Shown: one piece after another, positions 1 to 64,000 of the stretch
Layout: every line of letters starts with the position of its first letter
How positions within the stretch are numbered: position 1 is the stretch's first letter
DNA from: Ascidiella aspersa
Lineage: Eukaryota
Direction: 5' to 3'
Assembly (NCBI GenBank): GCA_963924565.1
Contig: OZ004615.1
Location: 20,274,001-20,338,000 of the forward strand
DNA: 64,000 nucleotides
Position numbers and translations under genes: made by a program
The notes under the pieces: model-generated
What the model was told of the DNA's origin: nothing
What the model saw: the letters and a program-made list of their open reading frames with translations, nothing else
The model's database searches: none

Positions 1-48
1 TTTAATGCTTTGCAAATCAATTCCTATCGTATGGTTACTTTTTTGCAG

Positions 49-3000
49 CGTTTTTCTGGTGACCAGACTGCGTCACGTGGAGGGCTGTCACGATCCGAAC
101 AAGACTGTGCAGCAGTACAGCGGTAAGACGACACAACGACCTTATGCTTAAATGGCAACCTTAACGACCCGCCACCAGATATGCCAACCCTTGCGCATAT
201 GGGCTGTTATGAAATTCGATACAGTCGTATGTGTATAGGTAAAGCTTTTCTGGCAATTGATACGGCGCTGATGCTCGTCTGGTTTTGTTCTTTATTTCTA
301 ACCTTTAACCTCGGAGTTGAGCTACGATAAATAGCGGGTTCATACATGTAATGTTTATTAACCTGTGGTTATTTACTCCTAATATAACAGTTTCGTAGGT
401 ATTTAGATTGGCACAATTTTGACAAAATTAGACGATACTTTGTAGGCGAAAAGTAGTGGCTATTGGCAGTTAAATGTTACAAATTTAAATGTTTATCCAA
501 AAGCAAATATTGCTGTTATTTATTGCTGTTAAATGCAAATTTTAAGATTATTGTTGTTTATTCATTTTTATGGAATGCAAGTCACAACTTTACACTCTTT
601 TTTTGAAAGGAACAGTAGAAATATATATTAAGTATTTCTCAAGGGTAACTAACTATACACTACTTTTTTGCAGCCCATAACAATGAAAAACAAACGTGGT
701 TTATCGATTGTTACTCCTATGCCAGGCACCCTCATTTTAAGCCATATAAAGTTTACTGCTAACTTGACCTATGGAAACTAAATAGCTATTCTTACCTACT
801 AATGTAAACAGGTAAAGTAAATCCCTTTGTTTAAATACACGGTTATATTATTTTAATACTTCAAGGTTTATAATAAATCAATTAAGGTTTTAAGTCACCT
901 TTACAAATTCAAGAAATTAATGAAACTTCGCTAATCACTAAACTGCAAAATATTACCAAATGCACTAGTAACAGACTAACGAGGTCATAATAAGAAGCAA
1001 GTGTTTACACCTAATAATATGAAACCTTTAATCAAATGAGGTATTGTTTGTCACAATCTTTGATTGTTTTATACGTCATAGAAAGTTTCTGCCCAATTAC
1101 ATACATAGTGGAAAATGTCCAGGGAAAGCAAAGCCTTTACAGTACTTTAAAAAGCTAACCCCACTTGTTAAACGTTGTCGTTGCGTTTAATGGGTAAACA
1201 CGCAGTAAATTAAAGGGTTTAAATGTCGGCACAGCAACAAAAGCAATGCCCAGCGGCGGAAGTATTAGTGCCAGCGGCACAAGTCCAGAATAAAACGAAA
1301 ACTTGTACGGTTCCGCCAGGGGCAAAGGAGCGACTGGAAAAGTACGTGGCCAAAAATGAGAGCAAGGTTCGGCGCGCCCTGAACCGGTCCCCGCCGCCCC
1401 CACGGCCCCACACCACTGACGACCGGGCACGCATGCAGACCATCGTTGGCCAGGTGCCGGCCCAGGCGGCCGAGGCCTGGATTAAGCTCAGCAATGACAG
1501 AGGTTAGTGTCACAATCTCGTGACGTGAGAGTAACTTTTGGTATTTTGTTTTGCTTGTTGAAGTACGGTGTAGTAGGCTACAAGGCAAGGCAAGTCAGTT
1601 CGTATTTTAAAAAATACCTATACAATCTATCTAAATAAGTCACGAGTTTCGACGTTAAAAACACATTTAACAGTATGACACTAGTGTATTATTTAAATAT
1701 TGAAGGGGTCTGTTAAATTCCATTTGGATGTATCGACTGTGTCTGTTGGAAATGCGTTTTCCTTTTGTCTGACTTTGTGGATTATTAACAGCAAGCAGTG
1801 AACGTTTGGGTTTTCAAAAAACTCATATATTTATTTGAACTATAATACGAGATGTACGTATTTTCTCTTTTGTGATTCTATAAACTTTTAGTTTGTTACC
1901 GCATACCTTTGGCATGCAGGACGATTTGTCTACCTTCGAAACGTGTTTTCCTGCAGTAAAAAGTAGTAAATCGGTATTATACATAGTTGCTACACATTAC
2001 TTATCTGATGGTATTATGACTGGGCGTACTTTGGCCAGGCCAAGGGTACTGTTGCCCAATTATATAGTCAGAATAAAAATATATCGCGAACAGTTAAACA
2101 TTCAATGAATTGTACACGTTCGCATTAATATTTATATCCAATATATTCACAAGTCGTATTATGTCACTATTTAAGTTAGCTTTATTCAGAAGAGCGCCCT
2201 TACAGTATGTTAGGCATTATAGCAGTGGTTCTCAGCCGGGGTACCGCGGCAGGGTGCCATTTTTAACACTTAAAGGTACCGAGAGATATTTTAAATTAAT
2301 TATTTATGGGATTTCAATTTTTACTCTATCAGTAAGCTTCTTGGTACCATTATTTAAGTACGATGAAAGTGCCAAAAATTAAAAAGGTTTTGTCAACCTT
2401 GTTGCGCAGTTAATGTGCTGTTTCAATCTCGTTTACTGTAACGTTACAGTAAACCTCTCATAAAAAAATACGAGCAAGGGTGTCGCGAACTGTTGAGCAG
2501 TTAATGTGCTGTTTCAAACTCGTTTATTGTAACGTTACAGTTAACCTCTCATAAAAAAATACGAGCAAGGGTGTCGCGAACTGTTGAGCAGTTAATGTGC
2601 TGTTTCAAACTCGTTTATTGTAACGTTACAGTTAACCTCTCATAAAAAAATACGAGCAAGGGTGTCGCGAACTATTTCTACTTTATATAGGGTGCCGCAA
2701 ATCAAAAAAGGTTTTATTAGCTGATTTCAGTTTAGTTAGCTGATTTAGAGTTTACAAATTCAAGCTAAACTCTTGTTAAAACCACCTTCTTCAGATAAGG
2801 CGTCAATCCGCAAAGCGTTCCTCGACGCCGAAACAGACATCAAAGCTCGTCTTGAATCAACCAGGGTGCCACAGGAGAAACGTCAGTACAGAAAACTGCC
2901 TCCTTCTCTGAGGCAACAACAGCAGCAACATCCCACAAAACCACAGGAGGAAATCTACTCGACTACGAGGTGGCTAAAGAAGGCAGGCCACACTGGTGAG

Positions 3001-4300
3001 TAGTCAACTGAAATAACTGTTAGCTAGATTTAATGTCGAAGGTTGCTATATACGGGTAAGTAAGGCGCTGGCCCTTAAGGCGAGGGCCGACGGCTGCCGA
3101 AGTCTCTTACATGTTTCTTGTAGCTTTATCTGACTCCAAGGAGCAGGCCGCTGAAAACCTGTCTTTATAACTTAATCTCGAACTCTAGACAGAGTTACTT
3201 CACTCTGTTGATATTGCTCGTTTAGTATAGGCCAATTCATCTCAGTACACACGATAACGTAACACGGTAATTCAGGCCACTAGAGCAGCTAGATAAAGCT
3301 GTATCCAGTAAAAAGAACATAAAGCCCGTTTGGGTGTTGGTCGCACATCAGTAGAAAACGGTCACGTGCATTGTGACGTCAAGTTGGGCTAAGTAGTGGA
3401 GTAATGCTTGCTACTTTGGGCTTCAGTAGCCGTACAATACAGTATCTAAAAACTAAGAAACTCAATTCTTTCGAGTCATTAGTGCATCAAGTCGGGCAAT
3501 TTGTGTTAGAAAATATATTTTACCTAACAATCTTGCATCCTAACATTGACAGATTTAAAGAAATATATTCTGCAGCATTTGTTAAATCCTCAACATAGCG
3601 GTAGCAAATTGCTTTTATTGTAAAAAAATCTCTTTTTGTTATAAAGTTAAAAAAGGTGTTGCTCCTTAGTGTACGAAAAAAACACTTTTGCACAAAACCT
3701 GGTTATGAAAGCAAAAGCAGTACAACTCATTTGCTTCGTAACTAATACCTTTTAACTAATATTATAAAATTTGCAAGCAGTGTTTTTTGAAGCACATTAC
3801 AAACAACCAGCAGAAATTTTGTTTTATTCCCAAAAAGTAAGATAACATTTGTTGCTTACTGCGGTAGGTATACTGTATAGTGACTTTAGTCCAATAAAAA
3901 CCACTAGTATATTATTTTTTTTCTGCTTTATCAACTATAGTAGCCTAGTGGCGTTAAGTATTTCGATAAATTCACAAAAGTCGGCCATTGAATTTTTTTG
4001 TTACCGTATTACAACACTAAGTACCAGCACACGTCTAACACACCTTTACCAATTTCGATGCCCTAAAAAACTCACTTATTCTTCGGTCCTATTACAGAGA
4101 CGTCGGCTGTTCACAAGCTGCTCGAGGCGATGCGAAAAGCCCCGCCATTGCCGCCGCCTCTTGAGGGACCCCATTTCCACATAACCGACTACTCGCCCAT
4201 GTTTGGCATCGCGCCGCGCGTGCCCTTCTACGACTTTCAAATCCACCCAGAGTGGCACCAGCCCTGGCACAAGAAGTACAACGGCGTTGTCAACGCTTAG
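49..4300 (+). CDS. Uncharacterised protein, 3' part (4 coding exons in window; 5' exons lie upstream)
   Basis: Phase-consistent GT-AG exons 49-122, 1320-1502, 2795-2995, 4098-4300 (TAG). They give ...VFLVTRLRHVEGCHDPNKTVQQYSGAKERLEKYVAKN...AEAWIKLSNDRDKASIRKAF...RWLKKAGHTETSAVHKLLEAM...PFYDFQIHPEWHQPWHKKYNGVVNA*. Exons are GC-rich against AT-rich introns. No family recognised with confidence. Confidence 0.8.
2401..2673. repeat. Tandem repeat, 91-bp unit x3
   Basis: gcagttaatgtgctg recurs at 2406, 2497 and 2588. It lies inside a probable MITE starting cagtggttctc at 2223. Confidence 0.9.
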
Positions 4301-4437
4301 GTTGCCTAAACTACATAGATCGCCGACCACTTGTACAGTTATAGAGAGATGTTGTCGGTCTGCGGAATCGTCCCTGTGTTGTTATTGTCTGTCCTAAATT
4401 TAAGTAAAGAAAAAAAAATATGTGTATTATTGTAGCC

Positions 4438-4694
4438 CAGGGGTTCTTGAACTTTGTTTAGCGGGGAACCCTAAAAATTATTTTGGTTCGCCTGGAGATG
4501 ACATAATATAAAAAGTACAAAATTGCTGTTTTCGGTCGATCCTATGCAAGGTTCGAAGAAACTGTTGGGTCTAAATCCATTTAAGAATAGACCAAAGCAT
4601 GCTTTTAATTTTTCCTTTTATTTTGAAATGTCATCATATTTTTTAAGACTTTTTGGACCCTGGGAGTGGACAAACTCCAGATTAAGAACCACTG
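4438..4694. mobile_element. hAT-type MITE (CAGGGGTTCTT termini)
   Basis: TIRs caggggttcttga / ttaagaaccactg; 8-bp TSD ttgtagcc/ctgtagcc. Confidence 0.7.
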
Positions 4695-4881
4695 CTGTAG
4701 CCGATATCGTGACATACCGGGTTTTGTTTTGTCCTTTCCCGGTGAAGTTAGAAAATATTGGAATCCAAAAAAACTGTAATATCTTGTCTGGTTTAAAATA
4801 AATATAACCCCATCACCTTAAAGTAACCGCACTTTTGTGGATGAAATTATTACAAATCAATGAACATAACTTAATCATGGA

Positions 4882-4991
4882 TATACTATGCACGGATCCG
4901 AATGTAGTTTGATAATAAATTGCACAACCAAAAAGGTCGAGTATATCGACGTCATCTTAACTAAGACGTTTTGATACGAGCTTTCAGTTAA
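4882..4991 (-). mobile_element. Decayed family 2 hammerhead/pLTR copy (internal deletion)
   Basis: Shares actatgcacggatc...ataataaatt...ccaaaaaggtcgagta with 49501-49570. Minus strand reads taactgaaagctcgtatcaaaacgtcttag. Confidence 0.55.
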
Positions 4992-5488
4992 TAACTTAAG
5001 CAGATTACATATTTGTTGTTACAGTATATGGCGCTTCATAATTAGGTATAGTTACAAATAACTTTTGTTGATCGTAATGGAAAAAGTGCTAGGGAAAGAA
5101 ACCTAAAGCTTGTAGTATACGCCATTTAATTCTGATTCAGCTCGACAAAGCTTGCAAAAGATAAACAGAAAACTCAAAGTAATAATTGATTTTCGTTTCA
5201 CAACAAGTTTTGCGCGTTAAAAACGGTAACATTGCTATAAATTAAAGAAATCAAATATAAAAATGTTATAGAAATTAAGGAAATAAAATTAAATATAAAA
5301 ATGCATTTAAAACAAAAATTTTAGATCCTTTTGAATAGCAATGAACCGCAAATCAGTACGTCAATAGTGGTATGCAGCAACCTTCAAAATGGGTGCTTCG
5401 GAATTTAGTCGTCAGAGACATGTTTTGTATCGTACACCGGCTTTTGTACGACCAGTTGCTGAAAAGTAGAAGCTGGCAATGGGATATG

Positions 5489-6289
5489 CTACTGACCGGG
5501 ATTAAGCCGTGGCGTGAGATAACCGTGCCTTATTAGTTTCTGCAAAGAGGCTCTCGTACGGGCGCTGGCCCCGTTATACATACGTTGTGCTAACTTGGGG
5601 TCGGTGCCCGCCGCCTTTAAAAAACGCTGCACATCGGGCTGCGCCGTAATTTCGTTTAATTCGTCGTCTGACAGGTGTTCGTACTTTAATTCTTCGCCGG
5701 GCTCTGGCATAGCGCCCTTCGTATCATTTGACAGAGAAGAGTACTGGTCGCCCATTAGTTGTGTAAACTCGGACAGAAAGTCCCGGATTTCAGTATCGTT
5801 TTGGTAACGCACCATTGCCTCTTTGGGATTTATTTTCATATATTCGATGGCCTCCATGCATCTCGGGTCAGCCATGTATTTTCTCAACTTCTCATTGCTG
5901 AACACTTTGTTGAGGATTTCAGGCTTCAACCATTTTGCTTTCTCGTCTTCAATTTTCTTCTCTTTAGCCCGAATTTCTCTCTGCACATCTTCAAGTACCA
6001 GCTGGCTTTCCTTTTTCTCTTTCGCCTTGACCACATAGTCTATTCCATCTTCCTTCTTCATGGTTACCTTTTTACTCTTTGATGCACTTCCGCCAAAGAG
6101 AAAGCCCTTTTTCATTCCGCCGAACGATTCTTTGTTTTTCTTGACTTGGACCGGTTTAACTTCCACAGGAATCTCTTCCTCCTTATCTTCTGGGAAATAA
6201 CTCCCACTGGATTTTTCCAATTGCACCGCTTTGATCTTACTAACCATTTTTTCCATGTCTTCCAGCGGAGGCATGTCATCATCTGCCAT
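5489..6289 (-). CDS. STI1/HOP DP-like domain protein with intronless CDS (266 aa from the first ATG)
   Basis: Uninterrupted ORF starting MADDDMPPLEDM (ATG at 6289; the ORF track starts at an upstream TTG). Contains an FGGMKKGFLFG motif and two helical DP/STI1-like segments (WLKPEILNKVFSNEKLRKYMADPRCMEAIEYMKINPKEAMVRYQND; LNEITAQPDVQRFLKAAGTDP). A splice acceptor (ttttgctacAG) lies at 6316-6317, just upstream of the ATG. Confidence 0.8.
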   Translation of the reverse strand: MADDDMPPLEDMEKMVSKIKAVQLEKSSGSYFPEDKEEEIPVEVKPVQVKKNKESFGGMKKGFLFGGSASKSKKVTMKKEDGIDYVVKAKEKKESQLVLEDVQREIRAKEKKIEDEKAKWLKPEILNKVFSNEKLRKYMADPRCMEAIEYMKINPKEAMVRYQNDTEIRDFLSEFTQLMGDQYSSLSNDTKGAMPEPGEELKYEHLSDDELNEITAQPDVQRFLKAAGTDPKLAQRMYNGASARTRASLQKLIRHGYLTPRLNPGQ

Positions 6290-7415
6290 TATGTTCAATA
6301 CACAGTTGAGTGTTACTGTAGCAAAACAATGTGGGAAATCTGTAATTTAAGTTAGATTAAAAATAGTACACAGTGCAACACCATTTTTTAAAACAATTTG
6401 ACTAGTTCTATATTTTTTTTGAAATTTTAAGATATACTAGTGCTATTTAGTTCTTAAATCAAATGTTAATAAAATGATATCATACAGCTCACACATCAGA
6501 TAAGATCTTCCTTAAATAAATCTAAAAAAACACTTTACAAGATAATTTTACTACAGGGGTTCTTCAGCTGGGGTTCCAAGACCTTTGGGGTGTACATATG
6601 CTAGTTTTAGAGGGTTTTTTTAGGGTTACATGTTAAAAAAAGTTAAAGGAACCCTATTTTACACACACACCAGCTTATAATAAATTTTTTTGGGAATGTC
6701 AGCATAAATAATGTTGTTTTGAAAAAAACTACCATGTACCCCCAAATATCTGGAAACCCAGCTTAAAACCCCTTGTCAAATTGTCTACTTAATTTATTTT
6801 TACTTATTTTTCAAATATTACTTTACTACAACTATCATCCAGTTTATTCCTAGTCAATCTTGCGTGAACCAAGATTCTTTCTCAACAAAGTGAGTTTAAA
6901 CTAGTAGTTAAAATTACTCCATAAGAAAACATATGGGTTAGCAAAAAATAGGTGCTGGTCTAAAATTCTACCACTTTTTTTATAGTAATGAAACGAGTTA
7001 TCAAAATTGAAATTGCAAAGAACAAACAAATAAAGGAGAATAAAAATAATAATAATACTTGACACACACAAACCGAAACACTAACTCGCACCATAACCCA
7101 AATATTGTCCCTAACTTTATAAATGCTATAACCCAAAGAACATGGGCAACTTGTCAAATAATGCAGCTTGCTTTCTGAGTTTTATTTGTTATTGGTATTA
7201 GGAATTAAATTAGTTTATAAATCATAACACAGTATTTAAAAAAGGCAGTGTTGTAAACAGGTCATTTTGAAATGACTTCAGTCCCAGTCAAGTCATAATT
7301 AGAGCAAGATTCCAAGTCAAATCCCTTTCATAAAAATAAGATGGTAAGCTACTAAAATTGGGTAAACTCATCCGATAATGAGCAACTAAAAACTGCAATA
7401 TAGAGAAGCAAATTG

Positions 7416-7618
7416 GGCGCTGGTCTAGAATCCTACCACAACGAAACACCATTTGGGTTAGGGTACAGGTTAGCGTTTGGGTTAAGGTAGGTCAAGTATT
7501 ATTATTAAATTTGGAATATAATAATACTTGACCCACCCACACCCAAACGCTAACCCGCATGTTAACTCAAATTTTGTGCGTTGATTTTAGAACTGTGGTA
7601 GGATTCTAGACCAGCGCC
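7416..7618. mobile_element. MITE with 25-bp TIRs, nested in a CAAGT-rich MITE
   Basis: TIR ggcgctggtctagaatcctaccaca / tgtggtaggattctagaccagcgcc; perfect 8-bp TSD gcaaattg. Relatives at about 6951-7140 and 8560-8768. Confidence 0.85.
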
Positions 7619-8071
7619 GCAAATTGTTTTATGTGTAAAAATTAGGATAAATAACCCAATTTTACAAAAAAAATGCTTATTGAAAACATTTATTTTAACC
7701 CAAGTCTAAAAGACTCAAGTCAAGTCCGTCATGTTTTCGCAAAAGACTTAGGGTAGGGGTTAGCGTTGGTTTTGTCTAGGATAAGCAATATTATTAAATA
7801 ATAAATATTATAATACTTGACCCACTCACATCCAAACCCAAATATTGTGTGTTGATTTAATAATTGTTTGAACCTGTGGTATAAGCGTCTAGAACAGTGA
7901 TTACCAAACTGTGTCAGATTATTTTGACAACAAACTAAAATGCAGGACTAACGCTCGTCGCTCTTTTTAAACGTGTTTACTTTAAATCCTTGATTTTATG
8001 AAACGAACAAACCATAACTAAACAACACAAATTTCAGTTTGTCACGCATGAACGTTTTTTTTGTTAAAGAT

Positions 8072-8084
8072 TTTACCTAGCAAC
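8072..8084. promoter_or_regulatory. Candidate RFX X-box in the divergent OFD1 / STI1-protein promoter region
   Basis: TTTACCTAGCAAC matches GTNRCC-N-RGYAAC with one mismatch, about 270 bp upstream of the OFD1 ATG. Confidence 0.4.
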
Positions 8085-8350
8085 GCTTAAATCCAGCTTT
8101 TGCAAATTAATTGCAATAAATATATAAAGTTTAATTTTAAAAACGTAACAATTTTAAAACCCAAATACTTAAAAAATACTGTAGCAAAAGTATACCATTA
8201 TTGTAAAACTGTCATTCCGGTCACATCAAAAGCTGTGAAAATAACGGTTTTGGATTTGTTTACAAATTTCTAGCGGTATTTCAAAGTTGAAATGATTTTT
8301 TGCACTTAAAAATTCAAGCTTGCGGAGGAGTTATTGCGATTTAAAACAAA

Positions 8351-11300
8351 ATGGACACGTCGGCAAGAAGTCAAGGCGGCTTGACCGCCGAAGAGTTAAA
8401 AAGTCAAATGTACCAGACAATGCAATCCACTGGAGTTTTGCATAAACTTAAGGTAACTTTTCGTTTCTTGGTTTGCATGTTAATTCTTTTGTTACTGTCC
8501 CCGCAAAAATAATATGTATTTTGTGTGCTTAAGTTTTTCAGTAGTTTTACTAAATGTCTGGCCATGATCTGGGATCCTACCACATTTTTGTGCAGTGGTT
8601 TATAATGCTAACATTATTTGGGTTAAGGTGTCGAGTTAGTTAGCGTTGGGGTGGGTGAAGTATTAATATTATATTTATTCTCCTTTATTTATTTACTTCT
8701 TGCAATTTCAATTTTGACAACTTGTTTCATTATTGCAAAATAAAATGTGGTAGATCCCAGACCAGCGACAAAAGTTTTTTACTTACTTTAAGGTGTTATT
8801 AACCTTGAATCTGAAACAATGAGTGTTTTGGTTCCTGAATTTCTATCCGTTGTAAGGGCAACTGTAAAAAATGTGCCAATTACAGTCGCTAGTTTTTCGC
8901 AAACAAACATGCACTTCTTAGAAATCGAAAAGGGCCTGAATTGCCCACATGTTAAGCCGGTGAAGTATGCTTTTCCTTTCTTGTACCACTATGTAAAACA
9001 AGACTAACGTTAATAATATGTCAGAATGTTGATAAAGCAAAATACAAGAAAGTAAATTATTTAGAAACATATTGTACCTTTGGAAACTTTATACCAAAAT
9101 CAGTTGACTTAATCAGGATTGTAGTGCGGACAAGGCTAGTCTAGAAAAACCTGTGGTGAGGTTTGAACTCCTGACCTCACAACCTCAGCCATATTATATA
9201 GAAATAATAAAAAAATATGCCATCAAACCACATTGTAACTGAATGACGCAATCTTTTAAAAGTCTTTAAGATATTTTTTAGAAACAAATATCCAAATTGA
9301 AATGCTCTTGAAATGCTGTCTATCATGGCATTATACTGATTAAAACAGACTGTTAAAATGCAATTAATTGACTCAGTTCCTCCCTAATTTAAATAACACA
9401 TTTTACTGTTCAGGGTCAACTAAGGCAAAACATGATCAATGAACTCAGGGGAAAGCAAAGCAAAAGACAGTCGCAACTACAAGACAAACCTTTAGGATCT
9501 GATTTGTTTGCGGCTACAATTCGAAACAGAAACTGTAAGTAAATCATTAAGACATCTGACACCCTCTTTTAATGAAGATTGACAATTTGTCTAATTGCTT
9601 TGCTTTCTATCGCAGCCAAACCGTGGATACAAGAAGTGTTGGACAATCTGGTTCTTCATTACATTAAGCAGAGCAGATATCATTACACACTTTCATTATT
9701 TCAACAGGAATCTGGCCTTACTAATTATTCGGTCAGCATTTTTTCTTGTAATTGCAGTTTCATACATGATATAGCTGTGTTGCAAAATAGGCATGCGAAT
9801 ATTTTCATGCTTAAACCTCATTGCAGTTTTAACATATCTTTGTATTCTTCTGAACAGGAATAGTTCTACCCATTTGTTTACAGAACTTTAAAGTTAAGAA
9901 CATAGTATGTTAGATTTTAAACCATGAATTATATTGACACAACCAAATAATTGGTATTTTATTTGTCACTTTTTGGATGATTGACATAATTGCTATTTCT
10001 TAGGATATCCTGTAAATGGATAGTATATTTAATGTTTTATACTCTTCATAAGATTTATATATAAATAAATAAAGCGAACAAAAAAAACCTATAGTATAAC
10101 TTTAAAAAATCAGCAAATAAAAGTTGGATTTAGTTTGCATTAAAATAATCACCTGCACTACAGCATTACTATTAAACTTTTTTTGGGAAAAATTTCACCC
10201 ATTGTAGATTTACAGATTATTTTTTAAATATCCAAAAATAAAATTGAATCAAACTTAACCATATTTTTTGTTCATTGAAGTATTTAAACTCTTAACAACA
10301 TTTGTAGCCAGCTATAATGAATGAGCTGCTTTCCCACCTTGGACTTCACCCTAATGATTTGGAAATCGAAGACATCTCTCTTAGTTCAAATGATTCCAGT
10401 GCACCTCATTCGTCAACCCCGAAGCAGGCTGTTAATCGGAATGCACTTACCCTTTGGAGACTCCTGGAAAAGCTAGCTAACTTCTCCTCAAAGCAAATGC
10501 TGGACTTAGAGGACAAGGAAAACATCAGCGCTTGTGATGGCGTCGAAGATAAGCAGTCCACTAAACCTTTGACACTGTGTAAGTGTTTTATTTGCGTTTT
10601 TCTATATTAATGTTATTTTTCTTTTTTCTTTATGATTGATCAATGTTTTTCTGACCTAATGTTTTTTTTGTATCCAGTACATTTAAATAAACCGTTTTAA
10701 ACATGACTATCTCATTGACTTTTTTATACTTATTCATTCAGAATTAATTTACTTGCAAAGCAATCCTTTTAAGTTAAATGCAACCAACCTCCTTTTGTTG
10801 AATAGCCAATGAAACAACTCTATGGATTGTACTTTAAATTAGAGATAGACCGCTATCACTTTTTTTTTGATACCTGATTTTTTACAATTTTGTCAACGAT
10901 ACCCGATACCGATTTTTTTATATACCTGGGAAATGTTAAAAATTTAAAGTAATTCAAAATAAAATCCAAATAACGTTTTGGCTTATATACCTATATTAAT
11001 TTTATTAAACTATTATTTTGCATAGTGCCTTGACATGATGCTAAAAACAAAATTTTTTGATTAAAAAATGGTCAAGTTGTTTGTTGTAAAGCAAAATTAA
11101 ATCATATTTTCGTACTAAACTATCAACAAAAGTATCAGCCTACATTTAACGATACTGATATATCGGTGGAAGCCAAATATTGGCCAACATTATCAGCAAA
11201 GCGTTATATCGGTCTATCTCTACTTTAAATAGTATTGTAACTTATTTTCTAAATAAATTTTTGTCAATCATACCTTCTCTAAAATAAATTTCCACTACCT

Positions 11301-14300
11301 TTTTTTGTCGTGTTTTTGCAAAGCGGAGAAACTGAAAGCGATTGACGACGATATGAAGTCAAGCTACAGGAGAAAGTATCGAGACCCCAACATCACTGTG
11401 AGCACGCTTGCGTCTGCGATACGCCGGGCAGAAGAGGACGCAGACCGTCGGACAAGGATTGCTTTTGAAGAGTGGAAAGCAACCGAGCTGGCCAAGCTCC
11501 GAATAGAGGAAACAAGAAGCTCCAAGCAAAAAGTAAGCTTTGTTTTGTTCCAATGTTAGAAGGGGGCTAATAATAATAGGTGGTACGCTACAAGTGAACG
11601 TTACTTCATGGAGTTGTTTTGGGTTTAAACACATAAAGATTAAACACTTGAAAGTGTGTTACAAAGGATTGTGTTTTTATTTGGGATGAAAAACACACAG
11701 CTGAAAATAGCAAAAGTATTGACTATTTTGGGGATTTCACCATATTTGACACCAGGATAGACTTACAATGCGCGGTAAACACTGAATGTTTTTATTTACT
11801 AACTGTTTATTTAGACTGTCTAATGGGTAGATTATTCAATTCGTCATTTTAAAATCAGTTTTTATAACACAACTCTTTTGCTTAGGTTGAGACACGAATC
11901 CGGGCATTGGAAAAAGAATATGATAGTAGAAAAATGGAACTTGCAAATCGGGAGAAGTCTGCTGTGGACAGATTGAGCACACATCGTCAGGTACTTACAT
12001 TCACTAAATGTTTTAGCTAAACTTGAATTTAGGCATCGACTGTTACAAAAGACTAACCTAACATAGCAAGTTAATGCTGCTGAACCATTTTGATTAAAGT
12101 GTATGACTAGTTATGATATTATGACTAACTATATCTAAAACTTTATGTAGTACACTACAAAACACTGCCGGTGAAAAACGAATCTATTTTTAACACATGT
12201 AGTCCTCATTGTAAAACGCTAATTGATTGATAAATAAAACAAGTATTTTAATCTGGATTCTTTATATTTGTTTTGTTTACCACTTGTAGCAATTGGAAAA
12301 AGAACTGCATGAGCAAAGACAGTCCTTACTTCGCGAACTGGAACAGATAAGACTGAGGGAAGATTCACTGCAACAAAAGGAAAGATTTCTAGATGAAATG
12401 GTGAACAATGAAATTTTAATCAACGTTTGATTTTCCTTTTTTTAGAGACATTTGTTTGGTGAATGTAGGTTTAACATAGGTAAATAAATGCCACCCTTTC
12501 ATACAGTATAACAGTAACAACAATCCTGAATGCTATAATTTCATAGCAAACATACTTTGTGATGAAACGTGACAAATATGGCCCTTTATTCCAAACACTG
12601 ACTTTCATAGCGATGAATTTAACAGGAAAACATAATTTAATTATAAAGGTAGCACATTATAAGACACGGGATAATATTATGTTTTATTTTCTTAACTTTA
12701 AAGGGCGGAAAACCCATCCAGGGGTTTATTGACCACAGTTTCAACAAAGATGCACTAAGTGGCGTGTATACGTCTTCAATTACGATGAAATTTTATAAAC
12801 GTTGAAAAGATGAGACGGCGATAATGTGAATATAACCACATGGTTGGAACTGAATTAAAATTTACTGTATCCGGCAGGACGAAATAATACAGCCGAAAAA
12901 TATCAGCACTTTGTTTGTGAAGTTTCGTCTTACATAGTTTCTTTCGCCACAAATTTAACTTGCTTTTTTATGTCAGTGTGTTTGCAAAGTTCTCGTATGG
13001 CCGACCTCGATTGCTTATCGCAATACTGAAGGCTTAGGATTTTTTTAACCGTGTGCCAGTAGGTTTGATAACACCAACTCACTTTGGCTTTTAAAAGGTT
13101 ACTCGCCAAACGGGCTAATGCGGTGTTTCTCAACATATGAGCCGCGACCACAAATTGGACTTTTAATATTTAAGTTCGAATTTATTAATCTCCTGCGTTA
13201 TTTGCGCTTAATTCACTCTTAAGTGTGTAAAAAAGGTTCGAAGATAAAATTAGATCGCCAAAGCCCAAAGCATTGCTGTTTAACTTGTACTATTTGGGTC
13301 AAAAAATGTGGAAACACTGGGCTAGTGGCTCTCAATAAACACTCGATCGAGGCGTACTCTGACCTTTTCACTACTTTTTATTTTATTACCAGGAAAACGT
13401 CAAAATGAGGGAAATCGAAATGATGAAAATCCAACACGAGTTTGCAAGTTCAAAGGTCGAAAGGCACCCGGTTTTGGAGCGAAAGCCGTCCGCTGTATCG
13501 ACACTTGCAGATTCCCTTCGCCATTCGCAAGACGGAAAGCAAGGTTTGGAAGAACCGTTGGGAATCCTTCTTAGCAAAATAAGTTTTTCTATATAGTGAT
13601 CTAATATATCTTGATAAAAAGCTGATACGCGATGCAAACCTGTAGTATCGGTACGATTTTAGTGCTATCTGTCCCAATAGGATACCATTTTAGGAAACAT
13701 TTCAGTCACAAATTGTGATCACATGTAGTCAATCTACTTTAAAAGGTGAATTTATATGAAAAATGTGTTAGCACCGGAAGCTATAGCTAAACTTTTTAAC
13801 AGAAGCATAAGTTGGCCAAAAGATTCCCTGGAAAAAATTACCTTTAATAAACCTTGGAATTTTTTGGTTTCGTTATGGGCTTAAAATCGTGTATATGACG
13901 TCCCTATTTAATTTTTCTCCACCTTATGCGGAGTTTGTAAATTGTAGCTCTTTCGTATTTAATATACTTTTTCATGTGACACATTTACCAAACAAATTTA
14001 CAATATTACTTAAACAATGGATTAATTTACGTTGTTGCTTATTGCAGTTATCACGAGCAAGGAGATGACAGAGATTGTCCAAGAAGTGCAAAGCAAAGCG
14101 ATCGAGGCGGAACAGCTCAAAGCACAACTGGCAAGCTTACAAGTACGCTTTAAATCAGTGGTGGACAACCTACCCTCCGCCCCCTATTTTGCAAACCGGG
14201 CACAAGGCCATTCCTTATATTTTGTGGCCATTTCAACTACGTAAAAGCATTTTTTTGCGCGCGTTTTGTTCCCGCACCAAGTGTAACATGTAGTTAACCC

Positions 14301-17300
14301 CCTTTAAATTGCGATATTTTCTAGTTTTATCCCTGATTAACAGTCGTTGCAGTTGTTATAATAAGATCCGTAAAGTCTACAAGTTAAAATTTAACGACCC
14401 GTCAAAACCTCTCTGAGTTTGGTTTTGGCCCGCGACTAGAAAAAAGGCTTCCCGCATCTTCTCTAAATCTTAAGTTTTTGTTTTGTTAAATTTTCTAAGT
14501 TTTCCGTTTTCTGTGCACAGAAGGAACTGTCGACTAAACGCGCACAAGATGAAGCCTCGCTAACGGCCGAGAATAAATCTTTGAGGAACCATCTGTCACA
14601 ACTTGAAAAGTAAGTTTCTTTCCACAATAGTGTTAAGTGTGCCTAAAATACTCGTCCCCTTTTCAATAGAATGCGTTGTTTAGGGAAATTCAAGATGTGA
14701 AACTGTCGCAGAAGTCAGCTGCAAGTGATACCCAAGCAGGTGCAGAAGCAAAGGATTATGTAAGTCAACAATATTTTTAATCGACTTTGTTTATTACTTT
14801 TGCAAAAAAGGCACTACCATTTGCACAGTTTTAGTTGATAACAGTGCACAATATACGAGATTTCTTCACTAGAAAACCAAAAACGACAATTAATTGGTAA
14901 TCCCGAAAATGAATTACCGACCAGACCACATACTTTTTTCGCTTTATTATCGCCCGTTTTGTTGTCTAATCGCTGCTAAACGCAATAGTTTTGTCACGAC
15001 TCACAAGGCCGGAGCAGGTGGCCGATTTTTGGACGAGGAAAAATATATTTCGCTTTGGTTGTGTTTTTAGTATTCTTTTAATAATCATTAACTTCTGTTT
15101 TGTTGTTATTATTCATTAACTTCTGACAGGGCCTACAGTAACAGCAATTTATTGCAAAACCGTTCCAAACAACGGCCATTTAAAACAGCTCTGTAAACTG
15201 GAATGCATTACCAAAACTACCCAGCTAAACCAAGTTTAACAACCCATGGGCCCTGACCCAAGATCACCCAGGATTAGATTCGCAATCAAACCACGAATCT
15301 TTGCAAAATGCGACGTAAAATTGAAGAATAAGAAAGCAAGTTATTCTCGAAAAACAAACAAAGCCCTCATACAATGGTATAGTGGCAATATTTTTTGTTG
15401 TGCTTTTAGCAGGGTCAGACGAACGGCTCTTATCGCCGGCAACAAAGTCAGCGTCAATTCGAGTTGGAAAAGATGGTGCAGGAAATGCATGTGGCCTTAC
15501 GGGAAAGTAATCAAGGTGGGCTCATTCTCTCGTTGATTCATGTTTTTTTTATACCAGTCCCGGGGTTTTTAGGATTTAGGCGTATAATCAAAACTTATTT
15601 CAATATTTTTTTAACCCAAAGGCCCAACATCGGCCATAGTATTTAAAACACTATGTTTTTGTTTATCTATACTTGAATATTTAATGTTTTTGAAAATTTA
15701 GAAAAGCTATTAAACTCTTGCATATATTGATAACATTTCTTTGAAAGTTCCTAAATATAATATTGTTTGTTTACTCAATGTTGGTTTCTTATTGTAGGAA
15801 GACTGTAAAACAAATAAAAAGTAGCCTACAAAAAAAACAATATTCCACTCAAACGCAATTCTAGTTTGGTAATTTTTTTTACGACTTTGAACAAATTCTA
15901 ACTCGTGACCTGACCTAAACAGATATATAAAACATTACTAAAAATGTTATTAAATAATTTATTTAGCTCGGTTTCGTAGTACGACGTCATGAAGGTCCAA
16001 AACCCCAATACACAAAAAGACAAAAAAATCAGAAAATAGACTTTCGGACAAATGACTTTACTTGGACTTAAAGGATTTGGTCAGATATCTTGGAAGTGCA
16101 TTTTTTTTTAAGTTTCTCACATTAAAGCAGGGGTTCTTAAACTGGGGTCCATGAACCCCTTGGGGGTCCATGAAGGCCAAATTGAAATGTTATTGTACGT
16201 TTAAAAAGTAATCAAATTAAAAAAGAGTTTAATTAAAAATGAAACGTTTTACCACTGAATGTTAGACTCCATTTTACTTAAACCATCAGCATATTTCTGA
16301 CAGGCTATTTGATTGTGACGTCAATTTATGACGTCATTTTCAATAATTTCTTGCCTACAGGGTTCACGTGAAGCAAAATATAATTTTAGGGGTCCGCGGT
16401 GAAAAAAGTTTAAGAACCCCTGCATTAAACCATTTGTGATTGCTCTGATTTGCGTTTGTGTTACTTTTTTTAGTTGAATTGTTGCTCATACTCGGGCGAG
16501 TTTACCAATTGTAATAGTTAAACAGTTTACTTTTATGTCAATGACATGACTTGAAATTGCCTTGTTCTCGTAATGACTGGACTGGGACTTGACTTGGACA
16601 ACCGATGACTTGCACTGGGACTTGACTTGTTATTTTTGACTTGACCGAGACTTAAGTAATTTCCAAATGACTTGTTTACAAAACTGTAACATTGCGTAAA
16701 CTTCCTTTTTATAATCCTAATCCGATTCCAACACGCTTTTAAGCCCTGCTGAAAGCAACTGCTTCTTCCTCCCAACGAGATCTTCCACCTGCCGTGTCCT
16801 ACCCGACTCTGGACGTGAAGTCTCTCAGGAAGAGCTACTTCGCTCCGGATGTTCACTTCAAGGAGCCCCTCCTCTCGGATCGTGACATCCGTGAATACGA
16901 GCCTCTCGATCCAACTCCACTTCTTCCTCCTAAAACGGCGCTCGGAGATTCTTCCTCCACTTCTCTCCGATTCGACATCTCTGAAAGGTGAGCCTTTTTG
17001 TATGTTTGACAGCTAGATGTGCCATCGTCTATAGCTGTGTATGAACAAGTCACTTTAACTCAAGTAATTTTCGAAACAACTGGAGTTACATAAAAGAACG
17101 TTTTAAATCAGGGCTTTCCAACCCCCTATGTTACTTCTGAAGACAAAGCAGTGCAGTGTCTTGTATATTCAATATGACTCTTTCCACAACTAAACCAGCA
17201 ATCAAAACATTGTCAAAGTAAAAACAAGCAAAAACATACTATCATGTTTATTGTGTGTTGTAACTATTGGTTACTGTATAAACTAGTTTTTTAATTAAAA

Positions 17301-20300
17301 TGACGTTTCTTATTTTTTCAAAAGATTGAAAAAAATAGTAGGGGGGCCATTGATTTCTCAAAATTTCCAAAGGGGGCCACGGTGTAAAAAAAGTTTGGGG
17401 ACCCCTGTTTTAAATAGAGCAAGTCCCAGTTACGCCTTTTTTTAGTAAATCTAAGTTATTGAAATAACAGACCAAAATTAATTGAAGTAAGCGGTTTGTG
17501 TCCGAAAAAAATGTTTCAGGAATTCCACGAATTTTTTTTAGTGAACGTAGGTCTTGACTTTAACCGTCAAAATGATTTTTATTTTGAAAAATGTTTAGCA
17601 CTACCTTATAACTAAACTTGACGTGCAACAACAATAAAACCTTTGTAGGCAATTAAAAAAATAACAAGTAGAAAATATATCGAAGTTTAAGGCAAGACTT
17701 ACATATGAACGCTGTAGCATCGTGTTTGCGATATGGTACAATAAAACAAATTCACGGTAAACAACAGACCAAATTCACATGCGCTAAATTTTGACTTTCA
17801 GCTACCCACATGTGACGATTTATATGTAATTCATTTGTAGCTACGTTATTCGTGCAATGTCTAACGATGGTTTTAACGCGGCCATTCTTTTTTCAGGCTG
17901 AAACGCCTCGACGAAGAATCTGAAATGGTCTCGCAAGAATACGACAAATACTTGCGGAAAAATTATCGCGAAGCGGTGTCGCCCAGAAACCAACCACAAA
18001 CTTCGAAAGGTAATCGATCGTAGATTTCGCGATATCGTCCACCGTTCTGACCAGGTCTGCGGAATCGGACTGGGGACTCGAATCTCGACGTAGTCAGTTT
18101 GTTTTTCTGGAGTCGTACTCGGGATTGGAGACTATTGTACAGGGGTTCTTAAACTGGGGTCCATGTTCCCCTTGGGGTACGTGAACTAGTTTTAAGGGAT
18201 CCATGAAGGCCTAATTAAACTATTAGTGTATATTTAAGCAATCAATTTTTCAAAGAAAAAATTAGGCTATAGTTAAAAATAAAGCATTTTGGCACTGCAT
18301 TTTTGTAGACTTCATTTCATTTTACATTTTTTGGACAGGAAACAGCAAATTTGTGAAGTCTGTTTGTATTATGGCGTAAACTTATGACGTAATCTCTAAG
18401 CATGTCCTGCCTACCCTGTTCCATGCGAAGCAAACATTTTTTTAGGAGTCCGCGGTAAAAAAAGTTTAAGAAACCCTGCTTAAGTAAGACGACGTAAAAC
18501 TACCCGAGTCCCGAGTCCGACGTGCGCATGCGCATTACCAAATTTCAAAACTGTCAAGACCCAAACTGTAAATTGTAAAAGTGTGATAGCAAATGGTGCA
18601 ATGTTTTCCAACCATGTAATGCGGGTGGATGAAATATAAGACACCAACAATCCCGTGTACGTGCCGTTCGCTAAAAATCTTATTTTAGATACGTAAATGG
18701 GTTAAATACAGGATCCGCAGCCCTGGTCCTGACAACCTTGATAGTAATCTGTAATATAACATGCGAAAACGAAATCAGGAAAAAAATTTTCACATCCGAT
18801 GTATTTCAATAGCCGGATTTACAAGTTTTCGCAGCACTTATCAGGACTCAACGGGTGCCTAACCAAGTGGGCATTGCACGACAGAGGCCACGTTTTTTTT
18901 AGGTTGATTGTACCATATATTTTTTCTTTATATCAGTTGTTTTGAACCCATGTGCCACGGCTTACTAGGGTGTTAATTGACATTTTCCGATTGGTTGGGA
19001 TTTTAACTTTTCTTCTATCTTTTCTGTAGGTTGCCGTAATCCAAAACGTTTGCCAACCATCGAATTGCATTCAAAACTTTTATTAATTTGTGTATTTTTG
19101 CGTTTTTGTTTTCAGAAGTGATTGACCCTGAGCCACCCGAGTTCCTATCCAAGTCTCCGGAGCGCGATTTGTTTCCGGTTAAGAAAACCTACTTTTCAGA
19201 CATGGCTCCAGGTCTGTATAGTAAGGCTCAAAATGGCTGCGTTGTAAAGGAAACTTTGAGAATCGATTAAGTCGATATTTTGCCGACAAATCAAATCCAC
19301 CCAATTCGAAAAACGGTGAAGCCATGTTGCATTTTAAAGACATTGTTAATTCGAATCTTTAACACATTTGAGTGGCGTTTCCAGTGGGGGGATTTCGGTG
19401 GTCCGGCACCTATTTTTGAAAGTGCTATTGTCGTTTTTGATTTTAATGTTTTAACGTCACTAATCACTAACGTCAGACGGAAAATAGGGCAAATCCGTTA
19501 GTTGAAAATTCCATAGTCCGCCCTTTTTGAATTTCTGTTTACGGCCCCGACATAAACGAAATCAACTTTGTTTGTCAAATTAGGTGCTTCGAATAACGTT
19601 TAAATACTGTATGTGTAAATCTAGCCTTTCCTCGAACAGTAAGTCAATTAAAAACGATATTAGCACCGCACTAAATTATGGCTTTATTTTATACAAGTGA
19701 GTTTTTACAGTGTTTTTTTTTGGATTATTGAAATTTCTCTTTTAGCTTAAAAGGGCACCGTTATTTTCTCCGTTTTATTTTATTTTTTACACTTCGTGCT
19801 AAAAATAGGCCGAGCTGCAATAATCAACTGAAGCAATGCTTTTATTTTATTTCAACAGCCTTTCTGAGGGACTCACCAACGTTGACAAATAAACGCGATA
19901 CACCTGGCGCGAAAAACGAGCCAATGCACAAACAAACTCCAGAACGAAAAACAGCTTCGCAGCCAAGCAAGCGAACAAAATCTCCCAGCTTACCGCTTGC
20001 TACGGAAGCCCAGAGAGGCTCGTATAAGGAACCAGACATCGACCGTCAAACTTTGGAGCGTGAAAAAGCGGAACTTCCTGCTAGGTTGCCAGCTCTCGTG
20101 GTTTCGAAAGAGGTCGTACCACAGGAACGGCAAGAACTTTCAGGTACTACACATTTTCATTGCTATCGGACCAAGAGTTTTTGCGTTTTTTAACTGCGGT
20201 TCTCACAACGTGGTTGCGAAGCGTTCCAAATCAGAAAAATCAAGTCCTAATTTGCGCGTCAATGCGCAAATATACATTAATTATGCATTTACGCAATATT

Positions 20301-23300
20301 TTATGTTTTTTTTACAGCTTCGGCGAGATCTGAAAACAGCGAAGTCGAAAGTCGAAACTCCAGTGTTTCCTGGGACGAGGGATCGGGCAAGGGTGCGGTA
20401 TTTTTTTCTGTTTTTTCTTTTTACATGACTGACGCCGCATTGTACTGATTGCACTTGATCGATCCTTTTGATTGCAAAATCATATTTTTAAGTAAATCAT
20501 ATTTTATTAAACTAGTCTTTAAGTGTTAGTGTTACATTAACTATACTGTTGTCATAGTCTCCTTGCTTGGTGTACAATACATGTTTAGTCTGTTTATTTT
20601 TAAGATTTTTCTAATACACGGTTCATTGTTATTATACTCATTTGTATTTTTTATTATGTAGAAATGAGGTAAATTCCTCCTGTTTTCGGGGTGGCCGAAT
20701 CCCTTACAAAAGTTCTGTTTAGCGTATTTTATTATTTCGTTTCTGAACCTTCTTAGCTTTGGCTTACATTTTCCAAATGTCTTTTTTATTAATGTGATTA
20801 TTACCCAACTAAACCTATTTTATGTTTTGTTGTAGCATCGGAAAAATCCGAAACAAGCCCAACCGAAAGTAAGGCTTCAAGTGTTTCGTGGGAAGAGCAA
20901 TCCAACAAGGGTATGTTTTCTATGACTGCTTTCATTGTTACATTAAGGTTTAGAATAGACGACCGTCAGTAGATCGACCTCGCAATAACGATTCATTTAA
21001 AACAGCGACTACCGCAACAACGACATCACTATACTTTTCCTATTGTTCACCTAACAATTTTAGACAAAATCCTTTATCCCATTACGAAAACTGGCCAGGC
21101 GAACGCACACAAAACACCCCTCACCCTAACCCTTGCGAGCATATCTTATTCTTACCGGCCAGTAAAGTCGCTATCGTAAAAGTCACTGTTTTAATGCTGT
21201 CGCCATTTATACAGTCGCTGTTTTAAATCGTCGTTCTAACAGTCGCTATCCGGCCCGGATACCGGTCTATGCCTGTTCACGTAATATCCCGATCGCTTTC
21301 AGTCGCAACTTCGAAAGACGACCCACCTTCGGCAACCAGCTCCGACAAAACGATTCCACCACAAGCGAAGGCGGAATCACGCAACGAGAAAGTAACTGTG
21401 TCCAGTCTGTCGACTTCAACTGCAGACGACCCGCTTAGTCTTCTCTCCGATGGATTAGGTGAGACGACTTGATTAAAGTGTAGGTGGATTTCGGATTTTG
21501 TTGTGATAGGATTTGGTTAGGTTGTAGTCTAACACGAAAATTAAAGAAAACAGAGATTACCGAAACGGTTAAAATTATGGCGGGCAATGTCTGAATTTTT
21601 AAAGTGTGTTTTGTAAACCGCTGTACATAAAAAGGCAATGGGTCTAAAACCAAGCTTTGAGTGAATTTTGTTTTTTCAGTACGCTAATTCCGCTTTTGAA
21701 ACCAAATCAGCACAAAAACGCCCCGTGTATTTGACAGTCTAGCTCTAAATTAAACTTCATGCCAATTAAAAAATGCCAACTTGCAGTGTTACATATTTCA
21801 TGTTGCTTCTTGGTTACGGCTACAAATTTGTTTAGCTGAGGATAAAGTTTTGTATTATCTGTATTGCAAAACTAATACATGTACACGCAAACCACCAAAG
21901 CCTTAATAAAGAAAGTCCGAGTCATTTGCTTAGAAAACTCGAGTCAAGGCATTTTACCGAATCGACTTGAAAGTTTATTTAAAAACAGTGACTTAAGTGT
22001 AGTAAAATCCAACCATTGACTTAATTCTCAATTCTTTACAACACTGCAAATAGTAGTGTAGGTGAGCACGTGAGACTTGTCTGCACATTGCATATTGAAT
22101 AACTAAAAGAAAAGCGTGGCACGATTCTTTGATTTTCTTGGTATGCCATAAGCTGACAAAGCTCAAGAACCACTGGCTTAGACCAGGGATGGTGAACCTT
22201 TTTATCGCGCGGGTCACAAACACGACTTTAATCCTTACAAAATACACAAGTGGGTCATATATTTAATTATATGCTAATTTTAGGGAAAATTTTGCTGATG
22301 CGTCGTTTTAAGTGTTATTGTCTGGGTTGGTAATTAAAGGTTTTTGGGCAATTTCCAAATTCGGATTCCCACGAATATCAAGAACCTAAATAGTCAACAA
22401 ATGCTGTAGCATTTTTATGGGATTACAGGAGTTCAGCAGAAAGGTTTTCAGCATGATAACGGGGTATGCACAATTTTTAGTCTGCAGGTTCTTAATTTCC
22501 CGCCACCCTTCACATTTTACAGAATTAGTCGACAAACTTTTTTTTTTGTTGCGGCCCAAAGTACTCTTTTTAAAATTATTAAATGCCAACCTCGTAAAAA
22601 CTACGAAAACAGTGGCGGGTTTAGGATATTTGGTTTTAAGGTGAAATATTTCACGGCGCCTTGATGCCCAAAACATTGCCATAATGTAAAACATAATATA
22701 AAAAAAGAATATATGCGCATTGAATGTACGGCTATCACGCGGCCCACAACTACATGATAAAACTAAGCTATTCAAAAGTAACTCGCGGCCCATGAAAAAT
22801 GGATCTGCGACCCACGGTTTGCCGATCACTGTTTAACAGCGATAAACAAAATGCTTTTAGTTGTCCGTCTTTCTGCACGCATTTGTTGAAGTGCAGTTAA
22901 TGTAGGCCTATACTCGTCACCACTAAAACACTTTTGCACGACCCACAGATTGGGCAGCCCTGATTTAAACTGTATAGTGTTATTTTTTTCAAAACAGTAC
23001 AACACCCAAAGCGCATAATTCCCCAAACTATAGCCATCGACTTCCAAGTGTAAAACATTTCTCTAATCGCGTCACTTTGGATTAACACAGGCCCCGATGA
23101 CCAGTTGTCGGCCGACAAGGAAATGCTTTCGGACGAGAAAGTCGACGCCGATTACGTGGAGAGCGTCCCCCAGCAAAGAACCCCTCTATCGCACTACCCC
23201 TTCCTACAGACCCAATCGCCCCAGCGGGAAGTCACCGCTGATCTCAAGCCTATTGTATCTAATGATGTCCCTGTGGAGGACCCAAGAGACGTGGAAGAAT

Positions 23301-26300
23301 CTAGCTCTGAAAAGGAAGAGACCATCGATAAAGATTCGCTGCGACTCTCGATGGAAGACTTTGAAGTCGAGTCCGGAGGTTCGTCGCCGAAATCGAAGTC
23401 TTCCGAGGAGCCGCACATCGACACTGTGAGGAGACTCTCTCCTCTTCAAGACAAGGAAACCTCCGAAAGATCTCCGGAGAAGAAGAAGACGAGTCTTCCT
23501 CATATAGCAGCGCAGAGGAAGTTACCGTCGCTGCCTCCGATCTCTGGCGCCCAGATTCCAGGCTCTTCCTCATTTTCTCAACCGACGCCATTTAGAAGAG
23601 CGAATCCTCCAAAAGATGCAGAATTCGGTGGACGTAGTGTTTTCACGGCAAGCGTCGGAAGCTCCTCCTCCGATTCTTTGGAGGTGGAGGAGGCGATCGA
23701 GTCTGCATCGGATGCGAGCAAAAGTGAGTCCCGGGACGCCTCGGATCCTGTATTCTCGCTGCAAAAAGTCCCGGCGGATTTGAGCGGTGGTATGGATCCC
23801 AAAAAAGAAAATTCATACGAAGACAGTTTCGAGGAGGATGAAAAATCGTCTGCGGACGAAAGGTGAGGATAGAATTTAAACTTTCGATCTAATTTACAGT
23901 TTAAACAAAAAGATGTTTTATTGCGAAATTCTGGATTAATGTAGGTTTTATGCTAATCGGTGTTTTATTTACCAGTGCAAAGAAACTTGAAGAATCACTT
24001 TCTGAATTCTCATCGGTGTCCATTGATCTGCCCTCGGGAAAATCTTCACAGCGCTCCATTCCACCAATACGACAGGTTATAAGCAAGGCCCTGTTGTATA
24101 ATTTAATTTAAGTTAAAATGACCAGCCAAAATTTAACACGTGAAACACCTTTAAAATATTTCCTAAGTTCAATTGAGATGTTTTTTTATTTAGGTTTCGT
24201 GTTTTCACACCTTATCCTTATTTGGTCAGGACAGGCTAATAAATAGGCAAATTACGTTGCTGATTTAAACTGTACATTGTGTTGGAGAGCAATAGTAACT
24301 ATGTTTTTTAACTAATAATAGTAAACCGGATGCCTTCGGCACGCCTTTCTGAAATCAGTTAATTTATTCAGCCGCGGTGAACAAAGGTTAAAAAAAGCAA
24401 GCCTGTAGTTAGGTTTGAATCCACGATCTCGGCCGAACCGAGCACGTCGCTTTATCGACTGAAATGTTTGAGAGGCGGCCATAGCGCCGTCTCCTGCTAC
24501 ATCTTGTTTGTGCATACAACCTAATTTAAAGGAAATTTTTACCTGGTGTAGGGAACGTGCCATCAGGCAGATGGCTAATTTGAAAAAGAAAATATTATTT
24601 GTTGTGTAAGTAACGTTTTATGTACAACAGCGATCCTACACATTTTTAAAGTACCTTATAGCGAAATGTTACTTTTTATCAATTACCGTATTAGGTTTGT
24701 AAAGGGAATCTAACAAAGTTGCCCTTTACTGCTGGATGAGGCAAGAAATGGTGCTATGGTTGTTTCTCGACTCGCTCCCTTCTGAGCCTGCGTAGCTCAG
24801 TTGGTAGAGCGAAGGTCCCGCTAGGACCGGAGGTCGTGAGTTCGAACCTCGCCGCAGGCTAGTTGTTTTTCTTGCTTGCACTACAATCGTGATCAGGCTG
24901 ACTGACTTCGGTAGGCCTCTCCGAAGGCATCTTTTGCATAGGCGCTGAACGTGTGTGTCCAGAGCGTTTTTAGACGCCCTGGATTTCTCGTATGTCGTCA
25001 AAATGCCCTAGAATTCAAAGTTTTCAATTTTTCAATAAATGTGCAAATTAATTTCTTTAGAAGAGTCTTAGTTAACCAAAAGTGTTTAAAATTTTCCTGA
25101 ATTACCACAAACAGACACGAGGCCATAGAATCCTCGAAACTATGTTTTTTAAGTTTTATGCAATTTTTTTTTAAATTGTTGTTACGACTTGCCCATTTCA
25201 ATAAAAACTTTGCACTGTCTAGAAAATAACGCCCTGGAATTTCGAAAGTTCAGCGCCTATGATCTTGTGTTCTATATATGGGCGCCGTTATCGTTGTCCA
25301 GTACGACTCCATAAGTGCTTGTTCACAGAATACACATTGTGTACAACTGTATCTGTATGTTTCAGTTGTTTTACCAGCCAATTGTGATACTCCTAATATA
25401 TCGGAATTCTTGTATCGCCTAAACAAGTCCACACTGAAATATTTTCAGAAACGGCAAATACCCCAGCTGACGTCATTCGATGATGACGCAATTAACGCCG
25501 CGCTCAAGTGGGGAGAAGACAACCAGCTGAAGCTGTCGGAAGACGAAAGCCACGATTACGCTCCACCTCCTCAAAGTAGTCCTCCCAAAACAGATCCTGG
25601 AAACAAGGAAGAAGATTGGAGAGAGGACGGGAGCAAGATGAAGGATCAGAATGTAGAAGAGATTCAGGAGGACGTGGATGTGTTCGAAGCCTCTGCATCT
25701 CAGATCTCCTTCGAGTCGGAAACAAGCAGGTAATTATGCGACTGTGAAGCGTTTGTTTTAATTTTGGCCAAACTTAGTACCACGCATCTTGCATTCCGAC
25801 AACTTGTTAGGGTTCGACACAATGTGCGTGCACCATGTGCTGTTATACTTTGCAGCGCCACTAGTAGGATTCTTGTGCAGACTAATATTGTTTCGGTCGT
25901 CTTGTGTAAGTATTGCAACTCTTGGCATTTAAAATCATAATTTTCGAAAACGGGACAAACCACTATACTTATTGTTAACCTAGTATTTAGGTATTTTTAG
26001 TAAGGCAATGCAGAAAATTGTCGTTACTGTTATTCTTTTGTTATGATAATATTAACTACGAGAATCCTGTTTGATCGAGGCACATATTTGCATTACGCCT
26101 TTAATCGCGCAAGTATCCAGTTTCAGACTTTGTTTTCTTGCCACTTTAAGATCTCAGGGGTAAAAATAGTTTCCGTGATGTCCGGGTTTTATTATAGATA
26201 GTTTCCGTAAAGGTGGGAAATAAAAGGCGACTGAGGCTTTGTGAAAAATGCCTGACGTATTTCGAGGTTCGCTACAACAAATTTACATCTCTATCTTGAA

Positions 26301-26548
26301 CGATATTGACTTCGCCATATCTTTGGCAATTGAAGTTCTTTGGACGAATCGACCATGACTAATATCGCAGTCAAAGTGAGCAAGACGCGACATTGCATTC
26401 TGAAGTCGTACCACTTGTTAGATGCCACGTGGGTCGTGTGTCAGTAATGTCTCCGCGTTTTGTTACTTTGTTTTGCATAAAAAGTGATTCGTCTTTTTAT
26501 TTTATTTACAGGAAATCAAACGAAAAAGACGACGACGACTTCTGGTAA
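8351..26548 (+). CDS. OFD1: Oral-facial-digital syndrome 1 protein orthologue (centriole/centriolar satellite protein with LisH and coiled coils), about 1260 aa, 23 coding exons
   Basis: Exons 8351-8452, 9414-9534, 9616-9731, 10308-10578, 11324-11532, 11886-11990, 12290-12400, 13393-13543, 14048-14142, 14521-14609, 14684-14759, 15413-15515, 16744-16987, 17897-18009, 19116-19211, 19859-20143, 20318-20392, 20836-20910, 21303-21458, 23091-23862, 23976-24075, 25449-25729, 26512-26548. All are GT-AG and phase-consistent, totalling 3783 nt. OFD1-like features: N-terminus LTAEELKSQMYQTMQSTGVLHKLKGQLRQNMINEL, LisH motif LDNLVLHYIKQSRYHYTLSLFQQESGL, coiled coil QLEKELHEQRQSLLRELEQIRLRE, and acidic C-terminus DDDDFW*. 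Confidence 0.88.
10840..11222. mobile_element. hAT-type MITE (TAGAGATAGACCG termini)
   Basis: TIRs tagagatagaccg / cggtctatctcta; perfect TSD ctttaaat. Confidence 0.85.
16128..16422. mobile_element. hAT-type MITE (CAGGGGTTCTTAAACT family)
   Basis: 16-bp TIR caggggttcttaaact / agtttaagaacccctg; TSD cattaaag/cattaaac. Confidence 0.85.
17109..17407. mobile_element. hAT-type MITE
   Basis: Imperfect TIRs cagggctttccaac / gtttggggacccctg; perfect TSD ttttaaat. Confidence 0.75.
18052..18725. mobile_element. hAT-type MITE hosting a nested CAGGGGTTCTTAAACT MITE (18140-18478)
   Basis: Outer termini caggtctgcgga / tccgcagccctg with TSD gttctgac/gtcctgac. The inner element is homologous to 16128-16422. 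An uninterrupted partial copy of the outer element lies at about 34042-34270. Confidence 0.8.
24786..24925 (+). mobile_element. tRNA-derived repeat (SINE-like head), best-preserved copy
   Basis: GCCTGCG/CGCAGGC acceptor stem, A box TAGCTCAGTTGGTAGAGC, B box GAGTTCGAACC, irregular anticodon arm. Related copies at 43943-44078 (+), 56135-56232 (-), 24395-24475 (-) and 9130-9180 (-) share 3' sequence (ctagtt.tttt.ct.gc). Confidence 0.7.
24937..25261. mobile_element. MITE (CATAGGCGC termini)
   Basis: TIR cataggcgctgaac / gttcagcgcctatg; TSD atcttttg/atcttgtg. Second copy at 60991-61266. Confidence 0.8.
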
Positions 26549-27516
26549 AACACAAATCGGATCCGGCGCAATTGCGATTTTAGGTTCTGCATTTTGCACT
26601 GTTTGGTTGATGGTCTTAACAAGATACCTTTTTAACTTTAAAACGGAATTTTAGTCTTTACGGTTGTCGAATGATCAGAAGCTACTTTGCTTTCTTCTCA
26701 GCCCATAAAATCCCGTTTAGCTGGTTTGATATGATGCCAACTATCGGTTATTTTATGGCGGAAAAAGATGTTGAAAACAGGTACAGTCTTACTTTGTGCA
26801 TCAACAAAAGAGCAAGTACTTGTTGTGTTCCTTGCATCATAATTGAGAAGCGTTTTAAAAGTAGATGTAAACTGAGCAGCTTAACGTTTAATAGATCTGT
26901 CTTGTGTAGTCAATTCCTAATCTTTTATTTTACGCTTTATTTTTGTTTATAAATTACTGTGATGGTCTGAAAGTCGAGAGACAGCGGCTCGAATCAAATG
27001 CTCCGTCTACATAACGGCATATCACAAGTAACAAACTCTTATTTTAATGACGCAGTGTACCGTATCCTGGCATTTGTGACGTGGTGAAGTTCCTTAGTTC
27101 ACTTCTAAATTAAACTACACAATCCAATATCCATTGTGGGATTTTTGTTGCCAAAATCAATTAATCTCAGTTTAACGAAACTTACAATATAAAGCCAAAT
27201 CTGACCTATACCAAATGTAAAAAAAGTGAAATATTGTGTTGACTAATTGCTTGTTTTGGTCCATGTTTTTAGATTGCACGCAGAGACGGTTGCCTATTTC
27301 TAGGTTGTTTTTATTTTGCTGTGTCAAAAACTGTTTTTTAAATTCTTTTTCATACTATTCTATAGGTTTTTTGCAATCGAAATACAGATTATATAACACC
27401 TTGCACGAAATATATATTAACGGTGTTGCCTATGATTTGTCCTGCTCTGTTTGGTCTTTGTTAATTTTTTTATAGGCCTTTAATTGGTAAATTGTTCTAA
27501 AATTCATGATCTAAAG

Positions 27517-28289
27517 CAGGGGTCGGGAACCTTTGGCTCGCAGCCATATATGGCTTTTTTTTTTTTCTTTTATAAAAAGAATCTTTCTTGCAGATAAATC
27601 TAAGCTATCATTTCTCAGCATCATTTGTACAAAACTCCACGCGGTTACGGCCGCTTTCCTAACTTTATTTTTCTCTTTTTATCAAACATAGAAGTGTTAC
27701 GCCAAACTATTCTAGAACTCTACTTAACGGCCTGTCGACTGCCAAGCGCTACAACGCGTGTCTTTTAATTGTATTAAAATAAGCGACAGTAAAATACTAT
27801 AACACTAAAACGACGAAAAGCGGCCAACGCGTCAAACGTAACTAATTATTAGGTGCCAACGGAAAAGGTGATAAGATAAGAAATAAAGCGTGAAAGGTGA
27901 GGTACAAAAGTGGAAAAGCGGTATAATTTATGTGAGTAAGAAAGAAAGAGGAAAACGAAAACACGGGTACAAACGATAAAGCTGAATAACGCACACACAA
28001 ACGATAAAATTGGTGCAACAGAAGTAAATTTATTTTCGGCACTGTTATCCCGTTTGATGGAATCTCTTGATATCCAAAAGGCCCTGCTCTTCCGAAGAAG
28101 CTCCGTAATAAAAGTTGTACAAACTTAGCTAATTAATTTTGTCGTGCTTAGTATGTGCCGTATTAAAAAATAAAGGGCCCTGTTCAAATTGCTATTTTCC
28201 GATTTATAACTGTATGTAAAAAAGTATTATATGGCTCTCATGGAAATACAACCAAGAATATTTGACTTTAAAAAGGTTCCCGGCCCCTG
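27517..28289. mobile_element. Non-autonomous hAT element (773 bp)
   Basis: TIR caggggtcgggaacctt / aaggttcccggcccctg; perfect TSD atctaaag. Confidence 0.85.
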
Positions 28290-28517
28290 ATCTAAAGTCT
28301 AAACCTGACTGGAAAGTGTGTAAATTCTATGGGCTATGTGCTCTTGTCGGGCAAGACAAATCATCTGATTGCACTATTTTTGTACGAGCATCGGTCTATA
28401 GGTCCAATGAAAGATCGATTCCGTAAGCTACGGCTTACAGCTGAAACCTCACAATTTATTGCAACATGTTTAGTCAGATGTAGTAATGCCTCAAAGAATG
28501 TACAAATGTGTTTGTAC

Positions 28518-28870
28518 CAGTGTTGTAGACAAGTCACTTGATATGACTAAAGTTCCAGTAAAGTCAATTGTGAAATAACTTTAGTGCAAGTCAAGTTTTT
28601 TCTATAAATAACAACTAAAATCATTATTAGAGCAAATCAATATTAAGTGAAGTTCTTGTCATAAAAATTAGTAAACTCGCTCCATATAAGCAATCACTTA
28701 ACTAAAAACAACAAAAACGCAATATCCAGCAAGAAAATTGTTTTATGTGCTAAAATTAAGATAATAGATCAATTTATACAGAAATAGTAATACTTTATTT
28801 CAGCCAAGTCATTTGATCAAAAGGCAAGTGCACTTCAGTCAAGTCATGAACTAAACTCACTACAACGCTG
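28518..28870. mobile_element. CAAGT-rich MITE family (CAGTGTTGTA termini)
   Basis: Termini cagtgttgtag / ctacaacgctg with flanks gtttgtac/atttgtaa. Homologous caagtcaagtc-rich copies at about 7246-7750, 16440-16687, 34773-35000, 47760-48020 and 53645-54017. Confidence 0.65.
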
Positions 28871-29077
28871 ATTTGTAAGGCCGAGTGAAACGAATTGCCA
28901 ACTCACATCACGTATCGGCTCCCGATCATAAAATTATCGGACATTTTTGTTATCAATAAAATAATATGAGGCAGTCGAAATAATCCACTTATATTATATA
29001 TGACTCTAAAGATGCTGCGTGACCCATACCACTTGAAAAGTGTAGGCCTACATTGGGTTGTCAGCCACCATATAGTG

Positions 29078-29519
29078 CAGGGTGGTCCAAACCTAGGCGA
29101 CATCATTTGTCGTAACCCGCGAGCACTGTTGAATTATTGTGATGCGTAGCTTTATAAGTTTAATCAAAGAAATATACGTGACCAACGAACAGCAAGAATG
29201 TTCTAATTGTTTGGGTATGATTATTTGATTACATTTTCCCAGTTACACCATTAATTAAAGCAGTTGACTATTCGCCAGTATCATTATCACTCGATTTCAT
29301 TTGCGCACAATTTCGACGAGAGCAGCAAGTTTATGGAGCTTAATATTCTCTCGACGTTACTTTTTGACGGTGCTTTGTTTGTGGCGTCGTCTTTAACATT
29401 TCATGCCCCGCCCAAACGAAAATCATTGCCGATGGCACGCATGTAGCACTTTATGTGGCCCGCAGATAATATGCAAGAAATATTTTGGCCCGCAATGCTG
29501 TCAGCCTTGGACCACCGTG
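29078..29519. mobile_element. hAT-type MITE
   Basis: Termini cagggtggtccaa / ttggaccaccgtg; perfect TSD atatagtg. Confidence 0.8.
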
Positions 29520-30883
29520 ATATAGTGCATTGAAAGCAGTGAAGATTTCTCGCTTTAGAACCTGAAGTGGCCCAAATATGCCCGAGTTAAGCGCTGGTAA
29601 AACGAACACAAATCAGAAGATCAAGTTGTTGATTACTAAGCTTTTATTTACATCGCATTGCAATCAAGCGTATCCGGAACTGAGGCTGATGTGATATGCA
29701 CAAATAACGTTACACGTAGAAACGCGAAAAAGTAAAAAAATCGGGCGACACTCTCTTGCTGGTTTCTATTATCGCCAGATAGCTACAATTAGCAAATGCT
29801 GGCTCGCCACATCCACAGTAAAAAGCAATATATTGCACGATTTTTCTAATAAATATCAAACAAGAATAAAAATAAAACAGTTCTTTTTAGGTAACTGCAG
29901 CAATTAAAATTACTAAAGTGCTGTTTTTTCTGTTAACAAATTGAAATCCATATATCACGCAAACCAAACCAAATTTGCAGCAAAAAGCAGGGCAAAATAT
30001 ATATCGTGATCCATAACAATATAGAATAATGGCTGACGTTTAGAACTAACAATTCCACGGAAAACAAATGCAAAAAAGTTCAAACGAGCACATTAAATTA
30101 CTGCATTATAGGCTTTGAAATTAGATACTCAGATTATGAGAGTTTTTTTTTTTTTTTTTTTTTTAATTTTTTCGAGTTTTGTTGTAATACCTCAGGAAAT
30201 CCTGTTTTAATAATATATTACCAAATGTACATTACATAATGTGCGGTTTGAGCAAGGTTCTCTAAACAGTTGTTACAGTGCCTTCGCATAACTAATCTCG
30301 TTAATAAAATACAAGGCAAAAAGTAAAATCAAGAGCTGTGAATAAATACACGAGTCTAAAAATTTCCTACATATTTTTTCCTACACGTGTAAGATAAGGT
30401 TGAAGTAACGCAATAATACAGACAGCACATTAGTCGTAAAACAACACTAGGAATTAAAATACAAAACAAATAATATTTATTAATGCTTAAATTTACTTAA
30501 ATATAATTCGTAAGGCTTCAAATGCTATTTTAATTCTAAATGCTATAGTTGTACCGACCTAATTTGATTACAGAAAAACTGTAAAATGTACCCTATTTTT
30601 TTTCTAATAATATAACTGTTATTTAGTCAATATGTCATTATAATTGTACTGCTTTACATTACTAGAGTCCGCTGAGTATATTAAAAAAACATTGAACCTG
30701 GGTAAATCCACAAGCTGTGACGTCAAAAAACGTTTCACCCTGAGGCAAATAACCTGAAGGTCTTAAAGCCAATCTGTATACATTGCCAAACTTGCTTTCG
30801 ACAAAACGTTTCACGCCCCGCATTTAGCCCTACATCTGTTACAGCACTGGACAGCAGTAGGCTACTGGAATAATGGTGTCGTT

Positions 30884-33800
30884 TTAGGCGTTTGATTCGT
30901 GATGTTCTGTGGCCTCGCGTTGCCAGCGTACCAGATTGAGGAAGACTTGTTCCAGCGTAGTTTGCGACACTGTGTAGTCGCTCAAGCCCATGTCAAGCTT
31001 TTTCGATTCCATGCGTTCGAACACCTGGATATATACAAGAAACATTTCGGTCCGAAAACTGCTTCAATTGGCTTTAAATGTTTTCCAGCAAAGAGGCTTT
31101 TGAGATAGTGTAGGCAACGAGTTTCTACACATAACTTGTCTCCTACTTACCAACCAAATCAAATAGGCGTAAAAACAGCTTAAAAATCTAGATGTCTACA
31201 ACTCTTACCGTGGATAGCTTCAGGTGTTGGCCTCCCGGTGTGGTTTGCGGGATGTGGTACGTCAGCAGTCCAGGGTGTTCGTCTTTAAGATCACAACCTA
31301 GCCGAGCGGAAAGTTTTTTTAATGTGCGGTCAGGGTTATTCAGGCCGGTCGACATTTTTTGACAATTAGAAGTATTTTCAGGGGTATTTTGGACAAACAC
31401 TTTTTTTTAAATAACCACACAAATATCAGAATAGTTTTAAATGATAAAGTTTAGGTATTTTTTTCTCGGTAAACTACGAAAAGCGGTATGAATATAGGAA
31501 ATAAAGAGTTTTTCGCCATCGCTAAGCTACAAGTTTCGTATTTTATTTCGTTTTCACAAAAAAGAAAGTAAAACACGAGTCTGCAATTTGCAAACAAACA
31601 CCACAAAACTACAAAGCTTACCCGGAAAACTATCGACCATGAAGCTTTTGGCGGTGGTCAAATCGGCCAAGGCCGAGCTGAGCTTGACTTCGACTGTGTA
31701 TCCCTGCCCGAAGCGTGACTTTAGGTGCTGAGGACCGCCCAGACATCGCAGTTGGCCGTTGACCATGATGCCAAGCCGAGTGCACAGCGCCTCGCATTCC
31801 TCCATGCTAAAGATCAAGCAATTTGTTTAGTTTTGCGCCCTCTGTGTTAATTAATTCAGTTCACATGAAACATGCAAACACACATATGTGTGTTGACAAC
31901 TGTGATCTAGTCCTTCTAAAGCTGCTTTTTGACGAACGATTACGGATCACGTATCATTAGTACACCGAAGCACATCCAAGTCTCACCGAATCTGTTGATT
32001 CAGTTTACATGATAATTAAGTCAGGACGCTTGCAGTAAATTAAGACACATTTCAGGATCAACTCCAGTCTATGCAAAAAATCATTGCCTTCAAAGTTGAT
32101 GTTCAAGTATTATAACTAGCTATTAACTAGATTATGTGCAACATTTCGCAAAACAAACCCTTCAACAAAGAATAAAAATCCAAATATTATCACTTAAGTC
32201 ATTGCTAAGTCATCTTTAGGTCATGTTAAGATTTACTTAAACATACCTACGTTGTTGACTAAAGTGTTTGCAACTTTGCATACTAAACAGTAATTTTTTC
32301 CCGAGCGATTATTATTTTTCTTTTTTTAAACAGCGATAACTACTTTATTTCATCTTTTGGGACAGCAAGGGGTCGATGATTACAAAAACGTATAATAAGG
32401 TGATAGCAAAAGCGCATTTCACGTAGGCTCACCTTTCTTTTTAGAAAAAAATGAGAACAACTATACGTTAAAATACGGCAACTAAACAGAAAATTAGTTT
32501 TATAAGTAAATAGCTGTTAGCTGCATTACAATTTCCTATTGTAATTTGTTGCGTTTGCTTTTTTCGCCGTTTTATTTAAAAAAAAATAGTCAAATTTAAA
32601 ACGAGATGTTTTTGCAAATGTTTTACATGTTATCTGACATAGTATCGGACGATTAGCAACAAATGAATGTGAAATTGTCGTTTAACATTTGTTTCTTGAA
32701 ACTAAGTAGGTTGTCTTTGATTTTTATAATGGCTGTCTAATGTCTATCTTAGTAATCCAGAAGTCTTCTTTTTCATGTCTTATAATTTTTATTAATATAT
32801 AAAAATAAACAACCCCCCGACCACCGTGTGACGTAACAATTGACTCCACGTCAGGTAAACCTAAGAAAATTATTACGACCCGACGTTAAACAAGTTAAAA
32901 ACACTAAACTGTAAGATATACATTATACAAACATAAAAACAAGTCGGCCCCGATGCCCTTACCTGTGTGACGTAATAACGATGGAGCATCCCATCGCTCT
33001 GACGTCAGCCAGCGCGTCCCAAAGCATTCTCTTGGCGCCGGGATCCATTCCGGTGCTGGGCTCGTCCAGCAGCACCACGGGGGGATTCCCCACAAGCGCG
33101 ATGGCGGTACTCAACTTGCGTTTGTTGCCGCCGCTGGAGAAATAAGTGGCAAAACAAATGGTTGGAGGTTGTAGTGAAACGTTGGAGAAATACCAAAGCC
33201 CGTACAGGATTTGGATAAACGTTACCAATGAATCTTTATTTACAGCTTCTATTAGTTTTATTGAATTTGGAAAAGTTCTTGTAATAGGACCACATGTAAT
33301 TGTAAAGCTCCACATAAAAGATTTAGTCTACCTGGGACTGGGAGATATGATGAACCTTGGGAGATCCAAAAAATAAATTAATCTAGTTAAAATCAGGCTT
33401 TACTATAATCTAATAAGGAACGGTGTAACACGATATTTTTATGTGGGAAAAATCTCGAAGGCCGTAAACTTCTCTCAACCAAACAATCTATTTTTTTTTC
33501 AAAATAACAGTTTTTCAAAATTGACCTATTGTAGAATTTTGAAACGTTTAACGGAAGTATCAGAAACTTGCCGGGATCGGTAGCCAAACGTGATTCTAAA
33601 AGTTCCTCAATTCAAAAACAAATACTCCTCAATTTGAAGAAAAGCTTCTTAAATCAGTTAGATTTGCGCAAGAAGAAGAGAAAATACGAACGTAACTACA
33701 GCATAGAGCAAAAATTCTTCCAATCACTTACAGCCGTGTTCACGTCGTGTGGCTCAACGCTGGGAAACAAACTTAAAAGGCACTTACCTATAAGTACCGC

Positions 33801-36800
33801 AGGTCTTCTCCAGATGCTGCTCGAAGTGCAGAATTCTGCCCAGGTTGGCCACACAGGAGGGAATGTCCCGCTCGGGGACGCCCCGCAGGCGAGCGAACAT
33901 CCAGAGTGTCTCGGCGCCGGTCATTTGCTCGATAAGGCCGTCAAATTGCGGACAGTAGCCCATGCGCTGCTGGACCTGCGGTTGCGCGAGGGGTCAATAC
34001 TGTCATGCGAACCTTGCGCATTTCAGTACAAGTGTTTAGAGCAGGGCGTCGGTTTAGGATTTGGGACTCGACAGAGTCGGTTTTATTTGCTGGAGTCGGA
34101 CTCGGGACTCGAGTAAGACCACGTAAAACTACTCGAGTCCCGAGTCCGACGTGCGCATTACGAAATTTCAAAACTGATAAGGCAGCAAACTGTAAATTGT
34201 AAAACAGGTAATATAAAATGTTGAAATATTTCCCAACCATGTATTGTAAGTGGATGAGTTATATGACACCGCTATGAGTGGATTGCTTAATAACCTCCTG
34301 ATTTAGTTATTAACAAATATCAAAAACCAAAAATATAGCACTAAATTAATTTTATGCGCAAAAAGTAGAATACTTAATAAAAAAAAATTAATGAAAACAG
34401 TTCATTTTGGCCAAAGTCATTTGTCTAAAAAATGTCAAAGTAATCAACGAAATTATTATAGGAAAATTTTTCGAAACTTTAAAAGGCCTTATACCGATAA
34501 CTGTAAAAAAAAAACACTTGAACAAAATCGCCGGGCCCACAACACTCACCTTATGTAAGCTGGTGCCGATGTCGAAGCCGTCTAGGAAGGCGGTACCGCT
34601 GGTGGGCCGGTAATCGCCCGTCAGCATCTTGAAGGTGGTCGTCTTGCCGGCGCCGTTTATGCCCAGCAGACCGAAGCACTCGGCCTCGGGAATCCCCACG
34701 CAGAGGTTGTCCACCGCCACCAGGCCCTTGCCCCGATTGGCGCTGTACACCTGCGCGAGTCACGAGTTATAGCAGTGTTGTAAACAAGTTATTTTAAAAT
34801 GACTTATGTCCCAGTCAAGTCATTTAAAAAATAACTTAAGTCTAAGTCAAGTCTTTTGCAAAAATAACACGTCAAGTCCAAGTCATCGCTTGCCCAAGTC
34901 AAGTCCCAGTAAATTATTATGAAAGCAAGTCAACTTCAAATCATGTCATTGACATAAAAGTGAACTGTTAAACTTGTAAAATTGGTAAACTCGTGCGAGT
35001 ATTTGATTATAATTTACTGGGACTAAAATTGGTAAACTCGTGCAAGTATTTGATTATAATTTACTGGGACTAAAATTGGTAAACTCGTGCGAGTATTTGG
35101 TTATGAGTATTAGATCGACAACAGTAGATATTAGTTTTGCCAGGGTTAATTGACTTAAGACAAAAACAAGTATCGTGCGATTATTCCATTACCGATTATT
35201 GGGTCACATTTTATTTAATTCTATTGTTTTGAAATGTAAACCTCTTTTACACAAGTAGGGGTTAAGGCAATTGTGCAGGCAATATTTACGATTCCATTTA
35301 AAAAAGGAAACTAAGTCACCCTTCAGAGTTTTGAATCAAATTGGGCAAGAGTCATGTTCAGTTCACTTGTGTGCCGACTTATACCTTGGTGAGATTTTTC
35401 ACGATGAGTCGATCTGTAGCGACGAGGTCGGGCATCTGCGAAAGGTTGATTCTGTCACGTTCAGCTGCCACGTCATCGTCCTCACGTGACCGCTCGCAAA
35501 CCGGCGTACTTAGGCCCTGCGTTAGTAGTTGTTGTTTAAGTGACTTGGTTTTAACTAAGTTAATGTGACTTACCAAGCGCAAAATATTTTTGCATTTACA
35601 TAGTTAAGTTAGCAAAAAAACAGTTCCACCGCTTACCGAGTCATTTCGTCGGCAACTTCGCCAGAGCCGTCGGAATTTGGCGCGTACGTCATTCCACGCC
35701 ATCGGAATGACGTCATAGGCTACGAGGAAGAGAATGAGAAAGAAGAGGACTCCCTGGATGCCCATGAAGGTGGCGAACCTCCCGACTCCATACTGATCCC
35801 AGGCCAGGAAGTTGGTTTGGTAGGTGATGTCTGGAACGAATTATTGCGATTAAACACTACTTGGCTAATTACAAACATGAAAAAACCTCCAGGTGCGCTG
35901 TTTAACCTTACACCACATTTTTTAATTGAAAGAAACAAACAAAATAGGGATCAAAAAAGTTGTAAGAATACTTAATTTCGGCACCAAAAATTTTGAAAAT
36001 AAATCTACACCAAAAAACATCGAAAAAAAAGAAGGATACTCACTCTCGGCTTTACACACGATCTCGTAAAATGTGCTTTCGGTGCAGATGTTCACCATCT
36101 TGTCGTTGGCGTAGAGATCGGCGAGTCCCTGGCCCAAGCAGTATTGCGGCATCAGCAGGAAAACCCAGTTCAGCGCGTCGGCAGCGTCGGTTAGGCCTAT
36201 TTGCGAGAGGGAAAAGTTTTAATAAGGAATATACGATAATATCGCAGCGGGCGGTGATCCAACTTAATGCGCATTTCACATAGAAGTCAAGTACATTGTC
36301 AGGTGGTTACTGTTACTTTGTCAGTTTATAAATACATTGTTCTTCAATTACCAGCAGTTAGTGTAAAATACAACCGCCAATCAAAAAGTTGAATTCGGTT
36401 GCTCTGTTATCAACCAATAAACTGCAGCAGAGATTGTCCAATGCCGATGCCAAGTGGAAGTATCGGCACTGAGATGGCGTCGGTGCCGATCCGATTATAA
36501 ATTAATATATGGATTTTCGCCATGATTTGTCACCCAATACAGCATTTGCTATCTTAAAAGTTATATATATCAAACATAGAGGTTAGAACTGATGATAATT
36601 AAATTCCCTAAAACTACAGAAACTTTTGACCTAATAACATGAGAAAAATTGTCCCTGGACGTTTAAGTTTAAACTATTCTGTTTGTTTAAGCATAGTTAT
36701 GTCGTCATTGGCTTCGAACCGCGATACATTTTATTTTATATATCGGTATCGGATTAAAATGTCAAGTATCGGACATTTTTTTAACCAAATAAAAAAAGGA

Positions 36801-39800
36801 CGAGGTGAACGCCCACTTTTTAGGAAGGGAGGCTCAAAGTACATTTTGGATAGAAAATTTAATGTTATATGCTTTTCGCTGGCTGTTATGGTTGCTTTTA
36901 TGCTCTCTGATGCCCCACATTATGAAGTGGTATGTTGAGTTACTCAAGAGTAACACATATGTACTGTGCCTTTGTCACGACTGTTAAACAAATTATATTA
37001 GTTTACTATATCTCAAGGAAGTGGTGCACGATATTCAAGGTCGTGTTTTTTTCGGTCTGCATATTTTGACGTTTTGTGTTGTTTGGGCTATTTTTGAAGT
37101 GTGATTTTCTGTTTTGACGACCGATTTGGGCACATTTAGTTACAGAAATCTGGTACAGACGGAAAGATATACATTTCTCTCTTAGAAAATAAACTTAAAA
37201 ATCTAGTGGCAAAGCAGAAGCATTGTCAACCATATATCAAGTATCCCATAGAAAAGTAATTTTCACAAAAACGCGGTTTTGGAATGATCTTTGGGGCAAA
37301 GGCACAGGGATAAGTATAAAACAGGGGCGTGTGCAAAACACAAGATGAACAACCGCTGTTTTATTGGTAGAGCGACGGTCTCGGTATGACCGACGTGAGT
37401 TCGTGTTATTCTAGTACACTTACTGAGCAACCGAAGGACGTTGATTGTGATGATTGAGGCGAGTCCGGTTACGATGTTCAGGATGGTGATGCGCACCAGA
37501 GCTGTAGAGGGAACTTGAAAGAGGAAGGAGAGGCAGTAGATGAAGGGGAGCGACGCCCAGCAGTAGAGAGCGAAGAGCAGGAGGACTATTCCGGAGTGAT
37601 CGGAGAACTCGGTCACAGAGAGGAGCGTAAACATCAGCTGGAAAATGATTTTTTTTTTGGAAATGTTAGATTACGGTTTGTTGTTGTCTGTCAGTTTGAA
37701 AGTGGTAAAATAAAAGTTTACACACAGTAAGACCCACAAAGCACCAATACGTAACAGAAAAAATCTACTTAGTATCATAGTAGTAAGACCAACGACATAA
37801 TAAAGCCAAATAGGCCAACGCAGTAATATCCAGTACAGATTAATATCGAAATCGTTTTAATAAGACCTAAATCTTTCAAAACACTTCCTCGATTCGTCGG
37901 AATAAGGCCTAAATGGCCAAAATAACGCCGTAACTCAAGGGAATTGTGTTTATTTCGACGTTAATGTGGTTCTTGTTTTGACCTTATGGCTGGAGTCCAA
38001 ACCAAGTGCTGGTGAAAAAAAAATGAAAGATACTCAAAGACTTTTTCAAAAAAAATTTGTATATTTTAAAGACCGAAAATTTAATCGCTCGACGTAAAAT
38101 GTCGTTCGAAAACAAAACAAAAAGCGTGAACGCCATGGTCAACACAATTAAAAAAACATTTTATTGAAAAAAAAACATACGGCACTTTCAAAACACATCA
38201 TTTAAGCTTGACACAAAATAAATTCAAAGACTCTTTAAAACCTTTTGAAAAAACAAACGATCTTTCAAAGACTTTGGAATGCCTAAATTATTTCAAAGAC
38301 ATTCGAAGAATTAAAAAAAAACCTAGGGGATTTTCACAGACTTCTTAGATATGCACATTAAAGCAAAGACATTTAAAGACTTTAAAAGACTCAAGGACTT
38401 CTGGCAAACCTGCAACAGCGTCATGTCATTTCAGCAAAATATGAAGACAGTAAAAAAAAACTGACGGTACAGTCGTTCTCACCATGGTGATGAGGCAGGG
38501 CGTGATGAAGTTGATAAAGTCCCAGAGGAAGGCGGAGAACCAGAAGCAGAAGGGATCGACTCCGGCCAGTGTCTGGAGGAGCGAGGAGCGGTCGACTCTC
38601 TCGCGCACCAGGAAGAGGCAGAAGGATGCGGCGAGAAAGGAGAAGCCCAGCACCACGTTGAACGCGATCAGGAAACCGGAGAGCGACCTGTAGAAAAGAG
38701 TGGCCCTTTTTTTTTTTTTTTGTCTTTCAAGAAGATGCGGAACGAATACAACGGATAACTGTTGATGAAAGAGGATACAAGTTTGTATCGAAAGGTCTTA
38801 TTCAAGAAAAAATCGAACTACTTCAACTTTTTGGCTTTGCAATTCATTTTCAAGCTATATTACAGATCCGTAGTGCACACAGCAAAAATATATTTGGTAA
38901 TAACTATTTTTTTTTGTTTTACTGATAAGTGCTTTAGTCAAGGTGCATAGAATTACAAGCGAAAAAATAGAATTACAAGCGACAACTCACACTTAAAAGT
39001 AATTACTATATATGCCCTTACTGAGGTATATGTTAATCCCTTTGCTCGCTTGACATTAATCTCTAAAACTCACCCAATCAGCTGTTCCTCGACCCTGTTG
39101 GTTGAGTTGCGGGGCAGGGGGTCGTTGACCAGGGTGATGTTCAGGCCCGGGATTCCCCCAACCATGCGCGCGTAGGCCTGGTCCAGGTAGGCCAGGGAAC
39201 TTGCGGGTGTGTGGTAAGCCTGGTCGTTGAACCAAGCGATGCTGTGGCTTTTGTTGGTCACTGAACAAAAATGGTACACTGTTAAAATATGAGGGTTGTA
39301 ATAATCCACCTCAGGGTGAAAATTTGTAAAAAAAAAATGGTTAATTTCCACCATCATGTGAAAAAAGGTGGAAATAAAACTCCTAAACGTGGAATTTTCC
39401 ACCAACACCAATAGTATGAGATTCATAGCGTGGAAATCTCCACCCTGTAATCCTAAAAACGTGGTGAAAGTCAATGGGTATCATTTTGAACGCTTCCAAT
39501 ATATCTTTAATCATTTTCAACATCAATTATTCGAAACCTTCGAAATGCAACCTACTTTTGTATGGGCTTTGGTATTCTTAATACGTTTTACTACAACCTC
39601 CAACCACTATCTCCCAAAAAACGAGGTTATTTGTTTGTTTTTCAGTTCAACAAGGCGATAAAATAATAGAGTCTGGATATGCCGTGAAGGTCACAACGAT
39701 TTGAAGAGTATATTTTGTAATTTGTATTTGTTAATACATTTCGCAATGGTTGCTAAGGTTGGTGGAAGTGTACGGCATTTCAGTTTCATCTTGTCAAGGT

Positions 39801-42800
39801 ATGCTACTGCACACCAACCAATCCTCTTAAAGCATATAGGTAGTCGTTAAGGTTCCGCATTGCTTCTCCTAATCTGGGTACAGAGCTAGAACAAAGTTCC
39901 ATAAATAATGCAAGAGGTAAACTTTTTGTTTTAAACGGGGAGCCAGGGTTTATAAACCAAGTGTAAAATCACCTTCGGTGTGATTTGCACTAAGACACTA
40001 ATGCAGCCAATGTGCCAAAGGCCATTGGTATAATGCAACAAAAAAGAGACGAAAATACACCTCACCCCTGTGTGTCTCCATATTATCTTACATCTATTTG
40101 GGGTTACAGGCTATGACAGGCAAAAATGTTCACACATCACATAAGTTAAATTAGCAAGAAAAACACTTTTCACAAAACATCGAAACAAAAACTGAAAGAT
40201 CAAAATTGTCAAAAAAGTCGCAAACCGTCGTCGAAGGAAAATGTGGCCGACGCTAGATTTTCCGAGTTAAAGTCACCGCCTTCGTTTTTATACTTGTTGG
40301 ACAGAAACGCCTCCAAATCGCTGCTTTGAACTTCCTTGGCCGTCTCAAGTGTACCTGGGTGGTAGAGTCGAAGAGTTAAATGTAGAGATAGACCGATATG
40401 TCGGTTTACCGATAGTGTCGCCAAAATTTTGCTTCTCCTGATAAATCGGCATCGGTACATTTTGGCCGATATTTCAGCCGATATTTTACTACGAAGTATT
40501 GATTTAGTTTTTACTTAAAATCAAATAAGTTGCCTATGCTTAGGGGGGCAATTTTTTGGGCAAACATTTTTTTAGCATCATGCAAAGCTATTTTGCAAAA
40601 TATTTTTATACATATAGGTAGATAAACTAAAATATTATTTTGATTTCCTTTCAATTAATGTAAATTTTGACTCTATTAGAGGTTTATAAAAAAATCGGTA
40701 TTGATATCGGGTATCGGTTGGCAAAAACGTAAAAAAATATGTTATCGATATCGGTCCGAAAAAGTAATATCGGTCGATCTCTAGTTAAAAGCTTTGTTTC
40801 TCAAACTGTGCTGGTATGGCACGCTAAGAACTTAAGGGAGCATTTTTTTCAAGGTTAATGTCAATTATCGCAGCTATGCCGCAAGTTATATTCGACTTTT
40901 GCCACATTAGATCTACTTATACGGATTTCGACTTTTGCTACATTAAATCAAAGTACAAAGATTTTCTAACTCCTATTTTGGCTTTAGTAAACATAAGTGA
41001 AATTGGACGAATTGGTTTCTTTTGAAACTTTGTGGTGCGCAGCGACAGTAAAAAACAAAATATGGCTTGCAGCTAATGAAGGTCGATAACAATTGTATTA
41101 CACTTGGTTGAATAGAGAATGTGGCTAAACTTTTCACGGGTCGGCTTCTGAATCTTACTCAAGTTACTATGTATCAGAGGTGTGCGAATTTATTCGCATT
41201 GGTCAATTTTAAACTAGAGATTCTGGTTGGAATTTGTAAGCGTTTCGGATTTTGTATATTTTCTGACCATGAGAACAAAAAAGACAACATCTTAAAACGT
41301 CACTAAAATACGTTTAGCCAGTTGTGAACATTATCATGCCCAACGAGTGCTTTTTTTTTGAATTTTTTTTTTTTGAAATACAAAACTGTGGTAAAGTCGG
41401 TGAAAGTATGACGTGGGCGTCGCGCATTTTTCCAAAAAAATGAGGACAAAAAGCTGATGCTTTGGCAAACGTAAAGAGTCGACGAAAGTGCCTTTAAATG
41501 TGCTATCGGTAAAGCGAAATAAAGGTTATTTTTGTCGTGCTGGCGTTAAACCTTTCAGTAAAAAAAATCACTTTTGTCGGATTTGCAAGCTTGTTTTAGC
41601 AAAGGTGACCAAACGTAAAAATTTGCCAAAAGTGCCTTTGTACCTGCTATCGGTAAAGCGAAATAAAGGTTATTTTTGTCGTGCTGGCGTTAAACCTTTC
41701 AGTAAAAAAAATCACTTTTGTCGGATTTGCAAGCTTGTTTTAGCAAAGGTGACCAAACGTAAAAATTTGCCAAAAGTGCCTTTGTACCTGCTATCGGTAA
41801 AGCGAAACAAAGGTTGTTTTTGTCGTGCTGGCGTTAAACCTTTCAGTAAAAAAAATCACTTTTGTCGGATTTGCAAGCTTGTTTTAGCAAAGGTGACCAA
41901 ACGTAAAAATTTGCCAAAAGTGCCTTTGTACCTGCTATCGGTAAAGCGAAACAAAGGTTGTTTTTGTCGTGCTGGCGTTAAACCTTTCAGTAAAAAAAAT
42001 CACTTTTGTCGGATTTGCAAGCTTGTTTTTAGCAAAGGTGACCAAACGTAAAAATTTGCCAAAAGTGCCTTTGTACCTGCTATTGGTAAAGCGAAATACA
42101 GGTTGTTTTTTCGTGCTGGCGTTAAACCCTTTCGTCAAAAACGAATCACTCTTGTCGGATTTGTATGCTTGTTTCAGTTAAGGTGATTCTTACCTTGAAA
42201 TTGCCGCCGGTAGCTTTCACTAAAAGCTTCCGTGAAATTGGAGCCAGGTGTTCGGAAGTAGTACACGTCGTTGGGACCGTAAGCGTCCAGAGTCAAGTCT
42301 AAAAAAGTACAACAACGAGTTAAACAATAAAAATGATGGATACACCAACAGTAGCACACAGCAAATCTTGCTGCAGACATAAACTAGATAAAATCGCAAT
42401 TTTAACAATAAACAATTCCAAATAAAAGTAGAATCAATAAAGTAAGGGATTTGTATGCTTTACATTTTAAAGCATGTTTATAAACATGGTAAACACTAAA
42501 TACTCTTTATAATCAGGTTTACAGCTTGAACAATCGAAACAAAATACTCTTGTAAATTGATTTTGAAGAAGAGATGAACAGATTAATGGTATATATTCAA
42601 TTGGAATATGCCTTGCTCAATTTTCACATGTATTCTTTGGCATGCAAACAATACTAACTGAAAATTAAATAAACTGAAGGAAAGCAATGTATTAGTATTA
42701 GTAGAAATTTGGGCTTTATAATAATGTTTAAAGAGCCAGCCAAAAAGATTGCAACCACGTTTAATTACAGCATTTTTAAAATGGCAAGCAGTAAACATTC

Positions 42801-45800
42801 TTCCTAACTTTATATGAGAAAAAGATTTAGCTTTGCAATTAATTTTAAACATGTACGACTTAACCGACCCAAAGCAATGTTCTGTTGCTGGAAAGGCGGA
42901 AACTTGGCGTTGATAATTGCGATAATTGCAAAGGCAACGGGAACCAGGAGTTGAGCAATGGCCACCTGCGAAACAAGTTAAAATTAATACAAGCTTATCC
43001 ATCGAAAACGCGTTTCTGTTACTTGGATTCAAAGCGTAGGCCTTGTCCTTACGTGAACCGTGATATTGATGTTTTCATGACTACCATTTAATTTTCATTA
43101 GCTGAACCGATTTTCGATAGCCCCTGTTTATATTTTCAATCAATATAAAAATCTGCTACGATCTTTCTTAAAGACGTTAAGGGGAAGCATTGTTAAGCTA
43201 CATTAAAAAAACGTTTGAGATTATACAATCCTAGCGGAACCACAAACAAGTAAAAGCTTGTTACAAAACCTTTCGGCACAAAAACAAATTTACACCATTT
43301 TATAAACAAATTAAGAACGGATTTTATTTGGCGTTAAAACTTATACACAACTTAAAAAACTACAGTACAAAAAGTAACACACCTTGAAGTTTCTTTTCGA
43401 GTGTAGGAATCTTTTCACGAACAGGCCGTAGAACTGCTGGAACCACAGTGTGGCGCCCGAGTTGTAGGCCAGGGACGAGTGAAGGTGTGCTGAGAAAAAA
43501 TATCGGGTAATATCTCGAAGAAGAAATAAACGACAACCACAAGGACGTAAAATATGTTTTTATTGGCAATGGGTATTTGTTAACCGAGACTTTGAATCAC
43601 CCTTTATTGAGGCCTATCGAGGCCTCTGAAAAAAAGTAACCCCACAACTTCCAAGGCATTTTTGAGGATGCACAAAAAAGATTTTTCGCAATTACAACTA
43701 GTTAGAGGTAAGATACATCTACGTGTGTGAATCGGTCTACTAATGATACACATGCCGTAATAGTTGGTCAAAAGGCAGCTTCATAAGGGCTAGATCAACG
43801 TTGTTGAGCACATATGTGTGTAATGAGTATCTTTCATTGAATGATAATATGGTACTATAGATCCCCTTATGTGAAGTTTATTGCACTGACAAAATGTAGC
43901 AAGCATTGGCGTATCGTTGTTTTTCGACTCGCTTCTCTCTGTGCCTGTGTAGCTCAGTTGGTAGAGTTCCGGTATGACCTAAGGCCATAAGTTCGAACCT
44001 CACTGCACGCTAGTTATTTTTCTAGCCTGCCTTGCTTGCATCATTGATTGACAGATTCGGTGAGTCTGCGATGGCTTTTGATGTACTTACAACTAGTGGC
44101 TTGTTATTGGACAGGAAGTATGATCGAATATTTAAATAACTGGGATTTCAAAGCGAGTATTTTTACTTGAAAGGTATTTCGAAAATGCCTGACCCTATCG
44201 CCGACCCAGAATAGTGGCTGGTTGGTTCTGAGCAGATTTTTTATACTTTTTACTAAATAGTTTTAAGAAATCTATTTTTTCGTTGTATATGAATATTAAA
44301 TCGATTTCTGTATTTTATTTATTGGACAAACGGCCATTTTTCCGTTCGCGGTAATCCTAGGTATGTCCACAACGCGGTAATTCTAGTCTTAGGTAGAATA
44401 AAGTATTTTAAAACCAGTTTAAAATCGTTGAAATTGTGTGAAAGTTATTTCCTACTTGGTTGGGGTTGGAGGGGAGACGAGATGTCGTCCTCCGGCGTGG
44501 CGTGACCTTCACCTTTTGGGTCGAACATCTCCCGTGACCTTGACGAGGACATCTTACGGTTGACTGAATCCAGGGCGCTGTCGGCGTCCTCAGTGACCCT
44601 GCAAAAGGGGAATACCCACTCGCGTAATTAATAGGGATTCGTACTTTTTTTGTTTGATTATGATTTGTGCCAAACGTTTTCACATTTTTTTTTAACTTTT
44701 AACCATACTTTACACTTACACGAAAGGAAAGTGCTAAACGGTAGCAATTAAATTAAATTTTGCGGTAGTATAAGGCTTCGAAATAAAGCTTGCTAAATGT
44801 GTTTTCGACATTTTCCTGTTTTTTAATATTTATTCGACGTTTTTGCTTTAAAAACGCATACAACACCTCCCATTCCCAGTTTTAAAAAAAACTGATTAAG
44901 CTGTTTTTTCATCCGTTTCTTAACAAATCATGCTTAACCGAATTACGCTCGCTTGTACTGCTACGACTTATGAACAAAATTGCAGTTCGAATCAGGATGC
45001 GACAGCTACATTTCAGGGTAGTAACCCTTTATTCTGTCAACTACATCTGTTGCATAGTATCACGAGAGTACCATACAATATGTGTTGCTGCTATAAACTA
45101 GCGCTGAAAAACGCTGAAATGCGCTGATAAAAATACTTAATTTGCCGTTTTACCGAAATATCCTTTGAAATCATTTGCAGATGTTACCTTACAATATGTG
45201 TTGCTCCTGATAAAAAAGAGCGCTAAAATGCGCTGATGGGCAAAAACGCCAAATGTATTATCGCGTTTTACCGAAATACTTTTTTTGAAATCGGGCGAAA
45301 TACTTTTTGAATCGGCTATCATTTGTAAATATGCTTGTTTGGTCTGGTCACCTTAAGAAGACCTCTTCAATGGTGGTGAAAATGCATTATGGCGTTTTAC
45401 CGAAATCTTTTTTGAAATCATTTTCAAATATATTAAAAGCTTTGGAGCATAATGGTTGGAGGTTGTAGTAAGACGTAATAAAAATATCAAAGCTCATGCA
45501 GAAGTAGGTATCATTTTGAACGTTTCGTATAACTCTTTATTCGTTTTCAACATATATGTTACATATTACAAGCTGTTTTTTGCTCTGGTCACCTTAAGAA
45601 GACCTCCTCCATAGTGGTGACTGATGCGCCGAAGTTCTCGACTCCGAGCCGGTTGGATCGGTCCTCCAGAGCCGAGAAGAGTTTGGGGAAGAGAGAGGAA
45701 CAGTGGAAGGGCAAGAGGAAGGAAACCTCGGAGCCGGCGGTCCGCTCCAGGTAAGCCTCCGGAACAAAGGAGCGGAAGAACTCCTTGAGCTGTGAGGCAA

Positions 45801-48800
45801 GGAGGAAGCATTGAGAGCCAACGAGTTCGAGTAATGCTTATTTTTAAACTGATGGAACTATGTGAAAAATGCAGGACGATCATTAGCCGTTTAAAAGAAT
45901 AATATACATTTCTAATATAGGATGGGGTATTTAGGTACTATATAAAGATATATTGGATTGAAATCTTGACCAGCTTTCGCACCACCGTTCTTCGTTAGGT
46001 AAAAGTAATAAAAATAGAAAAAAAAATCTACTTTGATCTGATGAAGCACGCTTGTGTAAAATCTTGTCAAGATTTTAATACAATGTGTCTTTATATAGTG
46101 CCACCTGATTACCCTATTTAGAGTCAGTCAAAAATGGCCATTTACAAAGATTGTTATAGGATGTTGAGCTCTAAAAACATAAGGCTAATATAGTTTAAAC
46201 CTCTAGTAATGCAAAAAGTTTCAACAAACTACTGTGATAGTGTCATCCCGTAAGTCACATAAGCCAAAATGACCATCAATAAACTTGTGGCTAACACCAG
46301 TATAGGTAACAAACGCGAAACACGGTATATGTGTGTGTGTGTGTTCCACGTGCAGGTCGCAATGTCGAGGGAAGATTTTTTTTCGAGATGGAACTTACCT
46401 TTGTGACGTCACAATCCTGTGATTTGGTGAGGATCACGTGATAGCCGACGCCGAACTTGCTCTTAAGAAACACGGAAGAACCTGCGAAAACATGACGTCT
46501 AATAAAGAAATACAAGTAAATTCAAATCAACTGTTACCCGAATAGCATCTCAATATTGCAACTTAATGTTTTTGCACAAGGAAAAAATCCCATCACCACA
46601 AACTAAAACGATTTTTTAACATTCTATGGCTAATTACTACAAACGCCAAGCAAAAGCCAATTTTAATAGGAACTCTGTTTAATTCTACATTTGTTTGAAT
46701 CGAAGCGACAAAATAAGGTTTATCGTACATTGCAAGTCGGCTTGCAAATAGCAAATAAGTTTTGACGCACCGCAGGCTTTATCGTTCACAAACTGCTTTC
46801 TTTGTTTATGTTTGCAATTACTAAACATGATCTTTGAAATACCAGTCCCTGGGAATAAATTTACCTTGGAAAAATCCCCTAACTTGTACATATGATACCT
46901 TACTTGGAACAGCTATCAATTTCAATAAATGCAATCTGTACTGAAAAATCCCATCATTTATACCAGTGTTTTGCAACCTTGGTTTTTCTTTGCATAAGGA
47001 TAATAGCAAAGCTTTAGCAAAACCACCATCTTTACTAATTTTTTCACAAGTGAACATAAAGCATAATAAATCGGCATTAATAAACGCAAATTTAGCTCAT
47101 ATAAGTCATGTCTTCGTCTTGCTTCTGCGACTTCGTGTTACTTTTTAAAGAAATCTTGCTCAAGACCAATCTCATTAATCTTACCGCGTGAACAACTGTA
47201 GTCGGCGAACCAATTTTGGGTCACCACACACAAATTTAAAGCACGTGCAGTGAGCTTTTATTAGTTGAATCCCTAAAAATAAGGACGTAAGGTGTACAGA
47301 ATGGGGACTAGAGATGTACCTGCGCATCTGAGCTTGCCGTCGGCCATGATGGCGATCCGATCTCCGAGGAGGTCGGCCTCATCCATGAAGTGCGTGGAGA
47401 GGAGCATGGAGCACTTGCTCCTGTACTCCTGCACAACCTCCCAGATCGCTCGTCGAGCGGCCGGGTCCATCCCCGAGGTCGGCTCGTCCAGGATCACATA
47501 CTAAAAAGCAGTTTTGCAACTTACCATAAGTCAATGACCAGTTACTAGACTTGAGTGCACTTAAGTCACTGTATTCAAGTGACTTGATTTTACTTAAGAA
47601 GAACCAGGTGACCATGTATAAAGACAAATTTTATTGAATTCTTTACAATCTTTCGTACAAACGCGCTTCATCAGCACTGCTTCAATACAATTTGTCTTTA
47701 TACAGTGTCACCCGATTCCTCTAATTAGAATCAGACAAATACGGCCATTTACAAAGATTGATTTTACTTGAGTCTTTTGAGCAAAATGACTTGACTTGAT
47801 TTAAGTCTTTTAAACAAATGACTTGTTTTAAAATAAAATGTTTTCGTCAGTGAATTTTTGATAAAATTGAGTTATTTATATTAATTTTCGTACATAAAAC
47901 AATTTGTTTGCTATATGTTGCGTTTCAGTTATATTCTTAGTTCAATTAATGCTTACAATCGAACGGGTTTAACAATTTTATTTTATGACAACGGTTTGAC
48001 TTGGAATTGACTTGCTCTAATCCATTTTTAGCTGTTGAGTGATTAAATAAAGACGATTGGTCGAAACCGGTCACTTTTCCGTGCCAAGAAAAACCTCAAC
48101 TATTCAGGTCTCCAACAGCGTGTGATCGTTTTTAAGACTAGTCAAGCTGAATACAAAACAAGTGTTTGTAAATCAGAAAGGCAATTCCTCAGCTGGTATG
48201 TTATAATAGCACGTACCTTAGGGTAGGCGACCAGGGCGATCCCTACAGATAGTTTTCTCTTCATTCCTCCAGAGAGCTTGTGCGACTGAACGTGACGCTT
48301 GTCGTCCAGCTTTAGAGTTGACGTCATATCGGCGCCGCAGTTCTGCGCCTCCTTTTTGTTGTAGCCCTTCAGCTGCGGGAGGATAAAAAGGCACCTGGGT
48401 CACACTTACGTAAGAATGACGTATAAGCACCTGCGTCACACTTACGTAAGTAAACCGATTTGGTTTCGTCGGAAGGCCGGAAATATGGAACGGAATATAC
48501 AATTTTCTTGTTTCAGGGAAAAAAAGTAATTCACACTTACGTAAGAATCTCCAGCACCGCATTACAGCCCAACCTAAGTTGAACTTTTACTTATGTAGAT
48601 ATTTATCTTGTGTGTGACTGCGTGTTGATATATATGTCATTGTCACATGTTCGAAAGAAATTTAAATCTTTGAATTACAGGGGAAGTCCGGTAAAAACTC
48701 AAGTGCAAAGTTGAATAATATTTTTTTCATGAAAAGCGCACCTGTGTCGCATTTACGTAAGCAAACCGATTTCGATTATTTATTTTCCGGATGACCGGAA

Positions 48801-51800
48801 ATTTAAACGGAATATACAATATTCTTGTTTCGGGGGGAAAATAGTACAAGAAGTTTTAAGACATTTTCCGCATTTTTTTTTCAATTTCTGTCCAAACCCG
48901 TTACATTATATAAAGCCAACAGTTTTTCGCAAGCAATCTAAAGAAAGTTGAATCTTGGAATCACAGGGGAAGTCCGGTTAAAACTCAAGAGCAAAGTTGA
49001 GTAATATTTAAAAAAAAAAAACGCACATGCGTCACACTTACGTAAGCAAACCGATTTCGTTTATTTTCGTACCGGTTTGGAAGGACAGAAATTTAAACGG
49101 AATATAAAGCATACTTGTTTTGGGGGGAAATGTAGGAGAAGCTTTACGACTTGTTTCGTAATTTTTTAATTTTTATTTTCTATGCAAACCCGTTACTTTT
49201 TATAGAGCCACCTTTTTCACAAGCAATCCCGAAGTTGTTTGATTCGCCTTGCTGGCAAAAGTAACAGACTTAGCGTGTAAAGAACTTGTTAAGCTTTTCG
49301 ACATAAAAAGCCACGAAAAAAAACAATTAAGTTGCTGCGACTTATGACATTTTTCTCTTTTTTATATTTTTCCATTTTTTTGTTTTTCGTCATTTGTTTT
49401 CTACTCGAATCGCTAACACCACAATAGAGCACAACCTCCGTTGAACTTTGATATATTTAGATTTTTACTCAAAGTTGAATAATTAAGCATACACTTGGGT
49501 ACACTATGCACGGATCTGTAATGTAGCTTAATAATAAATTTCAAAGCCAAAAAGGTCGAGTAGATCGACACCATCTTTATTAAGACACACTAACATACTA
49601 ATCACACTAACTGAAGATGATACAAGTTCGTATCGAAACGTCTTAATCAAAATGCTGTCGATCTACTCGACCTTTTTGGCTTCGAAATTTATTATTAAAC
49701 ATATACTTTTTTTCATAAAGTATTAGAAATAAGAAAAATCTGCAAAATTTTAGCTATATGCTAAATGCAATTTCTTCGTGGCATGGTTTTAAGCGTGTAT
49801 AGGCGTACCATATAACTACGTAATAAATCGAACACATTCTCGGCATAAATGATTTATGGGCTCGGCGAAGACTGACGTTTGAAATCTAGTTAAATTTGCG
49901 TCGTAGTCGATAGATATGGGAGAGGGTCCGAGAAAGTTACGCCGTCTTCGACTTAAGTATTTTTAATTTTGTGTTTTGTTACTACATGAACCCTTCAATA
50001 GCCTTGCAAAAATGTAACAAAATTAAAAAAACAACGCTTAAAACGATAATTGCCAAAATATAGCCAAAGGTGCACTTGTGATTAGTTTTGTTGCGTTATA
50101 CATAAAAACACGCAATAAAAAACGTCTTTAAATCACTCGTAAGCGATGAATGGCCTTCATTCGTACGGCAGTTATAACCCGGCATTTTAGGCGGAAGATA
50201 ATTGTAAGGTAGTCGGGTAAATTTCGCCGGCAGATGCTCACTTTGAAATGCGCATTTATAGGTATTTTACATAGTTTTAATTTCTCTTACTTCGGTCTTT
50301 AATAAATAAATAATAACAACGAAGGTTGTAGTTTACTCTTTTGTTATTGGTCCATTTTTGCAAACAAAACTCCCAAATTGTCAAGTTTTCGAAAATATAG
50401 GTCTATTGGAGTTCGTATTTCGTATTTATTGTTTTCCTTAGATTTATTGTCATGCATCTAATACCCAAAAACAAAACAAGCCTAAACGGCCGTTAAAACA
50501 GAAAAAAATACCTCATTGTTAAGATTGCATGTAAAACGCTACAAAACTATTGTATGTTTTTTTACATACCCGCGCGAAAAAGTAAAGGTGCTCTTCGACT
50601 GTGAGTTTGTCGAAGAGAATGTTGTGCTGCGGGCAATATCCAAGCGACTGGCGGACGCCGCGCAGGTCCTTTGTGATGCTATGACCGAGCACCGAGGCCT
50701 CTCCGGAGGTGGGTGGGAAAAAACCTGTAAAGGTGGATTTTTTACTGCAAAGGTGTACTCCAGTGATTCTCAACCTTTTATGGCCAACGGCACCCCTCAA
50801 AAATAATAAATAGATTTTTGGCGCCCCGACCGGAATTTTTTGAGTATTTTACTGAAATAATGGAACTGATACAATACAATCAACTTAAAACATGTAGGAA
50901 AATGTAATTTGATTTCATGGTCTCTAATCGTACACAAATTGGTTTATCAAAAAGCTTACCAATGGAGCAAAAAATCAGATTCTTTAAAATTCTTAAATAC
51001 CTAATGGGCATTTATAAATGCATTACCCTTGAGTATTAGAAAATTGAGCATTAGAAATGGCACACCAGGGCGCCGCGACACCCCGATTGTGAACCACTGG
51101 TGCAGTTGATTAACTCTATCGCTTAAAGTACGATTTAAGTGATATTGATACTAAAGTCGGTAAGTTGGCAAAAGTTTTTCTATAAGATTAGTCGGCAACC
51201 TGTGGACCTTTCGTATCTGTGCTCTGGCTCCTGTGACTCAGAGACATTAAGCTCATTTTTTAAATTGGAATAAATAATTAGTGCTGTTAGTGCAACAATG
51301 CAATACCTTATTGCGTGTGTAAGATTATTGTTATTTAGGATTTATTCCGACGCGTAAAATCGTATACAAATGCTATGCTTAGTATTTTGGAGCTTGTTTA
51401 ATTTATACTATACATTAATCTTTGTTTGGTGACTATGTGGGTTGGTATCGTTGTAATTAACATTAAACGGTTTACGTGTGTATCTACAAAGCATTTGTGT
51501 TAACATATATATATAAAGCGCTAAGTTTTTGTTTTACCTAGTTAATTGATACTGTGCTATTTTTGAACGAACCGAACCAAAACATGCCACAAAAGATGGC
51601 AAAAAGTGACCGTATTTGTCTAATTATAAATTGGGTAAGTTTTCATAAGGTCAAAGTGAAAACTAACTATTTTCTACTGATGAAGCACGGACGTACGAAA
51701 GTTTGTCGAGGATTCAATACAATTAGTCTTTTTATAGTAGCCTACCACCTGGTGTCCGAAAATTTGAACATTGTTGTGAGGCAGTGGTATGGCGCCCTGT

Positions 51801-54800
51801 GCGTTGAGGCAAACGGACATTGGAACCTTGTAACGCATGCGTCTCCAGACATCACCCCATATGCGGTGGGGAATATTGACGCAACGTAAACACGTCATAA
51901 CTCAATTGGCGCCCGGTGACCTATCGATCCATTGCCAGTGCTACGCGCGTTACAAGAAATGTTTGTTACATATGCAAATAGCACAGCGGAACAAAGAATA
52001 CAGGAATCGTGTTTTGAGTAATGCGCAGCATCCTTGTAAAGAAGAGGCCTTTAAATTACGCGCTAAGCATCTATTTTTTATACACAGCCATTGTTGTATG
52101 TGCTTGAGTTCACCATTATAGCATGTGATGCTGTTTTGAATAGAGCTCTGGCATTTTTGACTTCTATTATGCATCACACTTCCGTTAATTTAGTCTACTG
52201 CGGTTGGACCAGTGGTTTTCAATTAGTGTCAAGACGCAAAATAACCTGTAAACAGAGACATTTCGAAGCGAATTATATTTTATTGGCACGGAGAGCTTTA
52301 AAGGCTTTTCAAAGCCGCTGTGTGTCGTGACGATGAAGCATGCCTTTTTGCACATAAAGCAATTTGCTGGCTCTACATTGCCTTTTTGTTGTTTTAAGTT
52401 AAGGTATTGCTTAAGCATAAATCAGTCAGGAACGTGTGACTTTTATGACAAAGACTTGACTTGCTATTTATTCAAAAAGACTTGACTCGGACTTAAGTTA
52501 TTTTACAAATGACTTCATTCGGACTTCAGTAAAATGATTTAAAACTTCGTAAAACACGCCAAAAATTTTCACCCTTCAAAAGGCAGCACTGCGAGGACAT
52601 CATCGTAAAATTTATCGGTCTATATAGCTTACCGGTCAGCATCGACATGGTTGTGGTCTTGCCGGCGCCGTTGTGGCCCAACAGAACGTTGATCTGTCCC
52701 TCGTACATGTTAAAGTTTAGGCGGTCCACAGCCACTTTCTCTTTGCCGTTGGTCTTGAAAACCTGCGTCGCGTAAACAGACAGACGCGTTATACTTGGCC
52801 GCGTGGTTAAAGGCATAGCGAACATTTAGGGTTACACAACCTAGGAGGCTATTTTTAAGGGGGTGTCTTTGGAATGGTAGATTTGGCAAATGATTTGCAA
52901 AAATAGCAACATTAGGAATGTTAACCGTTTCAACTGGACTAGAAGACTTGAATGTCTTTATTCGAATGAACTATAAATTTTTCATTCGAATAAAGACATT
53001 CAAGTCTTCTAGTCCAGTTGATTTACTGATTCATGCCATACTATACAATTTTTTACAAATATGAAGCATTTTGCAGGATGGCGAATAAACAAGATTGTCT
53101 TATAGTGTTCTTAATGCTTAAGGGTGTATAGAGATATTTTAGATTTTTGAAGATTTTTTTACCAGTAAGCTTCTTGATTCCTCTGTTTGTGTATGAGCAA
53201 TAAGTAAAGAATACATTTTTTCCTGTATTGAAAACAGTTGGTGCCTGTTAGATGGCAGCTTCGCCAGGTCTGTCCTTGCGTCTCGCACGGTGGCCTCTGA
53301 TAGCGACAATACAATTTTTCTTATAAAGATTGCTTTCTAGTTACTACCGATTAATTCGAATCTTATCTAATGGCAGATCTTTTACGGAACCTGACTTTGC
53401 ACGAAAATACTATTAAAGACACCTGCTGGTTTCGAATGCCTCCCCAAAGATTTCCGCCAGACTAATGACGTACTTCTCCCTCCCAGGCGGACATATTTTC
53501 TCCTGAATAATAGGCTATCCTTTAATACATTTTTATTTAGCCTTGGCGGGCATCCGATTTTGCCTTGTTATTGCTCTTAGGTTAGGACTGTTGGCACTGT
53601 ACTCGTTGTTGGTAAAATAAATACGAGACCCTGGGAAAGCGGTTTGATTTTTGAAGTCCCAGTCAAGTCATAATTAGAGCAATTAAATTTCAAGTCAAGT
53701 TCTTTTTATACAAATTACACGTTAAGCTATTAAAATCGGAACTCGTCCGATTATTTATCAGCAATACCCTAACTAAAAACTACCAAAAACGCAATATATG
53801 GCAAGCAAAATGTTTTACGTGCTCAAATTAAAATAAATAACCTAGTTTTACTAAAATGCTTATTGAAAATACTTCATTTTATCTGAATTCGTTTGTCTAA
53901 AAGACTTAATTTAAGTCCAGTTATTTGCCGAAAAGACTAAGGCAAGTAATTTTGCCCAAAAGATTAAGTCAAGTTAAGTCATTTGAAAACAGTGACTTAC
54001 TTCAGTCATTACAACTGATTTTTGCAACAGGAAATATTCAAATTATTTCAGTACAGGTCAAATATAAAATATATATTTTGGCAATCCAATTTTACTAGCT
54101 GCGGCTTCAGCTTTTTCACGCTTTGCCATTTATCAAATGTATAGAAGTAATACGGCCATATAAACAATTGACCGACCAACATCTTGTCATGTCTCAGTTA
54201 CCACGTTAAATTATGTCGCGTAAACAAAGAAAAAGCGAAATAGTTTTCCTTAAATATCACCTGCAGCTCTTATTTATTTAAAATCTTAATAATTAAGTAT
54301 TAAATTCTGTTTCGAGAAGAACCCGTTTTTCGTTCACTTATGTCCCATGTTAACTCAAGCCACTGAATGTAGTTTTACTTTTTCATTCATAGTTACCAAC
54401 CACACAATATACTGGTGCCGTTATCGTTGGGCAATACGACTCTAGAACGGCTTGATCACAGAATACACACTGTGTATAATGTATGTTTTACATGAATGCC
54501 AGTTTTAAAGTTTGTCGATATATATTTCGGTGTTATTCTCATCAAATGACTAACTTTGATCTTGACAGAAAAGCAAGACCAAGATATCTCCTTTATAACA
54601 AATTGTCTTCTTTATAACAATTTGGTTTGTGATTAAAATGACATTCTCCAGGTTGTGTATTTCTTATACATGCGCCTTGCTTTCAATTATTTATGCACAA
54701 AATTTTGCAGAGAGGGCGTCGCGAAAAGACACGCCAAGTGTTTGTATCACGACCACTATATGGGAGAAAGAGCAACGCACATTTGCAAAGGCGGACTTGA

Positions 54801-57800
54801 GAAAATGCATTCCCGGCCTACAGGTTCAAACGCGTATGGTTAACGAGTCCTGCTCTGTTTTTTTGAGTGGTAAACGCCAAACAGAAAATATAGGCACGGT
54901 GTCAGGCATTGATCCTAATACACAAAATAAATATTTCAGCCTTGTGCCAATGAAAAACAAACAACAGATTCTTAGTTGACGAGAACAATTCGTGCGGCTT
55001 TAAAGAGTAATTTACTAGAATATATAAAGTTGGCTGACATTGATCGCAAAACGACAAATTTACTAGAATGCTAATAATAATGGCTGATTGAAGTACTTTT
55101 TTAAGTTTTGTGCTAGTATATACTTTTTGATATTATTTGAGTGGAGAATACAATCAATAGCTATACGTTAGCGTCGAATGTATCAGAAAATAAGCAAATG
55201 AATGCAAATTTATTTTTTTAACTGGGCAATGGACGTGCCAAAAATGAAAAGAAAAACCTATTTGTCAAACTACAACGTGTTTTTGCTCAAGATTGAAGAT
55301 CGATTCTATTTCTTCTTTCATAACTTTTTCTTTCTGATAAAGCAAAGCACTCTATCTTCAAACAATCTTTGTAGATGGCCATATTTGTCTAATTCTTAAT
55401 ATGGTAATCAGGTGGCACAAGTCAGAATTTGACCTAATGAAGCACGGTTGTGCGAAAGCTTGTCGAGAATGGACCGATATATCGGTTTACCGACAATATC
55501 GGCCGGTATTACTTTGGCCGATATTTTAGTACGAAAATATGATAGGATTTTACCTGCCCCAGAAAATTCTGGATTTAGCATCACGCCAAGGTAATATGCA
55601 AATAAAAAGTTAAATAATAATCAATAAAGGTTAATAAACTAAAACGTTATTTGCATTTTATTTTCAATTAATTCAAGTTTTGAACATTTCTTAGGTATAT
55701 AAAAAAAATCGGTATCGGGTATCGGTTATCGGTTGGCAAAATTGTAAAAATAGGGTATCGGTTCAAAAAAGTGATATCGGTCGATCTCTACTTTATATCG
55801 CGCCACCTGATTACCACATCTCCCAACAGAGCGAAAAAAAAACATCCTTCTCCTACCTTAGTCAGATCCTTGATCTCAACAACTCGTCGCAGCTGGCTCG
55901 GCTCCTCCTCAAAGAACTCCTTTGCTACGTTACCGTTGATGCAACCTCCGTTCTGGATGCCGGTATCCCCGTCGCATCCTCCCTCCACATCCTCGATCAC
56001 GGAGAGGATCGGACTAGGCTTCTTTACCGCTCCGGTCCAGTAGCTCTTCTGTTTTGTAAAAGTTCAGAAATGCTCAGAAAACTATAGGGAAGACGTCTGC
56101 CTCGTGCCAACGCCTTATGGAATGGTACACCGAAAAGCCATCGCAGACTTGGCGAATGATCCAAGCAAGGCAGGCTAGAGAAACAACTAGCCTGCAGTGA
56201 GGTTCGAACTCACGACCTCCGGCCATACTGGGACCCAATATAGATACGAAAGCCGTAATCGTTGGTCAAAAAGCAGCTTCCGAGGGCCTAGATCACAGTT
56301 GTTATTAAAACACATATGTGTGTGTGTTTTTCATTATATAATCGGACATACCAACTCGAGCATGCTATTCTATTCTGCATGTACTAAGTCAACTTTGGGC
56401 CTTTGTTCAAGAAAAATCCGATGTCGATCTATACCCTATAGGCGCCCAGTAAACGAAATATATTTTGACCTGTATAGTCGGTAATTGTACACTGTACAGT
56501 TAGCCTAGCTGTACAGTATACATGCGTTTTAATTTTTAGAAGTTACATTGCAATCGGCAACGTTTATACTTGTCTGGGGAAGTGTGTCGTTATCCCGAAT
56601 AAATACTGACAAACCCACTTGTGTTGCCTACACTGCGAATTGTGTGGTGGCACAATATATATTACAGAAACGAAGGACCAAACCTAAAACAGTGCAGAAT
56701 ACGATATGTGCTTTAAGAGCTATCTTTTATTTTGTGTAAGGATTATTATGCAGACCAAGTTGCTATTGTTGGCCAGTGGCTCCTAACGAGTTCAGTGTTA
56801 AAATAAGGTTCGTTTTGCGATACGTTCCTTACAGTCTATATGGTATTTTGTCAGTACTTTCCAGTCGGTGTTCTGTTCAAGAGAACACGTGCTGTAAGCA
56901 ACACTGTATGACAACAGACCCTGACTAAGGTTTGTAAAAAAATTTTGAGCAATTTTATATAACTCACAGCATAATACTTGAAAAAGTAGGTTTAGCGAGA
57001 CTATAATGAAGCGCTACAATAGAAAAAATATTGAATTCCACACAAGTGGGTAAAAAAGTTTTGTAATTTTCGTAATAGATTATTTAAAGGATCTGTCTGA
57101 TTAAGCATTTTATAGTTTCACCTTTTTCTTACATACAAAATAAAACAGTGTTAACACTTGCACACTTGAACAAAACAACCCCAGTTGAAAAGGTATAGCA
57201 AGGCTATTTCGTGATACGCGCCAAAGCAAAGCGAAGGTTCATGAACTGGGCAAGGTGGGTAATTTGACTTACTGTGAATGGGAAATACCAGCGCTTCGGA
57301 ATGCCATATTCTCCAGGCCACACTCCCTCGATATAAACAGCGAGCATCATATACAGCACAGCGTCCAATATCAGCATCAGAAACACCTGCCATCGTCAAG
57401 AAAACAAAATCAGTCGCCCCGTTATTTTTCTGAATGCGACTGGTTTTAAAGGGTGGCGCACAAGACGCGAAAACTTTAAAATGGAATATAAAATTATTTT
57501 TAGTGCGATTGTAGGGGAGACGACTGGGCCAATGCGAGTGTTAGAGTTCCTAAAATAGACATTAACAGTGTTTGGTTAGGTGTTTTGAGCGAAATGGTCT
57601 ATTGAATCTTTTTAACGATCCCTTGACTTAGCTGTAAAATACTGCGTTTATTATTTTTCCGTAATGACATGGTTGTGACTTTTTGTAGCAGTCTTAAAAA
57701 ATGGGTAAGAATATGTCGATTTATAATGTTCACCGAGTCCAGCAAGTTTGCGAAATTTCGACTGAGTGACAAACATATTTCAAGTGGCGAAAAAATATTT

Positions 57801-60800
57801 ACCACACTTCAATTTGTTCTGAAACATTGGTTTGGAGCCAACACTTTTTTGTCTAGTTGAGAAAACTAGGATAAAAGGCGTTTTTTTATTTTTTTCTACA
57901 AAACATACCTTTGAAAAGCACTGTTATAGATTATAACAAAAAAACTCAAAGTTTAAAAACCCGAGCAATACCAGAATCAGACATTTTTAAAGGAATATAT
58001 ATTTTGCCTAACACTCGCTGCCAATGGTTTTGGATTCCACAAAGATACACCATGTCATAGATTGTTATATGCGCGTGATAATTTACCTGTAGCATGGTAA
58101 AGTTGTCGTCTACCGTTACCGAGCTGTTTAGATTGCTCCATTGAAGACCAGAACCTTGGAAATATGAAGTTCTTATTGAATGCAGACTAATTGAAAACAC
58201 TTTTCATCACCCGACAAAAAGAAAAAATCAAGTATTTTTAGAACCTTGAAAAGATAAAATTGTCATTGAATGCAGACTTATTGAAAACACTTTTCATCAC
58301 CCGACAAAAAGAAAAAATCAAGTATTTTTAGAACCTTGAAAAGATAAAATTGTCATTGAATGCAGACTAATTGAAAACACTTTTCATCACCCGACAAAAA
58401 GAAAAAATCAAGTATTTTTAGAACCTTGAAAAGATAAAATTGTCATTGAATGCAGACTTATTGAAAACACTTTTTATCACCAAACAAACAAAAAAACTGA
58501 AATATTTTTTTAGCGCTATAGAAAACCATTATATTAGGCCAAACACCTGAAACAGCAGAAGATGGAACGAAATTCCGTCGACTAATTACGGGCATTTCCA
58601 ATTCTCCGAAGTCTAATTAATTTCACGTCTTAACCCGGAAATGTGTTACAACGAGTCTCGCTAATTAAAGGGTCGGTCGATACGATAAACCGTTAATTGA
58701 GGACAATCTACTTCCAAAAAATAATGCTAAGCCGGCGAAAGCAAACCTTTTCCCTCGAACATTCCGATCAACTGACAGCCGTTGGCCATGGCTACGTTGG
58801 AAAGCAGGCAAGACACCACCTTAACGGCCAGGCTCAGCTGGTCGTAGCTGTTCTCCATAAAGAGATACGGCATGTAGGTCAGACCGTACAGCACACCGCC
58901 GGCCGCTGCGCCTACATTGGCTGCGAAAGAATTGGATGGAAATAAACGAAACGTCGTTCACTGTAGCTTTGTCGCAATGGAAGAGTCCAGCCCAGGTGTG
59001 GGCAATTATTTTTAACATTAAGGCGCCGCATGAAAGACACAAAATGTCTTGGCGGGCCGGATTGAAAAGGGGATTTGAAATACACATAAAATAAACTAAA
59101 GTGTGGCTCCTTTGTAACGATATCTATAAATATTTTAGTTTAGATAAGCTGGTAAGAGTATGGGAATAAGTGAAGATATCTTGCTTGTATTATTCATTCA
59201 ACAAAGATTCCAAAAGTACAAAAAGTTTTACAAAAAGTATGCCGCGGGCCGTAGTTTACCCAGGTCTGGTCTATAGCTGCTAGGTATATGTCAAATCTTT
59301 TTGAGCCAGTGCTAAAACGCAATGCATATAGACTATAGTGGTAGTAGCGGTACCAGTCCAATAATAAGGTGGTATTGGTACTGTTTAACCACGTCTATTT
59401 ACCCTCTTCGTCCATGGTTTAACGCTAAGACTCACTTTGTTAAAGCTAAAGCTGATTTTGGCGAAACTACCACATTTGAAGGTTAATATTTTTATTAATT
59501 CGGTACAAAAATATTGTCTATTGCGTTTGGATAGGACGGTAGGGGAATTTCGAGTGTCAACTTCTAAAATTCAATGCAACTTCTCCAAAATTAAATAGTT
59601 TGTATAGCTAGGCTAACACGTAGCTATAATTGGTACAACTACCTGACTACAGCATTCAGGTCGAAACTTTATTTATTAGTTTGGCTAGGGTGACCAGTAC
59701 AGAAGAACATGTAGAATTGAGATGTCACCCTTCCCATAAGGCGTTACAGCATGAAGCAATAATCAATAACGGACGTCTCCCGAAGTGTGTGCGTTCCGAG
59801 TCGGTCGTGCCATTCACCCGACGTTTGACAAGTTCCAAGAACTTTTCTGTCACCAAGAAGCCTGTCACTGCTTTACGACATAGATGGCACACAGTCCGAA
59901 ACTAATGACGTGCGTTTGACAATATTTGATTTTCGCCTTATCACCTATCAGCATTTGAGAGATATACTGAATGCTCGTTGACTGTTTTTTTCTTACTTTT
60001 TGGCATGACTTAATAATAATGGACCGCTTAAATCATGCTTTTAACTTAAAAAAATGGTTTTAAATCGCCAAATAAGTGAGAAAAATTCTTGATAAATTGG
60101 AAAATTCTTAATAATTCCATTTAAGGTTAAATTTAATAACAGTTGTAAAAATTGAATTAAAGTCACCATGTCACAAACAGAGCCCCAAAACACTGCATAA
60201 TAATGTTCCAGGTCACGGCAAGATTAAAAAGAATGAAAATTAATCGAAGACAAACTTATTTTAAACCCCCAAATTTCAGCCGCACATTTTGCGAATTGCA
60301 AAACAAACAAAAAAAATTTAATAGAAAATGCATTTTTATACAAATTCGCACAAATTCTTTGATTTGACCGGCTACCAGAAAAACACAAGACATGTGCCAA
60401 GCCTAAAAGCTTCCTTATGTCAAAACCCGGCAATTTAAATAGTTTTTTTCCACGAACCACAATCGATTTTAACACAATGGCGAACCGGATTACAGAAACC
60501 CCCGCGCGAAGCACAACAGCTAAGCGTGCCTTTGTGTTGCTTGAAGTATACTTATGCAAAATACACCAGTACCACGTATCCTTGTCATTCTAAATGTATG
60601 GATTATATTCACTAAATTCTCTATCAAGTGATAGGATCTCTATAAATAGGAACGGCAATAACTGGTAACTTAAGAAAACGAATTCACATTGTGCTTTGTA
60701 AAATACTTGAACACTATTTGGCCTTAACCTAGCAGCGGGTCGGCCATCATATGATATCAACGCTTTCACTAATTAGTATCAAGACGCATGTGGACATATT

Positions 60801-63741
60801 GCTGGACTTAAAACTTTCTATCGCCTTTACCAGGGTTTGTGCTTCTGCTGTGTGCATTTCAGTTGACCCTTACTTTGACCTGATGAAGCACGGTTGTACG
60901 AAAGCTTGTCGACATTACAATACAATTTGACGTTCAGAGTGCCACCTGACTTCCTGATTCATATTTACATGCAAGACACAAGGCCAATGGCATAGGCGCC
61001 GAACGTGGGTGTGTAGAGAGTTTTTAGATGCCCTGGATTTCTCCTAGAGCGTCAAAGCGCCCTGGAATTCAACCAAGTTATCAATAAACGCTAATTTATG
61101 TAGCACAGTGTGAACATAAAGTTTTAAAAGGCGAAATGGTTGGCTCAATGATAACCGATAACAATTGTTATTTAAGAGCTCACATTTTTTATCTAATTAA
61201 AAATCAATTTTGCACTGTCTAGTCTAGAAAATGACGCCCTGAAATTTTAAAAGTTCGCCGCCTATGGATTAAAAGTTACCTTTGGAGAAGAATACCGAGA
61301 TAAGAAAGGCCAGGTTGATTGTGGCGGCGGCAAAGAGAATAAGGAAGACGAAAATCACGGTCGCGTCACTGTTGGTCAACACACTTCCGTAGCGCGTCTG
61401 TAAAAAAAGTGGCAATGATATATAGATCAGTGTTTCTCAACCTTTTTTCGCGGCTACCCAAACTATGAGCGTTCGTAGGTATAACAGTAGGGTGTATCTT
61501 TATAGAATCCAAAACCATCGGCAGCAGGTTTTAGCCAGTCGATCACTGCTCCGCTGACGCGTATATTAACAAGTAAAAGTCACAGTTAAAAACAGGAGTA
61601 AAAACAGGATCAGACGTTTTGTTTAAAGGAAAATATATTTCGCCAAGGTGTAACAGCGAAACCTTGGCGATCCAATTTATTTTCAATGAATTATTTTAAG
61701 CAAATACAACACAAGTGATTAGCATTTATTGTAAGTTTAATTAATATGAGCTGTATCTTCGTTTTGTTTTTCGCTAATTGCTCGGAATCAATCTCAATAA
61801 ATTTAACTATCAAACTCAGCAGTCTGCGACCCAACCAAATCAATCGGCGAATAATTTGAGGGGCCAAACTGGCTATTAAAATGAAGGTTAATGTACGGTG
61901 CAGGCAGATCGAACAACAATAAAGATGTTAATACGAAATATTCTAAATATCATGTACTCTCAGATCCTGAATACCGTAATTTTACTGACAATAAGAAACT
62001 TTCCAAACAATATTTAGGCAAAAACACATATCAGAAAATTCTATTTCAATAAGGGACTGACGATGCCAGTAAAAGCGAAAAATATATTCCTTTATAAAAA
62101 AAGTCTGCGCGGGCTTTTAAACTTGAGAGTTTTATTGTCAATATACGCGTCAGCGAAACAGTAATCGACAAGCAGAAACCGGCTCACAATGATTTTGGAT
62201 TCCATAAAGATACGCCCTTTTAAACATATCAGCAAAGATACTTAAATAAGGAAATGACGATGCCAGTATAGGCGAAATATATCTCCTTTAAAAAATGCCT
62301 GATCCTGGTTTTACTCAGGTTTTTAAACTTTGAGTTTTATAGTTTGTATACGCGTCAGCGGAACAGTGATCGACAAGCAGAAACCTGCTGCAAATGTTTT
62401 GGATTCCATAAAAATACAACCTTTTAAATATCAGCAAAAATATTTTAGATCCGCCTACCGGTATTTTGTAAAAGGCTGCCATAAACACGCAGGATATGGC
62501 GACGAAGATGAGATACTTGAGAAACCAGGCGAGCCAGTGCAGCCAGTTGGACAGACCCATCATCATCATGTATTCCTACACAAAGAAGCCAAATTACAGA
62601 ATTTTAGCTGAAATTGGTAGTTGAGGGGTATAGAAAGTATTTATATAACCCTTGCGGTAGCAGACTTACTAAACAATTGGTTTAACATTTAAACAAAACT
62701 AAGCTTTTCACAAATAAAAACTGTGAAAAAAATGTCAAATTTCCTGTAATATTTTTTGGTGCAAAATATTTTTTGTTTTAGATTTTGTTAGACACTTGGA
62801 AGTCGAATTAAATTAATTGGAGTGACTAACTTTTCTTAAAGGTCTAGGTCAGGGATTCTTAAACTTTTTTTACCGCGCACCCCTAAAATTTTATTTTACC
62901 TGGCGTGGACCACGATAGGCGAGAAATTTCCATAATGACGTCATAAATTGACGTTACAATACAAATAGACCTCAGAAATCTGCCGATTTCAGTACAAAAA
63001 ATGTGAAAGTGTATTGGAGCCAACATTCAGTGCAAATCGTTTTAATTTTAATTAAAGTTATTTTAAAAATTTATTAGTTTTTAAATGTATACTACTGTTT
63101 CCATTAGGCCTTCATGGACCCCCTAAAACTAGTTCATGAACCCCCAAGGGGTCCATGGACCCCAGTTTAAGAACCCCTGCTCTAGGTCAACCTGCATATG
63201 TTTTAAAATAAAGAATCTTTTCTAATAATCACGTATTAACCTTCATCTTTAGTTCTTTTTCGTGGACAACACTTTTGACAATAAGCAGGGCCGTGTAGAA
63301 AAAGCTGAGCATAATAAGAAGTGGAAGAGTCCTTTGAATAGCCACTGAAATTTGAAAAAGTAACACGATTTAAAAAATAAAATTTTTGCATTCATGTCAA
63401 AATAATGAATTTGGCTCAAATAAGTTTATCTGTGTTTTGCTTATTAGTCTTTTGACCTAAATTTGTGGCGGAATTTTTATGGAAAAAAGAGCTGAGATTA
63501 ATGGTGAAAATAACGGCCCAAATAGACATAAAAAGCGACATTAAACTTATGAACAGATCCGTATATAGTGTTCCAAAGTGCTGAGAATTAGGTATTTGAA
63601 CAAATAACCATTCAAAATAGATACTTATAAAATTGTCAAAATACATACTTATAAAATTGTCTTCCAAGTAAGGTGGGTATGGGTATCGCTTGAGCGCAAT
63701 TGAAGTTTGCAGATTTTCATTTTTTGCTAAAACTCCAGCCA
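30884..63741 (-). CDS. ABCA3: ABC transporter subfamily A, full transporter (ABCA3-like); 31 exons in window, 5' end beyond the window
   Basis: Exons 5'->3': 63649-63741, 63241-63344, 62459-62575, 61280-61397, 58747-58920, 58087-58154, 57273-57386, 55857-56048, 52633-52762, 50570-50724, 48217-48372, 47320-47500, 46399-46481, 45593-45789, 44456-44598, 43383-43489, 42857 (or 42869)-42965, 42194-42298, 40226-40354, 39074-39260, 38483-38687, 37424-37637, 36044-36196, 35637-35830, 35385-35516, 34550-34750, 33788-33975, 32963-33133, 31622-31806, 31209-31297, 30884-31024 (TAA). NBD1: [42 protein letters not shown]2: [46 protein letters not shown]-type motifs [35 protein letters not shown]. Subfamily A is secure; exact orthology to ABCA3 is less so. 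Confidence 0.9.
34978..35100. repeat. Tandem repeat, 47-bp unit x~2.6
   Basis: aaaattggtaaactcgtgc recurs at about 34978, 35025 and 35072. Confidence 0.85.
38766..38880 (+). mobile_element. Decayed family 2 hammerhead/pLTR copy
   Basis: tgaaaga-g-GATAC aagttt GTATC-GAAA-GG-TC-TTA followed by ...ctttttggctttgcaatt...tattacagatccgt, homologous to 49500-49700. Confidence 0.55.
40383..40783. mobile_element. hAT-type MITE (TAGAGATAGACCG family)
   Basis: TIR tagagatagaccgata / tatcggtcgatctcta; TSD gttaaatg/gttaaaag. A further copy lies at about 55465-55790. Confidence 0.8.
41460..42190. repeat. Tandem repeat, 144-bp unit x~5
   Basis: gtgccttt at 41488, 41632, 41776, 41920 and 42065; inner copies are nearly identical. 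Confidence 0.95.
43943..44078 (+). mobile_element. tRNA-derived repeat copy
   Basis: gcctgtgtagctcagttggtagag...agttcgaacctcactgcacgctagttatttttctagcctgccttgcttg. Confidence 0.65.
46033..46155 (+). mobile_element. Penelope-like pLTR remnant with hammerhead motif, family 1 (GAAA->AAAA core mutation)
   Basis: TTGAT-CTGATGA-A-GCAC gctt GTGT-AAAA-TC-TT-GTCAA plus tail ...aatacaatgtgtctttatatagtgccacctgattacc...ggccatttacaaagatt. Confidence 0.65.
47600..47760 (-). mobile_element. Penelope-like pLTR remnant, family 1 hammerhead flanked by an inverted copy of its own tail
   Basis: Minus strand reads CTGATGA-A-GCGC gttt GTAC-GAAA-GA-TT-GTAAA (about 47642-47674). Inverted arms: ggtgaccatgtataaagacaaattttattgaa / ttcaatacaatttgtctttatacagtgtcacc. 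Confidence 0.65.
48390..49230. repeat. Diverged tandem repeat, ~290-310-bp unit x3
   Basis: gcacctgcgtcacacttacgtaag..aaccgattt...aacggaatata recurs at about 48427, 48738 and 49023. Confidence 0.75.
49500..49700 (+). mobile_element. Penelope-like pLTR remnant, family 2: intact minimal hammerhead (49607-49646) between 59-bp inverted arms
   Basis: TAA-CTGAAGA-T-GATAC aagttc GTATC-GAAA-CG-TC-TTA. Arms 49528-49586 and 49640-49698 match at 55/59 positions. Confidence 0.75.
50761..51099. mobile_element. hAT-type MITE (diverged)
   Basis: Termini cagtgattctcaa / ttgtgaaccactg; degenerate TSD gtgtactc/gtgcagtt. Confidence 0.55.
51595..51757 (+). mobile_element. Penelope-like pLTR remnant, family 1 hammerhead
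   Basis: CTGATGA-A-GCAC ggac GTAC-GAAA-GT-TT-GTCGAG at 51677-51710, with tail caatacaattagtcttt...ccacctg and an upstream inverted tail fragment (gaccgtatttgtctaatt). Confidence 0.6.
52930..53021. repeat. Perfect 41-bp inverted repeat with 10-nt loop
   Basis: tcaactggactagaagacttgaatgtctttattcgaatgaa-ctataaattt-ttcattcgaataaagacattcaagtcttctagtccagttga. Confidence 0.95.
55363..55466 (+). mobile_element. Penelope-like pLTR remnant, family 1 hammerhead (CTAATGA core mutation), preceded by inverted tail
   Basis: TTGAC-CTAATGA-A-GCAC ggtt GTGC-GAAA-GC-TT-GTCGA at 55429-55466. The segment 55363-55418 is approximately the reverse complement of the tail at 46098-46152. Confidence 0.65.
56135..56232 (-). 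mobile_element. tRNA-derived repeat copy (5' truncated)
   Basis: Reverse complement contains ggaggtcgtgagttcgaacctcactgcaggctagttgtttctctagcctgccttgcttg...gtctgcgatggcttt. Confidence 0.65.
58150..58490. repeat. Tandem repeat, 90-bp unit x~3.8, overlapping an ABCA splice acceptor
   Basis: gaaccttg at 58151, 58241, 58331 and 58421. Confidence 0.92.
60875..60912 (+). ncRNA. Minimal type I hammerhead ribozyme motif, family 1, core intact
   Basis: TTGAC-CTGATGA-A-GCAC ggtt GTAC-GAAA-GC-TT-GTCGA. Stem I TTGAC/GTCGA, stem II with one mismatch, palindromic AGCU at stem III. Followed by the family tail (caatacaattt...gtgccacctga). Confidence 0.75.
60991..61266. mobile_element. MITE (CATAGGCGC family), second copy
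   Basis: cataggcgccgaac ... gttcgccgcctatg; internal sequence homologous to 24937-25261. Confidence 0.7.
61489..61644 (-). mobile_element. Inverted partial copy of the family 3 unit
   Basis: Reverse complement reads ggcgaaatatattttcctttaaac...tatacgcgtcagcggagcagtgatcgac...ttttggattctataaagatacaccct, matching the 62028-62445 units. Confidence 0.65.
62028..62445 (+). mobile_element. Tandem ~197-bp units, each carrying a minimal hammerhead (family 3; retrozyme/pLTR-like)
   Basis: Unit 1: AAGGGA-CTGACGA-T-GC cagtaaaa GC-GAAA-AATA-TA-TTCCTT (62051-62092). Unit 2: AAGGA-aATGACGA-T-GCC agtata GGC-GAAA-TATA-TC-TCCTT (62248-62288). The rest of the units align (tatacgcgtcagcg..acagt.atcgacaagcagaaacc...ttttggattccataaa). 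Confidence 0.7.
62850..63179. mobile_element. hAT-type MITE (CAGGGGTTCTTAAACT family, opposite orientation)
   Basis: TIR cagggattcttaaact / agtttaagaacccctg; TSD gtctaggt/ctctaggt. Confidence 0.85.
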
Positions 63742-64000
63742 CTGACATATAGAGGGCATGTTGTAATGAAAGAAAGCCTGAAATTAAACAATGAAAATCA
63801 ATATTTCACTTCGATTCACCATAAAATGGTACAACATACATAAGCACTAAAGGGCCTGTAAAATATATAAGGTCATATTTTTATATGGGATTATTACTGT
63901 ATTAAGTCACAGTCGGATAATAACACATACAAAATTAATAATTAATGTAAAGAAAACAAATTTAGATTATATTATTGAGTAGATTTCTTTCTTAATCAAC

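What the first reader, a model, noticed from the sequence alone, without database searches (positions are those of the whole stretch)
46033..62445. Three distinct families of minimal hammerhead-ribozyme retroelements (Penelope pLTR / retrozyme-like) populating ABCA introns
Seen: about ten copies of the pattern stem I-CUGANGA-(one extra nt)-stem II-GAAA-short palindrome-UH-stem I'. Family 1 consensus TTGAC CTGATGA A GCAC ggtt GTGC GAAA GC TT GTCGA (46033, 47674 on -, 51677, 55429, 60875). Family 2 TAA CTGAAGA T GATAC aagttc GTATC GAAA CG TC TTA (49607; decayed at 38766 and about 4960 on -). Family 3 AAGGA CTGACGA T GCC agtata GGC GAAA TATA TC TCCTT (62051, 62248). The families share only the catalytic core; their stems differ in sequence yet still pair. 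Established: minimal type I hammerheads with a palindromic stem III (AGCU, ACGU, AUAUAU) that cleave as dimers are carried by pseudo-LTRs of Penelope-like elements and by tandem metazoan retrozymes. Inference: this genome hosts at least three non-autonomous ribozyme-bearing retroelement families that ORF or TIR-based annotation would miss. No RT or GIY-YIG ORF is present in the window.
Basis: partly seen in the sequence, partly recalled or inferred. Interest (0 to 1): 0.9.

Follow-up and report, generated by a model that had tools for sequence, protein, structure and literature searches.

The report
Hammerhead-bearing end pieces of Penelope-like retrotransposons
The short ribozyme-like repeats in the introns of this ABC-transporter gene are real, but they are mostly dead end fragments left by Penelope-like retrotransposons, a link first described in 2014, so the finding is correct in outline and ordinary.

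Summary
The window holds pieces of three high-copy repeat families (at least 1,400-1,900 first-look candidates each). Their genome-wide copies encode a minimal type I hammerhead: CUGANGA, one bulged base, helix II, GAAA, a palindrome (AGCU, ACGU or AUAUAU), then H and helix I.

A strict descriptor finds 56 such motifs in 338 kb of window plus fetched loci, against 0 in 20 shuffles. In the window only one copy passes it (49606-49648). One more is near-intact (60874-60913). The others carry changes at core or stem positions. Rfam has no match for any of them.

They are not a new element class:
- Family 1 runs straight on from a GIY-YIG endonuclease ORF (L025). A 98% identical copy elsewhere also holds the RT domain.
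- Family 3 follows RT (L071) and GIY-YIG (L077) ORFs.
- Family 2 has only one coordinate coincidence with an RT-like ORF.

All three show the textbook Penelope-like insertion signature:
- variable target duplications of 8-15 bp;
- 5' truncation;
- an adjacent inverted 5'-truncated copy with a variable inner junction;
- occasional head-to-tail dimers;
- two alternative 3' ends (the "tail").

Element ends never coincide with the ribozyme cut site. RNA reads show neither cleavage ends nor back-joined (circular) forms.

Verdict: new members of a known kind (Cervera and de la Peña 2014; Craig 2021; Frangieh 2024). Other first-stage notes on this genome describe the same swarm elsewhere.

The parts
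45934..46013 (-). Family 1 inverted 5' arm of a head-to-head insertion. Holds a dead hammerhead remnant at about 45964-46004 (core CTAACGA, G5 to A).
   Evidence: (I4, I14)
46029..46151 (+). Family 1 direct unit with the long 3' end (...CAAAGATT). The hammerhead at 46033-46073 is dead (G12 to A, helix III no longer a palindrome). A probable 9-bp target duplication TATAGGATG flanks the composite.
47597..47674 (-). Family 1 direct unit (short 3' end) on the gene's sense strand. The core is intact, but helix II and helix I are weak and GAAAGATT has lost the palindrome.
47683..47758 (+). Inverted, 5'-truncated family 1 arm (unit positions 58-133, no hammerhead) paired with the 47597-47674 unit.
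   Evidence: (I13, D8)
49495..49586 (-). Family 2 inverted arm, 5'-truncated 3 nt before the cut site and carrying the long 3' tail. It forms the left half of the 59-bp inverted repeat.
   Evidence: (I6)
49602..49698 (+). Family 2 direct unit (short 3' end) with the only strictly intact minimal hammerhead in the window (49606-49648).
51607..51738 (+). Family 1: a small inverted arm fragment (51607-51631) plus a direct unit (51677-51738). The hammerhead is degenerate (GAAAGTTT, poor helix I).
55365..55470 (+). Family 1: inverted arm (55365-55418) plus a direct hammerhead (55428-55470) with core CTAATGA (G5 to A). The unit breaks off at 55470.
60822..60955 (+). Family 1 5'-truncated PLE 3' end: about 50 nt of 3'UTR-like sequence, a near-intact hammerhead (60874-60913, one C.A mismatch in helix II), and the short 3' end.
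61472..61644 (-). Family 3 inverted copy lacking the first ~32 nt of the unit, so it has no catalytic core.
   Evidence: (I1, I2)
62052..62222 (+). Family 3 unit 1 of a head-to-tail dimer (period about 197 nt). The core is present, but the helix II 3' strand is mutated and there is an extra A after GAAA.
62249..62430 (+). Family 3 unit 2 of the dimer. The core reads ATGACGA (C3 to A, dead). It ends about 15 nt from an exon of the ABC-transporter gene (62446-62575, minus strand).
57935..58051 (.). Family 3 fragments: an inverted piece (57935-58010) and a 3'-end piece (58017-58051).
   Evidence: (I3, I12, D7)
38769..38871 (+). Decayed family 2 unit (core disrupted, AGGT instead of ACGT).
4878..4983 (-). 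Decayed family 2 unit (deletion in core and helix II, GAAA changed to AAAA), with the long 3' tail.

Best explanation
The repeats are relics of insertions made by Penelope-like retrotransposons (PLEs). Each unit is the terminal module of a PLE. It starts 5-13 nt before a minimal hammerhead and runs on for about 45-150 nt to one of two discrete 3' ends.

Shown here:
- Families 1 and 3 sit directly 3' of GIY-YIG or RT ORFs in longer copies.
- Those longer copies form a 5'-truncation ladder.
- Insertions carry variable target duplications.
- An inverted 5'-truncated copy with a copy-specific inner junction often lies next to the unit.
- Head-to-tail dimers occur.
- There are two alternative 3' ends.

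Inferred, from the in vitro behaviour of the anole PLE (Frangieh 2024):
- The GIY-YIG endonuclease cuts both target strands, and both 3'-OH ends prime reverse transcription.
- Reverse transcription starts inside the RNA at either of two sites a few tens of nt 3' of the hammerhead. This gives the two 3' ends and the head-to-head arms.
- Severe 5' truncation, or run-off at an RNA 5' end just upstream of the hammerhead, gives thousands of ~90-200-nt units.

The hammerhead itself would cleave only as a dimer or with protein help. It does not define the element ends.

Nearly all copies in this window are mutated, antisense to the host gene, and functionally inert intron filler.
For: Ribozyme motif:
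- 56 strict hits against 0 in 20 shuffles.
- The three families share only the core. Helices I and II differ in sequence yet pair: helix II GCAC/GUGC, GAUAC/GUAUC, GCC/GGC; helix I UUGAC/GUCGA, AGGAA/UUCCU.
- Stems I and II appear in the MFE and centroid folds of good copies.

Link to PLE ORFs:
- L025 has an open frame 415-1614 with GIY-YIG at 32 bits (cut-off 22.6) that runs into the family 1 hammerhead at 1510.
- phmmer finds 7,108 relatives. The full-length ones (700-1050 aa) align at their C-termini and carry RVT_1 + GIY-YIG.
- A copy 98% identical to L025 at C1:15311676-15313411(-) covers residues 126-705 of P0003. That span includes the RT domain and a GIY-YIG of 35 bits.
- L071 has RVT_1 (30.1 bits) about 450 nt upstream of a family 3 hammerhead. 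L077 has a CCHH linker + GIY-YIG ORF about 250 nt upstream of another.
- Family 2: the hammerhead with its upstream extension at C2:18014795(+) lies 384 nt 3' of an RT-like open frame on the same strand. Chance expectation is about 0.005.

Insertion signature:
- 5'-truncation ladder with a common 3' end.
- Target duplications of 8-15 bp.
- Inverted arms whose inner ends vary.
- Head-to-tail dimers (L039, window 62052-62430).
- Bimodal 3' ends about 40, 33 and 85 nt apart.

Match to the literature: Craig 2021 (PMC8557442), Cervera and de la Peña 2014 (PMC4209133), Frangieh 2024 (PMC11167929).
Against: - No RT or endonuclease ORF lies in the window itself.
- The family 2 link to an ORF rests on one coordinate coincidence, and no GIY-YIG was detected there.
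- The sharp step in copy number just 5' of the hammerhead is not explained by plain 5' truncation. It is about 15-fold in DNA word depth, and 1472 against 328 first-look candidates.
- RNA reads show no pile-up of starts there.
- The family 3 'tail' (about 85 nt) is longer than the published 30-40 bp.
- Self-cleavage was not tested. RNA reads cross the cut site without an excess of ends.
A hammerhead at both ends (pLTR) was therefore not verified.
Confidence: 0.75

Rival explanations
1. The short units are self-propagating non-autonomous lineages (SINE-like or 'mini-PLE'). They carry only the module that the PLE reverse transcriptase recognises and are mobilised in trans. They are not by-products of autonomous copies.
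For: - Short units outnumber extended copies about 5-10 fold, with a sharp common 5' end.
- None of 30 family 2 loci has a PLE ORF nearby.
- Several subfamilies of the family 1 unit exist.
- Li et al. 2026 (bioRxiv 10.64898/2026.07.22.740005) argue that animal retrozymes, monomers included, are non-autonomous PLE derivatives.
Against: - Families 1 and 3 continue without a break into 3'UTR and endonuclease ORF in longer copies.
- Short unit L026 carries the same diagnostic bases as the autonomous-type copies L025 and L004.
- No internal promoter was identified.
- No read-start pile-up at the unit's 5' end.
Confidence: 0.18
2. They are metazoan non-LTR retrozymes. Tandem hammerhead units would be transcribed, self-cleaved and ligated into small circular RNAs, which are then reverse-transcribed.
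For: - A head-to-tail dimer with a ~197-nt period at 62052-62430 and a 91-nt dimer in L039.
- Low GC, and target duplications longer than 4 bp, as described for retrozymes (PMC7229834).
Against: - The motifs are the atypical minimal variant that PMC7229834 sets apart from the canonical loop-loop hammerheads of retrozymes.
- No Rfam Hammerhead_1 match.
- Most copies are single or head-to-head.
- Unit boundaries and dimer junctions lie at the PLE 5' end and RT-start sites, not at the cut site.
- No back-joined reads for family 1 in the RNA run.
- Both hammerheads of the window dimer are defective.
Confidence: 0.05
3. They are foldback or MITE-type DNA transposons, or chance motifs, that merely resemble a hammerhead.
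For: - Family 2 looks like a 180-nt palindrome with 59-bp arms, 93% complementary.
- The loose pattern is not enriched in the window.
Against: - The inner junction of the arms differs between copies, and the arms are truncated copies of the unit itself.
- Target duplications vary in length.
- 5'-truncation ladder and ORF adjacency.
- 56 strict motifs against 0 in shuffles.
Confidence: 0.02

Closest known systems
Minimal hammerheads (min-HHR) of Penelope-like elements (Cervera and de la Peña 2014, PMC4209133)
   Same: - Type I topology and the CUGANGA/GAAA core.
[quoted passage not shown]
- Short helix I.
- No helix III, or a short palindromic one, which implies action as a dimer.
- Thousands of mostly single copies per genome, some as opposite-strand pairs 100-700 bp apart, attributed to truncated PLEs.
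   Different: - Helix II here is 3-5 bp, against 7-8 bp in the Schistosoma families described there.
- The sequences are specific to this genome.
- The U3:A8 variant was not seen in the 338 kb I held.
EN+ Penelope-like elements with C-terminal GIY-YIG (Penelope/Poseidon, Neptune, Nematis; Craig 2021, PMC8557442)
   Same: - RT followed by a Cys-rich linker (CX2-4CxxC) and GIY-YIG.
- Heavy 5' truncation.
- An inverted 5'-truncated copy next to the insertion.
- Partial tandems.
- A tail at one end.
- The hammerhead near the 3' end.
   Different: - The clade was not determined because no reference sequences were at hand.
- The spacer between the endonuclease domain and the hammerhead is short (about 190-250 nt).
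- In L025 the reading frame stays open through the hammerhead.
PAc (Poseidon of Anolis carolinensis) in vitro system (Frangieh 2024, PMC11167929)
   Same: - Two alternative RT start sites a few tens of nt 3' of the hammerhead cut. In PAc one lies about 85-92 nt from the cut. Here the long ends of families 1 and 2 lie about 85-88 nt from the cut, and the short ends 45-55 nt.
- Both target strands are used, which fits the head-to-head arms.
- No RNA-seq ends at the cut site.
   Different: - The evidence here is genomic only.
- Family 3 ends are farther out (about 65 and 150 nt).
- No ORF start is evident inside the hammerhead: the AUG of CUGAUGA meets a stop after 26 codons in the long-tail form.
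Metazoan non-LTR retrozymes (Cervera and de la Peña 2020, PMC7229834)
   Same: - Short AT-rich units with a type I hammerhead.
- Occasional head-to-tail dimers.
- Probably the same mobilising machinery (Li et al. 2026 preprint).
   Different: - Retrozymes carry canonical hammerheads with loop 1-loop 2 contacts in arrays that range from dimers to large multimers, and they are expressed as circles.
- Here the hammerheads are minimal, the copies are mostly single or inverted, and no circles were seen.

Membership tests
Minimal type I hammerhead of PLEs (min-HHR) | Conserved core CUGANGA ... GAAA ... UH in type I order | tested here: met
   Met by the genomic majority sequence of all three families and by window copies 49606-49648 and 60874-60913. 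Most other window copies have a core substitution.
Minimal type I hammerhead of PLEs (min-HHR) | Helices I and II paired, with sequence changes between families that keep the pairing | tested here: met
   Helix II is GCAC/GUGC, GAUAC/GUAUC, GCC/GGC. Helix I is UUGAC/GUCGA, UAA/UUA (weak), AGGAA/UUCCU. MFE and centroid folds of L007 and L066 show both stems. The MAFFT alignment across families was not structurally correct, so no formal covariation count was made.
Minimal type I hammerhead of PLEs (min-HHR) | Helix III absent or reduced to a short palindrome, so that two copies must pair | tested here: met
   AGCU, ACGU and AUAUAU start at A15.1. Cofold runs could not show the dimer specifically.
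Minimal type I hammerhead of PLEs (min-HHR) | Self-cleavage at H17 | not testable with these tools
   RNA reads cross the predicted cut (L025 1537/1538) with no excess of ends. This neither shows nor excludes cleavage.
Rfam hammerhead families (Hammerhead_1, _3, _II, HH9, HH10) | Score at or above the gathering threshold | tested here: not met
   No hammerhead hit at gathering scores over the whole window, nor at E up to 10 over 36000-64000. That these models require a helix III and loops which min-HHRs lack is my own knowledge, not tested here.
EN+ Penelope-like element | Single ORF with RT followed by C-terminal GIY-YIG | tested here: met
   Family 1: L025 GIY-YIG at 32 bits. A 98% identical C1 copy covers RT + EN of P0003 in two adjacent pieces. 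Family 3: RVT_1 at 30.1 bits (L071) and GIY-YIG at 22.4 bits, just under the 22.6 cut-off, with a clear motif (L077). Family 2: only one adjacent RT-like frame, so inconclusive. None in the window.
EN+ Penelope-like element | Heavy 5' truncation with a common 3' end | tested here: met
   44 copies of L025:700-1200 start at query positions from 1 to 458 and nearly all run to the 3' end of the query.
EN+ Penelope-like element | Adjacent inverted 5'-truncated copy and partial tandems inside one target duplication | tested here: met
   Head-to-head pairs in all three families, with variable inner junctions and shared target duplications (L013, L021, L034, L051, L085). Head-to-tail dimers in L039 and at window 62052-62430.
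EN+ Penelope-like element | Optional 30-40 bp tail, that is two alternative ends | tested here: met
   Bimodal 3' ends, as positions on each family's 147-215-nt query (core starts at 20, 13, 16). Family 1: 92-103 and 128-141. Family 2: 96-109 and 128-137. Family 3: 110-117 and 179-204, which is about 85 nt apart and wider than published.
EN+ Penelope-like element | Hammerhead in both flanking pseudo-LTRs of a full-length copy | not tested
Metazoan non-LTR retrozyme | Canonical type I hammerhead with loop 1-loop 2 contacts inside tandem arrays of 150-450 bp units | tested here: not met
   The motifs are minimal and have no Rfam match. Only dimers were seen, and most copies are single or inverted.
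Metazoan non-LTR retrozyme | Expression as unit-length circular RNA joined at the cut site | tested here: inconclusive
   One RNA run, about 6% of it read, family 1 only: no joints in RNA reads. Families 2 and 3 were not tested.

The most novel reading that the evidence does not exclude
The abundant ~90-200-nt units that begin just 5' of the hammerhead are a distinct product class. They would be run-off cDNAs made when the PLE reverse transcriptase binds the hammerhead-proximal module at the 5' end of its own mRNA and starts internally 45-90 nt 3' of the cut. If so, the hammerhead plus its downstream stretch is the minimal cis-acting unit for PLE retrotransposition. The thousands of head-to-head units would then be in vivo genomic evidence, in an invertebrate-type genome, for the two-strand, internal-initiation mechanism so far shown only in vitro for one lizard element.
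Probability: 0.25. Interest if true: 0.45.

Novelty: new member of a known kind. Interest (0 to 1): 0.25.

Why it matters
The result mainly matters for annotation. Three high-copy repeat families in this 308.6-Mb genome, each with well over a thousand copies, are Penelope-like terminal fragments. ORF-based or TIR-based pipelines would miss them or misfile them as MITEs or foldback elements.

The copies in the ABC-transporter introns are inert. Eight of ten hammerhead-bearing copies within the gene span are antisense to the gene, and the two sense copies are catalytically dead.

The genome-wide anatomy is a clean natural data set that agrees with the 2024 in vitro model of PLE integration. Its features are two discrete 3' ends, inverted arms with variable junctions, and a sharp 5' end just before the ribozyme. 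That anatomy could help define what the hammerhead region does for these elements, which is still unknown.

Tried and rejected
- **Rfam:** run at gathering scores (whole window) and at E up to 10 (36000-64000). No hammerhead model matches. Rfam cannot test this motif class.
- **Conservation of the core against flanks within a family:** uninformative. Copies are uniformly 85-100% conserved along the whole unit, as expected for neutral decay from master copies.
- **RNAcofold of homodimers:** gives generic domain-swapped duplexes and cannot show the helix III dimer.
- **Thermodynamic z-scores of whole units:** not significant, 0.46 to -0.85.
- **MAFFT alignment across families:** mis-registers GAAA and the stems. 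I built no covariance model and made no formal pair count; the compensatory changes are read directly from the sequences.
In the window the arm ends 3 nt before the cut, and in other copies the arm ends anywhere from the cut region to the full hammerhead.
- **U3:A8 core variant:** none in the 338 kb held.
- **Walking to full-length copies:** I used coordinates only from then on.
- **Extra searches for an ORF next to family 2:** P0078 and Pfam GIY-YIG on the genome added no link.
- **Cluster look-up of PLE relatives:** gave no useful names; one is an unnamed Caretta caretta protein.
- **RNA reads on L025:** low two-strand coverage, no ends at the cut site, none at the unit's 5' end, and no back-joins.
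- **Not done:** the species was not identified (run and organism names are coded).
Full report
**Observation**

The claimed sites exist.

The loose pattern CTGANGA..GAAA is not enriched in the window: 6 matches against 2.4 expected. Rfam finds no hammerhead at gathering scores over the whole window, nor at E up to 10 over 36000-64000.

A strict minimal-hammerhead descriptor gives a clear signal. It requires a fully paired helix II, GAAA, a palindrome beginning at A15.1, then H, then at least 4 of 5 helix I pairs. It finds 56 motifs in 338 kb of window plus fetched loci and none in 20 shuffles. All but one fall into the three families.

In the window itself only 49606-49648 (family 2) passes. 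The copy at 60874-60913 (family 1) fails by one C.A mismatch in helix II. Every other copy is damaged:
- G5 to A at 55428 and in the inverted remnant at 45964-46004;
- G12 to A at 46033;
- C3 to A at 62249;
- lost palindromes at 47674(-) and 51677;
- a damaged helix II at 62052;
- disrupted cores at 38769 and 4983(-).

**Host gene**

The host gene is on the minus strand. It has two ABC_tran matches over the Pfam cut-off. Two ABC2_membrane_3 matches fall below theirs (30.6 and 19.4 bits against 31.6). This is an ABCA-type full transporter.

Within the gene span, eight hammerhead-bearing copies are antisense to the gene and two are sense. Both sense copies are dead. The numbers are too small to test for a bias.

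**Copy number and anatomy**

Each family is a high-copy repeat of this 308.6-Mb genome: 1472, 1907 and 1485 first-look candidates, all lower bounds.

Thirty loci per family show one common anatomy.
- A direct unit begins 5-13 nt before CUGANGA.
- The unit ends at one of two discrete places. The positions below are on each family's 147-215-nt query, whose core starts at 20, 13 and 16.
  - Family 1: 92-103 or 128-141.
  - Family 2: 96-109 or 128-137.
  - Family 3: 110-117 or 179-204.
- Immediately upstream there is often an inverted copy of the same unit. It is truncated at its hammerhead-proximal end at a point that differs from locus to locus.
- The whole composite is flanked by a target duplication of 8-15 bp (for example L013, L021, L026, L034, L039, L051, L085; in the window, probably TATAGGATG around 45934-46156).

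This explains the 59-bp inverted repeat around the family 2 hammerhead at 49528-49698. It is an inverted 5'-truncated copy plus a direct copy, not a fixed foldback. Its inner end does not sit at the cut site. In the window it lies 3 nt before the cut, and in other copies anywhere up to a full inverted hammerhead.

Head-to-tail dimers also occur. L039 has a 91-nt period. Window 62052-62430 has a period of about 197 nt. Their junctions join a unit's 3' end to the next unit's 5' end, not at the ribozyme cut.

**Link to autonomous elements**

A minority of copies extend upstream.

*Family 1*
- The 120 nt upstream of the unit in L025 occur in at least 42 copies at 98-100% identity (328 candidates).
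- The region 300-800 nt upstream occurs in 44 copies, which form a classic 5'-truncation ladder with a common 3' end.
- L025 has an open frame at 415-1614 with a Cys-rich linker and a GIY-YIG domain (32 bits against a cut-off of 22.6). It runs on into the hammerhead at 1510.
- phmmer finds 7,108 relatives. The full-length ones (700-1050 aa) match at their C-termini and carry RVT_1 + GIY-YIG.
- A copy 98% identical to L025 at C1:15311676-15313411(-) matches residues 126-705 of one such protein. The match is in two adjacent pieces and covers both RT and endonuclease.

*Family 3*
- L071 has an RVT_1 frame (30.1 bits) about 450 nt 5' of the hammerhead. The endonuclease region is internally deleted in this copy.
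- L077 has the thumb, linker and GIY-YIG frame (22.4 bits, just under the cut-off, but with clear GIY...YVG and Cys motifs) about 250 nt 5' of another family 3 hammerhead.

*Family 2*
- At least 40 copies carry a further 53 nt upstream at 96-100% identity.
- One of them, C2:18014795(+), lies 384 nt 3' of an RT-like open frame on the same strand. The expected number of such coincidences is about 0.005.
- No GIY-YIG was detected there, so I treat this link as weak.

The genome holds many other PLE copies, including tandem arrays with 2671-nt and 3422-nt periods.

**Comparison with the literature**

- Cervera and de la Peña 2014 (PMC4209133) described exactly this motif class: minimal type I hammerheads with a bulged base at the start of helix II and a missing or palindromic helix III. 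They found thousands of mostly single copies per metazoan genome, some as opposite-strand pairs 100-700 bp apart, and attributed them to truncated PLEs.
- Craig et al. 2021 (PMC8557442) list the PLE insertion signature: heavy 5' truncation, partial tandems, an adjacent inverted 5'-truncated copy, and a 30-40 bp tail at one end.
- Frangieh et al. 2024 (PMC11167929) showed in vitro that a lizard PLE cuts and extends both target strands. Reverse transcription starts internally at two adjacent sites about 85-92 nt 3' of the hammerhead cut. The hammerhead needs protein to cleave and is not needed for insertion, and RNA-seq shows no ends at the cut.

The long ends of families 1 and 2 lie about 85-88 nt from the cut, and the short ends 45-55 nt. 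This fits the in vitro picture well. Family 3 ends lie farther out.

Metazoan retrozymes (PMC7229834) are defined by canonical loop-loop hammerheads in tandem arrays that are expressed as circles. That paper explicitly sets the minimal PLE variants apart from them.

**RNA evidence**

One 2026 RNA-seq run of the same species label, about 6% of it read, was laid on L025.
- It gives low coverage on both strands of the endonuclease ORF and the hammerhead unit (20-55 reads deep).
- No place is flagged where molecules begin or end. This holds at the predicted cut (1537/1538) and at the unit's 5' end (1501).
- No joints appear in RNA reads.
- Loose ends at 1501 and 1540 come from other, divergent copies.

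So some copies are transcribed, perhaps as read-through. Neither cleavage, circles nor a transcription start was shown. This is weak negative evidence and covers family 1 only.

**What remains unexplained**

Copy number steps sharply just 5' of the hammerhead: about 15-fold in DNA word depth, and 1472 against 328 candidates. Plain 5' truncation does not explain this. Three readings remain open:
- run-off at the 5' end of the PLE mRNA after internal initiation;
- a strong reverse-transcriptase stop or jump;
- separate non-autonomous lineages.

Short unit L026 carries the same diagnostic bases as the autonomous-type copies, which favours by-products for at least part of family 1.

**Limits**

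Hammerheads at both ends of a full element, and the partner of family 2, are therefore unverified.
- No covariance model was built, because MAFFT mis-aligned the families.
- The species is not identified.

**Verdict**

They are ordinary PLE terminal fragments, mostly dead in this window, and not retrozymes or a new class.

Noticed in passing
window 24786-24860 (+); 43943-44080 (+) and 56133-56200 (-): A tRNA gene (Rfam 45.3 bits). Also two copies of a tRNA-like repeat: 22.4 bits, below the cut-off, with a 46-nt, 91% inverted match between the two places. These are probably tRNA-derived SINE copies.
   Followed up: no
window 52930-53021: A perfect 41-bp inverted repeat with a 10-nt loop in an intron of the ABC-transporter gene. 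Only sub-threshold matches to miRNA models. Probably a foldback or MITE remnant.
   Followed up: no
window 58150-58509 and 48385-49217: A 90-bp tandem repeat (about four periods, 92-100% alike) and a tandem repeat with a period of about 290-315 nt (three units).
   Followed up: no
window 62430-62446: Family 3 unit 2 ends about 15 nt from an exon (62446-62575, minus strand) of the ABC-transporter gene, so it lies right next to the splice site.
   Followed up: partly
L025:415-1614: The reading frame that encodes the GIY-YIG domain has no stop. It stays open through the ~190-nt 3' region and the hammerhead to the end of the insertion. Homology to other PLE proteins ends at about residue 242 of the 344-aa ORF.
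   Followed up: partly
G000 C9:23485620-23494973 (-) and C2:30628752-30639308 (-): Tandem arrays of PLE copies with periods of 2671 and 3422 nt. Several have open frames of about 816 aa (C9) or 293 aa (C2). Which hammerhead family they carry is unknown.
   Followed up: no
L025:1665-1976: A very high-copy repeat next to the PLE copy, with DNA word depth higher than that of the hammerhead unit. DNA contigs that leave the stretch near 1891 continue into a tRNA-like GTTCGAACCTCAC box.
   Followed up: no
runs X3, X6: DNA runs under two other coded organism labels hold 46-66% of the words of the L025 PLE copy. Near-identical copies may therefore exist in related or differently labelled samples.
   Followed up: no

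What the first reader, a model, noticed from the sequence alone, without database searches (positions are those of the whole stretch)
61489..62445. Tandem 197-nt hammerhead units with an upstream inverted copy: a possible circRNA-producing retrozyme
Seen: two head-to-tail units with hammerhead cores 197 nt apart (62057 and 62254), plus an inverted partial unit at 61489-61644. Unit 1 keeps CUGACGA/GAAA/UA and a 6-bp stem I. Unit 2 has the better stem II and the AUAUAU palindrome but a C3->A change. Established: tandem hammerhead repeats of roughly this size release monomers that can circularise, and adjacent minimal hammerheads can fold as a dimer. Inference: the ancestral element produced a ~197-nt RNA. 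These copies are antisense to the ABCA pre-mRNA, so they would not cut it.
Basis: partly seen in the sequence, partly recalled or inferred. Interest (0 to 1): 0.8.

Follow-up and report, generated by a model that had tools for sequence, protein, structure and literature searches.

The report
Decayed Penelope-element hammerhead repeats in intron
The two tandem repeats and the inverted copy are real, but they are worn-out end pieces of a Penelope-like jumping gene that carries a known kind of minimal hammerhead ribozyme, so the locus is an ordinary transposon relic and not a new circular-RNA factory.

Summary
Window 62028-62445 has two head-to-tail units, with boxes 197 nt apart at 62057 and 62254, and 61486-61644 is an inverted copy.

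The family is abundant in this genome: at least 1485 candidate copies, and 277 copies match the 24-nt ribozyme core with at most one mismatch. Its majority sequence is a complete minimal type I hammerhead. It has CUGACGA, one unpaired U after A9, a GCC/GGC helix II, GAAA, an AUAUAU palindrome as helix III and GGAA/UUCC as helix I.

Three other families in the same genome share this architecture with different but still complementary helices. Two of them lie about 375 nt downstream of RT plus GIY-YIG ORFs. This family's own hammerhead lies about 250 nt downstream of a GIY-YIG ORF end (L017), and copies form a 5'-truncation series into that 3'UTR and ORF. These are the features of Penelope-like element (PLE) min-HHRs published in 2014.

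Both window ribozymes are mutated (C3 to A in unit 2; broken helix II and palindrome in unit 1), and the inverted copy lacks the CUGANGA box. Tandem copies are rare: two clear loci in this genome, including this one, plus one doubtful match. One RNA run showed no circular junctions and no cleavage ends.

The retrozyme/circRNA reading is therefore only partly supported. This is a new member of a known kind, of low interest. Other first-reader notes from this scan already flag hammerhead elements elsewhere in this genome.

The parts
61486..61644 (-). Inverted copy of the unit. It holds the tail and body and is 5'-truncated inside the ribozyme. Homology to the family starts at GGCGAAA, so there is no CUGANGA box. 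It lies in the sense of the host gene.
   Evidence: 84% identity to L029 over 161 nt. The aligned sequence shows the missing box.
61641..61669 (-). Perfect 8-bp hairpin (61641-61648 with 61662-61669) at the truncation point of the inverted copy. It replaces the 5' half of the ribozyme.
   Evidence: Read. It explains the weak microRNA-like Rfam hits (far below gathering scores).
61645..62027 (+). Spacer between the inverted copy and the tandem units. It carries a separate genomic repeat with its core at 61778-61850, possibly PLE 3'UTR sequence.
   Evidence: 145 candidate copies. One copy lies 0.74 kb downstream of a GIY-YIG hit on the same strand (C4:8119299). There is no match to the PLE loci in hand, so its identity is inferred only.
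62028..62224 (+). Unit 1: short leader, hammerhead (62051-62092), body and a tail of about 80 nt. The core boxes are intact. Position 11.3 is G to A (62074), which breaks helix II. Position 15.2 is U to A (62081), which breaks the palindrome.
   Evidence: Identity to the family majority is 85.7%. The strict descriptor fails on this unit.
62225..62445 (+). Unit 2: leader, hammerhead (about 62248-62288), body, tail and a partial third leader (62428-62445). The changes are C3 to A at 62254 and a 1-nt deletion in the 3' strand of helix I.
   Evidence: (repeat family D4). Identity to the family majority is 90.1%.
61398..62458 (-). Inferred host intron of about 1.06 kb. About 90% of it is the PLE-derived complex, and the tandem ends about 13-15 nt from the inferred 5' splice site.
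   Evidence: Inferred from the ORF 62315-62569 and the GT/AG motifs read. It was not checked with RNA reads.

Best explanation
The locus is an old, inactive complex insertion of the 3'-terminal module of a canonical Penelope-like retroelement (RT plus C-terminal GIY-YIG endonuclease). It sits in a small intron of an ABC-transporter gene.

Each unit has four parts: a short leader, a minimal type I hammerhead, about 60 nt of body, and a tail of about 80 nt. The ribozyme has no helix III hairpin, only a 6-nt palindrome. By analogy with published PLE min-HHRs it can therefore be active only when two copies pair, as in tandem or multimeric element transcripts. Its presumed job is to process the element's own precursor RNA.

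The arrangement matches what PLE integration typically leaves: a partial tandem (units 1 and 2) and an inverted 5'-truncated copy upstream. All three copies are now dead. Unit 2 lost C3, unit 1 lost helix II and the palindrome, and the inverted copy never had the first catalytic box. Nothing here should cut the host pre-mRNA or release a 197-nt RNA today.

Shown: repeat anatomy, family membership, linkage to the PLE ORF, covariation between families, and the mutations. Inferred: that all three copies came from one insertion event, that the ribozyme self-cleaves, and the splice sites.
For: 1. Family size and shape: at least 1485 candidate copies. The alignment of 33 copies gives sharp ends and an intact ribozyme in most.
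2. Published hallmarks: tabulates four families of this genome. All have CUGANGA, one extra nt after A9, G10.1-C11.1 and a palindromic 15.1-16.1 (AUAUAU, AUGCAU, AGCU, ACGU). Their helices I and II differ in sequence but stay complementary. These are the hallmarks listed in PMC4209133.
3. Link to autonomous elements:
- L073:2941-5388 is an 816-aa ORF with RVT_1 and GIY-YIG, with its hammerhead about 375 nt downstream.
- In L017, a GIY-YIG ORF end (1920-2564) is followed by a 250-nt 3'UTR and then this family's hammerhead (2816-2855).
- Other copies extend into that 3'UTR and ORF for variable lengths.
- About 10 of the 43 exact ribozyme copies directly abut such 3'UTR hits.
4. Retroelement signs: target-site duplications of about 9 to 15 bp, in one case enclosing the inverted arm. 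DNA depth rises towards the 3' end. The tail sits at only one end of an insertion. Head-to-head pairs are common.
5. Age: the window units are 86% and 90% identical to the majority, against 94.6% on average for other copies. They have 4 shared and 18+12 private changes.
Against: - No cleavage assay and no in vivo ends were obtained. Thermodynamic folds are not significant on their own (z about -1).
- Rfam hammerhead models give no hit.
- Subfamilies with a fixed 5' end about 12-18 nt upstream of the ribozyme, flanked directly by target-site duplications, could be a non-autonomous lineage rather than truncated copies. The window units belong to a related leader type, not to the type that grades into the ORF.
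- The 380-nt spacer is not shown to be part of the same element.
Confidence: 0.85

Rival explanations
1. A true non-autonomous retrozyme: a ~200-nt tandem element is transcribed, cut by paired hammerheads into monomers, circularised by a host ligase, and copied back into DNA by PLE enzymes. On this reading the window dimer is a decayed master locus.
For: - The dimer has both ribozymes in phase.
- It formed at or near insertion.
- A second junction of the same kind exists in L033, and a trimer at C1:6640891-6641432.
- Some copies have a fixed 5' end and direct target-site duplications.
- The literature proposes that retrozymes derive from PLE pLTRs (bioRxiv 10.64898/2026.07.22.740005).
Against: - Tandems amount to two clear loci in this genome, plus one doubtful match, against 277 near-intact cores.
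- The ribozyme is the minimal PLE type, not the canonical type with loop-loop contacts that defines animal retrozymes (PMC7229834).
- Copies grade into a coding element.
- RNA reads show no go-back joints and no end pile-ups, and 97% continue into foreign flanks. Only about 6% of one standard RNA-seq cDNA run (selection method not on record) was read, so this is weak negative evidence.
Confidence: 0.1
2. An ordinary interspersed repeat (MITE- or SINE-like) whose hammerhead resemblance is a coincidence of short AT-rich motifs.
For: There are no Rfam hits and fold energies are unremarkable.
Against: - The descriptor has a chance rate of 0.07 per 64 kb.
- Four families share the architecture with compensatory helices.
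- The motif sits at a fixed position downstream of RT/GIY-YIG ORFs.
- It matches published PLE min-HHR hallmarks, including the extra nucleotide after A9.
Confidence: 0.02
3. The dimer arose by a local duplication of a solo copy after insertion, not by the element's own integration mechanism.
For: A few shared derived changes exist (4), and tandems are rare in the family.
Against: Private changes (18 and 12) far outnumber shared ones, so any duplication happened very soon after insertion. The leader sequence is repeated three times in register (62027, 62226, 62428), as in a more-than-unit-length copy. A second family tandem, L033, has the same layout.
Confidence: 0.03

Closest known systems
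Minimal hammerhead ribozymes (min-HHR) in the flanking repeats of Penelope-like elements (Cervera and de la Pena 2014, PMC4209133)
   Same: - Type I topology with the CUGANGA and GAAA boxes.
- One unpaired nucleotide between A9 and G10.1, and a G10.1-C11.1 pair.
- No real helix III, only a short palindrome.
- Several covarying families per genome.
- Mostly single motifs from truncated elements.
- Pairs on opposite strands 100-700 bp apart.
- Located downstream of an RT/GIY-YIG ORF.
   Different: Helix II is short here (3 bp), whereas the Schistosoma families have 7-8 bp. Activity was not assayed.
Canonical EN+ Penelope-like element insertion architecture (Craig et al. 2021, PMC8557442)
   Same: - Strong 5' truncation.
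- Partial tandems.
- An inverted 5'-truncated copy at the 5' side.
- An extension (tail) at only one end.
- Some insertions in (TA)n.
- The hammerhead lies near the 3' end.
   Different: The tail here is about 80-95 nt and conserved within a family, whereas 30-40 bp is reported. In the window the inverted copy is separated from the tandem by 380 nt.
Animal non-LTR retrozymes (Cervera and de la Pena 2020, PMC7229834)
   Same: A short AT-rich unit of about 200 nt, head-to-tail copies with one hammerhead each, target-site duplications longer than 4 bp, and coexistence with PLEs.
   Different: Retrozymes carry canonical type I ribozymes, form arrays from dimers up to many units, and are seen as abundant circular RNAs. 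This family is almost entirely solo, carries the minimal variant, is continuous with a coding element, and showed no circular junction reads.

Membership tests
PLE minimal hammerhead (min-HHR) | Catalytic boxes CUGANGA and GAAA, with a UH cleavage site | tested here: met
   Met in the family majority and in 21 of the copies scanned. In the window, unit 1 keeps the boxes, unit 2 has A at C3 (62254), and the inverted copy lacks the first box.
PLE minimal hammerhead (min-HHR) | [quoted passage not shown] | tested here: met
   the extra nucleotide is U, U, A and U in the four families. All four start helix II with G and end it with C.
PLE minimal hammerhead (min-HHR) | Palindromic 15.2-16.2 / loop 3 in place of a stable helix III | tested here: met
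   AUAUAU, AUGCAU, AGCU and ACGU are all self-complementary.
PLE minimal hammerhead (min-HHR) | Families within one genome related by covariation in helices I and II | tested here: met
   Helix I: GGAA/UUCC, ACAAA/UUUGU, UUUGAC/GUCGAG, GUUAA/UUGAU. Helix II: GCC/GGC, GCAC/GUGC, GAUAC/GUAUC. This compares four families. Within this family there is too little variation to test.
PLE minimal hammerhead (min-HHR) | Location in the repeat or 3' region of an element encoding RT plus GIY-YIG | tested here: met
PLE minimal hammerhead (min-HHR) | Self-cleavage, as a dimer | not testable with these tools
   The RNA reads showed no end pile-up at the predicted site, but the library and depth do not suit that question.
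Animal non-LTR retrozyme | Short tandem repeats (150-450 bp), from dimers to large multimers, as the usual genomic form | tested here: not met
   The window is a dimer, but genome-wide only this locus (period 197), one trimer (periods 255-276) and one doubtful pair were found, against 277 near-intact cores. L033 adds one decayed junction.
Animal non-LTR retrozyme | Canonical type I hammerhead with defined helix sizes and loop 1-loop 2 contacts | tested here: not met
   It is the minimal variant with an open helix I and no loop 1. There is no Rfam Hammerhead_1 hit.
Animal non-LTR retrozyme | Expression as monomer-length linear and circular RNA | tested here: inconclusive
   361 reads in both orientations, 97% running into unlike flanks, and no go-back joints. 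Only one RNA-seq cDNA run was available, and about 6% of it was read.
Animal non-LTR retrozyme | Non-autonomous: no coding capacity and no continuity with a coding element | tested here: inconclusive
   The window copies are non-coding. One subfamily is continuous with a PLE ORF. Subfamilies with a fixed 5' end could be non-autonomous.
PLE complex insertion | 5'-truncation series, partial tandem, upstream inverted 5'-truncated copy, tail at one end | tested here: met
   Truncation series: and the depth gradient. Tandem. Inverted arms, in one case inside the target-site duplication. Tail at one end only.

The most novel reading that the evidence does not exclude
The leader subfamilies with a fixed 5' end, to whose relatives the window units belong, may be a separate non-autonomous lineage of about 200 nt that borrows the PLE machinery. 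Rare tandem loci such as this one and C1:6640891-6641432 would then be the only places where two minimal hammerheads can pair, cleave and yield monomer or circular RNA. That would be a retrozyme built on the minimal ribozyme instead of the canonical one.
Probability: 0.1. Interest if true: 0.45.

Novelty: new member of a known kind. Interest (0 to 1): 0.2.

Why it matters
The result shows that the hammerhead-like repeats in this gene's introns are transposon debris of a well-described type. They should not be read as a host regulatory ribozyme or a new circular-RNA system.

The useful by-products are a clean local example of covariation among PLE ribozyme families in one genome, and of the one-sided tail of PLE insertions. 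That tail is longer here (80-95 nt) than usually reported, which bears on the still unknown integration mechanism of these elements.

Tried and rejected
- Rfam: scans at gathering and at E<=10, and Hammerhead_1 over the whole genome, gave no hammerhead hit. I do not take this as evidence against the motif, because minimal variants lack helix III.
- Tandem Repeats Finder missed the dimer.
- Single-sequence folding gave weak z-scores and cannot decide.
- MAFFT misaligned the ribozymes of different families. I parsed helices with a descriptor script instead and did not run the count of structure pairs or build a covariance model.
- A MITE reading was dropped. Target-site duplications vary in length (about 9-15 bp), there are no terminal inverted repeats of the unit itself, and copies are 5'-truncated.
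- I tested whether the tail is the 5' end of the full element. In PLE-A the tail is not found upstream of the ORF.
For the same reason one search returned no loci.
- RNA reads were laid on a near-majority solo copy (L009), not on the window. The transcription state of this particular locus was therefore not examined.
- I did not try to name the organism. The tools code its name, and the large protein search was not needed.
Full report
**1. What is in the window**

Reading 61300-62700 and searching it for repeats confirms two head-to-tail units.
- Unit 1 spans about 62028-62224 and unit 2 about 62225-62445. They are about 80% alike.
- A copy of the same sequence lies in reverse orientation at 61486-61644, with 77% complementarity to both units.
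CTGACGA is at 62057 in unit 1. ATGACGA is at 62254 in unit 2, 197 nt later.
- The predicted cleavage sites fall after 62086 and 62283.
- A short leader is repeated three times in register: before unit 1, between the units, and after unit 2 (family D4). The array is therefore slightly more than two units long.
- Tandem Repeats Finder does not list the dimer.
- Rfam finds no hammerhead at gathering thresholds, at E<=10 on this stretch, or genome-wide with Hammerhead_1.

**2. It is a large repeat family with an intact ribozyme**

- The window's own genome is 308 Mb in 75 contigs, and the window is C9:20274001-20338000. It holds at least 1485 candidate copies.
- Word depth in two runs whose kind is not on record (apparently genomic DNA) suggests roughly 1,600 copies of the ribozyme part and roughly 5,000 of the 3' part. 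This is a rough figure.
- An alignment of 33 copies with flanks shows a unit of about 185 nt with sharp ends.
- The majority sequence reads, in order: helix I strand GGAA, CUGACGA, one extra U, helix II GCC/GGC with loop AGUAUA, GAAA, the palindrome AUAUAU whose last U is 16.1, A17, and helix I strand UUCC.
- A strict descriptor for this architecture gives 0.07 hits per shuffled 64 kb and none in the real window. It gives 21 hits of this family in the 29 other loci.
- The 34-nt majority motif occurs 43 times exactly in the genome, with 0 in the reversed control.
- The 24-nt core occurs 277 times with at most one mismatch, again with 0 in the control.

**3. The family is the end of a Penelope-like element**

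- A genome scan for GIY-YIG domains gave at least 62 hits.
- About 375 nt after its stop lies a hammerhead with the same layout and the same helix II as our family, but a different helix I (ACAAA/UUUGU) and palindrome (AUGCAU).
- A second type, PLE-B, carries yet another version: extra A, helix II GCAC/GUGC, palindrome AGCU.
- A fourth family is present in the window itself at 49608-49645: extra U, helix II GAUAC/GUAUC, palindrome ACGU.
- In L017, the end of a GIY-YIG frame (1920-2564) is followed by a 250-nt 3'UTR and then by exactly this family's ribozyme at 2816-2855. That frame scores 22.4 bits against a cut-off of 22.6 and is 65% identical in DNA to the PLE-A ORF.
- Other copies of the family extend upstream into that 3'UTR and ORF by different lengths.
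- Genome-wide, the ORF-end/3'UTR segment has at least 51 matches whose start points are scattered, many of which end next to the ribozyme.
- About ten of the 43 exact ribozyme copies abut such a segment.
- This is a 5'-truncation series of a retroelement.
- Target-site duplications of about 9 to 15 bp flank individual copies. In one case they enclose an inverted arm as well.
- A few copies sit in (TA)n.

**4. Fit to what is published**

Cervera and de la Pena (PMC4209133) described minimal hammerheads in the flanking repeats of PLEs across animals. They listed four features that argue against chance:
- covarying consensus families within a genome;
- the G10.1-C11.1 pair;
- palindromic 15.2-16.2 or loop 3.

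All four are met here.

They also noted that most motifs are single and probably come from truncated PLEs, that pairs occur on opposite strands 100-700 bp apart, and that activity in vitro is low and needs a dimer.

Craig et al. (PMC8557442) describe PLE insertions as strongly 5'-truncated. They are often partial tandems, often have an inverted 5'-truncated copy at the 5' side, and have a short tail at one end only. I see the same features here:
- Inverted arms end at about unit position 105 and lack the last ~80 nt, while the main copy carries them. In L017 it is the reverse.
- PLE-A behaves the same way, with a tail of about 95 nt.

The window's arrangement of an inverted copy followed by two tandem units is this architecture.

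**5. State of the window copies**

- Unit 1 keeps both boxes. It has G to A at 62074, which breaks the third pair of a 3-bp helix II, and U to A at 62081, which destroys the palindrome.
- Unit 2 has A for the essential C3 at 62254 and a 1-nt deletion in the 3' strand of helix I.
- The inverted copy is homologous only from GGCGAAA onwards. In place of the first half of the ribozyme there is an 8-bp hairpin (61641-61669), so it never had a CUGANGA box.
- The units are 85.7% and 90.1% identical to the family majority, against 94.6% on average for other copies. They share only 4 derived changes against 18 and 12 private ones. The dimer is therefore old and formed at or very near the time of insertion.
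- The host gene is on the minus strand. The exon at 52526-52825 hits ABC_tran, and the Walker and signature motifs visible look ABCA-like to me.
- From GT/AG motifs and the reading frame I infer an intron at 61398-62458, about 90% of which is this insertion.
The gene-sense copy is the one without a catalytic box.

**6. Is it a retrozyme that makes circles?**

[quoted passage not shown] A 2026 preprint argues that they derive from PLE pLTRs. Three lines of evidence speak against that reading here.

- **Tandems are rare.** With exact 11-nt boxes on the same strand:
  - spacing of 189-219 nt is found only at this locus;
  - 249-279 nt is found only in one trimer on C1;
  - 219-249 nt is found once, in a doubtful match;
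  - a junction search adds one decayed dimer, L033.
- **The junctions exist as DNA at single-copy depth.** The two runs that appear to be genomic DNA show the window's and L033's junction forms at about single-copy depth.
- **RNA gives no support.** Only one RNA run was available.
  - Raw reads, about 6% of the run, were laid at 88% likeness on a near-majority solo copy (L009:1300-1900).
  - This gave 361 family reads in both orientations, and 97% continue into sequence unlike the local flanks.
  - There was no go-back joint and no place where molecules begin or end.
  - The reads therefore come from copies embedded in longer transcripts.
  - This is weak negative evidence, because a standard cDNA library loses small non-polyadenylated RNAs.

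The ribozyme is the minimal PLE variant, not the canonical one. I therefore file the locus under PLE min-HHR relics and keep the retrozyme reading at about 10%.

**7. Limits**

- No activity data exist.
- The 380-nt spacer (61645-62027) is a separate repeat with 145 candidate copies. One of those copies lies 0.74 kb downstream of a GIY-YIG hit on the same strand. I estimate a chance coincidence of about 0.004, but this is one case only, so treating the spacer as 3'UTR of the same insertion is an inference.
- The window units carry a leader type different from the one that grades into the ORF. Copies with a fixed 5' end may be a non-autonomous lineage.
- I could not fetch more genome sequence.
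I propose tests only on natural copies and none that would mobilise an element.

Noticed in passing
window 49608-49645 (+); also L002:3317-3358: A second minimal hammerhead family: CUGAAGA, extra U, 5-bp helix II GAUAC/GUAUC, palindrome ACGU, cut after C. It is intact in the window by a slightly relaxed descriptor (helix I only 3 bp).
   Followed up: partly
window 61023-61088 (-) and 24969-25039 (-): Motifs with a UUGAUAA / UUGAAAA first box and GAAA appeared when the core was relaxed. They may be the U3:A8 covariant hammerhead core known from Cercyon PLEs. Their helices were not examined.
   Followed up: no
window 57935-58069: Another fragment of the same unit family: an 80-nt stretch that matches both arms of L029, plus a 53-nt piece of the tail.
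   Followed up: no
window 24786-24860 (+): A tRNA gene (Rfam tRNA, 45.3 bits). It was the only Rfam hit above gathering score in the window.
   Followed up: no
L029, L017, L075, L078: The tail of PLE insertions is 80-95 nt here, conserved within a family, and present at only one end of an insertion (either the main copy or the inverted one). The tail part of this family has about 3 times the DNA depth of the ribozyme part.
   Followed up: partly
L073:2606-2735 and L073:5952-6081: A 130-nt direct repeat (96% identity) flanks the PLE-A copy, starting right after its tail. This looks like a more-than-unit-length insertion.
   Followed up: no
G000:C2:30628752-30640503: Four GIY-YIG hits on one strand with a spacing of exactly 3,422 bp, each in a frame of up to 293 aa. 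A fifth hit lies on the other strand close by. This is probably a tandem array of PLE copies.
   Followed up: no
L009:1404-1446: An unrelated short repeat with very high DNA depth (about 800 times single copy). It is also seen in RNA reads that run on into other sequence.
   Followed up: no
window 61398-62458 (-): The inferred host intron is about 90% transposon-derived, and the insertion ends about 13-15 nt from the inferred 5' splice site, apparently without disrupting it.
   Followed up: no
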